From Synechococcus sp. UW140 (GTDB lineage Bacteria; Cyanobacteriota; Cyanobacteriia; PCC-6307; Cyanobiaceae): a DNA stretch of 32,000 bases. The stretch is from contig CALRNH020000005.1 in assembly GCA_943369485.1 (NCBI GenBank), positions 121,258-153,257 on the forward strand, written 5' to 3'. A program made the translations under genes and the position numbers. How positions within the stretch are numbered: the stretch's first letter is position 1; each line of letters starts with the position of its first letter. Below are positions 1 to 32,000 of this stretch, one piece after another. The notes beneath the pieces are model-generated. The model was not told the origin of the DNA. It was given only the letters and a program-made list of their open reading frames with translations, and did not search any database.

Positions 1-10
1 CGGCCCTGGG

Positions 11-454
11 TTGATGGTGTCTGCGCCGATGGTCGTCGAAACTGCGATCGCCATGCTCGCTCGGCAGGACCGCTGGCTGCTTCAGCTCCGCGACGACGTC
101 GCCGGCATCGTCGCTCCGGGGCACTGGGGGCTGTTCGGCGGCCACCTGGATCCGGGCGAGACGCCTGAGCAGGCCCTGCGGCGCGAACTGCTCGAGGAGA
201 TCAACTGGTGTGCCGAGGAGCTGCCCTACTGGTTCCGCCACACAAGCCCCACGCGCATCGCCCATTTCTTTCGCGCCGATCTCACCGTGCCGCTGGAGGC
301 GCTGCAGCTGCTGGAGGGCCAGGACCTGGTGCTGGCCAGCGCCGAGGAACTGAACGCCGGCAGGGTCTGGAGCCCGAAGCTGCGGCAACACCGGCCCCTG
401 GCCCCCTCGCTGAGGATCGCCGCCACCGCCCTCGCGGCGCCCCCACAGCCATGA
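11..454 (+). CDS. NUDIX hydrolase
   Basis: 147-aa ORF containing a Nudix box, GGHLDPGETPEQALRRELLEEINW (GX5EX7REUXEEXGU pattern). Start is TTG at 11 or ATG at 14. Confidence 0.85.
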   Translation: MMVSAPMVVETAIAMLARQDRWLLQLRDDVAGIVAPGHWGLFGGHLDPGETPEQALRRELLEEINWCAEELPYWFRHTSPTRIAHFFRADLTVPLEALQLLEGQDLVLASAEELNAGRVWSPKLRQHRPLAPSLRIAATALAAPPQP

Positions 455-482
455 GCTGGGCTGGTGGCTGAAACCAGGGCCT

Positions 483-1184
483 TCAGCCGGCGGCGCCGAA
501 CAATCTCCCCACGGCGGCCGTGAGCGCCAGGGCGAACGTGCCCCAGAACAGCATCCGCAGGGAACCGCGCCACAGGGAGGCGCCGCCGATCGAGGCCGAC
601 AGCCCCCCCAGCACCGCCAGGGTGACGATCGCATTGATGGTCACCAGCTCGGTGATCCGCCCGGCGGGGGTGAGCTGAAGCGTGAGCAACGGCAGGCTGG
701 CGCCGATGGCGAAACTGGCGGCCGAAGCAACGGCGGCCTGGATCGGCCGGGCCCGCAGGATTTCATTGAGGCCCAGCTCATCGCGGGCATGGGCGCCCAG
801 GGGGTCATGGAGCGTGAGTTGCTCGGCCACCTGACGGGCGAGACCGTGATCAAGGCCCCGGCGCACGTAGATCTCCGTGAGCTCGGCGAGTTCACCGGCG
901 GGATCGGAGGCCAGTTCCTGGCGTTCCTTGGCCAGATCGGCCCGCTCGGTGTCGGCCTGGGATTGCACCGAAACGTATTCCCCCGCCGCCATCGAGAGCG
1001 CCCCGGCGACGGTGGCCGCCACCCCGGCCAACAGGACCTGCTCCTTGGCCGCCCCGGAGGCGGCGATGCCCACCACAAGGCTGGCCACCGAAATGATGCC
1101 GTCATTGGCCCCTAGCACCACGGCCCGCAGCCATCCGGCGCGATGGGAGCGGTGACGCTCGCTGCGTCCAGCGTCGTGGCTCAT
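483..1184 (-). CDS. VIT1/CCC1-family (vacuolar iron transporter-like) membrane protein
   Basis: 233 aa. N-terminal WLRAVVLGANDGIISVASLVVG motif, a central acidic helical region and C-terminal TM helices are typical of the VIT family. ATG at 1184. Confidence 0.8.
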   Translation of the reverse strand: MSHDAGRSERHRSHRAGWLRAVVLGANDGIISVASLVVGIAASGAAKEQVLLAGVAATVAGALSMAAGEYVSVQSQADTERADLAKERQELASDPAGELAELTEIYVRRGLDHGLARQVAEQLTLHDPLGAHARDELGLNEILRARPIQAAVASAASFAIGASLPLLTLQLTPAGRITELVTINAIVTLAVLGGLSASIGGASLWRGSLRMLFWGTFALALTAAVGRLFGAAG

Positions 1185-1228
1185 CGTTCTCTGCGCTCGG
1201 CCAGGTGCAGCATGACGCCTGGGACCGA

Positions 1229-1852
1229 TCAGTCGTGGTCGGACCCGTCACCCTCCGCCGCAGGCAGGCTGCCACGGAACTGCTCGGAGAGCAGCGAGCG
1301 CTGGTATTCGATCGACAGCGAAGAGAGATGGTGCTTGGCCGCCTTGTGCAGACGGGGGTCGATCTGATCGAAGGTGCGACCGCTGGGCACCTGCATCCCC
1401 GCCACCAGACGCAGGACATCGAAGAGCCGCACCTGGTCGTGCTGCCACGCCTGGTAATCGATCGCGGCGGCATTGAGATCCTGCTCGGACACCTTCCCCA
1501 ACTCCAGAGCCTGGTGCAGGCCCTGGAGTTGGGCCAGCCGCGCCGAGGTCACCAGGGCATGGGCCGAGCCAAGGGCCGCCAGGGCATCCGTGGCCTCTCG
1601 CTTGAGCACCGAGAGGTTGCGACTCTGGACCGCCCGCTCCATCGAGAGCGGCAGGCGCACTCCTGGCCGCATGGGAATCGGGGCCGCACTGGGGCCGGTG
1701 GACTCCAAAGGCCCGGGAGGCGGGTCCGCCATCTGGAGCGGTGGCTGGGCCGCCGGCTGGGCCTGGGCCGCAGGCTGGGCCTGCAGGGCTGAGCCCCAGC
1801 GCACCAGCAGCTTTCCGAGTTTCTGGCCGAGGGCCCTGGGCGTCCAATTCAT
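1229..1852 (-). CDS. hypothetical protein with low-complexity AQPAAQ repeats
   Basis: Internal ATG (MNWTPRALG...) of the 289-aa ORF. The extension upstream of it looks non-coding. No family recognised; the C-terminal half is helical-looking. Confidence 0.45.
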
Positions 1853-2103
1853 CGCTGTCGCTCTTTTCAGACCAATCTGCAGCCAGAGGGACGCCAGGGG
1901 AAGGGGGAAACCCGAGCCGGGGGCGCACGGTTTGCCGCATCGAGCCCAGCGACCGCGTGCAACCGCTGATCCCCAAGGTGGTGGGCCTGTTCCGAACGGG
2001 GATGGATCGCTGGCCCCTGGAATCAGCCGCGACGAGGCCGACCGGCCTGACACCAAGGGGATCGACCTACGGTGGCCCTGGCGATCCAGGAGCACCACCG
2101 ACG

Positions 2104-2784
2104 ATGGATCCCGCCGCCCCCAGCACCCGCTCCAGCAACACCACCACCGATGTGGCCTCCCTGCGCCGGGAGTATCGCCTCGCCGGACTGCGCCGCGATG
2201 ATCTGGCGGCCGATCCCGTGGTTCAGTTCCGCCGCTGGCTCGCCGAGGCCACCGCCGCCGAGCTGCCGGAACCCAACGCGATGGTGCTCTCGAGCTTCGA
2301 TGGGCAGCGCTGCAGTTCGCGCACGGTGCTGCTCAAGGCCTTCGATGGGCGTGGCTTCGTGTTCTTCACCAACTACGGCAGCCGCAAAGCCACCGACATC
2401 GCCGCCTGCGCCCAGGTCAGCCTGCTGTTTCCCTGGTACGCGCTCGAGCGCCAGGTGGGGGTGATCGGCCGGGCCGAGCGCATCAGCGTGGGCGAATCCC
2501 TCGCCTACTTCGCCTCCAGGCCCCACGGCAGCCGGCTCGGTGCCTGGGTGTCCCAGCAGAGTGAGGTGATCAACTCGCGCACCATCCTCGAGCAGAAGTG
2601 GGAGGAGATGCGCCGCAAGTTCGCCGGTGGTGAGGTGCCCCTGCCCGATTTCTGGGGCGGGTTCCGGGTGGTTCCCCGTGAGCTGGAGTTCTGGCAGGGA
2701 AGGGAGAACCGGCTCCATGACCGCTTCCGCTACGTGCGCGCCAGCGGCGAGGAGACCTGGGCGATCGAGCGCCTGGCGCCCTAG
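2104..2784 (+). CDS. pdxH: pyridoxamine 5'-phosphate oxidase
   Basis: From ATG 2104: [15 protein letters not shown]...[12 protein letters not shown]...[15 protein letters not shown]...ERLAP, full-length resemblance to PdxH including the C-terminal RLxP. Confidence 0.9.
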
Positions 2785-2947
2785 GGCCGCCGGCCCGCGC
2801 CGAGGGGAACACTCAGCCTCAGGCCCCTTTTGATCGATGTCGCGCCGGCGACGTTTCGCCTGGGAGGTGGGCGCGCAGGGGAAGCAACCGCTCCTTCAGC
2901 GTTGAGCAGCGGCATCCCCAGCTTCAGCCCCTTGCCGACCAGGGCAT

Positions 2948-3187
2948 TCAGCCGCCTCGGCGGGCCGATGCCACGCGCCCACGCCAGCGCCGCAGCGCCA
3001 CCAGCGACCAGATTCCCTCCGCCACCGCGAACGGCCAGGCCCCCGCCAGCAGCCCGTAGACCCCCGAGGCCAGGCAACCGGCGGCGAACACCAGCACCCA
3101 GAACGGGGCGCGCTCCTCGAGGGCGTAGGCGATCAGCATCGCGGCCACGGCCAGCACGCCGAACAGGGTGAGGGGATCAAGGGCCAT
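2948..3187 (-). CDS. small integral membrane protein (hypothetical)
   Basis: 79 aa with 2-3 predicted hydrophobic helices and a basic C-terminal tail. No catalytic motif. Confidence 0.5.
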   Translation of the reverse strand: MALDPLTLFGVLAVAAMLIAYALEERAPFWVLVFAAGCLASGVYGLLAGAWPFAVAEGIWSLVALRRWRGRVASARRGG

Positions 3188-3330
3188 GGCGGGCGCTGGG
3201 AAACGAGCTGGTGGACTAGGCCAGGTGGCGGCGGAGGCCGTCCTGGTGTGAATCCGCGCCTAGCTTGACCACAAAGGGGGCGTGGGGCGTAGCGCAGGGA
3301 CGGCATTGACGGCTGAGCCGGATCGGATCG

Positions 3331-4191
3331 ATGAGCTGGACGGGATGGATTGAGATGGATGCAATAGCGAACATGGCGGAGCTGGTTCTTTCGACGGACG
3401 GGAAGGGGCTCACGCTGCTGATCGACGGGCTGATCGTGTTCGGGTTGATCCTGGCCCGTTACTTCCTGGTGGCCGGTAGCTCCTATCTGTTGCTCTACCG
3501 CCCAGGCGCCGCCCCGCAACCCCTTCCCCAAGCTCCACCGCAGCGACCCTCGGCGGTCTCGATCCGCCGCGACATCGGCCTCTCGGTGCTCTCGGCCGGG
3601 GTGTTCGCCCTGGCCACCCTGGCCCTGCTGGCGGCCCACCGCCACGGGCTGACCCGCCTCTACACGGAGGTGCCGGAGCCCCTGGGCGGCCTGGCCTACG
3701 GGCTGGCGAGCTACGTCCTGGTGCTGCTGTTGCAGGACGCCTGGTTCTACCTGACCCACCGGCTCGTCCACCTGCCGGCTCTTTACCCCTGGATGCACCG
3801 GGGCCACCACCGTTCCCACTGCCCCAACCCCTGGACCTCCTTCGCCTTCGATCCCCCCGAAGCGGCGGTGCAGGCCCTGTTCCTGATCGCCTTGGTGGCC
3901 CTGATCCCGCTGCACCCGATCACCCTGATCGCCGTGCTCACCACCATGACCATCTGGGCCGTGGTGAATCACCTGGGCCTGGACCGGCTGCCGCAGGCCT
4001 TCCCCCACCACTGGCTGGGCCGCTGGTTGATCGGGCCCACCCACCATGCCCTGCACCACAGGCGCCCGGCGGTGCATTTCGGCCTCTATTTCACCCACCT
4101 CGATCGCCTGTTCGGCAGCGAGGATCCCGCCTACGTCAGCTCCCTCGGCAAGGCTGCGCCGCGCGCACGCTCGGCGGCGCTCAACCCCTGA
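3331..4191 (+). CDS. fatty acid hydroxylase / sterol desaturase superfamily membrane protein
   Basis: Histidine boxes HRLVH, HRGHHRSH and HHALHH in a multi-TM protein. Start uncertain (ATG 3331 or downstream ATGs). Confidence 0.8.
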   Translation: MSWTGWIEMDAIANMAELVLSTDGKGLTLLIDGLIVFGLILARYFLVAGSSYLLLYRPGAAPQPLPQAPPQRPSAVSIRRDIGLSVLSAGVFALATLALLAAHRHGLTRLYTEVPEPLGGLAYGLASYVLVLLLQDAWFYLTHRLVHLPALYPWMHRGHHRSHCPNPWTSFAFDPPEAAVQALFLIALVALIPLHPITLIAVLTTMTIWAVVNHLGLDRLPQAFPHHWLGRWLIGPTHHALHHRRPAVHFGLYFTHLDRLFGSEDPAYVSSLGKAAPRARSAALNP

Positions 4192-4504
4192 CGAGCAACG
4201 TGATCAGGCCCGAGAGCAGCCCCAGCCCGTGCAGACCCAGGGGCACAGGCTCGTTGGGCGGATAGGAGGCAAGCAGGCGCTGGCGGCCCAGATGCTCCTG
4301 GGCGAAGTAGAGGGCACAGACCAGCGCTCCCGCCACTGCGAGCAGTTGCCAGCCGTGCTCAAAGCTGGCGGCGGCGAAGTCCGGCCCGCGCCAGATCAGA
4401 TGCTGGGCCAGGTGGAACACGCGAACGGGCAGATCGGCGCTGAGCACGAACACCGCCAACAGGGCCAGGAACTGGCGCAGGCGACGACCGACGTCCGATC
4501 CCAT
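4181..4504 (-). CDS. small membrane protein (hypothetical)
   Basis: 107-aa C-terminal part of the 214-aa ORF, starting at MGSDVGRRLRQFLALLAVFVL. Has 3 hydrophobic segments. Its 3' end overlaps the convergent desaturase gene by 11 nt. Confidence 0.4.
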   Translation of the reverse strand: MGSDVGRRLRQFLALLAVFVLSADLPVRVFHLAQHLIWRGPDFAAASFEHGWQLLAVAGALVCALYFAQEHLGRQRLLASYPPNEPVPLGLHGLGLLSGLITLLVRG

Positions 4505-4613
4505 CTCCCCTCGACACGTGAACCCACCATGGGCAGCCCCCGGGGCTGCCCGGTGACCAATGGCACACGCCATCGTCACATCGGTGGGGGTTAGGGGGCG
4601 CCAAGAGCCAACA

Positions 4614-4871
4614 ATGGGCCGAACTCCTTCCGCGCCTGCGCCCATGCCCCCCCGTTCCAGCCTTGCCCTGTTCCTGGCCACCGCCGGTCTGGTGGCCGGG
4701 GTCAGCGCCTGCGGCAAAACCTCCGAACCAACCATGGCCCCGGAGAGCCCCAAACCGGAAGCCACCTCCCCCGCCAACTCGGCCCCCACGGCCAAGCCAC
4801 AAGCTGCGAAACCTCCTGCCGCCAAGGCTCACGACGAAGGGGGTGAAGGGGGCGAAGGGGGTGAAGGCTGA
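4614..4871 (+). CDS. putative small lipoprotein with Pro/Ala-rich region and (EGG)n tail
   Basis: MGRTPSAPAPMPPRSSLALFLATAGLVAGVSAC: a signal peptide with a lipobox-like VSAC. The C terminus is DEGGEGGEGGEG. An alternative start is at 4560. Confidence 0.5.
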   Translation: MGRTPSAPAPMPPRSSLALFLATAGLVAGVSACGKTSEPTMAPESPKPEATSPANSAPTAKPQAAKPPAAKAHDEGGEGGEGGEG

Positions 4872-4900
4872 GGCGAAGGCTGATCAGGGCGAGGCGAAGG
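4834..4900. repeat. tandem 9-nt GGNGAAGGN repeat (about 6-7 units)
   Basis: gaaggg ggtgaaggg ggcgaaggg ggtgaaggc tga ggcgaaggc ... gaggcgaaggcg. It spans the lipoprotein C terminus, its stop codon, and the 3' end of the convergent MFS gene. Confidence 0.6.
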
Positions 4901-6092
4901 CGCCTCTGGAGCCCGGTCGGAACCGGGCCAGCAACAGGGCGGCCGCCAGGGAGCAGCTGGCCGAGAAGCCGAAGGCCGCCGCTGGACTGACCACCTGGTA
5001 AAGCCAGCCGAATAGGATGGAGGCCGGCAGCAGCAGGGCGCCGGTAGTGAGGTTGAACCAGCCGAAGGCGCGGCCCCGCTGCTCAGGCGGGCTCAGATCC
5101 GCCACCAGCGCCTTCTCCACCCCTTCGGTGGCGGCCATGAACAGGCCATAGAACCCGAACAGCGCGAACAGGGCCACGCCCCCCAAGGGCAGACCCCAGA
5201 GGGGCAGGTTGCCCAGCAGCAGATAGAAGAGTCCGTAGGCGCCGTAGCCGCCCACCAGCAATTGCCAGCGGCCCACCCGATCCGACCAGCCCGCCAACGG
5301 TGCCGCAAACAGCATCGCCACCGTCGACACGCTCGCCCAGAGCAGCGGCACCTGGGCGGGGGGCACCCCGAGCGCCTGGGCCCGCAGCAGCAGGAACAGG
5401 TTCGAGGAGTTGCCGAGGCTGAACAGGGCCACCACTGCCAGGTAGCGGCGCAGCTCCTGCGGCAGGGATCCAACCCGCCAGTCGAAACGGGCAGCGGGCG
5501 CAGCAATGGGCGTCGGCAGCGGGCGCTCCCGCAGGCTGAGGGACAGCGCCACGCAGAGGGCCCCGGGCAGGGCCGCCCCGAGGATGATCTGGCGCAGGGG
5601 CACCTGCTGGGCCAGCAACAGCGCCCCCACCAGCGGACCGACCACGGCGCCGGCGTTGTCCATGGCGCGGTGAACCCCGAAGGCCAGACCCCGTTGCTTC
5701 GGGTCCACGCAACCGGCCAACAGGGCGTCGCGGGGGGAGGTGCGCAGGCCCTTACCGACCCGATCGAGGAAGCGCAGCAGCAGCAGCGCCGGCCAGGAGG
5801 CCGCCATGGCGATCAGGGGGCGGGCTAAGGCAGCCAGCCCGTAGCCGCCCACGATCCAGGGCTTCACCCTCCGGGTGCGGTCGACCACCACGCCGGAGAA
5901 GAGTTTGAGCAGGCTTGCCGTGGCCTCCGCCACCCCCTCGATCAGCCCCAGGGCCCGGGGCCCCGCCATCAGCACGGAGCTGAGGTAGAGGGGCAGCAGC
6001 GGGTAGATCAGCTCGCTGGCGCCATCATTGACCAGGCTGATCAGACCGATCAGCCATACCTCGCGGGGCAGCACCGCCAGAGGATGGCGCAT
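4884..6092 (-). CDS. MFS transporter
   Basis: 402 aa, about 12 hydrophobic segments, and a D-R-x-x-R-R-like loop (VVVDRTRRVKP) after TM2 typical of the major facilitator superfamily. Confidence 0.85.
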   Translation of the reverse strand: MRHPLAVLPREVWLIGLISLVNDGASELIYPLLPLYLSSVLMAGPRALGLIEGVAEATASLLKLFSGVVVDRTRRVKPWIVGGYGLAALARPLIAMAASWPALLLLRFLDRVGKGLRTSPRDALLAGCVDPKQRGLAFGVHRAMDNAGAVVGPLVGALLLAQQVPLRQIILGAALPGALCVALSLSLRERPLPTPIAAPAARFDWRVGSLPQELRRYLAVVALFSLGNSSNLFLLLRAQALGVPPAQVPLLWASVSTVAMLFAAPLAGWSDRVGRWQLLVGGYGAYGLFYLLLGNLPLWGLPLGGVALFALFGFYGLFMAATEGVEKALVADLSPPEQRGRAFGWFNLTTGALLLPASILFGWLYQVVSPAAAFGFSASCSLAAALLLARFRPGSRGAFASP

Positions 6093-6133
6093 CCGGGGCG
6101 AGCGACGGGACAGGCGGTGCCGGCGAGCTTGGC

Positions 6134-6913
6134 ATGACGCCCCGCCCGGCCTGTCCGTCGGTGCTCATCACGGCAGCGGCGCCATCGGACCAGGGCCACA
6201 ATCGCCGCAGCTGCCGCTCCGCCGTGACGATCGCCCCGACACCCGCCACGGGGTCCAAGGAGTCAGCAGCGGGCCAACAGCCGCTCGACCAGCCGCCCGG
6301 TGCCAACCCTTTCCAGCCTGACGAGGTGCTGGACGGGTTGCGGGCAGGTCATCAACGCTTCCTCGATGGTCATTCGCTCCATCCCCACAGCGACCGGCGC
6401 CGAATGCTGGAACTGGAGGAGGCCCAGCACCCGATGGCGGCGGTGCTGGGCTGCGCCGATTCGCGCGTGCCGGTGGAGTTGCTGTTCGACACGGGCTTTG
6501 GAGATCTGTTCGTGGTGCGCAACGCCGGCACCATGTCGTTCACGGCGGCGATCGCCTCGCTGGAGTTCGCCGTTGGGCACCTGGGGGTGCCGGTGATCGT
6601 GGTGCTGGGCCACGACCGCTGCGGGGCGGTGCAGGCGGCCCTCAACCCGAACCTCACCCTCACCCCGAACCTTGCCCAGGTGGTGGGGCAACTGCGCATG
6701 GAGCTCAACAGCCTGGGGGTGAGCGATGACCTGGAACAGGCCTGCCGCCACCACACGCTCAACTCCGCCCGCAACCTGGTGGATTCGAGCGTGCTGCTCA
6801 CCGACCGCATGCGCGAAGGCACATTGCAGGTGGAGGCCGCCTACTACAACCTGCACACCACCTCTATCGACTGGATGGGAACGGTGATGCCAGTGCGGTT
6901 CAGCACGATCTGA
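6134..6913 (+). CDS. beta-class carbonic anhydrase
   Basis: CADSRVP...FVVRNAG...VLGHDRCGAV zinc-ligand/active-site motifs of beta-CA. The N-terminal ~60 codons look weakly coding; the true start may be downstream (e.g. in-frame GTG at 6326). Confidence 0.85.
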   Translation: MTPRPACPSVLITAAAPSDQGHNRRSCRSAVTIAPTPATGSKESAAGQQPLDQPPGANPFQPDEVLDGLRAGHQRFLDGHSLHPHSDRRRMLELEEAQHPMAAVLGCADSRVPVELLFDTGFGDLFVVRNAGTMSFTAAIASLEFAVGHLGVPVIVVLGHDRCGAVQAALNPNLTLTPNLAQVVGQLRMELNSLGVSDDLEQACRHHTLNSARNLVDSSVLLTDRMREGTLQVEAAYYNLHTTSIDWMGTVMPVRFSTI

Positions 6914-7032
6914 GGCGAGAGGTTGGGAACGGCTCTGGGACATCACCCGTGCACCGAGAACCGCAACGGGGACCGTTCTGCGATGAACCTCCTATCACTA
7001 GCACCACGTGTTGGCGGGACTACGGTTTTGGT

Positions 7033-7296
7033 ATGAATCATCCATGTGCCATGCACTTCTGGGCACCCGAGATCGACCCCGCCCATCCCATGGATTGCAC
7101 TCAGGCGGAGCGCTACGCCTTGCGACGGCTGGATACCGGCGTGTTTCTCACCGTCGGCGGGGAAGATCAACACCTGACTGAGGTCGCCTCGAGCCAGGAC
7201 GCCTATCTGTTTCACACCCATGAGGCCGCCCTGCGGGCGGCCCTTGAATTGAACGAGGTGGGACAGGGCCCCATGGATGTGGTGAAAATCGAGTGA
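7033..7296 (+). CDS. hypothetical small protein inside the duplicated-CA-end insert
   Basis: ORF 6949-7296; ATG 7033 (MNHPCAMHFWAPEID...) is the more plausible start. Locally lower GC. No family recognised. Confidence 0.35.
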   Translation: MNHPCAMHFWAPEIDPAHPMDCTQAERYALRRLDTGVFLTVGGEDQHLTEVASSQDAYLFHTHEAALRAALELNEVGQGPMDVVKIE

Positions 7297-7344
7297 CCTC
7301 GCCTGGGGCACTCCAGTGGTTCAGTGGCGGCCCAAGAAGGCGCG

Positions 7345-7431
7345 CAGGTGGAGGCCGCCTACGACAACCTGCACACCACCTCCATCGACCGGATGGGGAC
7401 GGTGATGACCGCGTGGTTCAGTGCGATCTGA
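7345..7431 (+). pseudogene. orphan duplicate of the carbonic anhydrase 3' end (last ~29 codons plus stop)
   Basis: 87 bp align without gaps to 6827-6913, with 77/87 identical by hand alignment. Translates as QVEAAYDNLHTTSIDRMGTVMTAWFSAI* versus QVEAAYYNLHTTSIDWMGTVMPVRFSTI*. Confidence 0.8.
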
Positions 7432-7493
7432 TCGGTCGAACCGATCCGTTCAAGCGCCCGAGCTGATCGGCCACGACGTTCCCTGGGCGGCCC

Positions 7494-7907
7494 ATGGAGG
7501 ATGCTGGAGCGACGACGATGCAACACCCCATGAGCCCGGCCCTCGTTCGGCTGAAACCGAAACAGGCGGCCCGCCAGGCCAGCGGCGCCCCCACGGCGAG
7601 TTCGCGCGGGTTCGGCGGCAAGGCCGCTGCAGGTGTGAAAGGGGGGGGCGCCAAGGGACGCAAGCGCAAGGGAACGGGCCTGACAGCTGCCGATCGTTCC
7701 CCCTTGGGCAAGAGCCCCGATCTGGAGGCGATCGAGGCGCGGCAGCGGCTCGGGCTTTCCCTGGCCGGTCGTCTCAGCAGCGAAGCGGTCACCCAGGCCT
7801 GGAAACAGGCCGCCGGTGAGCACCACCCCGACCGCGGCGGCCAGCACCACACGATGACCGCCATCAACGGCGCCCGCGACCTGCTGTTGGGCCGCCGGCT
7901 GGACTGA
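7494..7907 (+). CDS. J-domain (DnaJ-like) protein
   Basis: C-terminal LSSEAVTQAWKQAAGEHHPDRGG with the HPD tripeptide. The N-terminal half is basic and low-complexity. Confidence 0.65.
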   Translation: MEDAGATTMQHPMSPALVRLKPKQAARQASGAPTASSRGFGGKAAAGVKGGGAKGRKRKGTGLTAADRSPLGKSPDLEAIEARQRLGLSLAGRLSSEAVTQAWKQAAGEHHPDRGGQHHTMTAINGARDLLLGRRLD

Positions 7908-7958
7908 GTTCCGCGCCCAGGCCCCCCTCCGAGGGCGTCCTCGAAACCGTCCCACAAC

Positions 7959-7996
7959 AAAGCCCGGTGAGCGTGTCACCGGGCTTTGCCCGTTTT
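7959..7996 (+). terminator. rho-independent terminator candidate
   Basis: Perfect 12-bp stem AAAGCCCGGTGA / TCACCGGGCTTT (7959-7970 / 7976-7987) with a 5-nt loop, followed by gcccgTTTT. It lies 52 nt after the J-domain stop. Confidence 0.7.
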
Positions 7997-8402
7997 GGAG
8001 GCCCATCGGGGCCAGGCGCTGAAGGGTTGTGCAACGGATCGATGGATCGATCCACAAGTTGTGCGTAGCGGGCGGAGTGGCTGGCGCAGGCCCCTGGGGC
8101 CATGACGTTCAAGCGGTGGACGTCCGTGGACCCGGGGCACCTGGAGCGGTGCGGTGGGTGGCCATTGAGCACAGGGCTCGGCCGGATGACCCAAGTTGCC
8201 AATGAGACTGTTGGAGCAGGGGTCCGAAACGTCAGCGCGCTCCTGACGGTTGGTTAGGCGGCGTGTCGTCCATGCGGTGCCTCCGAATCACGACTCCGCA
8301 GGCTCATGTGCTGCGGTTGAGATCACCATCGGACGGATGGCCAAGGCGGGCAATGGGTCGTCGTACCCATTTCTCTGGCAACCCAGCGCAGCCCCCTCCG
8401 CT

Positions 8403-9224
8403 TCAGCTGGAGGCCGAGGTGTAGAAGCGCAGGGCAAAGCCCCAGAACCAGCGGCTGAACGCCAGCGCGGCCGCCGCGACGACCAGCGAGGCCAGCAGCC
8501 AGCGGGCACTGCCCGTGCCCAGGATCGCCTCGGCGGGCACGGTGGTGAGGAACGCCACCGGCAGCACCACGGTGAAGAAGGTGCGCAGGGCCGCTGGGTA
8601 GGCGCTGATCGGGTAGCGGCCGGCCACCAGGGCCGAGCGCAGCACCTCGGTGGCGTTCCAGACCTTCACGAACCAGATGCTGGTGGCCGCCAGCACGAAC
8701 CAGAGCGAATAGAGGATCAAGCTGCTTGCGAGCAGCAGCAGGGCGGCGCTGAGCAAGGTGAGCAGATCAGGCGTGGCGCCGGAACGCGCCGCGGCCACGA
8801 CGATCAGCGCCAGCCCCAGCACCACCCCCGGCAACCCCCAGGGCGACACCGTGCGGGCCGAGAGCCAGAACTGGCTGTCGATCGGCTTGAGCAGCACGAA
8901 ATCGAGCGTGCCGGTGCGCACGTGGGTGACGATCGTGCTCAGGTTCGGCTGCAGGAGCGTGCTGGTGATCCCATCGAGCAGGGTGTAGATCCCCAGCACC
9001 ACCAACGCCTGCTCCCAGCTCCAGCCCCCCAGGCTGCGGCCGCCCGCGAAGAACAGCGAGAGCAGAAACACACTGCCCGCCAGGTTGCCGCCCACCGAAA
9101 ACAGCTCAATGAAGAAATTCGCCTGATACTCCAGCTCGGCCGTGAGCGAGGTGGCCCAGAAGCGCAGCAGGGTGCGCCGATAAAGGCGGAATGTCGAACG
9201 CCAGCTCGCCATCGGGTGGGCCAT
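8403..9224 (-). CDS. ABC-2 type transporter permease (DUF990-like)
   Basis: From MAHPMASWRSTFRLYRRTLLRFWATSLTAELEYQANFF...; 6 hydrophobic segments. Second of two paralogous permeases downstream of an ABC ATPase. Confidence 0.75.
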   Translation of the reverse strand: MAHPMASWRSTFRLYRRTLLRFWATSLTAELEYQANFFIELFSVGGNLAGSVFLLSLFFAGGRSLGGWSWEQALVVLGIYTLLDGITSTLLQPNLSTIVTHVRTGTLDFVLLKPIDSQFWLSARTVSPWGLPGVVLGLALIVVAAARSGATPDLLTLLSAALLLLASSLILYSLWFVLAATSIWFVKVWNATEVLRSALVAGRYPISAYPAALRTFFTVVLPVAFLTTVPAEAILGTGSARWLLASLVVAAAALAFSRWFWGFALRFYTSASS

Positions 9225-9234
9225 GGCGTCTCCC

Positions 9235-10083
9235 TCAGGCCCCCATGGCCGAATAGCGGCGCACCCCAGCGCGCCAGAGCAACAGCACGAACGGCAGCAC
9301 CAGCAGGCTCCAGCCCAGCAGGGCTCCAAAACCGAGCGCCAGATTCACCTCCCGGCCACTGAGCAGCTCGGCCTGAAAGCCGATCATCCAGGGGAAAGGA
9401 GTGGCATAGGCGAAGGCGCGCATGCCCTCGGGGAACGTGTCCAGGGGCGCCACCAGGCCCGAGAGAAACAGATAGGGGATCATCTGCAGGCGCTCCAGGG
9501 CCGCCGCACGCTCGCTCCAGAAGCAGAGCATCGTGATCAGGCTCTGGATCAAAAAGCGCAACAGGAACACCATCAAGGTGGCCAGCACCGCCAGCAGGAA
9601 GGTGGCTGGCGATGGCAACCAGAAGGTGTGGGGCAGCACCAGGAACACCAGGGCCAGGATCACGACCACGAAGGGCAGGCGGGTGGCCTGCTCCGCCAGG
9701 TGCGCGGCCAGGTAGCGCCACAGGGGCGGCAGCGGCTGCAGCAGGTAGGGGGAGAGACGGCCCTGGAGGTTGTCCTCCTCGAAGGCGTGGATCACCCAGA
9801 TGATCGTGAACTGACGCACCACGAAGGCCGCCAGGAAGTAGCGCGTGAGCTGCAGGGGGCTGAAGCCCACATCAGCCGCGGCGCCGGAGCCACTCCAGAC
9901 CCCGAGCATGATCAGCGGCAACACGCCGGAGAGCGCCCAGAGGGCGATCTCGGCGCGGTACTCGATCATCAGCGCGTATTGGCTGGAGAGCAGCACCCGG
10001 GCCAGGCGGATGGCATGGCTGGCGGCGTGAAGGGGCGCGCTGCGGACGGTGCTGTGAACGGCGTGGCGGCGGGATGCTCTCAC
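9235..10083 (-). CDS. ABC-2 type transporter permease (DUF990-like)
   Basis: 282 aa (...YALMIEYRAEIALWALSGVLPLIML...), multi-TM. The GTG start overlaps the VapC stop (GTGA). Confidence 0.75.
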   Translation of the reverse strand: MRASRRHAVHSTVRSAPLHAASHAIRLARVLLSSQYALMIEYRAEIALWALSGVLPLIMLGVWSGSGAAADVGFSPLQLTRYFLAAFVVRQFTIIWVIHAFEEDNLQGRLSPYLLQPLPPLWRYLAAHLAEQATRLPFVVVILALVFLVLPHTFWLPSPATFLLAVLATLMVFLLRFLIQSLITMLCFWSERAAALERLQMIPYLFLSGLVAPLDTFPEGMRAFAYATPFPWMIGFQAELLSGREVNLALGFGALLGWSLLVLPFVLLLWRAGVRRYSAMGA

Positions 10084-10502
10084 TTGGCGGAAGGGTCCTG
10101 GGGACTCTGAACGGGAGGCGCAAGGCTGAGTTGCCGGGCCTGGCGCACGAAGCTCCGATCGAAGCTCAGCAACACGGCACAGCTCCCGCTGCCTTGGTGG
10201 TGCAAGGCATCAGAGAAGTCGAGTCCCTGGCGATGGAGCTCCAAGGCGCCGAGCACCACCTCCTCCTGCTCGAAGCGCAGCTGCCGCACGCTGAGCAACC
10301 CAGCGAAGGCGGCCAGCACGGCTTCCCGGTCGAGCTTGTAGGCACCCCGCAGCACCCACTCCAATTCCAGGGACACCGTGAGGGGAACGAAACAGGCTTC
10401 GCAGGCCTCGATCACCGCCGCCGCGAGGGCGGCCTGGGCGGGGTCGTCGTTGGTGACCAGTCGCACCAGCAGGTTGGTGTCGAGGGCGACGGGAAGCGCC
10501 AT
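10080..10502 (-). CDS. vapC: PIN-domain toxin (VapC family)
   Basis: MALPVALDTNLLVRLVTNDD... has the N-terminal acidic PIN signature, with later conserved acidic positions. It sits immediately downstream of an AbrB-type antitoxin gene. Confidence 0.8.
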   Translation of the reverse strand: MALPVALDTNLLVRLVTNDDPAQAALAAAVIEACEACFVPLTVSLELEWVLRGAYKLDREAVLAAFAGLLSVRQLRFEQEEVVLGALELHRQGLDFSDALHHQGSGSCAVLLSFDRSFVRQARQLSLAPPVQSPQDPSAK

Positions 10503-10784
10503 TCAGAGGCGAACGGCAAAGGCCGCTGGGTCCATGGCTTCGATCGGCAACGTGGGGCCTCGGTAGCCACTGCACCCGATGACCTCCGCGGCCCGGTGGA
10601 TCTTGGGGGCAGATGCAACCTCCAGCCGCAAGCCTTGCCCCTCCAGCGTCAGAGAGAGCCTGGAGCCGGGACCAAGACCCAGCCGGCGGCGCAAGGCAGC
10701 GGGAATCACCAGCTGCCCCTTGGAGGACAGGGTGACCAGGGCGCTCTCCCCGGTGTCGGAATCCTGTGTGGAGAAAACGGCCAC
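10503..10784 (-). CDS. AbrB/MazE/SpoVT-family antitoxin
   Basis: VTLSSKGQLVIPAALRRRLGLGPGSRLSL is a SpoVT-AbrB swapped-hairpin motif. GTG start at 10784. The stop is directly followed by the ATG of the PIN gene. Confidence 0.8.
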   Translation of the reverse strand: MAVFSTQDSDTGESALVTLSSKGQLVIPAALRRRLGLGPGSRLSLTLEGQGLRLEVASAPKIHRAAEVIGCSGYRGPTLPIEAMDPAAFAVRL

Positions 10785-10796
10785 GACGTTGAACGT

Positions 10797-10810
10797 CTTA
10801 CCTGAGTAAG
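10797..10810. promoter_or_regulatory. inverted repeat CTTAC-N4-GTAAG upstream of the AbrB antitoxin (candidate operator)
   Basis: Lies in the only AT-rich patch (gaacgtcttacctgagtaagcatagtcatc) between the ATPase stop and the antitoxin start. On the minus strand it contains a TATGCT -10-like hexamer. Confidence 0.3.
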
Positions 10811-10833
10811 CATAGTCATCGGTGGCCAGATGA

Positions 10834-11817
10834 TCACCCCACCGTTCCCTGGCGAAACAGCCTCCCGATCAGCTCCTCCACCGGCGGTTCGCTCACCTCC
10901 AGATCCACCACATCGAAGCTGGCCAGCAGCCGACCCACGGTGGCCGTGAGGCCCTCACGGGGGATCAGCAGCCGCACCTGGTGCCCCTGGCATTCCTCGA
11001 GGGTGCCGTAGCCGGCGAACGCCTCACGCGGCTGGGGCTGCTTCAACTCCAGGCGCACCTCCCGGTGGGGGGCGAGCCGATTGGTGAGCGCCTCAAGGGG
11101 ACCGTCATGGAACAGGTGGCCCTCGTGGATCAGCAGCACCCGCGGGCAGAGCGCGGTGATGTCTCCCATGTAGTGGCTGGTGAGCAGCACCGTGGCGCCC
11201 GTGCGGCGGTTGTAGTCGGCGAGGAAATCACGCACCCGGACCTGGGCGTTGACATCCAGCCCCAGGGTGGGTTCATCGAGGAACAACACGGCGGGCTGAT
11301 GCAGCAGGGCGGCCATGAGCTCGGCCTTCATGCGCTCACCCAGGGAAAGCTTGCGCACCGGCCGCGTCAGTTCACTGCCCAGTTCGAGCATCTCTGCCAG
11401 CTCGTCGATGCGTCGTCTGGCCACGCCGTCGGGGATGCCGTAGACGGCCGCATTGACCCGCAGCGAATCGAGCGGCGGCAGGTCCCAGATCAGCTGCTGC
11501 TTCTGGCCCATCACCAGGGTGATCTGCTTGAGAAAGGCGCCCTGGCGCCGGGCGGGCTCGTAGCCGGCCACCCGCACCGTGCCGCCGGTGGGGTGGATCA
11601 GACCGGAGAGCATCTTGAGGGTGGTGGTCTTGCCGGCGCCATTGGGCCCCAGGAAACCCACCACCTCCCCCGGTTCGACCTGGAAGCTCACCCCCGTGAC
11701 CGCCGGCACATCGCGGTGGCGACGGGCCACGAAATGGCGCAGTGTGCCGCGCAGACCTGGCTGCTTGTCGGCGACCCTGTAGGTCTTCGAGAGGTTGTCG
11801 GCGCTGATGATCGGCAT
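10834..11817 (-). CDS. ABC transporter ATP-binding protein
   Basis: Walker A GPNGAGKTT, signature LSLGERMK, Walker B VLFLDEPTLGLD, and H-loop TSHYM. Confidence 0.9.
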   Translation of the reverse strand: MPIISADNLSKTYRVADKQPGLRGTLRHFVARRHRDVPAVTGVSFQVEPGEVVGFLGPNGAGKTTTLKMLSGLIHPTGGTVRVAGYEPARRQGAFLKQITLVMGQKQQLIWDLPPLDSLRVNAAVYGIPDGVARRRIDELAEMLELGSELTRPVRKLSLGERMKAELMAALLHQPAVLFLDEPTLGLDVNAQVRVRDFLADYNRRTGATVLLTSHYMGDITALCPRVLLIHEGHLFHDGPLEALTNRLAPHREVRLELKQPQPREAFAGYGTLEECQGHQVRLLIPREGLTATVGRLLASFDVVDLEVSEPPVEELIGRLFRQGTVG

Positions 11818-11824
11818 AGGGGTG

Positions 11825-12130
11825 CTAACGCCTGATCACCAGGGATGTCAGACCCAGTTTCACCAGCCGATGCTGGCTGAAGGGCAGCGCCGTTCGTTCG
11901 CTGGGAACCGACGGCCACGTCTGAGCCCAATCGCCGATCAGATCAGAGGCCGGAACGTCTGACCTCATGCTGTCCAGGATCCTTTCGTGATGATTCGCGA
12001 TCGCAGCCATCTCCCAATCGCTGCTGCGATTGCCATCGGCAAGCTCCCTTGAATGAATCGAATCGAGCGAGCTGTGGCACAGACCTCGACTCAGCAAACA
12101 CGCCAACGGGGCCTCCATCAGCAGCCTCAC
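11825..12130 (-). CDS. DUF5615-like (PIN-like) putative toxin, divergent
   Basis: By eye, MRLLMEAPLACLLSRGL...SSDWEMAAIANHHERILDSMRSD aligns to the DUF5615 pattern MKLLLDENLP...SDEEIL.LA..EGRVLVTLDKD. 4-nt overlap with the upstream DUF433 gene. The first acidic position is E rather than D. Confidence 0.5.
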   Translation of the reverse strand: MRLLMEAPLACLLSRGLCHSSLDSIHSRELADGNRSSDWEMAAIANHHERILDSMRSDVPASDLIGDWAQTWPSVPSERTALPFSQHRLVKLGLTSLVIRR

Positions 12131-12360
12131 GCCGGAAGCTGGTCCAGCCGTTGAACGGGGGCGAGGTCAGCGACGTCGGGGAGCAGGGCGCGGAGGCGGT
12201 TGGGCTCCGGATCGGGATCGTCCGCCAGGATCTCCTCGGTGCCCAAGCCGGAAGCGAGCCAAGCCAAGGCCAGCTTCACCGGATCGCACAGGCCGTGAAT
12301 CGCCGCCTTGCCATCGAAGATCAAGGGGTCGGTGGTGATGCGGTCGTAGGTGGAAGGCAT
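12127..12360 (-). CDS. DUF433-domain protein (putative antitoxin)
   Basis: ITTDPLIFDGKAAIHGLCDPVKLALAWLASGLGTEEILADDPDPEPNRLRALL matches the DUF433 pattern (P.I.G.R..v..vl..l..G.s.eeIl..yP.l....i.aal). Confidence 0.65.
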   Translation of the reverse strand: MPSTYDRITTDPLIFDGKAAIHGLCDPVKLALAWLASGLGTEEILADDPDPEPNRLRALLPDVADLAPVQRLDQLPA

Positions 12361-12453
12361 CGGAGCTGCGCTCAGCCGAAACCCACCCTAAACAGCGCGG
12401 CGCCTTCAAGGCCGCCCATCGCCCCGGCAGCCTGCCCCCCTAGCGTTCAGGCC

Positions 12454-13746
12454 ATGCAGCCGCGGAGGGTGCCTGTGGGCTGTGCCCGGCGACTGATCAA
12501 GGGGTCGATGCATTCGGGTGCCCGTGGCAGTTTCAGCGCCAGGCTGCCGATCGTCGTCAGAGTCGTGGTTGGCGGTTCACTGCTGATCCAGGTCCTCTCC
12601 GCTGCGGTGGCCCGGGCCCAACCCCTGCCCCCGCCGCCCGTGACCGCCGCGCCAGCACCGGCGGCACCATCAGCACTGCCGGCTGCCGAGATCCGCGGCG
12701 TCTGGTTGACCAGCAACGACATGGCCGTGCTGCGGGACCAGGGCCGCCTGCAGGCGACCATCGACCAGCTCAGCGCGCTCAACTTCAACACCCTCTACCC
12801 GGTGGTCTGGAACAGCGGCTTCGCCTACTACCCCAGCGCCGTCACGCGCCGGCGCGGGACTCAATCGTTCACCTACCTCGGCCTCCAGGGCCAGGACCTG
12901 CTGGCCGACATCAGTGCCCGCGCCCGCCAACGCGGCCTGCTGGTGATCCCATGGTTCGAATTCGGCTTCATGGCGCCGCCGAGCTCCGAGCTGGTGGCGT
13001 TGAACCCGCAATGGCTCACGCGCAAGCGCGATGGCGGCACCACCTCGATCACAGCGGCGGGGGAGGTGGTCTGGCTCAACCCCTTCCACCCCGACGTGCA
13101 GGCGTTCATCACGGAGCTGGTGCTGGAGATCATCGGCAACTACGACGTCGACGGGATCCAGTTCGACGACCACATGGTGCTGCCGAGTGCGTTCGGCTAT
13201 GACCCGTTCACCGTGGCGCTCTACCGCAAGGAGACCAAGAAAGATCCCCCCGCCAACCACCAGGACCCGGTCTGGGTGAAGTGGCGCGCAGCCAAAATCA
13301 CAGCCTTCATGACGCGGCTGGCCCAGGCGGTGCGGGAGCGCAAACCCAACGCGATCATCTCCATCTCCCCCAACTACTACGACCACGCCTACCGCCTGCA
13401 GCTTCAGGACTGGCTCACCTGGATGCGGCGCCGGATCGTCGACGAGGTGATCGTTCAGCTCTACCGACCCGACCTGGCCAGTTTCGTGAGCCAGCTGGAG
13501 CGTCCCGAACTGGCGGAAAGCCAGAAGCTGATCCCCACGGCGATCGGGATCATGGCCGGCCAGCGCAGCAGCCCCGTGCCCCTGGAGCGGATTGAGTCGC
13601 AGACCCTTGCCGCCCGCCAGCGGGGCATCGGAGCGGTGTTCTTCTACCTCGAATCGCTCTGGCGCCTGGCCCCCGAGCCCGCCCAGGTGCGCTTGGATGG
13701 CTTTGCGGCCCTGTTCCCGACTCCCGCACCACGCCGGCAGCCATGA
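12454..13746 (+). CDS. glycoside hydrolase family 10-like (GHL10/DUF187) exported protein
   Basis: After a signal-like N terminus: IRGVWLTSNDMAVLRDQGRLQATIDQLSALNFNTLYPVVWNSGFAYYPS...VIPWFEFGF...GIQFDDH. The long N-terminal extension of the ORF (from 12049) overlaps opposite-strand genes and is rejected. Confidence 0.75.
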   Translation: MQPRRVPVGCARRLIKGSMHSGARGSFSARLPIVVRVVVGGSLLIQVLSAAVARAQPLPPPPVTAAPAPAAPSALPAAEIRGVWLTSNDMAVLRDQGRLQATIDQLSALNFNTLYPVVWNSGFAYYPSAVTRRRGTQSFTYLGLQGQDLLADISARARQRGLLVIPWFEFGFMAPPSSELVALNPQWLTRKRDGGTTSITAAGEVVWLNPFHPDVQAFITELVLEIIGNYDVDGIQFDDHMVLPSAFGYDPFTVALYRKETKKDPPANHQDPVWVKWRAAKITAFMTRLAQAVRERKPNAIISISPNYYDHAYRLQLQDWLTWMRRRIVDEVIVQLYRPDLASFVSQLERPELAESQKLIPTAIGIMAGQRSSPVPLERIESQTLAARQRGIGAVFFYLESLWRLAPEPAQVRLDGFAALFPTPAPRRQP

Positions 13747-14300
13747 CCTCTCCGAGCAATGAGCCGTTGCCCACCGGTCTGCTCCCTTCGGGTCCGCAGA
13801 GCACCGAGGCGGCCCTGGCCCTGTTCGATCGACTGGAGCCGGTGGCGGAGGAAAGCCTGATCGGCGCCTGGAGGGGCAGCAGCTATGCCAGCGGCCATCC
13901 CTTCGATGGGCTGCTGGAGAATTGCCACTGGCACGGCAAGCGCTTCGAAAGCCGCGAAGACGTGCATCCGCTGGTGTTCCGCAGCGCCAGCGGAGCGCTG
14001 ATCAGCGTGGAACCGCGGCTGGTGATGCCGGGCCTGGGCTGGCTGGAGCGGTTGCCGTGGCTGGGAGCGCCCTGGGTGGGGCGCCTTTTCCAGGCGCTGG
14101 TGCCGTTGCTGGCCACGCGGCAGTCGCGGGCCCGCCTGCGAAGCATGCGCCACCGGGGGGTGGAGTCGGCCACGATGCTCTACGACCACGCTCCGATCAA
14201 CGACGTCTTCCGCCGCGTCGACGACGACACATTGCTGGGGCTGATGGACCTCAAGGGCCAGGAGCGGCCGTTCTTCTTCCTGTTGCGGCGGGAGCCCTGA
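13743..14300 (+). CDS. GXWXG/DUF4334 domain protein
   Basis: IGAWRGSSYASGHPFDGLLENCHWHGKRF...VHPLVF. ATGA overlap with the GHL10 gene. Confidence 0.7.
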   Translation: MTSPSNEPLPTGLLPSGPQSTEAALALFDRLEPVAEESLIGAWRGSSYASGHPFDGLLENCHWHGKRFESREDVHPLVFRSASGALISVEPRLVMPGLGWLERLPWLGAPWVGRLFQALVPLLATRQSRARLRSMRHRGVESATMLYDHAPINDVFRRVDDDTLLGLMDLKGQERPFFFLLRREP

Positions 14301-14318
14301 ACGGGGCCCCGTTCAGGG
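14295..14318. terminator. 24-bp perfect palindrome, candidate bidirectional terminator
   Basis: CCCTGAACGGGG/CCCCGTTCAGGG. Both convergent stop codons (TGA 14298-14300 and the complement of tca 14313-14315) lie inside the stem. Confidence 0.5.
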
Positions 14319-14522
14319 CGGCCCCAGGTAGGTGAAGCGTGGCACCGTCGCTCCCTGGTGCTGCACCGATTCCTCGAACATCACCAGGGGTCGCACCCAG
14401 ACGTCGCCCTCGCGGTCGATGGACCGGTAGATCACCATGTCTTCGAGGGTTTCGGAATGTCGAGCAAAACCCACAACGCTGTAATGGCCTCCCTTGAAGT
14501 GACGGTAGTGGCCAAGTTCCAT
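14313..14522 (-). CDS. DUF1653 domain protein
   Basis: YRHFKGGHYSVVGFARHSETLEDMVIYRS...VWVRPLVMF matches the DUF1653 pattern. Confidence 0.7.
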   Translation of the reverse strand: MELGHYRHFKGGHYSVVGFARHSETLEDMVIYRSIDREGDVWVRPLVMFEESVQHQGATVPRFTYLGPP

Positions 14523-14528
14523 GGAGGC

Positions 14529-15266
14529 TCAGGCTGTTGGCGCTGAGACGGTGGCCGCGGCGAAGCGCCGGTTCACTTCGTTCCAGTTGATCAGGGACCA
14601 CCAGGCGCTGATGTAATCGGGGCGGCGGTTCTGGTACTTGAGGTAATAGGCATGCTCCCAGACATCGAGCCCGATCAGGGGGAGGCCCCGCTCAAGGCCC
14701 GGCAGGTCCATCAGGGGATTGTCCTGGTTGGCGGTGCTGGTGATCGCCAGCTGGCCATCGGGCTTGCGGATCAGCCAGGCCCAGCCTGAGCCGAAGCGGC
14801 TGGCGGCCGTCTGGTTGAACTGCTGCTGCAGGGCGTCGAGGCTACCGAAGCTCGCAGCGATGGCCTGCTGGAGTTCAGGCGATGGCGCACCGCCCTGGCC
14901 CGCCGGTGCCATCACCGCCCAGAACTGGCTGTGGTTCCAGTGGCCACCGCCGTTGTTGCGCACCGCAGCAGGGAAGCGCGCCACCTGGGCCTGCAACGCC
15001 TCCAGCGACAGATCGCGGAGGCCCGGATTCGCGGCGATCTGGGCATTGAGGTTGCTCACGTAGGCGGCGTGATGGCGATCGTGGTGGATCGTCATCGTGG
15101 TGGCATCGATGGCGGGCTCCAGTGCCCCGGCTGGGTAGGGCAGGGGCGGCAGCTCGAAGGCCGCCTGGGCCGGGAAGGCGGCACCCAGCAGCAGCAAGGA
15201 GAAAAGCGAGGCCAGCAGGGCCCGCCGAAGCCAGAGGAAGCGCACGATGGGGCCCAAGCCGTTCAC
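14529..15266 (-). CDS. sodA: Mn-type superoxide dismutase with N-terminal signal/anchor
   Basis: IHHDRHHAAYV, NNGGGHWNHSQFW, FGSGWAWL, STANQDNPLM and DVWEHAYYL; the GGH and ANQD contexts match the MnSOD rather than the FeSOD pattern. N terminus VNGLGPIVRFLWLRRALLASLFSLLLLGAAFPAQA/AFELPP. The GTG start is chosen because it forms a GTGA overlap with the upstream gene stop; an alternative TTG is at 15257. Confidence 0.9.
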   Translation of the reverse strand: MNGLGPIVRFLWLRRALLASLFSLLLLGAAFPAQAAFELPPLPYPAGALEPAIDATTMTIHHDRHHAAYVSNLNAQIAANPGLRDLSLEALQAQVARFPAAVRNNGGGHWNHSQFWAVMAPAGQGGAPSPELQQAIAASFGSLDALQQQFNQTAASRFGSGWAWLIRKPDGQLAITSTANQDNPLMDLPGLERGLPLIGLDVWEHAYYLKYQNRRPDYISAWWSLINWNEVNRRFAAATVSAPTA

Positions 15267-15778
15267 TCCGGTTCTAGCGGGGTGGGGCTGCCGGGGTGAT
15301 CCCGGCAGATGTGGCCGTTGCGCCAGCTCCAGAGCCAGGGCGGCACCTGCAGCAGCTGTTGCAGATCGGGTCGCTCCCGGAGGCTCACCGGAATGAACTC
15401 GGTGGCGTAACTGAAGGCGGCATCCCGCTGGGCCTGGTTGAGCACCACGCTCCCTTGGGGCCCCGACACCGAGCGGTGCAGGGTACCGATCGGAATCTCC
15501 AGGGCCCCCATCGCCCGCTCCAGCTCCACCACATGGTGGGGCTGGTCCCACTCAGGATTGAGCAGGATGAAGCGGCGATGGCCGCTCAGCACCAGGTTGT
15601 GATCCACCTGGTGCCCATGCTGATAGAACTGCTCAAACCCGTCGTCATCGGGCGGCGAGATGGCGGCGCCGCTGTGCAGCACCACATCGGTGCCATTGGC
15701 GTGGGGCACGCTGGCATCGAAGAAGGTCACCAGCGGCGTTTCCCGGAACACGTGGATCGGAACGAAGCGGAGCTTCAT
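15263..15778 (-). CDS. hypothetical protein, His-rich (QHGHQVDH), possibly a beta-barrel/cupin-like fold
   Basis: 171 aa from ATG 15778 (MKLRFVPIHVF...). The stop overlaps the SOD GTG start. Fold assignment is a guess. Confidence 0.55.
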   Translation of the reverse strand: MKLRFVPIHVFRETPLVTFFDASVPHANGTDVVLHSGAAISPPDDDGFEQFYQHGHQVDHNLVLSGHRRFILLNPEWDQPHHVVELERAMGALEIPIGTLHRSVSGPQGSVVLNQAQRDAAFSYATEFIPVSLRERPDLQQLLQVPPWLWSWRNGHICRDHPGSPTPLEPE

Positions 15779-15836
15779 GGCCCTGACCGGCGGCTCTTCC
15801 ACAGTTAGCCCCGCCTGGACGCTGGCGCATCAGGGC

Positions 15837-16055
15837 TCAGTAGGAGCTTTCCTCGCCCAGCAGCGCATCGATGCAGCCGCGGGCCGCCTCCAGGGCCGAC
15901 TCGGGGCTGGGCCAGGGGCCCTGGCTCAGCTGACAATGAAGATCCACATCGGCCACATGCCCGGCAGGATCGCCGATGTGCACATCCCAGCCGCCCTCAA
16001 GAGGCCGCAGGCTGAGGGCATAACCACGGTGATGAAGGGCCTTGGTGTGGTCCAT
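15837..16055 (-). CDS. hypothetical small protein
   Basis: 72-aa ORF with ATG start, non-overlapping placement and no recognised motif. Confidence 0.35.
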   Translation of the reverse strand: MDHTKALHHRGYALSLRPLEGGWDVHIGDPAGHVADVDLHCQLSQGPWPSPESALEAARGCIDALLGEESSY

Positions 16056-16110
16056 CGCAGGGGCGTCAAGCTACATCAATCCTGGCTCAACTTCAGGGGT
16101 TCAGCGCCGA

Positions 16111-16971
16111 TCAGGCCGCCGGCAGCACCTGGCGGTAGCCCCCGGCGGACACCACCTGCAAGGGCGTGTGGAACAGCGCGCTCAAGGGAGCGTCCCGCAG
16201 CAGCTCATCGGCGGGGCCATCGCCCACCACGGCCCCCCGGTTCAGCAGCACGCAGCGGCTGATTTCGGGGATGATCGCCTCGATCTGGTGGGTCACCAGC
16301 AGCAGGGTGGTCCCGGAGCGGGCCAGATCGCGCAGGATGTCCAGCAGCTGGTGGCGGGAGCGCAGGTCGAGGCCATTGGTGGGTTCATCCAGCACCAGCA
16401 CCTCGGGATCGTGCACCAGGGCCCGGGCCAGCAGCAGCCGGCGCTTCTGACCATCGGAGAGCTGGGCCAACGGGCGCTCGGCCAGATCCAACAGGGCCAG
16501 CTGGGCCATCAGCTCCCGCACCCGCTCGCGCTGGGGGTCTGTGGGCTGCTGGCTGCGGCCGATTCCCACCGAGCCGAAAAAGCCCGATAGCACCACGTCG
16601 AAGGCGCGCACGCGTCCTATGTAGCCGATCTGCAGATCCGTGGAGACGAGGCCGAGGCGCGCGCGCAGGTCCCAGAGGTTCACGGTTTCGCTGCCGAAGA
16701 TCCGCAGCGCCGAACCGGGCTTGACCAGCGGGTAGAGCTCGCGGCTGAGCAGTTTGATCAGGGCACTTTTGCCGGCCCCATTGGGGCCGAGCACCACGGT
16801 GTGCTCACCCAGTTGCAGGCGCAGGTTGAGGTTCTCGAACACAAGGCGTGGGCCGAGGTAGGCGTCCACGGCCTGGAGCTCGAAGTAGGGGCTGGAGGAC
16901 GTCAAAACCGGGGGTGGGCTGAAGGGAAGCCTATGGGGCGAGGCTTCGGCCGCCATCAGAGGCGCTACCAT
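16111..16971 (-). CDS. ABC ATPase, ModF/COG1119-like, no adjacent permease
   Basis: Walker A GPNGAGKSA, signature LSDGQKRR, Walker B VLVLDEPTNGLD, and H-loop VTHQ. The N-terminal start is uncertain. Confidence 0.85.
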   Translation of the reverse strand: MVAPLMAAEASPHRLPFSPPPVLTSSSPYFELQAVDAYLGPRLVFENLNLRLQLGEHTVVLGPNGAGKSALIKLLSRELYPLVKPGSALRIFGSETVNLWDLRARLGLVSTDLQIGYIGRVRAFDVVLSGFFGSVGIGRSQQPTDPQRERVRELMAQLALLDLAERPLAQLSDGQKRRLLLARALVHDPEVLVLDEPTNGLDLRSRHQLLDILRDLARSGTTLLLVTHQIEAIIPEISRCVLLNRGAVVGDGPADELLRDAPLSALFHTPLQVVSAGGYRQVLPAA

Positions 16972-16991
16972 CTGACCATCAGGTCATCGAG

Positions 16992-17234
16992 GTGGTTGTG
17001 GCGACGCGATCGGTGGCGGTGGTGGAAGCCAAGTCCCAGTTCTCGGCCCTGCTGGCCGAGGTGGAGGCCGGCGCGGAGGTGCGGATCACGCGCCGCGGAC
17101 GCACCGTGGCCCGGTTGGTGCCGGAGCCGGCCCGCCTGGCCTCGGACCTGTTCGAACCGTTCTGGAGCGAAGCCCCACCCGAGCTGGAGGAACTGCTGGA
17201 CCCCCCTGCGGACCCGGTGGGCATGCTGGATTGA
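16992..17234 (+). CDS. Phd/YefM-type antitoxin
   Basis: VAVVEAKSQFSALLAEVEAGAEVRITRRGRTVARLVP is the typical Phd/YefM N-terminal domain. GTG start. Followed 3 nt later by a PIN gene. Confidence 0.8.
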   Translation: MVVATRSVAVVEAKSQFSALLAEVEAGAEVRITRRGRTVARLVPEPARLASDLFEPFWSEAPPELEELLDPPADPVGMLD

Positions 17235-17237
17235 TCG

Positions 17238-17636
17238 GTGGCGTTTCTGCTCGACACCAACATCCTGATCGCCGCCATCAAGGGCCACCCAGCCGTGGCG
17301 GAACGGCTGCGCAGCTTGGAGGCATCCCAGCTGTTGCTGTCATCGGTGGTGCTGGGAGAACTGGAGACCGGTGTGCTCAAGAGCGCCTGGCCGGCGCGCA
17401 ACCGTGAGCAGCTGGAAAGAGTGGTGAATCAGCTGGAACTGATCTCCGTGGATGGGGCCGTGGCCAAGGCCTATGGACGGATCAGCGCAGCGTTAGAGCA
17501 GCAGGGAACACCGATCGGGGCCAATGATCTCTGGATCGCGGCCCAGGCCCTGGTCAGTGGAGCCGTTCTGGTGACGGCCAACCTGCGCGAGTTCGAGCGG
17601 GTGGAGGGGCTGAGCTTGGACAACTGGTTGGCGTAG
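17238..17636 (+). CDS. vapC: PIN-domain toxin (VapC family)
   Basis: FLLDTNILIAAIKG...VVLGELETG...GANDLWIAAQAL...LVTANLREFERV carries the four conserved PIN acidic positions. GTG start. Confidence 0.85.
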   Translation: MAFLLDTNILIAAIKGHPAVAERLRSLEASQLLLSSVVLGELETGVLKSAWPARNREQLERVVNQLELISVDGAVAKAYGRISAALEQQGTPIGANDLWIAAQALVSGAVLVTANLREFERVEGLSLDNWLA

Positions 17637-17671
17637 GCGGACCATTGGGTGCGGCCGATGGAACCGACCCC

Positions 17672-18115
17672 TCAGGCCAACGCCTCCAGGTAGAGCCACT
17701 GGCCCTGGGGGCCGCGCCCGAAACGGGAGCGCTCTTCAAGCACTCCGCTGCGGCCACGGCGGCTCCAGCGGGCCTGGAACTCCACGGTGCCCTCAGCATC
17801 GCCTGGGCCACCGGCCTCGCTGGCCAGTACGGTGAGCCCCAACCAGCGGGTCTGGCCGCACGCCGCCAGCAGCTCACGACGCCGTTGGCGCCCATCGGGA
17901 ACCGGCTCAGGGTGGGTGCGCAGCAGGTGATCGATCGCCCCAGGCTCCACGCCGGCCAGGGCGAAGGCGCTGTAACGCGAGCGCATCAATTGCTCGGCGG
18001 TGGAGGCCAACTGCTGGCCGCGGATCAACGGGGCGCAACACGCGGCATAGGCCCCGGCTCCGCAGGGGCAGGCGGCAGGCAGCTTGGAGATTGAAACAGC
18101 GAAGCCCTGGGCCAT
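17672..18115 (-). CDS. YchJ/UPF0225-family protein with N-terminal SEC-C-like motif
   Basis: From ATG 18115: ...ACPCGAGAYAACC...AEQLMRSRYSAFALAG...TRWLGLTVL...EFQARW...ERSRF...GQWLYL resembles E. coli YchJ. The second C-terminal SEC-C motif is absent. Confidence 0.7.
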   Translation of the reverse strand: MAQGFAVSISKLPAACPCGAGAYAACCAPLIRGQQLASTAEQLMRSRYSAFALAGVEPGAIDHLLRTHPEPVPDGRQRRRELLAACGQTRWLGLTVLASEAGGPGDAEGTVEFQARWSRRGRSGVLEERSRFGRGPQGQWLYLEALA

Positions 18116-18276
18116 GGGCAACGGGAACGATGAACCCACTCTGGGCTGGTGGCAGACGATCAGGCCTTCGAGGAGGCCTTGAAGCGCCAGGGCCGGCGGA
18201 AGGGTGGCAATGACTACAAGAGCCTCAAATTGGCCGACTAGGGTTCCGATGGCCTCCTTTAAGGGTTGAACCACTG

Positions 18277-20439
18277 GTGTGGATGCGTCGTCTCTCCAGG
18301 GATTCAGCGAGTCAGCTGAGCATCAAATCAAAGCTGATTCTGATGCTGCTGCTGGTGAGCGGCTTCTCCACGCTCATCTCGGCGGCCCTGGGCTATCGAA
18401 GCGGCCAGATCAATCTCACCAATCGGGTCTTCAATCAGCTCACCAGTGTCAGAGCTTCAAAGGCCTATCAGATCGAATCCTATTTTCGGAACATCCAGAA
18501 TCACACTCAGACCCTGAGTGAAGACCTTTCGATCGTCGCTGCCGTCGAGCAGTTCGACGCGGCCTTCCAGCAACTGAAAGGTGTGAAAGGGTCTGCCCAA
18601 TCAGACCAGGCCCTGGAGACCTACTACCGCAAGGAATTCCTACCACGGCTGGATCAGTACCATTCCGGCACTCCGAACCTCCCCGCCTATCTGGCCAGTG
18701 ACCCGGCCACGCGTTACCTGCAGTACAACTACATTGCCGCCAATCCCAATCCGGTCGGCAAGAAACAGCAACTCGTCGCCGCAAAGGATGGCAGCGCCTA
18801 TTCACAGGTGCATGGGCGCTATCACCCGATCTTTCGCAACATCATCGCCAAGTTCGGCTACTACGACATGTTCCTGATCAATCCCCAGGGACAGATTGTC
18901 TACACCGTTTTCAAGGAAACCGATTACGCCACCAACCTTGACCATGGCCCCTACAAGGACAGCAATCTGGCCGAGCTGGTGCGTCAGGTGATCGCCTCAA
19001 AGGAGAAAGGGTTCACCCGGCTGGTCGACTTTGCCACCTATGCCCCCTCCTACGGCGCACCCGCCTCCTTCATCGCGGCCCCGATCTACAACGGCTCCAA
19101 GCTGGTCGGCGTTCTCGCCTTTCAGATGCCCGTCGACGAGATCAACAACGTGATGACCGGCAACCAGGAATGGAAACAGGATGGACTGGGCCAATCAGGT
19201 GAAACCATCCTGGTGGGCCAGGACAACCTGATGCGCTCGGCCTCGCGCTTCTATCTGGAGAATCCCAAGGCCTTTCTGACCCAGTTGCAGTCACGGGGCA
19301 TGAAGGAAGACGCGATCGCACGGCTGCGCCAATACAAAACGACGATCCTGCAGCAGCCGGTCTCCACCCCGGCGGTGACCAAGGCGGTCGCCGGTGGCTC
19401 CGGAACCCTGCAGGTGGTCGACTATCGCGGTGTGCCGGTGCTGAGTTCCTATGCGCCGCTTCAGATCGATGGCTTCGACTGGGTGATCCTCTCCCAGATG
19501 GACCTGGCGGAGGCCTATGCGCCGATCCACGCCTTCCAGCGGCAGATCCTGATCACCGTGACGTTGCTGATCCTGCTGGTCACCCTGCTGGCCATGGCTC
19601 TGGCCCATCTGTTCGTCAAGCCTGTCCAGCAACTGATCGAGAGTGCCCGCAAGGTCTCGTCCGGCGAACTCACGAGCATCCCGGAAGTGAATTCCAAGGA
19701 CGAATTCGGAGAGTTGGGCCGGTCCTTCAATGCCGTCGTGCAGAGTCTCCAGACCCAGACGGCGCTGGTCGATCAGAAGAACCAGGAGAACGAGAAGCTG
19801 CTGTTCAGCGTCTTTCCCACGGCCATCGCCCGCCGGCTGCAGCGGGGTGAAACTCAGATCGCCGAAGACGTCACCAACGTGGCGGTTCTGTTCGCCGATC
19901 TCAAGGGATTCTCCCAACTCTCCTCGTCCCTCACGGCCTATGAATCGCTGGCCATTCTCAACGATCTGGTGGGGTCCTTCGATGACCTGGCCGAGCAGTT
20001 CGGTCTGGAAAAAATCAAGACCATCGGCGACAGCTATCTCGCGGTCTGCGGCCTCTCGGTGCCCTACCTCGACCATGACAAACGGGCGCTCGATTTCGCC
20101 ATCGAGATGCTGGGTGTCCTGCGACGTTTCAACCTCGAGCGCGGCTTCACCCTCGGTCTCCAGATCGGCATCCACTCCGGCGACATCGTGGCCGGCATCG
20201 TCGGCAAGAGTCGGGTGGTCTATGACATCTGGGGCGAAACGGTCAAACAGACCCACGGGCTCAGCCAGGTCTGTCCCTCCGGCTGCGTGCTTGTCTCCGA
20301 GGTGGTGCATCACCGGCTCGAGGATCTCTACCAGTTCGAGCTCACCTCCGCGGCAAGCAATGGTCAGAAATCACAGCAGGCCTGGCAGTTGATGAGCACC
20401 ACCGCGCCAGCGGTCGGCGAGGCACTCTCGAAACCATGA
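18277..20439 (+). CDS. membrane sensor nucleotide cyclase: TM - double-Cache-like periplasmic domain - TM - HAMP - class III cyclase domain
   Basis: TM1 KLILMLLLVSGFSTLISAALGY, a ~380-aa extracytoplasmic region, TM2 ILITVTLLILLVTLLAMALAHLF, HAMP VKPVQQLIESARKVSSGEL...FGELGRSFNAVVQSL, and cyclase VAVLFADLKGFS...IKTIGDSYLAVCG...YDIWGETV. Start is GTG 18277 or ATG 18283. Confidence 0.9.
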   Translation: MWMRRLSRDSASQLSIKSKLILMLLLVSGFSTLISAALGYRSGQINLTNRVFNQLTSVRASKAYQIESYFRNIQNHTQTLSEDLSIVAAVEQFDAAFQQLKGVKGSAQSDQALETYYRKEFLPRLDQYHSGTPNLPAYLASDPATRYLQYNYIAANPNPVGKKQQLVAAKDGSAYSQVHGRYHPIFRNIIAKFGYYDMFLINPQGQIVYTVFKETDYATNLDHGPYKDSNLAELVRQVIASKEKGFTRLVDFATYAPSYGAPASFIAAPIYNGSKLVGVLAFQMPVDEINNVMTGNQEWKQDGLGQSGETILVGQDNLMRSASRFYLENPKAFLTQLQSRGMKEDAIARLRQYKTTILQQPVSTPAVTKAVAGGSGTLQVVDYRGVPVLSSYAPLQIDGFDWVILSQMDLAEAYAPIHAFQRQILITVTLLILLVTLLAMALAHLFVKPVQQLIESARKVSSGELTSIPEVNSKDEFGELGRSFNAVVQSLQTQTALVDQKNQENEKLLFSVFPTAIARRLQRGETQIAEDVTNVAVLFADLKGFSQLSSSLTAYESLAILNDLVGSFDDLAEQFGLEKIKTIGDSYLAVCGLSVPYLDHDKRALDFAIEMLGVLRRFNLERGFTLGLQIGIHSGDIVAGIVGKSRVVYDIWGETVKQTHGLSQVCPSGCVLVSEVVHHRLEDLYQFELTSAASNGQKSQQAWQLMSTTAPAVGEALSKP

Positions 20440-21920
20440 ACACCTCCTCACCTCTGTGGTTGTGGGGAATCAGCCTGGCCATCGGCTTTCCCCTGCTGAC
20501 GATCGTGCTGGGCGAAGTGATCCATCGCCTGAAGCGACGGGGGCTGGCGATTGCGAGCACGGTCCGGCTGGTGCGCGATGTGCTGCTGCCGATCCTGGTG
20601 CTGTTGGTCTTCCTGCAGCACCTGCTCATGGTCGACCCCGGCAGTCGTCTGTTCAGGACCGTCGAGACGGTGTTCTGGGTCTGCGTGATCCATGCCGCCC
20701 TTTCCCTGCTCAACGTGGTCCTGTTCGAGCAGGCCGAGGCCGACACCTGGCGCTCAAGGGTGCCGAAGCTGCTGATCGATCTGGCACGCCTGTTTCTGAT
20801 CCTGCTGGGAACCGCGTTCGTTCTGGCCACCGTCTGGAACGCGGATCTGGCCGGTCTGGTCACCGCCCTGGGGGTCAGTTCGATCGTCATCGGTCTGGCC
20901 CTGCAGGACACCCTCGGCAGTGTGATGTCGGGCATTGCCCTGCTGTTCGAGCGGCCCTTCACGGTGGGGGACTGGCTGGAGGTGGGCGGCGTAGTGGGCC
21001 AGGTGATCGACATCAATTGGCGTGCCGTGAGGTTGCTGACGCTGGAGCAGGAGATGGTCGTGATCCCCCACAAGCTGATCAGCAGTGAGATCATCCGGAA
21101 TTTCACCAAGCCCAACCCGATCCACGCCGAAAGGATCCAGATCGGCTTCTCTTACAACGATCCGCCCAACCTGGCGCGGCAAGTGCTCAAGAGCACGGCC
21201 TTGGAAACCAAGGGCATTCTGCTGGATCCAGAACCTGATGTGTTCACGCTCGCCTATGCCGACTCTGCCGTGTCCTATGAGGTGAAGTTCTTCATTCGCG
21301 ACTATGGCGATGTTGAACAGATTCGTGAACGCTTCATGACACGGGTCTGGTACGCCGCCAAGCGCAACAACCTTTCGATTCCTTTTCCGATCCGAACGGT
21401 GTACAACTACCATGGGCCCACGAGCCAGCAGAAAGGGCTCGCCAAGAAGTTCAGCGAAAGCCTCCAGGCCATCCCCTCCTACGTACCCATCAATCGCGAG
21501 GAGAGCAGCGTCACCACCTCATCAACAGGAATCGCCCTTCAGCATTTTGCGGCAGGAGAGAAGGTGATCCGCCAGGGCCGAATGGGCAACGAGCTCTATA
21601 TCATTGTCGCCGGCCAGGCGGTGATGTCAACCCGCGATGACAGTGGCGAAGATCTGGACTTACTCGCGCTGAGAAGTGGTGAGTTCTTCGGCGAGATGAG
21701 CCTGTTTTCCGGTGAACCCAGCGTCGTGACCATCGCCGCCAGCAATGATCTTGAAGTGATGAAGCTCCCAGCGGCGGTGGTCAATCAGATGATCGATCGC
21801 CAGCCCAGCTTCGCCCGCGAGATCGGCCAGATCCTCGAGATCCGCCGCCTGGCGATCCAGGAGACGAAACAGGCCCACCGCCAGTCGATGCAGGACCAGC
21901 AAGCGGGGCAACGCCCCTGA
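20436..21920 (+). CDS. MscS-family mechanosensitive-type channel with C-terminal cyclic-nucleotide-binding domain (bCNG-like)
   Basis: N-terminal TM helices. MscS core GLALQDTLGSVMSGIALLFERPFTVGDWLEVGGVVGQVIDINWRAVRL...VVIPHKLI...IRNFTKP. CNB-like C terminus GNELYIIVAGQAVM...GEFFGEMSLFSGEP. ATGA overlap with the cyclase gene. Confidence 0.9.
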   Translation: MNTSSPLWLWGISLAIGFPLLTIVLGEVIHRLKRRGLAIASTVRLVRDVLLPILVLLVFLQHLLMVDPGSRLFRTVETVFWVCVIHAALSLLNVVLFEQAEADTWRSRVPKLLIDLARLFLILLGTAFVLATVWNADLAGLVTALGVSSIVIGLALQDTLGSVMSGIALLFERPFTVGDWLEVGGVVGQVIDINWRAVRLLTLEQEMVVIPHKLISSEIIRNFTKPNPIHAERIQIGFSYNDPPNLARQVLKSTALETKGILLDPEPDVFTLAYADSAVSYEVKFFIRDYGDVEQIRERFMTRVWYAAKRNNLSIPFPIRTVYNYHGPTSQQKGLAKKFSESLQAIPSYVPINREESSVTTSSTGIALQHFAAGEKVIRQGRMGNELYIIVAGQAVMSTRDDSGEDLDLLALRSGEFFGEMSLFSGEPSVVTIAASNDLEVMKLPAAVVNQMIDRQPSFAREIGQILEIRRLAIQETKQAHRQSMQDQQAGQRP

Positions 21921-22021
21921 CCGGGGCCGTGACACCCCTTAGCTCCCGACGGTGATCAACCATGCAGGAGACTGCACCGGAAGCGCGCCTCCGCAGGCCC
22001 CATGGATGAATCCTGCCACCG

Positions 22022-22201
22022 ATGAGCCCACTGTTTGCCTGTTCAGGTTGTGGCGTTCGGATTGAACGCTCGATGCGCCTCTATCTCGAGCAGAAGGGAC
22101 ATGTGCTCTGCTCCACCTGCAAGGACCAGCGGGAGGCTGATCCACCCGCTTCAGAGGCGCCGAGTGCCGCAGAGAACGAGATGCCACCGACCGGAAGCTG
22201 A
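22022..22201 (+). CDS. putative 59-aa zinc-ribbon protein (below the ORF-track length cut-off)
   Basis: Own translation: MSPLFACSGCGVRIERSMRLYLEQKGHVLCSTCKDQREADPPASEAPSAAENEMPPTGS*. It has two CxxC pairs 20 residues apart. It competes with an implausible 82-aa antisense ORF. Confidence 0.4.
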   Translation: MSPLFACSGCGVRIERSMRLYLEQKGHVLCSTCKDQREADPPASEAPSAAENEMPPTGS

Positions 22202-23662
22202 CTAAGCGATCACCGCTTCCCCGCGCCGGTGGATCTCGCTGGCGTAGGCGGTCCAGGCTCCCTGGCCCCAGTAGCGGAAGCAGCTGGTTTCCAGCAGCAG
22301 CAGGTGGAGCAGGGCTTCCTGGTAGCGCGGGGATTTGGTGATGGCGGGATCCTCAGCCACCAGGGGATCAAACACCTGGTGGAACCGGGCGCTGAACTGG
22401 TTCATCGGCTCCAGCACGTTGCCGTAGCCCTCCACCCAGCTGAGATCGTTGGTCCAGGAGGCACCCGCCATCGAGAACTGGGGATCACTGGCCTGGAGGG
22501 CGGCGATCGCGGCTTCGGTGGCTTCCGGGGTGGGTGGGCAACCAACCTGTCGCCACAGCTTGTGTTGCTGCACGGCCTGAATCGTCGGGTAGTCAGCGGG
22601 GCTGAATCCGGCGGCTTCCAGCAACTCCAGATACTCGGTGCCATTGATCGCCACGGTGCCTGAATCGTTGCCCGCATCCCTGCCCAAAGAGGCAATTTTC
22701 TGATGGGCCTGGATGAAGGCGGACGGGAATTCATTCATCATCACGCCGCCATTTTCACCATCGGCAATCTGTGACACGAGCGAAGGGATCATTGTTTCTC
22801 CCAGCGCTTGCCGTTCCAGCCCGAGGGCTTCGTAGCAGGGCTGCATCTGTCCCACCAGCTTGGTATCGGAACCCTGGGTTTTGATCAAGGCCGTGATCGA
22901 CACCTCCTCGCCGCTGGAGCTGCGTGCCACGAGCTGGTTGGGGCGGTATTTCTGCTCCTGACTGAGGCCTGAACCATCGAGGTTCTCCACGCTGTGCTCC
23001 TGCACCAGCAGCCAGCGGTAGCCGCAATCGCGGAGGGCCTTCACGAAGGCATAGAGGGTGTCGGGGTGGTTGGGCAGGTGCATCTCAGGCGGAGAGAATC
23101 CCTTCACCCGTTGCAGGGCCTCAGGGCCGAAGAGGGCCGCGAAATGGTGTTGCCAGGCCAGGATCTGCAGCTTGAGATCGGGGATGGGCGTGGAGGGAGC
23201 CACGGCATGGCTCCAGAAGGTGCCGAGCCATTCCACGTGGGGCTGCAGGCTGGGATCGCAGGCGAGCGACTTCAGGGCATCGAGGATGTCGTAGCGGCCC
23301 ATCTGCTCAAAGCCCCAGAGCAGGTTGCCCGAGTAATCCAGCATGATCCGGGGATTGCAGCCATCACGAATCAGCTGGGGGAGGATCTCCGCGAGGCGCT
23401 TGTAGCACTGGGCAAACGCTTCGGCGTTGTGGTTATCGCCCTCGCCGGGGTGCTCAAACATGTATTGCAGATGCGACATCAGCTCGCCATTGGCCCCGGC
23501 CGGAATCGTGGGCTGGTGCATGTGCAGGGCGCAGGCAAAGCCTGAGCGGATCTGCTCCAGGTTGAGATTGGAGTGCGGCGCAAACGCGGGGCCGGCCTGC
23601 TGCATGAGGGCGAGGATCTCGGCTTCGTCGCCAGCGATCGGCGGTAGGGAGGGGTGGGTCAT
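22202..23662 (-). CDS. glycoside hydrolase family 57 protein
   Basis: From ATG 23662 (MTHPSLPPIAG...): CALHMHQPTIP (GH57 region I HQP), then LDYSGNLLWG, with length and overall layout of cyanobacterial GH57 proteins. The upstream extension of the ORF is rejected. Confidence 0.8.
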   Translation of the reverse strand: MTHPSLPPIAGDEAEILALMQQAGPAFAPHSNLNLEQIRSGFACALHMHQPTIPAGANGELMSHLQYMFEHPGEGDNHNAEAFAQCYKRLAEILPQLIRDGCNPRIMLDYSGNLLWGFEQMGRYDILDALKSLACDPSLQPHVEWLGTFWSHAVAPSTPIPDLKLQILAWQHHFAALFGPEALQRVKGFSPPEMHLPNHPDTLYAFVKALRDCGYRWLLVQEHSVENLDGSGLSQEQKYRPNQLVARSSSGEEVSITALIKTQGSDTKLVGQMQPCYEALGLERQALGETMIPSLVSQIADGENGGVMMNEFPSAFIQAHQKIASLGRDAGNDSGTVAINGTEYLELLEAAGFSPADYPTIQAVQQHKLWRQVGCPPTPEATEAAIAALQASDPQFSMAGASWTNDLSWVEGYGNVLEPMNQFSARFHQVFDPLVAEDPAITKSPRYQEALLHLLLLETSCFRYWGQGAWTAYASEIHRRGEAVIA

Positions 23663-24081
23663 GACAGGCGCCAGGGGTTGATCAGCTCCAGGCCGACCTC
23701 GGCAAAATCGGCACCGTCCCGGGTGGCCAGCTGAGCACCATGGGCCAAGGCGGTGGCGGCGATCACCGCATCGGCGGTGGCCATCGGGCACGCCAACCGA
23801 TCGCGCCGGCTCAACAGTTCGCCGTACCAATGCGCCGCCTCGCTGGTGAAAGGCCACACCCGTCCACTGAACAGCTCGGCCAGCAGCTCCTCCCAGCTCT
23901 GCTGCAGCGACTGCTTGCGGCGACCCTCCGGCAGCCGGGACAGGCCATGGCGGATCTCGGCTTCGTTCATGGCGGTGATGGCGACGGCGCCTGGATCGAG
24001 CCGATCGGCCCAGGCCAGAACCTGGGGAGTGGGCGTGGGGCGCATCAACTCCGAGATCACGTTGGTATCAAGCACGATCAC
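23659..24081 (-). CDS. vapC: PIN-domain toxin (VapC/FitB-like)
   Basis: IVLDTNVISELMRP...MNEAEIRHGL...DAVIAATALAHGAQLATRDGADF. GTG start overlaps the antitoxin stop (GTGA). Its TGA overlaps the GH57 ATG (ATGA). Confidence 0.85.
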   Translation of the reverse strand: MIVLDTNVISELMRPTPTPQVLAWADRLDPGAVAITAMNEAEIRHGLSRLPEGRRKQSLQQSWEELLAELFSGRVWPFTSEAAHWYGELLSRRDRLACPMATADAVIAATALAHGAQLATRDGADFAEVGLELINPWRLS

Positions 24082-24341
24082 TCCGCCGCCTCCGTGAAGG
24101 CCGGCGGCTGGGGGATGGAATGACGATCAGGCAGCTCCATCTCCACCCCTCCCAACCGGGCGAAATGGGCATGGATCTGGCTGCCCAAGCCCTGCACAGC
24201 AGAACCGGGCTCGCTAACCGCAACGGCTTCTTTGAGGATCGTGCGCGCCTCTTCCTCCATGGAGCGGCCATGGCGGGCGGCCTGGATGCGTAGCTGGGTC
24301 TTGATGCTGTCTTCGAGGTTGCGGATCGTGAGGGTGGCCAT
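24078..24341 (-). CDS. ribbon-helix-helix antitoxin (FitA/Arc-like)
   Basis: MATLTIRNLEDSIKTQLRIQAARHGRSMEEEARTILKEAV is the typical FitA-like RHH N terminus. AGGAG lies 7 nt upstream of ATG 24341. Confidence 0.75.
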   Translation of the reverse strand: MATLTIRNLEDSIKTQLRIQAARHGRSMEEEARTILKEAVAVSEPGSAVQGLGSQIHAHFARLGGVEMELPDRHSIPQPPAFTEAAE

Positions 24342-24595
24342 CGACTTGCTCCTGCTCACACTGAGCTCAATGCTATCAACGCCAGCACCGATCGCTTTCG
24401 CGCTCTCCGTCTGCTCAACGCTTATATCCAAGAATCTGGCCCACGATGGCCCTCAGGTCATCCAGCTGACCTGGACCCCAGAAACTGAACAAGTCCTGAT
24501 GAGAGCTTCCCAAGCGGGCAAACGTCCACCGCCTGGCCGGAAAGCGGCGAACAGGCGACACACTCCTAGGGTTGAATTAGCTGATTGTTGACCCA

Positions 24596-24856
24596 GTGCA
24601 GACGCTCCCCCTCGCTCTGGCCGCTGTGCTGTTGGCCTTTCCGCTGCTGAGCGCAGGCCCGGCACTGGCCCAGAAGCGGATTCCCAAACTCCCGGGTCAA
24701 GATCAGTGTCCGCTTGGTTATGTGAATGACCTGAAGCAACATTGTAATTCACCCATCTATTACGAGGTGAGGCCCACCTACGGCAAACCCTGTCTCTCGG
24801 GATGGATGAACATCGGGGCGGGCTACTGCAAGAAGAAGACGCTGTGGATCTTCTGA
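24596..24856 (+). CDS. small secreted cysteine-rich protein (hypothetical)
   Basis: Signal peptide VQTLPLALAAVLLAFPLLSAGPALA/QK. The ~60-aa mature part has 4 Cys (QCPLG, HCNSP, PCLSG, YCKKK). GTG start. Locally low GC. Confidence 0.5.
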   Translation: MQTLPLALAAVLLAFPLLSAGPALAQKRIPKLPGQDQCPLGYVNDLKQHCNSPIYYEVRPTYGKPCLSGWMNIGAGYCKKKTLWIF

Positions 24857-25224
24857 TGCGCTTGGTCAGGTGATCATTCGCTCAGAGCACCAAGCCAAGG
24901 ATCTGCCCCACAATCGCCATCACCTGCTCCGGTTGGATCCTGCGGGCCGCCGCCCGCTGACGATCAGGCGGGGGAGTCGGTGTTTCCTGCCCATTGGCAC
25001 TTGATTCAGAGGCGTGAGGGCGATGGCGAGCAGCCTTTGGATTGGGGGCGGGCACCGGCACGGGGGTCATCGCGGTGCGGAGATGGGATGGACCGCTTTG
25101 CCTAGGATTGGGAGGGCCGCCCGATCGGCAAGGTCAACCCCTTGGGGCCTCGGAGCCGGCCCATCCATGGGAACGGCCAACCATTCGTTGAGATCAGCAG
25201 ATCCATCCCTAGCCCGCAGATTCC

Positions 25225-26244
25225 ATGACCGCACCGATCCAGGCCCTCGCCGCCCACGGCGCCGGACAACCACTCGAACCCTTTAGCTACACCCCCGGCC
25301 CGCTCGGCAGCGAAGAGGTGGAGATCGCCGTTGAGAGCTGCGGCATCTGCCATAGCGATCTCTCCATGCTCGACAACGAGTGGGGCATGACCGCCTATCC
25401 GTTTGTTCCCGGCCACGAAGTGATCGGGCGGGTGGTCGCCCTCGGGGAGCACACGAAGCGTCTGAGCATCGGCGATCGGGTGGGGCTGGGCTGGTTTTCT
25501 GGCAGTTGCGGTGCCTGCGAACCATGCCTCTCCGGCAACCAGAACCTCTGCCTCAAGGCCGAAGCCACCATTGTTGGTCGCCACGGCGGCTTCGCGACGC
25601 GGGTGCGGGCCGACTGGACCTGGGTGGCCCCCCTGCCGGAAGGCCTTGACGACAAGAAAGCCGGCCCTCTGCTCTGCGGCGGCATCACCGTGTTCAACCC
25701 GATCGTGGAGTTGGGCATCCAACCCACCGACAGCGTGGCGGTGATCGGCATCGGCGGCCTCGGTCACATGGCCCTGAAGTTTCTAAGGGCCTGGGGATGC
25801 GACGTCACCGCCTTCACCACCAGCGACTCGAAACGGGAGGAAGCGCTCCAACTCGGCGCCCATCGCACCTTGAACTCCCGCAACGCCGAAGAACTGGCCG
25901 GTGCGGCCAGCAGCTTCGACTTCATCCTCAACACCACCAACGCCAACCTCGACTGGAACACCTACATCGCCGCCCTCAAACCCAAGGGGCGCCTGCACAC
26001 CGTGGGGGCCGTTCCCGAGCCGATCGCCCTGGCCGCTTTCCCGCTGATTCTCGGGCAGAAAAGCCTCTCCGGGTCGCCCCTCGGCAGCCCGTCCACCACC
26101 GACAAGATGCTGCACTTCAGCTGCCGCCACGGCATCTCACCCACCACGGAGTTCTTCCCCCTCTCGAAGGTCAATGAAGCTCTCGATCACCTCCGCGCCG
26201 GCAAAGCCCGCTACCGCATCGTGCTGATCAACGACCTGAGGTGA
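25225..26244 (+). CDS. zinc-dependent NAD(P)-alcohol dehydrogenase, YahK/cinnamyl-ADH-like
   Basis: GICHSDLSML, PGHEVIGRVV, GSCGACEPC (structural zinc site), GIGGLGHMA (Rossmann), and a C-terminal KARYRIVL. Collinear with E. coli YahK from memory. Confidence 0.9.
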   Translation: MTAPIQALAAHGAGQPLEPFSYTPGPLGSEEVEIAVESCGICHSDLSMLDNEWGMTAYPFVPGHEVIGRVVALGEHTKRLSIGDRVGLGWFSGSCGACEPCLSGNQNLCLKAEATIVGRHGGFATRVRADWTWVAPLPEGLDDKKAGPLLCGGITVFNPIVELGIQPTDSVAVIGIGGLGHMALKFLRAWGCDVTAFTTSDSKREEALQLGAHRTLNSRNAEELAGAASSFDFILNTTNANLDWNTYIAALKPKGRLHTVGAVPEPIALAAFPLILGQKSLSGSPLGSPSTTDKMLHFSCRHGISPTTEFFPLSKVNEALDHLRAGKARYRIVLINDLR

Positions 26245-26342
26245 GACCCGGGGTTGGATGGCGAACCTGCTGAAGCGATGCCGAATCAGCGGGCGGGCCT
26301 GTCCATCCATTGCAGAACGCCGTGGAGACGGCCAACTGAGGC

Positions 26343-27365
26343 TCAATCCAACGTTTTCCATTGCCCATCCCTCCCCTTCACCAGCAGGAGCCGCGGGGGA
26401 AACAGAACTCTGGAGGCCAGCTCAAAGCAGAAGCCCACGTCCTGGGGCAGGGCGGCCAGGCGCGCCTGGGTGCCCGGCAGGTTGGCAGGGCGGAACAGGC
26501 TGGTGCCAACGGAGCGGGCCACCACCACGGGGCTGTCGGTGGTGATCAGGCGAACGTCGGCCGGTGGGGGTGCCGCCACCCGGGCGCCTGCGGCATAGCC
26601 CCGCTCCAGGCAGCGGTTTTTGCGCATGGCGTCCACGTGGAACGCAAAGCCCCGATCGGTTGGCTGGGTGGCGAAGCGTTGATAGGCGCCGGAGAAGTCG
26701 GGCGAGAGCAGGGCGACGCGGTGGGCCAGCAGCGCCAGGATCGCGGCACGGTCGGACTGCTCCAGGCTGCGGATCGGTGGATCGTCGTGCCAGCTCTCGG
26801 CGCGCGCATAGGGAGCCTCGAAGCGGTAGGTGAACGACACGGGCCCCTGGCTGTCGCGCACCTCCCCCCCTTCGGCGCCCAGGTTCGTGGACAGGGTGGA
26901 TCCCTGGGGCGTGGTGGAGGTGGTGGTCTGGTCGCTCACCACGGCCCAGCGGAACTGGCTGCGGTAGCGAACCTGGGCGTCGATCGGCGTGAAGCGCAAC
27001 TGCAGGAGGTTGGGGCCCCGGCGCAGCACCGGCTGCAGCCCCCGCAGCTGCAGCCAGAAGGCCGGCGAGAGCTCGGGCGCGGCACCGCCAAGGCCCATGA
27101 CCAGGGCCTTCCTGGCCTCCAGGGGGTCGTCGAGCAGGGGCACCCCGTTGAGCTCCACCTCAACGCGGCCCGGCAGGGTGGGCCGCTCCTTGGCCTGGCC
27201 CAGATCGCCCCTGTAGGGGGTGAAGGTGATCTCCCCATTGACCGTGTTCGCCAGGGCGGCCAAGGGGGTGAGGGTGGTGGCCAGGGCCAGGGCGGGGGCC
27301 AGCAGCGAACGGGAGAGCCGGGTGCGGAGGCGTGGCACGGGGCGGAGCCGGGCAAGGGTGGCCAT
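26343..27365 (-). CDS. exported hypothetical protein
   Basis: 340 aa. N-terminal RLRTRLSRSLLAPALALATTLTPLAALA/NTV is signal-peptide-like. No family recognised. Confidence 0.55.
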   Translation of the reverse strand: MATLARLRPVPRLRTRLSRSLLAPALALATTLTPLAALANTVNGEITFTPYRGDLGQAKERPTLPGRVEVELNGVPLLDDPLEARKALVMGLGGAAPELSPAFWLQLRGLQPVLRRGPNLLQLRFTPIDAQVRYRSQFRWAVVSDQTTTSTTPQGSTLSTNLGAEGGEVRDSQGPVSFTYRFEAPYARAESWHDDPPIRSLEQSDRAAILALLAHRVALLSPDFSGAYQRFATQPTDRGFAFHVDAMRKNRCLERGYAAGARVAAPPPADVRLITTDSPVVVARSVGTSLFRPANLPGTQARLAALPQDVGFCFELASRVLFPPRLLLVKGRDGQWKTLD

Positions 27366-27436
27366 GGGCTCAGGCGACCGCGGGGAAAACCAGACCTAGC
27401 AGCAGAAAGCTGGTGGGCGGGAGGGTGGATGGAGTG

Positions 27437-27539
27437 CTGGGGCGGCACACCAACACCCGGAGCCGGGTTGGCTGCAGCCGCTACATGCCCATTGCCAGAA
27501 GGGATCCCAGCAGGGGCGATGGCCTGACGGGCCGCCCAA
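27437..27539 (+). repeat. copy 1 of a ~103-nt dispersed intergenic repeat (unclassified; candidate structured RNA or miniature mobile element)
   Basis: CTGGGGCGGCACACCAACACCCGGAGCCGGGTTGGCTGCAGCCGCTACATGCCCATTGCCAGAAGGGATCCCAGCAGGGGCGATGGCCTGACGGGCCGCCCAA. The termini GGGCGGC / GCCGCCC are complementary. Confidence 0.85.
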
Positions 27540-27583
27540 CACCAAACCTGGCCCTATTGCCCGGCAGCCGCCACCATCACTCC

Positions 27584-28025
27584 ATGGCCTCCAGCCCCTC
27601 TGCTGCCTTCCTGCGCCTGCGCGCGTTCATCGCCGAGCGGACGCGCATGAGCCCCATCGATCAACCGCTGATGCTGTAGCCGAAGGCTTCCGCGCAGTGG
27701 TTGGAGTTGCTGGGCCACTGATTAGCCAAGCAACAGCCAGCCCGGCCCCGGCGCAGGACGTGGCCCGCCGAATCCTGGGAAGCGCATGGTGGGCCGGGTG
27801 CTCACCGGCAACGGCATCACCACCTACGGCAACGGCGCCTACAGCCTGATCGGCGGTGACGAACTGAGCGATGCCGAGCGCGACGAGCTGCAGCTGCTGT
27901 GCCGCCAGCGCCTTGTCGCCTTCCGCGAGCAGCGCGGCGAGGAGGTGGGTTGTTTGTTTGTTGAGAAGCCTGCGGCTTCGGCCACCGCAGCCGCTACCAA
28001 ACCCCGATCACCAGCAGCAGGGTGA
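27584..28025 (+). pseudogene. decayed N-terminal fragment of an HNH/restriction-associated protein (tentative)
   Basis: ATG 27584 gives MASSPSAAFLRLRAFIAERTRMSPIDQPLML*, then a stop. About 100 nt later, in another frame, comes MVGRVLTGNGITTYGNGAYSLIGGDELSDAERDELQLLCRQRLVAFREQRGEE. From memory both pieces resemble the N-terminal winged-helix-like region of some HNH endonuclease family proteins (motifs RMRMSHxYQPVML and NMVGRVL). No nuclease domain follows. Confidence 0.3.
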
Positions 28026-28143
28026 CGGCCACGGCGGTTTCGGTAGGGGTGTCGCCGGGCTCCACGAAGTCGTAGCCACCGGCATCGCGCCCTGCACCAC
28101 GACCGCCTGGCACCAGTAGGGATGGTGTGGTGGGAAGCGTCAT
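27994..28143 (-). CDS. possible 49-aa tail-anchored mini-protein (very tentative)
   Basis: MTLPTTPSLLVPGGRGAGRDAGGYDFVEPGDTPTETAVAVTLLLVIGVW*, an internal ATG of a longer shadow ORF, directly downstream of dcd. Confidence 0.2.
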   Translation of the reverse strand: MTLPTTPSLLVPGGRGAGRDAGGYDFVEPGDTPTETAVAVTLLLVIGVW

Positions 28144-28217
28144 GCCTTCCACAGGCAGCAGGCCTGCATCGCGATGCCCCGCCCATCGATCGGGTGCCAC
28201 TGCTGCGCGTGGGTGGG

Positions 28218-28742
28218 TCAGAAGGAGTCTTCCGTCTGGCCGGCGAAGCGGCCGGCGTAGCTCTCGCTGCCCTGCAGCTTCTGGAACACGAACTGGCAGA
28301 TCGCGGTGCCGGGATGGACCGCCAGGGGAGCGGGGCCGAAGTTGCTCATCTCCAGCACCTGCTGGCTGTCGATCCCCGGCCCCATGAACGGGGCGCTGAT
28401 GTGCACCATCAGGCCCAGGCGCGCGAAACGGCTGCGGCCCTCCAGCCAGCCGCACAGACCAGGCCCCAGGCGCAGGCGCTCGCGGGTGATGCCCAGCACG
28501 GTCTCACCGGGCATGATCAGGATGTGCTCGCCCTCGGGCACCTGGATCTTCTCGGTGAGCTCCCGGTAGTCGCTGTGCTCCTGCACGTCGACCACCTGGT
28601 GCACCTTGCGGAACACGCGAACGGTGGGGGCGAGGGTGAGGTCGAGCGAGGCGGGGCCGAGCCGCTCGGGATCGAAGGGCGTGACCCCGATCGCACCCGA
28701 TTCCATTGCCTGCAGGATCGCCTCTCTCCCAAGAACGGCCAT
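28218..28742 (-). CDS. dcd: dCTP deaminase (dUTPase-fold Dcd family)
   Basis: ASLDLTL...PGETVLGITRERLRL...GWLEGRSRFARLGLMVHISAPFMGPGI...LEMSN...ICQFVF matches the Dcd pattern (G..EGRSS.ARLGL..H.TA..IDPGF.G..TLE). Confidence 0.85.
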   Translation of the reverse strand: MAVLGREAILQAMESGAIGVTPFDPERLGPASLDLTLAPTVRVFRKVHQVVDVQEHSDYRELTEKIQVPEGEHILIMPGETVLGITRERLRLGPGLCGWLEGRSRFARLGLMVHISAPFMGPGIDSQQVLEMSNFGPAPLAVHPGTAICQFVFQKLQGSESYAGRFAGQTEDSF

Positions 28743-28825
28743 GTCTTTCCCTGGGGGGTAGGCGGTTGTGGATTGTCTCAGGCGGCCGATCGGGCGCCAC
28801 TCGCAGGGGGCCTGTGCGGGGAGGA

Positions 28826-29746
28826 TCAGCCAGGAGGCGCTGCGGATCCGGTGGCGGCCGCACCGTCATCGGCGGGCAGGCCTGAACGCCTGGGCGGGTT
28901 GAGGTGCGGCAGCAGGGGCGCCGGGCCCAGTTGTTCGAGCCGGAAGTTGGCGCCATAGCTGCGGGTGGGCCGCTGCGAATAGAACCGCGCCCGGGGTTGC
29001 CGCCCCAGCCCCCGGCTCAGCGAGGCAACTGCGGCGGCGACGTGGCTGCGCAGGCGCAGGGCGGCGAGCACCAGCTGCTGCAACCAGCCGGGCGCCACGG
29101 GCCAGCCCAGGCTGCCCGCCGTCTGGCGATCGAGCAGGGCGGCCAGCACCCGGTGCAGCGTCGGCCTCAGGGGGGCGGGCCAGTCGGCCAGCAGCATGGC
29201 CAGGGTGGCGTCGGCGACGCGGCGGTTGCTGGGGGCCAGGGCGAACACCTGCCCTTCCACCTGCTCGTTGAGTGCCATCAGCTCCACCAGGCTGCCCGGG
29301 ATGGCGCTGATCCCCATCCGCTGCCCCACCGCCTGCCAGAAGCGGAACAGGTGCTCCTGCTCCAGGTCAGTGAGGCCCCGCCAGCCGTAACGACTCAGCC
29401 AGCGGATCGGCTCGGCCACAAAGGTGGAGAGCACGTAGAGGAAGTCGTCGTTGCCGATGGCGTAGTGGCCGTGGATGCGGTTCATCCGCTCGATCACCGC
29501 CGCACCCGCCTCGCTGTCGACCCCATGACGCAGCAGTTCGGCCACCATCAGGCCGGTGTCGTCGTAGCGCTTGCGCGGCCGCTGGGCGAACTCACCGGTG
29601 CGATCCAGCAGAGCGGAAATCGAGGGCACGCAGAAGGTCTTGAGCAGGGCCAGCTCAAGGGAGCGGGTGAGATCCCAGGGGAACACCACGCCGGCGAGGT
29701 GATGGCAGGTAGCTTCAGCCTCCTGCAGCGGGCAGGGATCGCTCAT
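28826..29746 (-). CDS. oxygenase MpaB-family (DUF2236) protein
   Basis: From ATG 29746: LLKTFCVPSISALLDRTGEFAQRPRKRYDDTGLMVAELL...IERMNRIHGHYAIGNDDFLYVLSTFV is typical of the MpaB/DUF2236 family. The upstream 104 codons of the ORF run into repeat copy 2 and are rejected. Confidence 0.7.
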   Translation of the reverse strand: MSDPCPLQEAEATCHHLAGVVFPWDLTRSLELALLKTFCVPSISALLDRTGEFAQRPRKRYDDTGLMVAELLRHGVDSEAGAAVIERMNRIHGHYAIGNDDFLYVLSTFVAEPIRWLSRYGWRGLTDLEQEHLFRFWQAVGQRMGISAIPGSLVELMALNEQVEGQVFALAPSNRRVADATLAMLLADWPAPLRPTLHRVLAALLDRQTAGSLGWPVAPGWLQQLVLAALRLRSHVAAAVASLSRGLGRQPRARFYSQRPTRSYGANFRLEQLGPAPLLPHLNPPRRSGLPADDGAAATGSAAPPG

Positions 29747-30002
29747 GGCTCCGGGGATCGGTCTGCCGGGTCGAAAAAAAGGGACCATCGCTGGAAACCC
29801 TATGGCGCCCTCGGAGGAAGCAGGCGTACCTCCACTGCTGCGTGCCGCGGCTCTATCGCAAGCCGAGCGATTCATGGATCCGTAGCACGGTCCTGCCCTC
29901 AAAGGTCCATCTGGAGGCGGATCAGGGGCGGCAGCTGCGCTCGCCCGGAAGGGGCTGTCTTGCCGTGATGGGCGGGATGCTGCCCATGTCTGGACAAAGG
30001 GA

Positions 30003-30104
30003 CTGGGGCGGCACACCCACACCCGGAGCCGGGTTGGCTGCAGCTGGAGCACGCCCACGCCAGAAGGGATCCCAGCAGAGGCGACGGCCTGACGGGCCGC
30101 CCAA
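30003..30104 (+). repeat. copy 2 of the ~103-nt dispersed repeat
   Basis: CTGGGGCGGCACACCCACACCCGGAGCCGGGTTGGCTGCAGCTGGAGCACGCCCACGCCAGAAGGGATCCCAGCAGAGGCGACGGCCTGACGGGCCGCCCAA. The central ~12 nt are the most diverged and it is 1 nt shorter. Confidence 0.85.
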
Positions 30105-30124
30105 AGCCACGAAGCTCCACACGC

Positions 30125-30394
30125 TCAGGGGCGATCGAGAAGCCTGCCGCTCACGTACTTGTGAAGGACACTGCTGATCAGGGTCTGGTAGGGAATGCCC
30201 TCCTGCAGCGCTCGGGCGCGCAAGGCGCCCAGATCCTCGCTGGTGAGGCGACTATTGATGCGCTGATCCTTGGTGGCCGTTGACCTTGCGGAGGCTTCGA
30301 GGCGGGAGCGCTCGGCAGCCGTAGCCACCGAACGGAGCGCGCCCGCTTCGAAGGCTTCCAGGATCTCCTGCTCGTCGTGATCAAGGGGGTTCAT
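30125..30394 (-). CDS. CopG/RHH antitoxin, BrnA-like
   Basis: MNPLDHDEQEILEAFEAGALRSV...KDQRINSRLTSEDLGALRARALQEGIPYQTLISSVLHKYVSGRL; the GIPYQTLI..lHKY..G C terminus is characteristic. An alternative upstream ATG at 30457 would overlap the HepT gene. Confidence 0.75.
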   Translation of the reverse strand: MNPLDHDEQEILEAFEAGALRSVATAAERSRLEASARSTATKDQRINSRLTSEDLGALRARALQEGIPYQTLISSVLHKYVSGRLLDRP

Positions 30395-30434
30395 GGTCGG
30401 TCTCCTGGGCGGTAGGCGATGGTGGCTCTGGTGT

Positions 30435-30776
30435 TCAGCCATTGCTCTGCCGCTCAATCAGCGAGCGAACGGTGAGACCAAGGGGAGGAAGATCACGCGC
30501 CACGGTTTCCCAGACCTGCTCCAGATTCACACGCAAATAATCATGAATAAGCACATCTCGCATGCCGGCGATGGACTTCCAAGGAGTGGACGGCTCGGAC
30601 TCGCGAAGATCCACCGACAGATTCTTCACGGCCTCACCGATCACGATCAAGTTACGAACCACTCCATCCTGCACAAGCGTGGAAGCAAGAAAGGCTGAGC
30701 GGCCTTCCGAGGTGTAGAGATTGATGCGCCCAAGGGCTTCGGTAATGCTGGCGAGGTAAAGGAGGTCCTTGCTCAC
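30435..30776 (-). CDS. hepT: HEPN toxin, DUF86/HepT family
   Basis: RX4HXY motif (MRDVLIHDY) plus IVIGEAVKNL. The GTG start overlaps the MNT stop (GTGA). Confidence 0.85.
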   Translation of the reverse strand: MSKDLLYLASITEALGRINLYTSEGRSAFLASTLVQDGVVRNLIVIGEAVKNLSVDLRESEPSTPWKSIAGMRDVLIHDYLRVNLEQVWETVARDLPPLGLTVRSLIERQSNG

Positions 30777-31087
30777 AATGCCGTGGCTTGCGCAATGATC
30801 TGATCCCGAATCAAAGGATGCAACTGATGTGCTTCCGCTAGATCCACTTGACAATTCAAGAGAGCTTCCAGTTCCTGCCGCAGGGCGATCACCTCCAGCA
30901 GGGAACAGCCCTGCTCCAGATCCACTAGTAGGTCAAGGTCGCTGCCGGGCCGATCCTGGCCACGGGCCACCGAGCCATAGATCCGCAGGTTGCAGGCCCC
31001 ATGGCGGCGAGCCACGGCCAGCACCTGCTCACGGGCGGCCTTCAGCCGCTGGGAGAGGGAGTTTTCCTGGGTCGAAGGAGCAGCCAT
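30773..31087 (-). CDS. mntA: MNT-type nucleotidyltransferase antitoxin (MntA-like)
   Basis: From ATG 31087: IYGSVARGQDRPGSDLDLLVDL (GSxxRG...DxD minimal nucleotidyltransferase motif). The longer upstream ORF extension runs through repeat copy 3 and is rejected. Confidence 0.85.
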   Translation of the reverse strand: MAAPSTQENSLSQRLKAAREQVLAVARRHGACNLRIYGSVARGQDRPGSDLDLLVDLEQGCSLLEVIALRQELEALLNCQVDLAEAHQLHPLIRDQIIAQATAL

Positions 31088-31228
31088 GGCCCCATTCTGG
31101 ACTGCATCCTTGCAGCTGTCCTGGCTCCAGGTCGCTCTGGTGGAGGATTGGCGAGAGCCACACTGGCATCTCCTGCGCCAACGGGAGGGGTCTCCACCTC
31201 CGCGAGCTGCTGCGAAGTGGGAGAGGGA

Positions 31229-31331
31229 CTGGGGCGGCACCCCCACACCCAGAGCCGGGTGGGCTGCAGCCGCTACATGCCCTTTGCCAGATGGCATCCC
31301 AGCAGGGGCAATGGCCTGACGGGCCGCCCAA
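31229..31331 (+). repeat. copy 3 of the ~103-nt dispersed repeat
   Basis: CTGGGGCGGCACCCCCACACCCAGAGCCGGGTGGGCTGCAGCCGCTACATGCCCTTTGCCAGATGGCATCCCAGCAGGGGCAATGGCCTGACGGGCCGCCCAA. Confidence 0.85.
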
Positions 31332-31422
31332 AACCTGCCTGCCGATCAGAAGTGGGCTGACACATCAGCCCACCAACCCCAACGCGGCGGCATCGCCTGG
31401 CGGGTGGCTTCACAATGGGGCG

Positions 31423-31770
31423 ATGAGCACGGCATCAGCGCCCCCGATCGAGGAACGGCTCCAGGCCATGGCCTGGGTGATCCAAGGCGTCATCCCCGGG
31501 GCGCAGGTGCGGCTGTTTGGCTCCAGGGCTCGCGGCACCGGTGGACCGGATTCCGATATCGATCTGCTGATCACCGCCCCGGATGACTGGCTGGCGCAGC
31601 ATCACCGTTTCAGGGTGCTGAACGATCTGTGGGGTCGGCTGGCCCAGGCGGATGTGTCGCTCGATCTGCTGCTTTGCTCCCGCAGCGAATGCGAGGAGCG
31701 CCAGGACTGGCGGAGCCACGTGATTGGCAGGGCCTACCGGGAAGGACGTCTCCTGCATGGCGCTCTCTGA
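31423..31770 (+). CDS. nucleotidyltransferase-domain protein (MNT-like antitoxin)
   Basis: From ATG 31423: LFGSRARGTGGPDSDIDLLITAP. Followed by an overlapping HEPN-like reading frame. Confidence 0.8.
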   Translation: MSTASAPPIEERLQAMAWVIQGVIPGAQVRLFGSRARGTGGPDSDIDLLITAPDDWLAQHHRFRVLNDLWGRLAQADVSLDLLLCSRSECEERQDWRSHVIGRAYREGRLLHGAL

Positions 31771-32000
31771 AGCGGAAGGTCTGCTGCGCATCGCCGCCGT
31801 CGATCTGGAGAGCGCTCAGGCTTCCTCCGACCCGACCGTCTTTCGCGAAGGGGCCTGGGGTTTCTGACTGCAGCAAGCCGTTGAGAAGGCATTGAAAGCG
31901 TGGTTGCTGCACCTGGGCAGCGATCCGCCGCTCACCCATGACCTGCGCCGTCTGCTGTTGCTGCTTGCTGCGGAGGGAGTGGCCACGGCCGACTTGCAGC
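31757..32000 (+). pseudogene. HEPN-domain gene interrupted by an in-frame TGA; 3'-partial at the window edge
   Basis: Own translation: MALSEAEGLLRIAAVDLESAQASSDPTVFREGAWGF*LQQAVEKALKAWLLHLGSDPPLTHDLRRLLLLLAAEG... The TGA is at 31865-31867 and the same frame continues open to the window end. QQAVEKALKA and THDL are classic HEPN (PF05168-type) motifs. Confidence 0.55.

Follow-up and report, generated by a model that had tools for sequence, protein, structure and literature searches.

Whether a cyclase-like receptor gene that adjoins a channel gene signals to it through a cyclic nucleotide is the question raised by a two-gene locus in the freshwater picocyanobacterium Synechococcus sp. UW140. 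The locus lies in a 32,000-nucleotide stretch of that genome (the window; GenBank assembly GCA_943369485.1, contig CALRNH020000005.1, forward-strand positions 121,258 to 153,257), and all coordinates below are those of the window. Gene 1 encodes a membrane receptor with a cyclase-homology domain, and gene 2 encodes an MscS-type channel with a C-terminal domain of the cyclic-nucleotide-binding (CNB) fold. A preliminary description of the pair had proposed a private circuit in which an external ligand leads to a cyclic nucleotide and the nucleotide to channel gating. Channels of this build are called bCNG, for bacterial cyclic nucleotide-gated MscS-type channels, a name reportedly tied to Caldwell et al. 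2010 and Malcolm et al. 2012. According to a 2026 review (PMC13591265), bCNG channels occur mostly in cyanobacteria, neither their physiological role nor the part that cyclic nucleotides play in gating them is yet known, and there is no structure of one. The two genes and their junction are placed as follows.

18277 to 20439, + strand: gene 1, membrane receptor of 720 aa (ORF listing, Pfam, hydropathy topology)
20436 to 21920, + strand: gene 2, MscS-type channel of 494 aa (ORF listing, Pfam, AlphaFold, Foldseek)
20436 to 20439, + strand: ATGA, overlap of the gene 1 stop with the gene 2 start (direct sequence reading)

Gene 1 begins with GTG, and an in-frame ATG lies two codons downstream. The ATGA overlap bears out the translational-coupling geometry claimed in the preliminary description; an overlapping stop and start favors roughly matched co-production of both proteins and suits physically interacting partners. 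In a neighborhood survey, the cyclase orthologue lay immediately 5' of the channel gene, on the same strand, in 76 of 80 species-level genomes. The adjacency is far above chance and not incidental, and it decisively counters the concern that the orthologues might not usually be linked. The two genes overlap by ATGA at 42 loci and by 1 nt at 6, with a gap of at most 151 nt at the remaining measurable loci. No third conserved gene accompanies the pair, no flanking gene being common to more than 10 of the 80 loci, and no second cyclase gene is conserved in the flanks of these loci. DNA similarity between species stops at the cassette borders, and the architecture of a dCache-HAMP-cyclase protein with an MscS-CNB channel is seen again at only 30 to 40% identity (10/10 partners). 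Distant cyanobacterial paralogues and members of Verrucomicrobiota have the pair as well, with Chthoniobacterales and Leptolyngbyaceae JSC-12 among these distant recurrences. The cassette looks horizontally acquired, and the genomic pattern argues that the two genes are one mobile unit and, as had been proposed, a functionally dedicated one.

The domains of gene 1 were assigned as follows.

18391 to 19545, + strand: periplasmic double-Cache sensor, aa 39 to 423 (Pfam dCache_1, AlphaFold, Foldseek)
19600 to 19752, + strand: HAMP domain, aa 442 to 492 (Pfam HAMP, 50.4 bits)
19864 to 20349, + strand: cyclase-homology domain, aa 530 to 691 (Guanylate_cyc, 132 bits; alignment to AC9 C1/C2; profile alignment)

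The protein runs from a first transmembrane helix through the sensor, a second transmembrane helix, HAMP, and a signaling helix to a class IIIa-like cyclase-homology domain. Hydropathy places TM1 at about residues 20 to 38 and TM2 at about 424 to 442, with a periplasmic domain of about 385 aa between them. The Pfam dCache_1 match (residues 194 to 405) is marginal, at 45.7 bits against a 45-bit cutoff, and is backed by a structural model: the AlphaFold model of residues 42 to 417 (pLDDT 85.7) has the tandem PAS-like arrangement, lies between the two membrane helices, and matches the ligand-binding domains of PctA, DctB, Mlp24, McpH, and TlpQ with a Foldseek probability of 1.0. The sensor thus shares its fold with these chemoreceptors and kinase sensors, but it is only 10 to 16% identical to them, carries on its N-terminal side an additional helical insertion (about 100 aa), and leads to a cyclase-like output instead of an MCP or kinase module. 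The helical connector that follows HAMP (aa 493 to 529) gives a weak, below-cutoff HNOBA-like match in Pfam (residues 487 to 521, 13.6 bits).

That the output domain has the class III cyclase-homology fold is clear from its Pfam score and from its matches in the PDB to AC9, AC8, AC5, and mycobacterial Cya (170 bits against AC9 and 127 bits against Cya, 4p2m). It shares this catalytic fold with the class IIIa membrane adenylate cyclases (Rv1625c-like Cya, Rv3645-type HAMP cyclases, and mammalian AC C1/C2), and gene 1 has the same order of receptor, membrane helix, HAMP, helical connector, and cyclase domain as the class IIIa receptor/HAMP cyclases. Both metal-binding aspartates (D541 and D585) and the ATP-type substrate pair (K581/D650) are present. 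Unlike the class IIIa enzymes, however, gene 1 lacks the Asn and Arg of the NxxxR helix: in the residue-level alignment to AC9 C2, the transition-state Asn is replaced by K657 (20245 to 20247) and the Arg by G661 (20257 to 20259), and the profile alignment agrees. Two further departures from those enzymes are that relatives of gene 1 lose metal ligands and that gene 1 is genetically locked to an ion channel gene.

These residue states were followed through 117 sequences, namely the window protein and 116 full-length homologues of 60 to 96% identity. K581, D585, and D650 are kept in all 117, and D541 is kept in 97; the other 20 carry Glu (14 sequences), Gln, or Asn. None of the 117 has Arg in the column of the transition-state Arg. 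Along the catalytic helix, picocyanobacteria have Lys at the Asn site with Ser at position +6, whereas in the other clades the site itself is Asn and +6 is Lys or Arg. This covariation of a basic residue looks like selection that keeps a positive charge near the phosphates, and some real catalysis may therefore persist. Judged by its residues, the domain can be no more than a badly impaired adenylate cyclase, one that can probably still bind Mg-ATP. The partner cyclase domains of related operons also retain strong fold scores (105 to 178 bits), yet all six catalytic residues are intact in just 1 of 19 distinct lineages, and the second metal Asp has become Ser, Pro, Gly, Asn, Ala, or Arg, branch by branch. 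Repeated loss of catalytic residues with the fold kept is the pattern that would be expected of a domain retained for a noncatalytic role. The one lineage denoted L095/L099 has a fully canonical cyclase beside a Ser-type channel.

In the channel protein, one domain needs a line of its own.

21528 to 21800, + strand: CNB-like domain, aa 365 to 455 (Pfam cNMP_binding; alignment to PKA RI-alpha and PKG)

Gene 2 has five transmembrane helices followed by the beta and alpha-beta domains of MscS; a flexible stretch of about 45 aa links these to the CNB-like domain, and a long helix forms the C terminus. Its membership in the MscS family follows from a pore-lining TM3 and the two cytoplasmic domains, with Pfam matches to MS_channel_2nd (residues 158 to 225, 69.8 bits) and MS_channel_3rd (residues 234 to 315, 49.9 bits); its AlphaFold model (pLDDT 77.4) matches EcMscK and EcMscS with a Foldseek probability of 1.0 and a target-normalized TM-score of up to 0.85. 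The cNMP_binding match covers residues 369 to 455 (64.9 bits), and the model shows the beta-roll and helices. All of the domains named in the preliminary description (Cache, HAMP, cyclase, MscS, and CNB) thus have support from Pfam, with AlphaFold and Foldseek in addition for Cache and MscS.

Gene 2 has the build of bCNG channels, in which a CNB-fold domain follows the MscS pore and cytoplasmic cage at the C terminus. Its phosphate-binding cassette, FFGEMSLFSGEPSVVTIAA (aa 417 to 435, nt 21684 to 21740), retains Gly-Glu, but Ser429 (21720 to 21722) replaces the canonical phosphate-clamping Arg in the alignment to PKA RI-alpha and PKG. The published consensus of MscS-linked CNB domains, GEIALLTGGPRTATVRA, includes that Arg (Kannan et al. 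2007; PMC2246266); the canonical cassette of Gly-Glu with Arg is absent from gene 2, and its clade departs from the consensus in having Ser, which occupies the position in 79 of 79 channel orthologues. From this substitution, the CNB-like domain is predicted to be incapable of the usual clamping of a cyclic phosphate. Gly-Glu is kept in most orthologues, Glu being lost in some (e.g., L045, L049, L050, L052, and L057), and with Ser so strongly conserved the pocket may therefore still bind a nucleotide.

The cyclic-nucleotide-binding homology domain of KCNH/EAG-type channels is not known to bind cyclic nucleotides. Gene 2 resembles these channels in that its CNB-fold domain is without the phosphate-binding Arg, which suggests a similar regulatory use independent of cyclic nucleotides. 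Their pore has the voltage-gated K+ fold, whereas that of gene 2 is of the unrelated MscS type, and the likeness is one of analogy and not of whole-protein homology.

The state of the cassette goes together with the presence of a cyclase gene. After dereplication of MscS-CNB channels, a cyclase gene adjoined 15 of 16 Arg-less channel lineages versus none of 16 Arg-type lineages, an association that involves few independent events because it rests largely on one deep split and one nested contrast. The Arg-type channels sampled agree with the consensus that Kannan et al. 2007 gave for bCNG and are not linked to a cyclase, in contrast to the clade of gene 2 with its dedicated upstream cyclase-like receptor. 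In an alignment of 137 of the most similar MscS-CNB representatives, Ser is the commonest state at the Arg position (73 sequences). MscS-CNB channels therefore appear to fall into two kinds, an Arg-type that stands alone and an Arg-less type locked to a dCache-HAMP-cyclase-like receptor.

Upstream of gene 1 lies a conserved leader.

18204 to 18244, + strand: conserved leader with an NtcA-type promoter layout (sequence reading, 10-species alignment, pattern count)

NtcA-activated promoters have the consensus GTAN8TAC, centered at -41.5 (PMC3898017), with a TAN3T -10 hexamer some 22 nt further on. The leader follows this layout: the putative NtcA box, GTGGCAATGACTAC (18204 to 18217), whose third base is G and not the A of the consensus, is followed after 21 nt by a -10-like TAGGGT (18239 to 18244), and 32 nt separate this hexamer from the GTG start. 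The GT and TAC are invariant in the 10-species alignment. Of 72 loci, 38 carry the pattern GT-N9-TAC-N20-23-TAN3T between -58 and -98, whereas its background frequency is 0.009 per 270 nt. Judging from this motif, NtcA probably turns on expression of the cassette under nitrogen limitation.

A formal parallel to Pycsar anti-phage systems, in which a cyclase gene also adjoins a membrane effector with a CNB domain, was considered and rejected. Because the PADLOC matches are weak and at the level of domains, we read the pair as physiology and not Pycsar-type defense, as the preliminary description had anticipated. The PycC match of gene 1 reaches only 37.5 bits and covers the generic cyclase domain, against 132 bits for the general cyclase model, and the effector matches of gene 2 (23 to 28 bits) are confined to its CNB part. 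In contrast to Pycsar, gene 1 is a large receptor with a periplasmic sensor and ATP-type specificity residues, and the pair is conserved broadly across cyanobacterial orders with a nitrogen-control promoter motif.

Our tentative preference, held with somewhat less than even confidence, is that the locus encodes a self-contained, mobile receptor-channel pair whose coupling is private and noncanonical. An extracytoplasmic ligand would bind the double-Cache domain of gene 1, and TM2, HAMP, and the helical connector would carry the signal on to a dimeric cyclase-homology domain, which in turn would control the channel through the CNB-like domain at its C terminus. The coupling would most likely be physical or local, either direct domain-domain allostery or a very local, low-affinity nucleotide signal, and the channel would not read the cell-wide cAMP pool. 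Reduced catalysis, reduced affinity for cAMP, and physical coupling are what we infer for the pair. In a stricter form, which we consider rather unlikely, the cyclase-homology domain and the Arg-less CNB domain would be a co-evolved pseudo-enzyme and pseudo-receptor in direct contact, making a two-subunit, ligand-gated MscS-type channel that dispenses with a diffusible messenger. If true, such a pair would be a new bacterial way to build a ligand-gated channel and a new use of both folds. Of the circuit first proposed, the private, dedicated unit stands, and the cyclic nucleotide step does not stand as worded: K657 and G661 in the cyclase, Ser429 in the CNB domain, the many partner cyclase domains of related operons without metal ligands, and the Arg-type channels unaccompanied by a cyclase all speak against it. 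Since producer and receiver are both noncanonical, a simple relay by cAMP counts as one of the candidate mechanisms and not as the implied one.

That relay is the main rival. The Cache sensor would switch on a weak adenylate cyclase, and local cAMP would open or modulate the channel through a CNB domain whose low affinity would insulate it from the cell-wide pool. Such a neighbor has been termed a "cAMP-regulated" MscS channel in a picocyanobacterial genomics paper (PMC7522525), and the conservation of the metal Asp and the ATP-specifying Lys/Asp pair in the window's clade, the shift of the basic residue between positions 0 and +6, the Gly-Glu kept in most orthologues beside an invariant Ser, and the canonical cyclase of L095/L099 joined to a Ser-type channel are all in its favor. 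The relay is nevertheless doubtful, because both proteins are without residues normally needed to make or bind cAMP, the transition-state Asn and Arg in gene 1 and the clamping Arg in the CNB domain. In mutants of Rv1625c and of mammalian C2, the loss of either transition-state residue reportedly lowers kcat by one to two orders of magnitude. Moreover, Gln or Asn takes the place of the first metal Asp in some orthologues, the cassette Glu is gone in others, and many related operons retain the pair despite a lost second metal Asp.

The cyclase domain might instead make a different nucleotide, another cNMP or a noncyclic product, that the CNB domain reads through a matched change of chemistry. 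Both noncanonical sites touch phosphate and are conserved, not decaying, in the window's clade, and Ser is the prevailing state at the Arg position among the similar channels; however, the base-specifying pair is of the standard ATP type, the similarity to Pycsar cyclases is weak and domain-level, and related partners without metal ligands cannot make any product, which leaves this reading improbable. More remote is a C1-like half-enzyme, active only as a heterodimer with a cyclase encoded elsewhere that supplies Asn and Arg. The domain does score higher against mammalian C1 (99 bits) than against C2 (69 bits) and has a C1-like residue set, with the metal Asp present and Asn and Arg absent, but it keeps the Lys/Asp substrate pair, unlike C1, it has no conserved second cyclase gene near the pair, and its dCache-HAMP architecture is typical of homodimeric receptors. 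Equally hard to credit is that the genes are only co-regulated neighbors with no direct signaling between them: a small membrane protein occupies the cyclase's place in Hyella, and for three orthologues (L061, L065, and L066) the upstream sequence at hand, which is only 837 nt long in L065, contains no cyclase, so the channel can exist without a gene 1 partner, but the adjacency, the translational overlap, the joint movement between contexts, and the recurrence at low identity argue otherwise.

A private, noncanonical receptor-channel pair remains our preferred reading, and domain names alone should not lead to the annotation of such pairs as an "adenylate cyclase" and a "cAMP-regulated channel." The division proposed here would give the Arg-less kind of MscS-CNB channel an extracellular ligand as its natural input from upstream and would place it in a likely regulatory setting, that of nitrogen limitation via NtcA. 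The bCNG question would thereby become open to direct tests in cultured strains with the pair. If the coupling is direct, the pair would be a clear bacterial example of cyclase and CNB folds reused as a protein-protein signaling interface.

The two genes of the cassette lie on the forward strand and, with the domains that Pfam assigns to the first of them, occupy the following positions.

18277-20439, + strand: gene 1, a cyclase-like receptor of 720 aa, with a GTG start and an in-frame ATG two codons later
Gene 1, aa 194-405: dCache_1 domain
Gene 1, aa 442-492: HAMP domain
Gene 1, aa 530-691: class III cyclase domain
20436-20439, + strand: ATGA overlap of gene 1 and gene 2, read from the sequence
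20436-21920, + strand: gene 2, an MscS-type channel of 494 aa with a cNMP-binding (CNB) domain

The open reading frames and their overlap, as well as the Cache/HAMP/cyclase and MscS/CNB layouts that the preliminary description had proposed for them, were borne out. In gene 1, the class III cyclase domain scored 132 bits in Pfam, and hydropathy places transmembrane (TM) helices at residues ~20-38 and ~424-442. Because the dCache_1 score was marginal (45.7 bits against a cutoff of 45 bits), residues 42-417 were modelled from an input alignment of 33 sequences. This periplasmic model was confident (pLDDT 85.7) and matched the double-Cache ligand-binding domains of PctA, DctB, Mlp24, McpH, and TlpQ with a Foldseek probability of 1.0; the unusual length of the domain is due to an extra helical insertion in the model. 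For gene 2, Pfam identified two MscS domains and a cNMP-binding domain (residues 369-455; 64.9 bits). In its model (pLDDT 77.4), a low-confidence linker (residues 318-364) lies between the MscS part, made up of five TM helices and the beta and alpha-beta domains, and a CNB beta-roll with a long C-terminal helix; the model matched EcMscK and EcMscS at a probability of 1.0.

With an alignment of channel homologues as the query, we searched the GTDB representatives, one genome for each species, and found 198 channel relatives, of which the best 80 loci, all cyanobacterial by sequence, were kept. A tblastn search with gene 1 detected a full-length cyclase orthologue (57-98% identity) immediately 5' of the channel and on the same strand at 76 of these best 80 loci, which decisively answers the concern that the adjacency might be incidental. 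Among the four exceptions, one locus is ended by a contig border and three have no cyclase in the upstream sequence present; two of these three have unrelated housekeeping genes upstream, and one of the three (L065) has only 837 nt of upstream sequence. The junction is an ATGA overlap at 42 loci and a 1-nt overlap at 6, and elsewhere a gap of at most 151 nt where measurable. Six loci (L001, L002, L006, L011, L013, and L015) carry the cassette at 88-98% protein identity in metagenome-assembled genome (MAG) records titled Acidovorax, Sulfopaludibacter, Rhizobium, Bordetella, Tabrizicola, or Mesorhizobium, organism names that look wrong.

The conserved unit extends no further than the two genes. 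When all open reading frames of the 80 loci were clustered, no third conserved gene, such as a phosphodiesterase or CRP, was found; the widest cluster of flanking genes spanned at most 10 of the 80 loci, shadow frames within the two genes being excluded. In comparisons of the window with seven other Cyanobium-like species, DNA similarity starts at 18193-18280 and stops at 21877-21896, that is, it covers exactly the two genes and up to ~85 nt of leader. The GC content of the cassette is 5-10 points under that of its flanks in high-GC picocyanobacteria (~15 points in two genomes) and the same as that of its flanks in low-GC filamentous cyanobacteria, a contrast suggesting that the cassette came horizontally from a donor of lower GC content. 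Since similarity stops at the cassette borders, no third gene accompanies the pair, and the GC contents contrast, sequence comparison identifies the cassette as a discrete unit that has moved into differing contexts. A single sentence in Dore et al. 2020, on adenylate cyclases near a "cAMP-regulated" MscS channel in genomic islands of Synechococcus/Cyanobium, is consistent with this reading (PMC7522525). No close relative of the cassette was found on plasmids in PLSDB, which returned only rhizobial MscS-CNB proteins at ~28% identity.

Several features of the surrounding window were recorded. Positions 18000-25000 form a GC trough (58-63%, compared with 67-70% in the flanks). A YchJ-like gene (17672-18274, minus strand) is divergent from gene 1; its listed start at 18274 is unlikely, because only 2 nt would separate it from gene 1, and the true start is more likely the ATG at 18115, which would make a 161-nt intergenic region containing the conserved leader. 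A Phd/YefM-PIN toxin-antitoxin pair (open reading frames 16992-17234 and 17238-17636; region 16951-17671) is a 720-bp insertion relative to L001, the closest relative, with which the window otherwise shares synteny at 94-95% DNA identity. The minus strand carries a second, PIN/FitA-like pair (23659-24431). Directly downstream of the cassette, a long open reading frame (22202-23857, minus strand, up to 551 aa) has no Pfam match at an E value of ≤0.001; the DNA of this region is common to the window and L001 and is not shared with the seven other Cyanobium-like species compared.

We compared the cyclase domain of gene 1 with solved cyclases. It is class IIIa-like, scoring 99 bits against the mammalian C1 half and 69 bits against C2. 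The metal-binding residues D541 and D585 and the ATP-type specificity pair K581 and D650 are present. The canonical YDIWGxTVNxAxR segment aligns with YDIWGETVKQTHG in gene 1, which places Lys657 at the transition-state Asn site and Gly661 at the transition-state Arg site. Among 117 cyclase sequences (the window protein and 116 homologues), none has Arg in the Arg column, the Asn column holds N in 60 and K in 52, and 20 have E, Q, or N instead of the first metal Asp. The Asn site covaries with position +6: picocyanobacteria combine Lys with Ser at +6, and Asn goes with Lys or Arg at +6 in all remaining clades.

The phosphate-binding cassette (PBC) of the channel departs from the canonical sequence as well. 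Alignment of gene 2 with PKA RI-alpha and PKG showed that Gly-Glu is kept and that Ser429 stands where the cyclic phosphate would be clamped by an Arg (GEPSVVT, compared with GTPRAAT). Ser is found at this position in all 79 of 79 channel orthologues, a few of which additionally lack the Glu. The consensus of CNB domains attached to mechanosensitive channels was given by Kannan et al. 2007 as GEIALLTGGPRTATVRA, and the PBC Arg was characterized there as the key phosphate contact (PMC2246266). In two Cyanobium strains (L020 and L053), the PBC reads GEPSRVTIAA, so that an Arg directly follows the invariant Ser; a partial reversion or a compensating change might account for it. Thus, judged by their residues, both the putative producer (the cyclase domain) and the putative receiver (the CNB domain) are non-canonical.

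An exhaustive search of 1.84 billion representative proteins recovered 1478 MscS-CNB-like proteins at an E value of ≤1e-30. The orthologue clade is compact, with identity dropping from 55% to 47% or less. In an alignment of 137 sequences (136 full-length representatives and the window protein), the "Arg" column holds S in 73, R in 21, N in 13, A in 12, and T in 9; since S, N, A, and T outnumber R, the Arg-less PBC is widespread. A second scan, of metagenome contigs with an alignment of Arg-type channels as the query, gave 80 diverse loci, and linkage was counted where at least 2.3 kb of upstream sequence was available. A cyclase lies directly upstream of 13 of 15 Ser-type and 4 of 5 other Arg-less channels, while a cyclase occurs near just 2 of 23 Arg-type channels, which are duplicates of a single locus and have the gene ~1.2 kb away. 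After dereplication at 70% identity, a cyclase accompanies 15 of 16 Arg-less and 0 of 16 Arg-type channels (Fisher p = 6e-8, which is not a measure of repeated coevolution, because the tree gives few independent events). In the neighbor-joining tree, built without support values, the association comes mainly from a single deep split, which separates an Arg-type clade from an Arg-less clade linked to cyclases; a nested contrast is provided by L081-L085, which have the Arg and no cyclase yet lie inside the Arg-less clade. Few independent events therefore underlie the association between PBC type and cyclase linkage.

The distant partners retain the architecture of gene 1: all 10 tested are dCache_1-HAMP-cyclase proteins of 713-757 aa, with cyclase-fold scores of 105-178 bits. 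By profile alignment, their catalytic columns are broadly degenerate. Depending on the branch, the second metal Asp has become S, P, G, N, A, or R, and all six canonical residues are kept in only 1 of 19 distinct partner lineages (L095/L099). Near Arg-type channels, by contrast, the cyclases show the canonical residue wherever the contig covers a catalytic position, and the four complete ones read DKDTNR. The pair was confirmed independently by gene calls carrying precomputed Pfam hits. A Chthoniobacterales (Verrucomicrobiota) MAG has the two genes 19 nt apart, with Gly in place of the metal Asp and a PBC that is degenerate throughout; Leptolyngbyaceae JSC-12 has them 2 nt apart, with DKDDNI in the cyclase and a Ser-type PBC. 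In the former (L161, 5960-7030), a gene for a GluR0-like ligand-gated channel (SBP_bac_3 and Lig_chan) lies 29 nt downstream of the pair, apparently placing two channel genes within one operon. In the latter (L162, 5984-10473), opposite-strand genes for a hybrid CheA and an MCP adjoin the pair. In Hyella patelloides (L164, 3952-4488), the place of the cyclase is taken by a multi-pass membrane protein of 178 aa that matches no family; 12 nt separate it from the Ser-type MscS-CNB channel downstream. Cultured organisms that carry the pair include Vulcanococcus limneticus LL, Synechococcus sp. 1G10, and Leptolyngbyaceae JSC-12.

In the cassette, then, a periplasmic double-Cache sensor is joined via HAMP to a cyclase-fold domain, its gene is translationally coupled to that of an MscS-CNB channel, and the two gene types stay paired across large evolutionary distances. 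From the tight operon, the preliminary description had read a chain from external ligand to cyclic nucleotide to channel gating. The paired, conserved unit that this chain presupposes stands; its nucleotide step is called into question by the non-canonical cyclase and PBC residues. A simple cAMP relay is weakened because the transition-state residues and the cyclic-phosphate clamp are absent, and further because sister operons retain the pair after loss of metal ligands. It makes sense that channels apparently able to read the cell's cAMP pool have no cyclase linkage, as fits a diffusible messenger, which suggests that the linked pairs need something private. Our leading, still tentative, interpretation is a private, non-canonical coupling, in which the domains act on each other directly by allostery or through a low-affinity nucleotide signal that stays very local. 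The double-Cache domain would bind an external ligand and control the cyclase-fold dimer, which in turn would control the channel via the CNB-like domain. That pseudo-cyclase and pseudo-CNB domain form a two-subunit ligand-gated MscS channel is a more specific idea that we regard as rather doubtful.

The main rival, a weak but real cAMP relay, is possible though not likely. It could draw on the four of six catalytic residues conserved in the window's clade, the covarying basic residue of the cyclase domain, the retention of the PBC Gly-Glu alongside an invariant Ser, and a single lineage in which a canonical cyclase sits beside a Ser-type channel; however, it would have to operate with both transition-state-stabilizing residues missing from the cyclase domain and the phosphate-clamping residue missing from the CNB domain, and it leaves the sister operons with lost metal ligands to be explained. 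That the cyclase makes a different nucleotide product is improbable, and we give very little credence to an obligate heterodimeric cyclase and equally little to mere co-regulation of the two genes. A Pycsar or other defense system was rejected: PADLOC matches to Pycsar components were weak and at the domain level only, so the parallel is formal.

NtcA-activated promoters have ~22 nt between the NtcA box and a TAN3T hexamer. The leader has the following layout.

18204-18217, + strand: GTGGCAATGACTAC, NtcA-type box, followed by 21 nt
18239-18244, + strand: TAGGGT hexamer, ending 32 nt ahead of the GTG start codon

The GT and TAC positions do not vary among ten species, and 38 of 72 loci, nearly all of the picocyanobacterial ones and several filamentous ones among them, have the pattern GT-N9-TAC-N20-23-TAN3T at -58 to -98, compared with 0.009 expected per equivalent stretch. 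The consensus of NtcA-activated promoters is GTAN8TAC centered at -41.5 (PMC3898017). Because the leader has the layout of such a promoter, the operon is probably induced under nitrogen limitation, and this predicted induction hints, speculatively, at a nitrogen-related Cache ligand. No riboswitch or structured RNA reached Rfam gathering thresholds in the leader or the rest of the window, and searches of 17600-22400 for sigma-70 promoters and intrinsic terminators gave nothing above chance; the single + strand terminator-like site, inside gene 1, is within shuffled expectation.

Gene 2 resembles bCNG channels in architecture but lacks the PBC Arg, one of their defining sequence features; gene 1 likewise resembles class IIIa receptor cyclases but lacks the Asn/Arg transition-state pair. 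The searchable literature, which lies outside the founding bCNG papers (Caldwell 2010; Malcolm 2012), mentions the conserved operon only in the sentence of Dore et al., and it holds no description of the Arg-less subclass or of the degenerate partner cyclases, some of which the founding papers may note. The parts are known; the locked pair with matched non-canonical sites is a distinct, apparently unnamed subclass. A 2026 review (PMC13591265) considers it unknown what bCNG channels do physiologically and what part cyclic nucleotides play in gating them, and notes that a structure is lacking. The pair is not a new kind of system; it recasts this open bCNG question and makes it directly testable.

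Follow-up and report, generated by a model that had tools for sequence, protein, structure and literature searches.

Sedentary chromosomal integrons carry co-oriented repeats that separate cassettes rich in toxin-antitoxin genes (PMC4889954). The repeats of these integrons (attC or VCR) and of CALIN, whose integrase gene is often not adjacent, are about 60-140 nt long, have complementary ends, are highly similar within a lineage, and enclose short cassettes, many of them toxin-antitoxin. All of these traits recur in an array that we describe from Synechococcus sp. UW140, in a 32,000-nt stretch of contig CALRNH020000005.1 (positions 121,258 to 153,257 of the forward strand; hereafter, the window). 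Its repeat, E, is a previously undescribed non-coding module of ~110 bases upstream of an HNH-HIT nuclease defence gene (gene X) in freshwater Cyanobium-type cyanobacteria. E represents a new repeat family arranged in the manner of an integron, yet it fails the tests for attC.

E copies and cassettes in the window

A repeat search of the window recovered one direct-repeat family with three members (27437-27543, 30003-30109, and 31229-31335), all on the + strand and none inside a credible gene, in agreement with a sequence-only reading that had described three same-orientation, intergenic copies. That reading located the copies correctly but set their extent at ~103 nt, and the conserved unit continues for another 4-5 nt to end in ...CCCAAARCC. 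The MAFFT alignment of the three copies has a mean column identity of 79% and five blocks identical in 3/3 copies (CTGGGGCGGCAC, GAGCCGGGT, GGCTGCAGC, ATCCCAGCAG, and GGCCTGACGGGCCGCCCAA). Compared with shuffled sequences, both the 19-mer GGCCTGACGGGCCGCCCAA (3 occurrences, 0.05 expected) and the core GAGCCGGGTKGGCTGCAG (3 occurrences, 0.33 expected) are over-represented. The 7-bp terminal complementarity noted earlier (GGGCGGC with GCCGCCC) is present, as are the internal palindromes in the window copies, although the GGCC-N5-GGCC element is not conserved in the wider family. The features of the array are as follows:

24968..25069, + strand: stand-alone piece of the gene X C-terminus (aa 297-330)
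27437..27543, + strand: E copy 1, full length (repeat search, MAFFT alignment, nhmmer 27434-27544 with E-value = 1.3e-30)
27544..27583, + strand: conserved spacer from E to the gene X start codon (AAACCTGGCCC...CATCACTCC; 80% pairwise identity across spacers)
27584..28025, + strand: decayed gene X, HNH-HIT family
28218..28742, - strand: dcd (dCTP deaminase; PF22769), a conserved array neighbour
28826..29746, - strand: gene with an MPAB_Lcp_cat domain (PF09995)
29975..30002, + strand: leader of E copy 2 (GGGATGCTGCCCATGTCTGGACAAAGGGA), homologous to the hicB upstream region in other genomes
30003..30109, + strand: E copy 2, full length (repeat search, MAFFT alignment, profile search)
30125..30394, - strand: BrnA/CopG-like antitoxin gene; its stop codon and the right edge of E copy 2 are 15 nt apart
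30435..30776, - strand: HepT-like toxin gene (PF01934)
30773..31087, - strand: MNT nucleotidyltransferase antitoxin gene (PF01909)
31229..31335, + strand: E copy 3, full length (repeat search, MAFFT alignment, profile search)
31423..31770, + strand: MNT nucleotidyltransferase gene of the R3 cassette

The window reads E, decayed gene X, dcd, MPAB, E, BrnA-HepT-MNT, E, MNT-HEPN, VapBC, and a gene X fragment. On its 3' side, E copy 1 is followed by a 40-nt spacer and the decayed gene X. The plus-strand start at 27584, taken earlier for that of a gene, opens only the first 32 codons of this decayed copy, which run to a stop and are followed by frameshifted pieces (about aa 39-121) with the widespread RRILG|SAWWAG deletion-frameshift variant. 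The gene X fragment at 24968..25069 indicates that the array once reached further left. The left flank of E copy 2 is a HicB-type leader, and hicAB itself is missing from the window. The right edge of this copy adjoins the 3' end of the BrnA/CopG-like antitoxin gene (junction type R2). E copy 3 adjoins on its right the MNT/HEPN cassette (junction type R3, common to L029 and L038); behind the MNT gene of this cassette, a frameshifted HEPN gene extends to the end of the window.

The E family and its link to gene X

E occurs in about 30 Cyanobium/Synechococcus-type species representatives, each genome having just one or two E loci. The exact 19-mer had one match in the complete genome searched, and E was absent from the phage and plasmid collections. 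In a profile search, the loci span 8-21 kb and hold arrays of 2-6 copies spaced 0.5-3 kb apart. About 70 copies lie in the 25 multi-copy loci, with a uniform orientation within each locus that is also the orientation of every gene X fragment there. Full or decayed gene X copies or toxin-antitoxin modules (BrnTA, HicAB, HigBA, MazEF, TacAT, MNT/HepT, VapBC) occupy the intervals between E copies, with the cassette genes mostly on the strand opposite to E and carried as whole operons. The R3 MNT/HEPN cassette was found after three different E/left contexts, and in L033, L044, and L005 BrnTA is enclosed by one full and one short E. In L074 and L111, gene X fragments and toxin-antitoxin modules form arrays that contain hardly any E or none at all; E is, therefore, not required for array formation.

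Gene X encodes 333 aa, with a winged-helix-like N-terminus followed by HNH and HIT domains. E lies 39 nt upstream of its start codon in nearly every case, preceding 42 of the 44 spacers of the E-gene X type. In tandem units, E is also found 36 nt downstream of the stop codon, as in L036 (E..39 nt..X(1-333)..36 nt..E), and the tail-to-E distance is the same in L042, L044, and L035. The refuting case named by the sequence-only reading, that E is a fragment of a longer known element, holds in part: E does sit within a larger unit that is repeated as a whole (E, 39-nt spacer, HNH-HIT gene, and 36 nt), but the unit is no known mobile element. Intact "anchor" copies of gene X heading a helicase operon often lack E (L051, L047, RS9909, RS9917) and, conversely, E persists where gene X is cut to 16 codons or missing, as with window copies 2 and 3.

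Ahead of E lies a degenerate leader, rich in purines and about 17-30 nt long. Pairwise identity is 85% in E and 80% in the spacer but drops to 48% in the homologous leader just upstream, a difference that suggests purifying selection on E for a role other than that of a passive homology tract. The final 18 nt of E (CCTGACGGGCCGCCCAAA) vary hardly at all and are still present in CBW1107, which has lost the remainder of E. The module tolerates indels of 1-2 nt and, in its short form, a 43-nt internal deletion between GCCA repeats that removes the center and keeps both ends. Another partial copy, E[3-89], is joined to the BrnA flank at a common CAGGGGCGAT. These partial copies are explained by microhomology deletions between short repeats. 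The left junctions fall anywhere between about -30 and +70 relative to E, and the right ones between +0 and the interior of gene X. Across three junction classes, three unrelated right-hand neighbours diverge at, or almost at, one shared nucleotide that follows ...AAARCC. Neither flank is coupled to the sequence variants within E: mutual information with left- or right-flank class is low for these variants (mostly 0.1-0.5) and climbs to about 1.0 immediately to the left of E and to 0.5-0.97 on its right side.

Explanations for the E arrays

We tentatively favor a reading in which a gene X unit is iterated, with E as its conserved non-coding head, and in which E also serves as a homology tract for the gain, shuffling, and loss of cassettes. 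The unit comprises E (about 110 nt), the 39-nt spacer, the 333-aa gene, and the 36-nt tail, and lies in a hypervariable toxin-antitoxin/defence island of Cyanobium-clade picocyanobacteria that would grow and decay via recombination. Because all E copies are direct repeats, homologous crossover inside E could loop out a segment between two of them (or between two E-gene X 5' repeats), re-insert it, or exchange it among strains; microhomology-mediated deletions may then trim the gene X units, and the order of features in the window would be the outcome. We infer that the cassettes were moved by homologous (RecA-type) exchange at E rather than by a dedicated recombinase and that E is retained mainly as a shared homology tract and/or as the upstream region of gene X. 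Chimeric E copies are, however, predicted by homologous and site-specific exchange alike. Also weighing against this reading are the conservation of E and spacer far above that of the leader, the near invariance of the final 18 nt, the arrays that contain hardly any E or none, and the joining of unrelated cassettes to E at nearly one right-hand nucleotide. Of the candidates listed by the sequence-only reading, a recombination site fits best, though only in the loose sense of a place of flank reassortment; the defining attC features are lacking. It is unlikely that E is a true site-specific recombination site, analogous in function to the integron attC/VCR repeat, with E-bounded cassettes excised and inserted by a recombinase encoded elsewhere or by the HNH-HIT protein itself. 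Such a site would be consistent with the co-oriented ~110-nt repeats with complementary termini between 0.5-2-kb toxin-antitoxin-rich cassettes, the shared point of divergence after ...AAARCC, the decoupling of flank identity at both E edges, the short E that loses only its center as attC length variants do, and the folding of the consensus E as single-stranded DNA, which outperformed that of shuffled sequences on either strand (z = -3.1 and -2.9). But the predicted fold is branched, with stems broken by uncompensated substitutions, the conserved AAC...GTT triplets are not in the attC arrangement, and the cassettes are mostly opposite-strand, whole operons. The scattered junctions are better explained by illegitimate events. 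The window yielded neither a tyrosine nor a serine recombinase, and reading by eye found none among the ORF clusters of the 8-kb loci or the ORF translations of three 15-21-kb loci (L055, L062, and L111). Still less credible is the repeated insertion of a non-autonomous mobile element (MITE- or IS200/IS605-PATE-like) into the island. E is a discrete unit with differing sequences on either side, its ends form imperfect terminal inverted repeats (CTGGGGCGGCAC; reverse complement, TTGGGCGGCCC), and left flanks tend to finish in RGGGA, a possible target motif; this motif, however, belongs to the homologous, diverged leader common to all flank types. The MITE-like candidate of the earlier reading is not supported, given the restriction of E to one or two loci per genome (and to the single 19-mer match), always in the same kind of array and strictly co-oriented, the same spacer and gene almost always following it, and its absence from phages and plasmids in the collections searched. 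Target-site duplications were not visible at the E junctions, and the only transposase-related genes seen in the loci were unrelated (IS21, IS66, and IS4-like).

The possibility that E is primarily cis-regulatory for gene X, as a protein-bound operator or platform or as a sequence-specific 5' leader, deserves more weight, yet we consider it doubtful. The binder could be the winged-helix N-terminal domain of gene X itself, the distance to the start codon would be held by selection, and surplus E copies would be by-products of gene X 5'-end duplications. The near-constant 39 nt, the conservation that runs through the spacer into gene X while the left leader has decayed, and the several palindromes and four GGGCG/CGCCC motifs of alternating orientation read in E all point in this direction. 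So does the model of the gene X N-terminus (helices and a beta-hairpin, predicted with good confidence), which matched MarR/PrfA/CAP-type winged-helix DNA binders, but weakly (E-value >= 0.03). Against it, a scan found no sigma-70-like promoter across 27200-31600 (E and flanks), and the E consensus has zero TA dinucleotides and, therefore, no -10 box; nor does the frequent separation of E from intact gene X fit. The earlier proposal of a structured small RNA or cis-regulatory leader finds no support as to structure but may hold as sequence-level regulation of the downstream gene, because E lies at a fixed 39 nt from its start codon. It is highly improbable that E encodes a structured RNA or belongs to one, be it a small RNA, a leader of the riboswitch kind, or the nuclease's RNA antitoxin. 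Its intergenic location, length of about 100 nt, GC-rich stems, and cross-species conservation would suit an RNA, and its position directly 5' of a potentially toxic nuclease gene is reminiscent of type III toxin-antitoxin layouts. However, no Rfam match was found at gathering or E-value thresholds, and none in repeat positions even at an E-value <= 10. Single-sequence RNA folds were no better than shuffles (MFE z-scores between -0.27 and -0.80), and RNAalifold, run on 21-24 copies, returned 0-1 compensatory pairs for each strand, with no change when the spacer 3' of E was added, against many uncompensated disruptions in every predicted stem. The tolerated indels and 43-nt deletion, and the lack of a promoter/terminator signature, also argue against it. 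Overall, E looks more like a recombination joint than a structured RNA or a jumping element.

Comparison with known systems

Despite their resemblance to integrons, the E arrays carry whole operons, mostly on the opposite strand, and their commonest "cassette" is the nuclease gene with its decayed copies. Unlike attC, E lacks conserved AAC/GTT triplets in the attC arrangement, its sequence family does not support a single bulged hairpin, the junctions are not at one fixed nucleotide, and IntI was not found. The pdif modules of Acinetobacter plasmids are also small, site-bounded, and often toxin-antitoxin pairs, and are reshuffled between replicons; their sites, however, are 28-bp XerC/XerD sites of alternating orientation, whereas E is about 110 nt, always direct, and lacks a recognisable 11-6-11 Xer core. 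As in silent-cassette loci of the pilS/pilE type, an intact gene X lies beside many co-oriented partial copies with conserved flanks, but the partial copies have frameshifts and stops and are interleaved with unrelated toxin-antitoxin operons, and evidence of variation fed to the intact copy was not seen. Hotspot islands that accrete at partial tRNA/att repeats, such as the tycheposon-type arrays of marine picocyanobacteria, differ in that the repeated target of the E arrays comes from a protein gene (its 5' end and 5' flank) rather than from a tRNA or tmRNA (ARAGORN detected none), in that no integrase or element backbone was seen, and in that the end-points of fragments are dispersed and do not coincide with a single att core. 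Like the E arrays, however, these islands are built of same-orientation target-end repeats, each followed by cargo, that pile up beside one intact target and are hypervariable among close relatives.

A direct-repeat family at the joints of a cassette array

Three repeats of about 103 nt in the same orientation, proposed by a sequence-only reading of this DNA, proved to be one three-member family of direct repeats (27437-27543, 30003-30109 and 31229-31335), hereafter E, a non-coding element of about 110 nt. All three copies lie on the plus strand between credible genes, in agreement with the intergenic placement given to them by that reading. When aligned, they have a mean column identity of 79% and share the invariant blocks CTGGGGCGGCAC, GAGCCGGGT, GGCTGCAGC, ATCCCAGCAG and GGCCTGACGGGCCGCCCAA. 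The termini of E are CTGGGGCGGCAC and GGGCCGCCCAAARCC, and a perfect 7-bp inverted repeat (GGGCGGC/GCCGCCC) sits inside imperfect ends of about 11 nt. The E consensus has no TA dinucleotide. The terminal 19-mer (GGCCTGACGGGCCGCCCAA) occurs three times in the window against 0.05 expected, and the core motif three times against 0.33. A GGCC-N5-GGCC palindrome noticed earlier has no conservation at all in a 41-copy alignment assembled independently of the 19-mer. The window has a G+C content of about 68%, carries five HIP1 octamers (about 1.3 expected) and has its relatives in Cyanobium/Synechococcus.

The E copies of the window are the joints of an array of toxin-antitoxin and defence cassettes, in which copies and fragments of a 333-aa gene family (gene X) recur:

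24968-25069, plus strand: isolated C-terminal fragment of gene X (aa 297-330), 2.4 kb left of E copy 1
~25102-25125: possible heavily deleted E remnant (GGGAGGGCCGCCCGATCGG), after the gene X fragment
25225-27365: alcohol dehydrogenase gene, then a 340-aa gene without a Pfam match
27437-27543, plus strand: E copy 1
27544-27583: spacer
27584-28025: decayed gene X
28218-29746, both minus strand: dcd and a gene with an MPAB domain
29975-30002: remnant of a hicB-type leader
30003-30109, plus strand: E copy 2
30125-31087, all minus strand: BrnA-like, HepT and MNT genes
31229-31335, plus strand: E copy 3
31423 to the window end, plus strand: MNT gene, then a frameshifted HEPN gene

The gene X fragment at 24968-25069 places the alcohol dehydrogenase and 340-aa genes inside an old array. 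Past the window, a matching Logan contig (L001) continues with VapC/VapB and another 5' fragment of gene X whose upstream region lacks E. After copy 3, a frameshift splits the HEPN gene that is paired with MNT (LLRIAAVDLESAQ..., continued in another frame as LQQAVEKALKAWLLHLG...; window 31770-32000 and L001:6571-6870), so this cassette is also decaying. The flanks recur in other genomes and metagenomes: the right flank of copy 2 (the BrnA 3' end, 15 nt off) is common to loci L007, L033, L044 and L005, that of copy 3 to L029 and L038, and the left leader of copy 2, on the hicB side, is the commonest one. Cassettes confirmed by Pfam between E copies include BrnT/BrnA, HicA (accompanied by a putative HicB), MazE/MazF, HigB/HigA, GNAT/TacA, MNT/HepT and VapB, and their operons are mostly on the strand opposite E and gene X.

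We scanned the 19-mer against one genome per species (185,579 species) and recovered 45 stretches. About 30 of these were in Cyanobium, freshwater or brackish Synechococcus, Aphanothece, Regnicoccus and other cyanobacterial MAGs, with a similar array context in every one; the remainder were chance matches without the rest of E. Genomes with the 19-mer had one or two such stretches each, and the complete chromosome of Cyanobium sp. BSA11S had one. An nhmmer profile built from 24 E copies showed arrays at most loci. L042 has five copies, L035 five or six, L023 four or five and L002 four, and L013, L015, L022 and L029 have three each; further arrays were on metagenome contigs L055, L056, L062, L070 and L071. 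The 25 multi-copy loci hold about 70 copies, 2-6 per locus and 0.5-3 kb apart, and orientation is uniform within each locus (probability of about 2^-45 were orientation random). The low number of stretches per genome, including the single one in BSA11S, excludes a dispersed MITE. The MITE-like candidate of the sequence-only reading thus fails on copy number and on uniform orientation, and no target-site duplications are visible at E junctions. E had no match in phage or plasmid collections and was absent from three viral contigs with a shared 17-mer. Furthermore, we found no description of it in the literature on Cyanobium integrons and attC sites, picocyanobacterial toxin-antitoxin islands or tycheposons. 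E is a genuine, previously undescribed and lineage-restricted repeat family.

Cyanobacterial arrays of E, gene X and toxin-antitoxin genes were also present on contigs binned as Mesorhizobium (L007), beta-proteobacterium (L038) and Sphingobacterium (L042, the locus with five E copies) MAGs, which are most likely cyanobacterial contigs binned wrongly. The 19-mer can serve as a specific probe for E islands in genomes and metagenomes and also reveals such contigs.

Elsewhere in the window, toxin-antitoxin-like genes lie outside the array at 10080-10784, 17238-17636 and 24078-24431, none of them flanked by E. They include a PIN-like and AbrB/SpoVT-like pair and a second PIN-like gene (translations judged by eye), and a FitA-like RHH antitoxin confirmed by Pfam. 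The 3' end of a beta-carbonic anhydrase gene (6134-6913), comprising its last 29 codons and stop, recurs 518 nt downstream with 89% identity (6826-6913 and 7344-7431); the downstream copy lies in a short open frame of about 44 codons and represents a pseudogene or a partial duplication of the gene. A stretch of lower GC (18277-21920; 58-63% versus about 68%) encodes a dCache-HAMP adenylate/guanylate cyclase and, right after it, an MscS-type channel that carries a cyclic-nucleotide-binding domain, possibly an acquired signalling pair.

Gene X and the repeated unit

Nearly all E copies are followed by a 39-nt spacer and then the start of gene X; conversely, E precedes 42 of 44 spacers. The full-length gene at locus L036 (L036:6529-7530) encodes 333 aa, with an HNH nuclease domain (residues ~135-199) and a HIT domain (~205-320) behind an N-terminal part without a Pfam family. 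The first ~120 residues carry the invariant motifs MR.S.I..P.M, YY and VG.V. AlphaFold models the N-terminal 118 residues (block-mean pLDDT 63-94) as helices and a beta-hairpin with weak fold matches to winged-helix DNA binders of the MarR/PrfA/CAP type, and a profile of the domain found no solved sequence relative in the PDB. The family numbers 3,711 proteins at an E-value of 1e-5 or lower. In marine Synechococcus RS9909/RS9917 and one lake metagenome contig, intact gene X comes first in a defence-like gene set that also encodes two helicases (one Schlafen-type, one PLD-DEAD-DUF3427), and toxin-antitoxin modules lie directly upstream. The family and its helicase operon are a candidate for an uncharacterised defence system.

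E also occurs on the far side of the gene. The L036 locus reads E, 39 nt, gene X (1-333), 36 nt, E, and L042, L044 and L035 likewise have an E copy 36 nt past the stop codon of gene X. Hence, the repeated unit is E, spacer, gene X and a short tail. Decayed gene X fragments between E copies end near codons 16, 23, 36-53 and 100-121, and elsewhere too. One deletion-frameshift variant (RRILG|SAWWAG) is common to many genomes, the window included, which indicates that a pseudogene allele is being propagated. It lacks about 14 codons (EDVTQIDYYTERV) and is frameshifted, and was seen in the window (27697-28025), L040, L004, L011 and others, with several copies per genome. Distant marine homologues of gene X (about 50% identity) are single-copy and without E, and the region upstream of intact anchor gene X copies often lacks E as well.

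Sequence conservation and reassortment of flanks at E

A structured RNA, also among the candidates of the sequence-only reading, was rejected on the grounds of no Rfam family, shuffle-level folds and no covariation. Rfam 15 gave no match at gathering score in the whole window. Between 27300 and 31500, at an E-value of 10 or lower, matches were at chance level only and none overlapped copies 1 and 2; the sole overlap with an E copy was MIMT1_1 (31172-31261, copy 3; 22.4 bits versus a gathering score of 45, E-value 0.49), a model with no base pairs. RNA folds of each window copy, on either strand, were not better than shuffles (z -0.27 to -0.80). Covariation was assessed on 24 full-length copies from 21 loci and the window (89% mean identity): RNAalifold proposed 20 pairs on the plus strand and 22 on the minus strand, with no compensatory change on either. 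Extending the alignment to the spacer and start codon gave 28 pairs, one of them compensatory, and a covariation term that was a penalty. In the 41-copy alignment, every proposed stem (terminal GGGCGGC/GCCGCCC, CCCGGAGCCGGG, GGCTGCAGCC and CAGCCA/TGGCTG) had uncompensated substitutions. The E consensus folds well as single-stranded DNA (z of about -3 on both strands) because of its palindromic make-up, not because of a structure maintained across the family. Indels of 1-2 nt within E led us to reject a coding sequence, and a G-quadruplex in the purine-rich leader and 5' end of E was dropped as G-tracts are missing from several copies. A scan of 27200-31600 found no sigma-70-type promoter, and a scan around E no relevant terminator.

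The variants inside E carry little information on what lies at its sides. Their mutual information with the class of either flank was low (mostly 0.1-0.5), whereas it reached ~1.0 just left of E for the left class and 0.5-0.97 from +111 onward for the right class. Furthermore, the E copy of L007 is chimeric, with a 5' half as in L039, which has the same left flank, and a 3' half as in L033 and L044, which have the same right flank. The uncoupling of internal variants from flanks and the chimeric copy indicate that flanks have been reassorted across E. Cassettes are also reused: the MNT/HEPN cassette to the right of copy 3 follows a short E behind BrnTA in L029, a full E behind HepT/MNT in the window and a full E behind hicB in L038, and BrnTA itself is flanked by one full and one short E in L033, L044 and L005.

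The end-points of these exchanges are scattered. Three unrelated right-hand neighbours diverge at one point, after ...AAARCC, and other right junctions are 20 nt into the spacer or within gene X. To the left are about eight flank classes whose last 17-30 nt are mutually homologous (GATGCTGC...TGGG...GGGA), and truncated E copies begin at model positions 7 to 70. These scattered junctions point to no single crossover nucleotide in E. A sharp "site-specific" left boundary was accordingly rejected (junctions at about -30 to +70), and an RGGGA target motif of the IS200/IS605 type was set aside because all flank types have mutually homologous leaders.

Several truncated forms of E reflect decay by microhomology. 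E positions 3-89 are joined to a BrnA flank at a common CAGGGGCGAT in L029 and L023, a second L023 copy has a deletion between two GCCCAA repeats, and a widespread short E (5' 16 nt plus 3' 52 nt) lacks the 43 nt between GCCA repeats. In Synechococcus CBW1107, all that is left is the final 15 nt of E together with the spacer and 20 gene X codons. Fragments of gene X and toxin-antitoxin genes also form arrays without E (L074) or with one copy (L111) and these, together with the E-less anchor genes, indicate that E is not essential to the phenomenon. Near the array, two genomes ~96% identical differ at one site (L011:1027-1777 versus L024:4979-6124), where ORF translations suggest a Phd/VapC-like pair in one and a zinc alcohol dehydrogenase in the other; with no E nearby, the difference looks like a cassette-type replacement.

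Proposed mode of exchange and relation to known systems

The best-supported reading treats E as the non-coding head of a gene X unit that is repeated within a toxin-antitoxin/defence island, with dcd at one border of the island and the gene X/helicase operon at the other. The data establish the array architecture and the linkage to gene X; a mode of exchange driven by homology is what we infer. All copies are direct repeats of ~110 nt (more with the spacer and gene X 5' end), so a crossover between any two could excise, re-insert or exchange the segment between them. After DNA uptake, a single E would suffice as an anchor for adding a foreign cassette, and the units would subsequently be eroded by microhomology deletions. 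Such a model would explain why copies are co-oriented, why some E copies are chimeric, why cassettes are reused and fragment ends scattered, and why no recombinase is seen. No recombinase, including the PF00589 type, was found by Pfam among 20 window proteins (four without any Pfam match); by eye, none was seen in the ORF clusters of the 8-kb loci, where the transposases were only IS21-, IS66- and IS4-like, or in ORF translations of the 15-21-kb metagenome loci L055, L062 and L111.

The main rival holds that E serves gene X at the sequence level, in regulation or as a binding site for protein. It leads the alternatives because homology alone leaves the strong conservation of E and of its 3' 18 nt unexplained. 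Pairwise identity rises from 48% in the leader to 85% in E, with 90-94% at both ends of E, and the spacer has 80%; thus, E and spacer are more constrained, or else more homogenised, than the homologous sequence immediately upstream of them. A true site-specific recombination system is possible: the recombination site suggested by the sequence-only reading is upheld insofar as flanks have been reassorted across E, though not as regards a single crossover nucleotide or attC features. We consider it very improbable that the winged-helix-HNH-HIT protein and E make up an as yet unrecognised system for capturing cassettes, in which the protein would bind E, HNH would nick it and HIT would handle the covalent or adenylated intermediate through which the strand is resealed or transferred. 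Were this so, E-bounded toxin-antitoxin and defence cassettes would be excised and inserted beside gene X by an integron-like platform without a tyrosine recombinase.

E marks a conserved hotspot between dcd and the HNH-HIT/helicase defence operon at which cassettes stack, pass between species and erode. Picocyanobacteria of fresh and brackish waters are major primary producers and, to our knowledge, the turnover of their defence and toxin-antitoxin islands is poorly understood. Should homology alone drive the exchange, the hotspot would be a clean natural case of cassettes shuffled on a scaffold of repeats; should E be the substrate of a dedicated enzyme, it would represent a new recombination system.

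Among known systems, pdif modules and pilS-type silent cassettes have only single features in common with the E array. Unlike islands anchored at tRNA or tmRNA genes, E is not the end of such a gene, none being present in the window (ARAGORN). The DNA between E copies holds toxin-antitoxin modules, copies of gene X and an occasional IS transposase, and not the integrase-bearing element of att-bounded islands. The arrays also recall the tandem accretion of islands at integration hotspots, but here what is repeated is a protein gene's 5' flank, the end-points are scattered and no integrase was seen. The E arrays match integron attC arrays and CALINs in having at least two co-oriented sites within a few kb and cassettes between them. 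IntI next to the array is optional for a CALIN; unlike in an integron, none was seen among the 20 window proteins by Pfam or, by eye, in the 8-kb loci, L055, L062 and L111. The R''/R' boxes of attC carry triplets (5'-AAC...GTT-3'; RYYYAAC ... GTTRRRY) that pair in the folded strand (PMC4889954). The AAC-like triplet of E is instead at the outer 3' end, with no GTT at the partner position on either strand. Furthermore, attC is a single imperfect hairpin (R box, unpaired spacer, L box with extrahelical bases and a variable terminal structure), whereas the minimum free energy folds of E are branched, with uncompensated changes in the stems and no compensatory pairs. We therefore do not file E as attC, since neither the AAC/GTT triplets nor a single bulged hairpin nor IntI was found. 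The layout of the hotspot nevertheless mimics a chromosomal integron, albeit one that has no integrase and no attC signatures, and what comes nearest to the E array in function and appearance is the sedentary chromosomal integron or CALIN, with its VCR-like attC repeats and toxin-antitoxin cassettes (PMC4889954).
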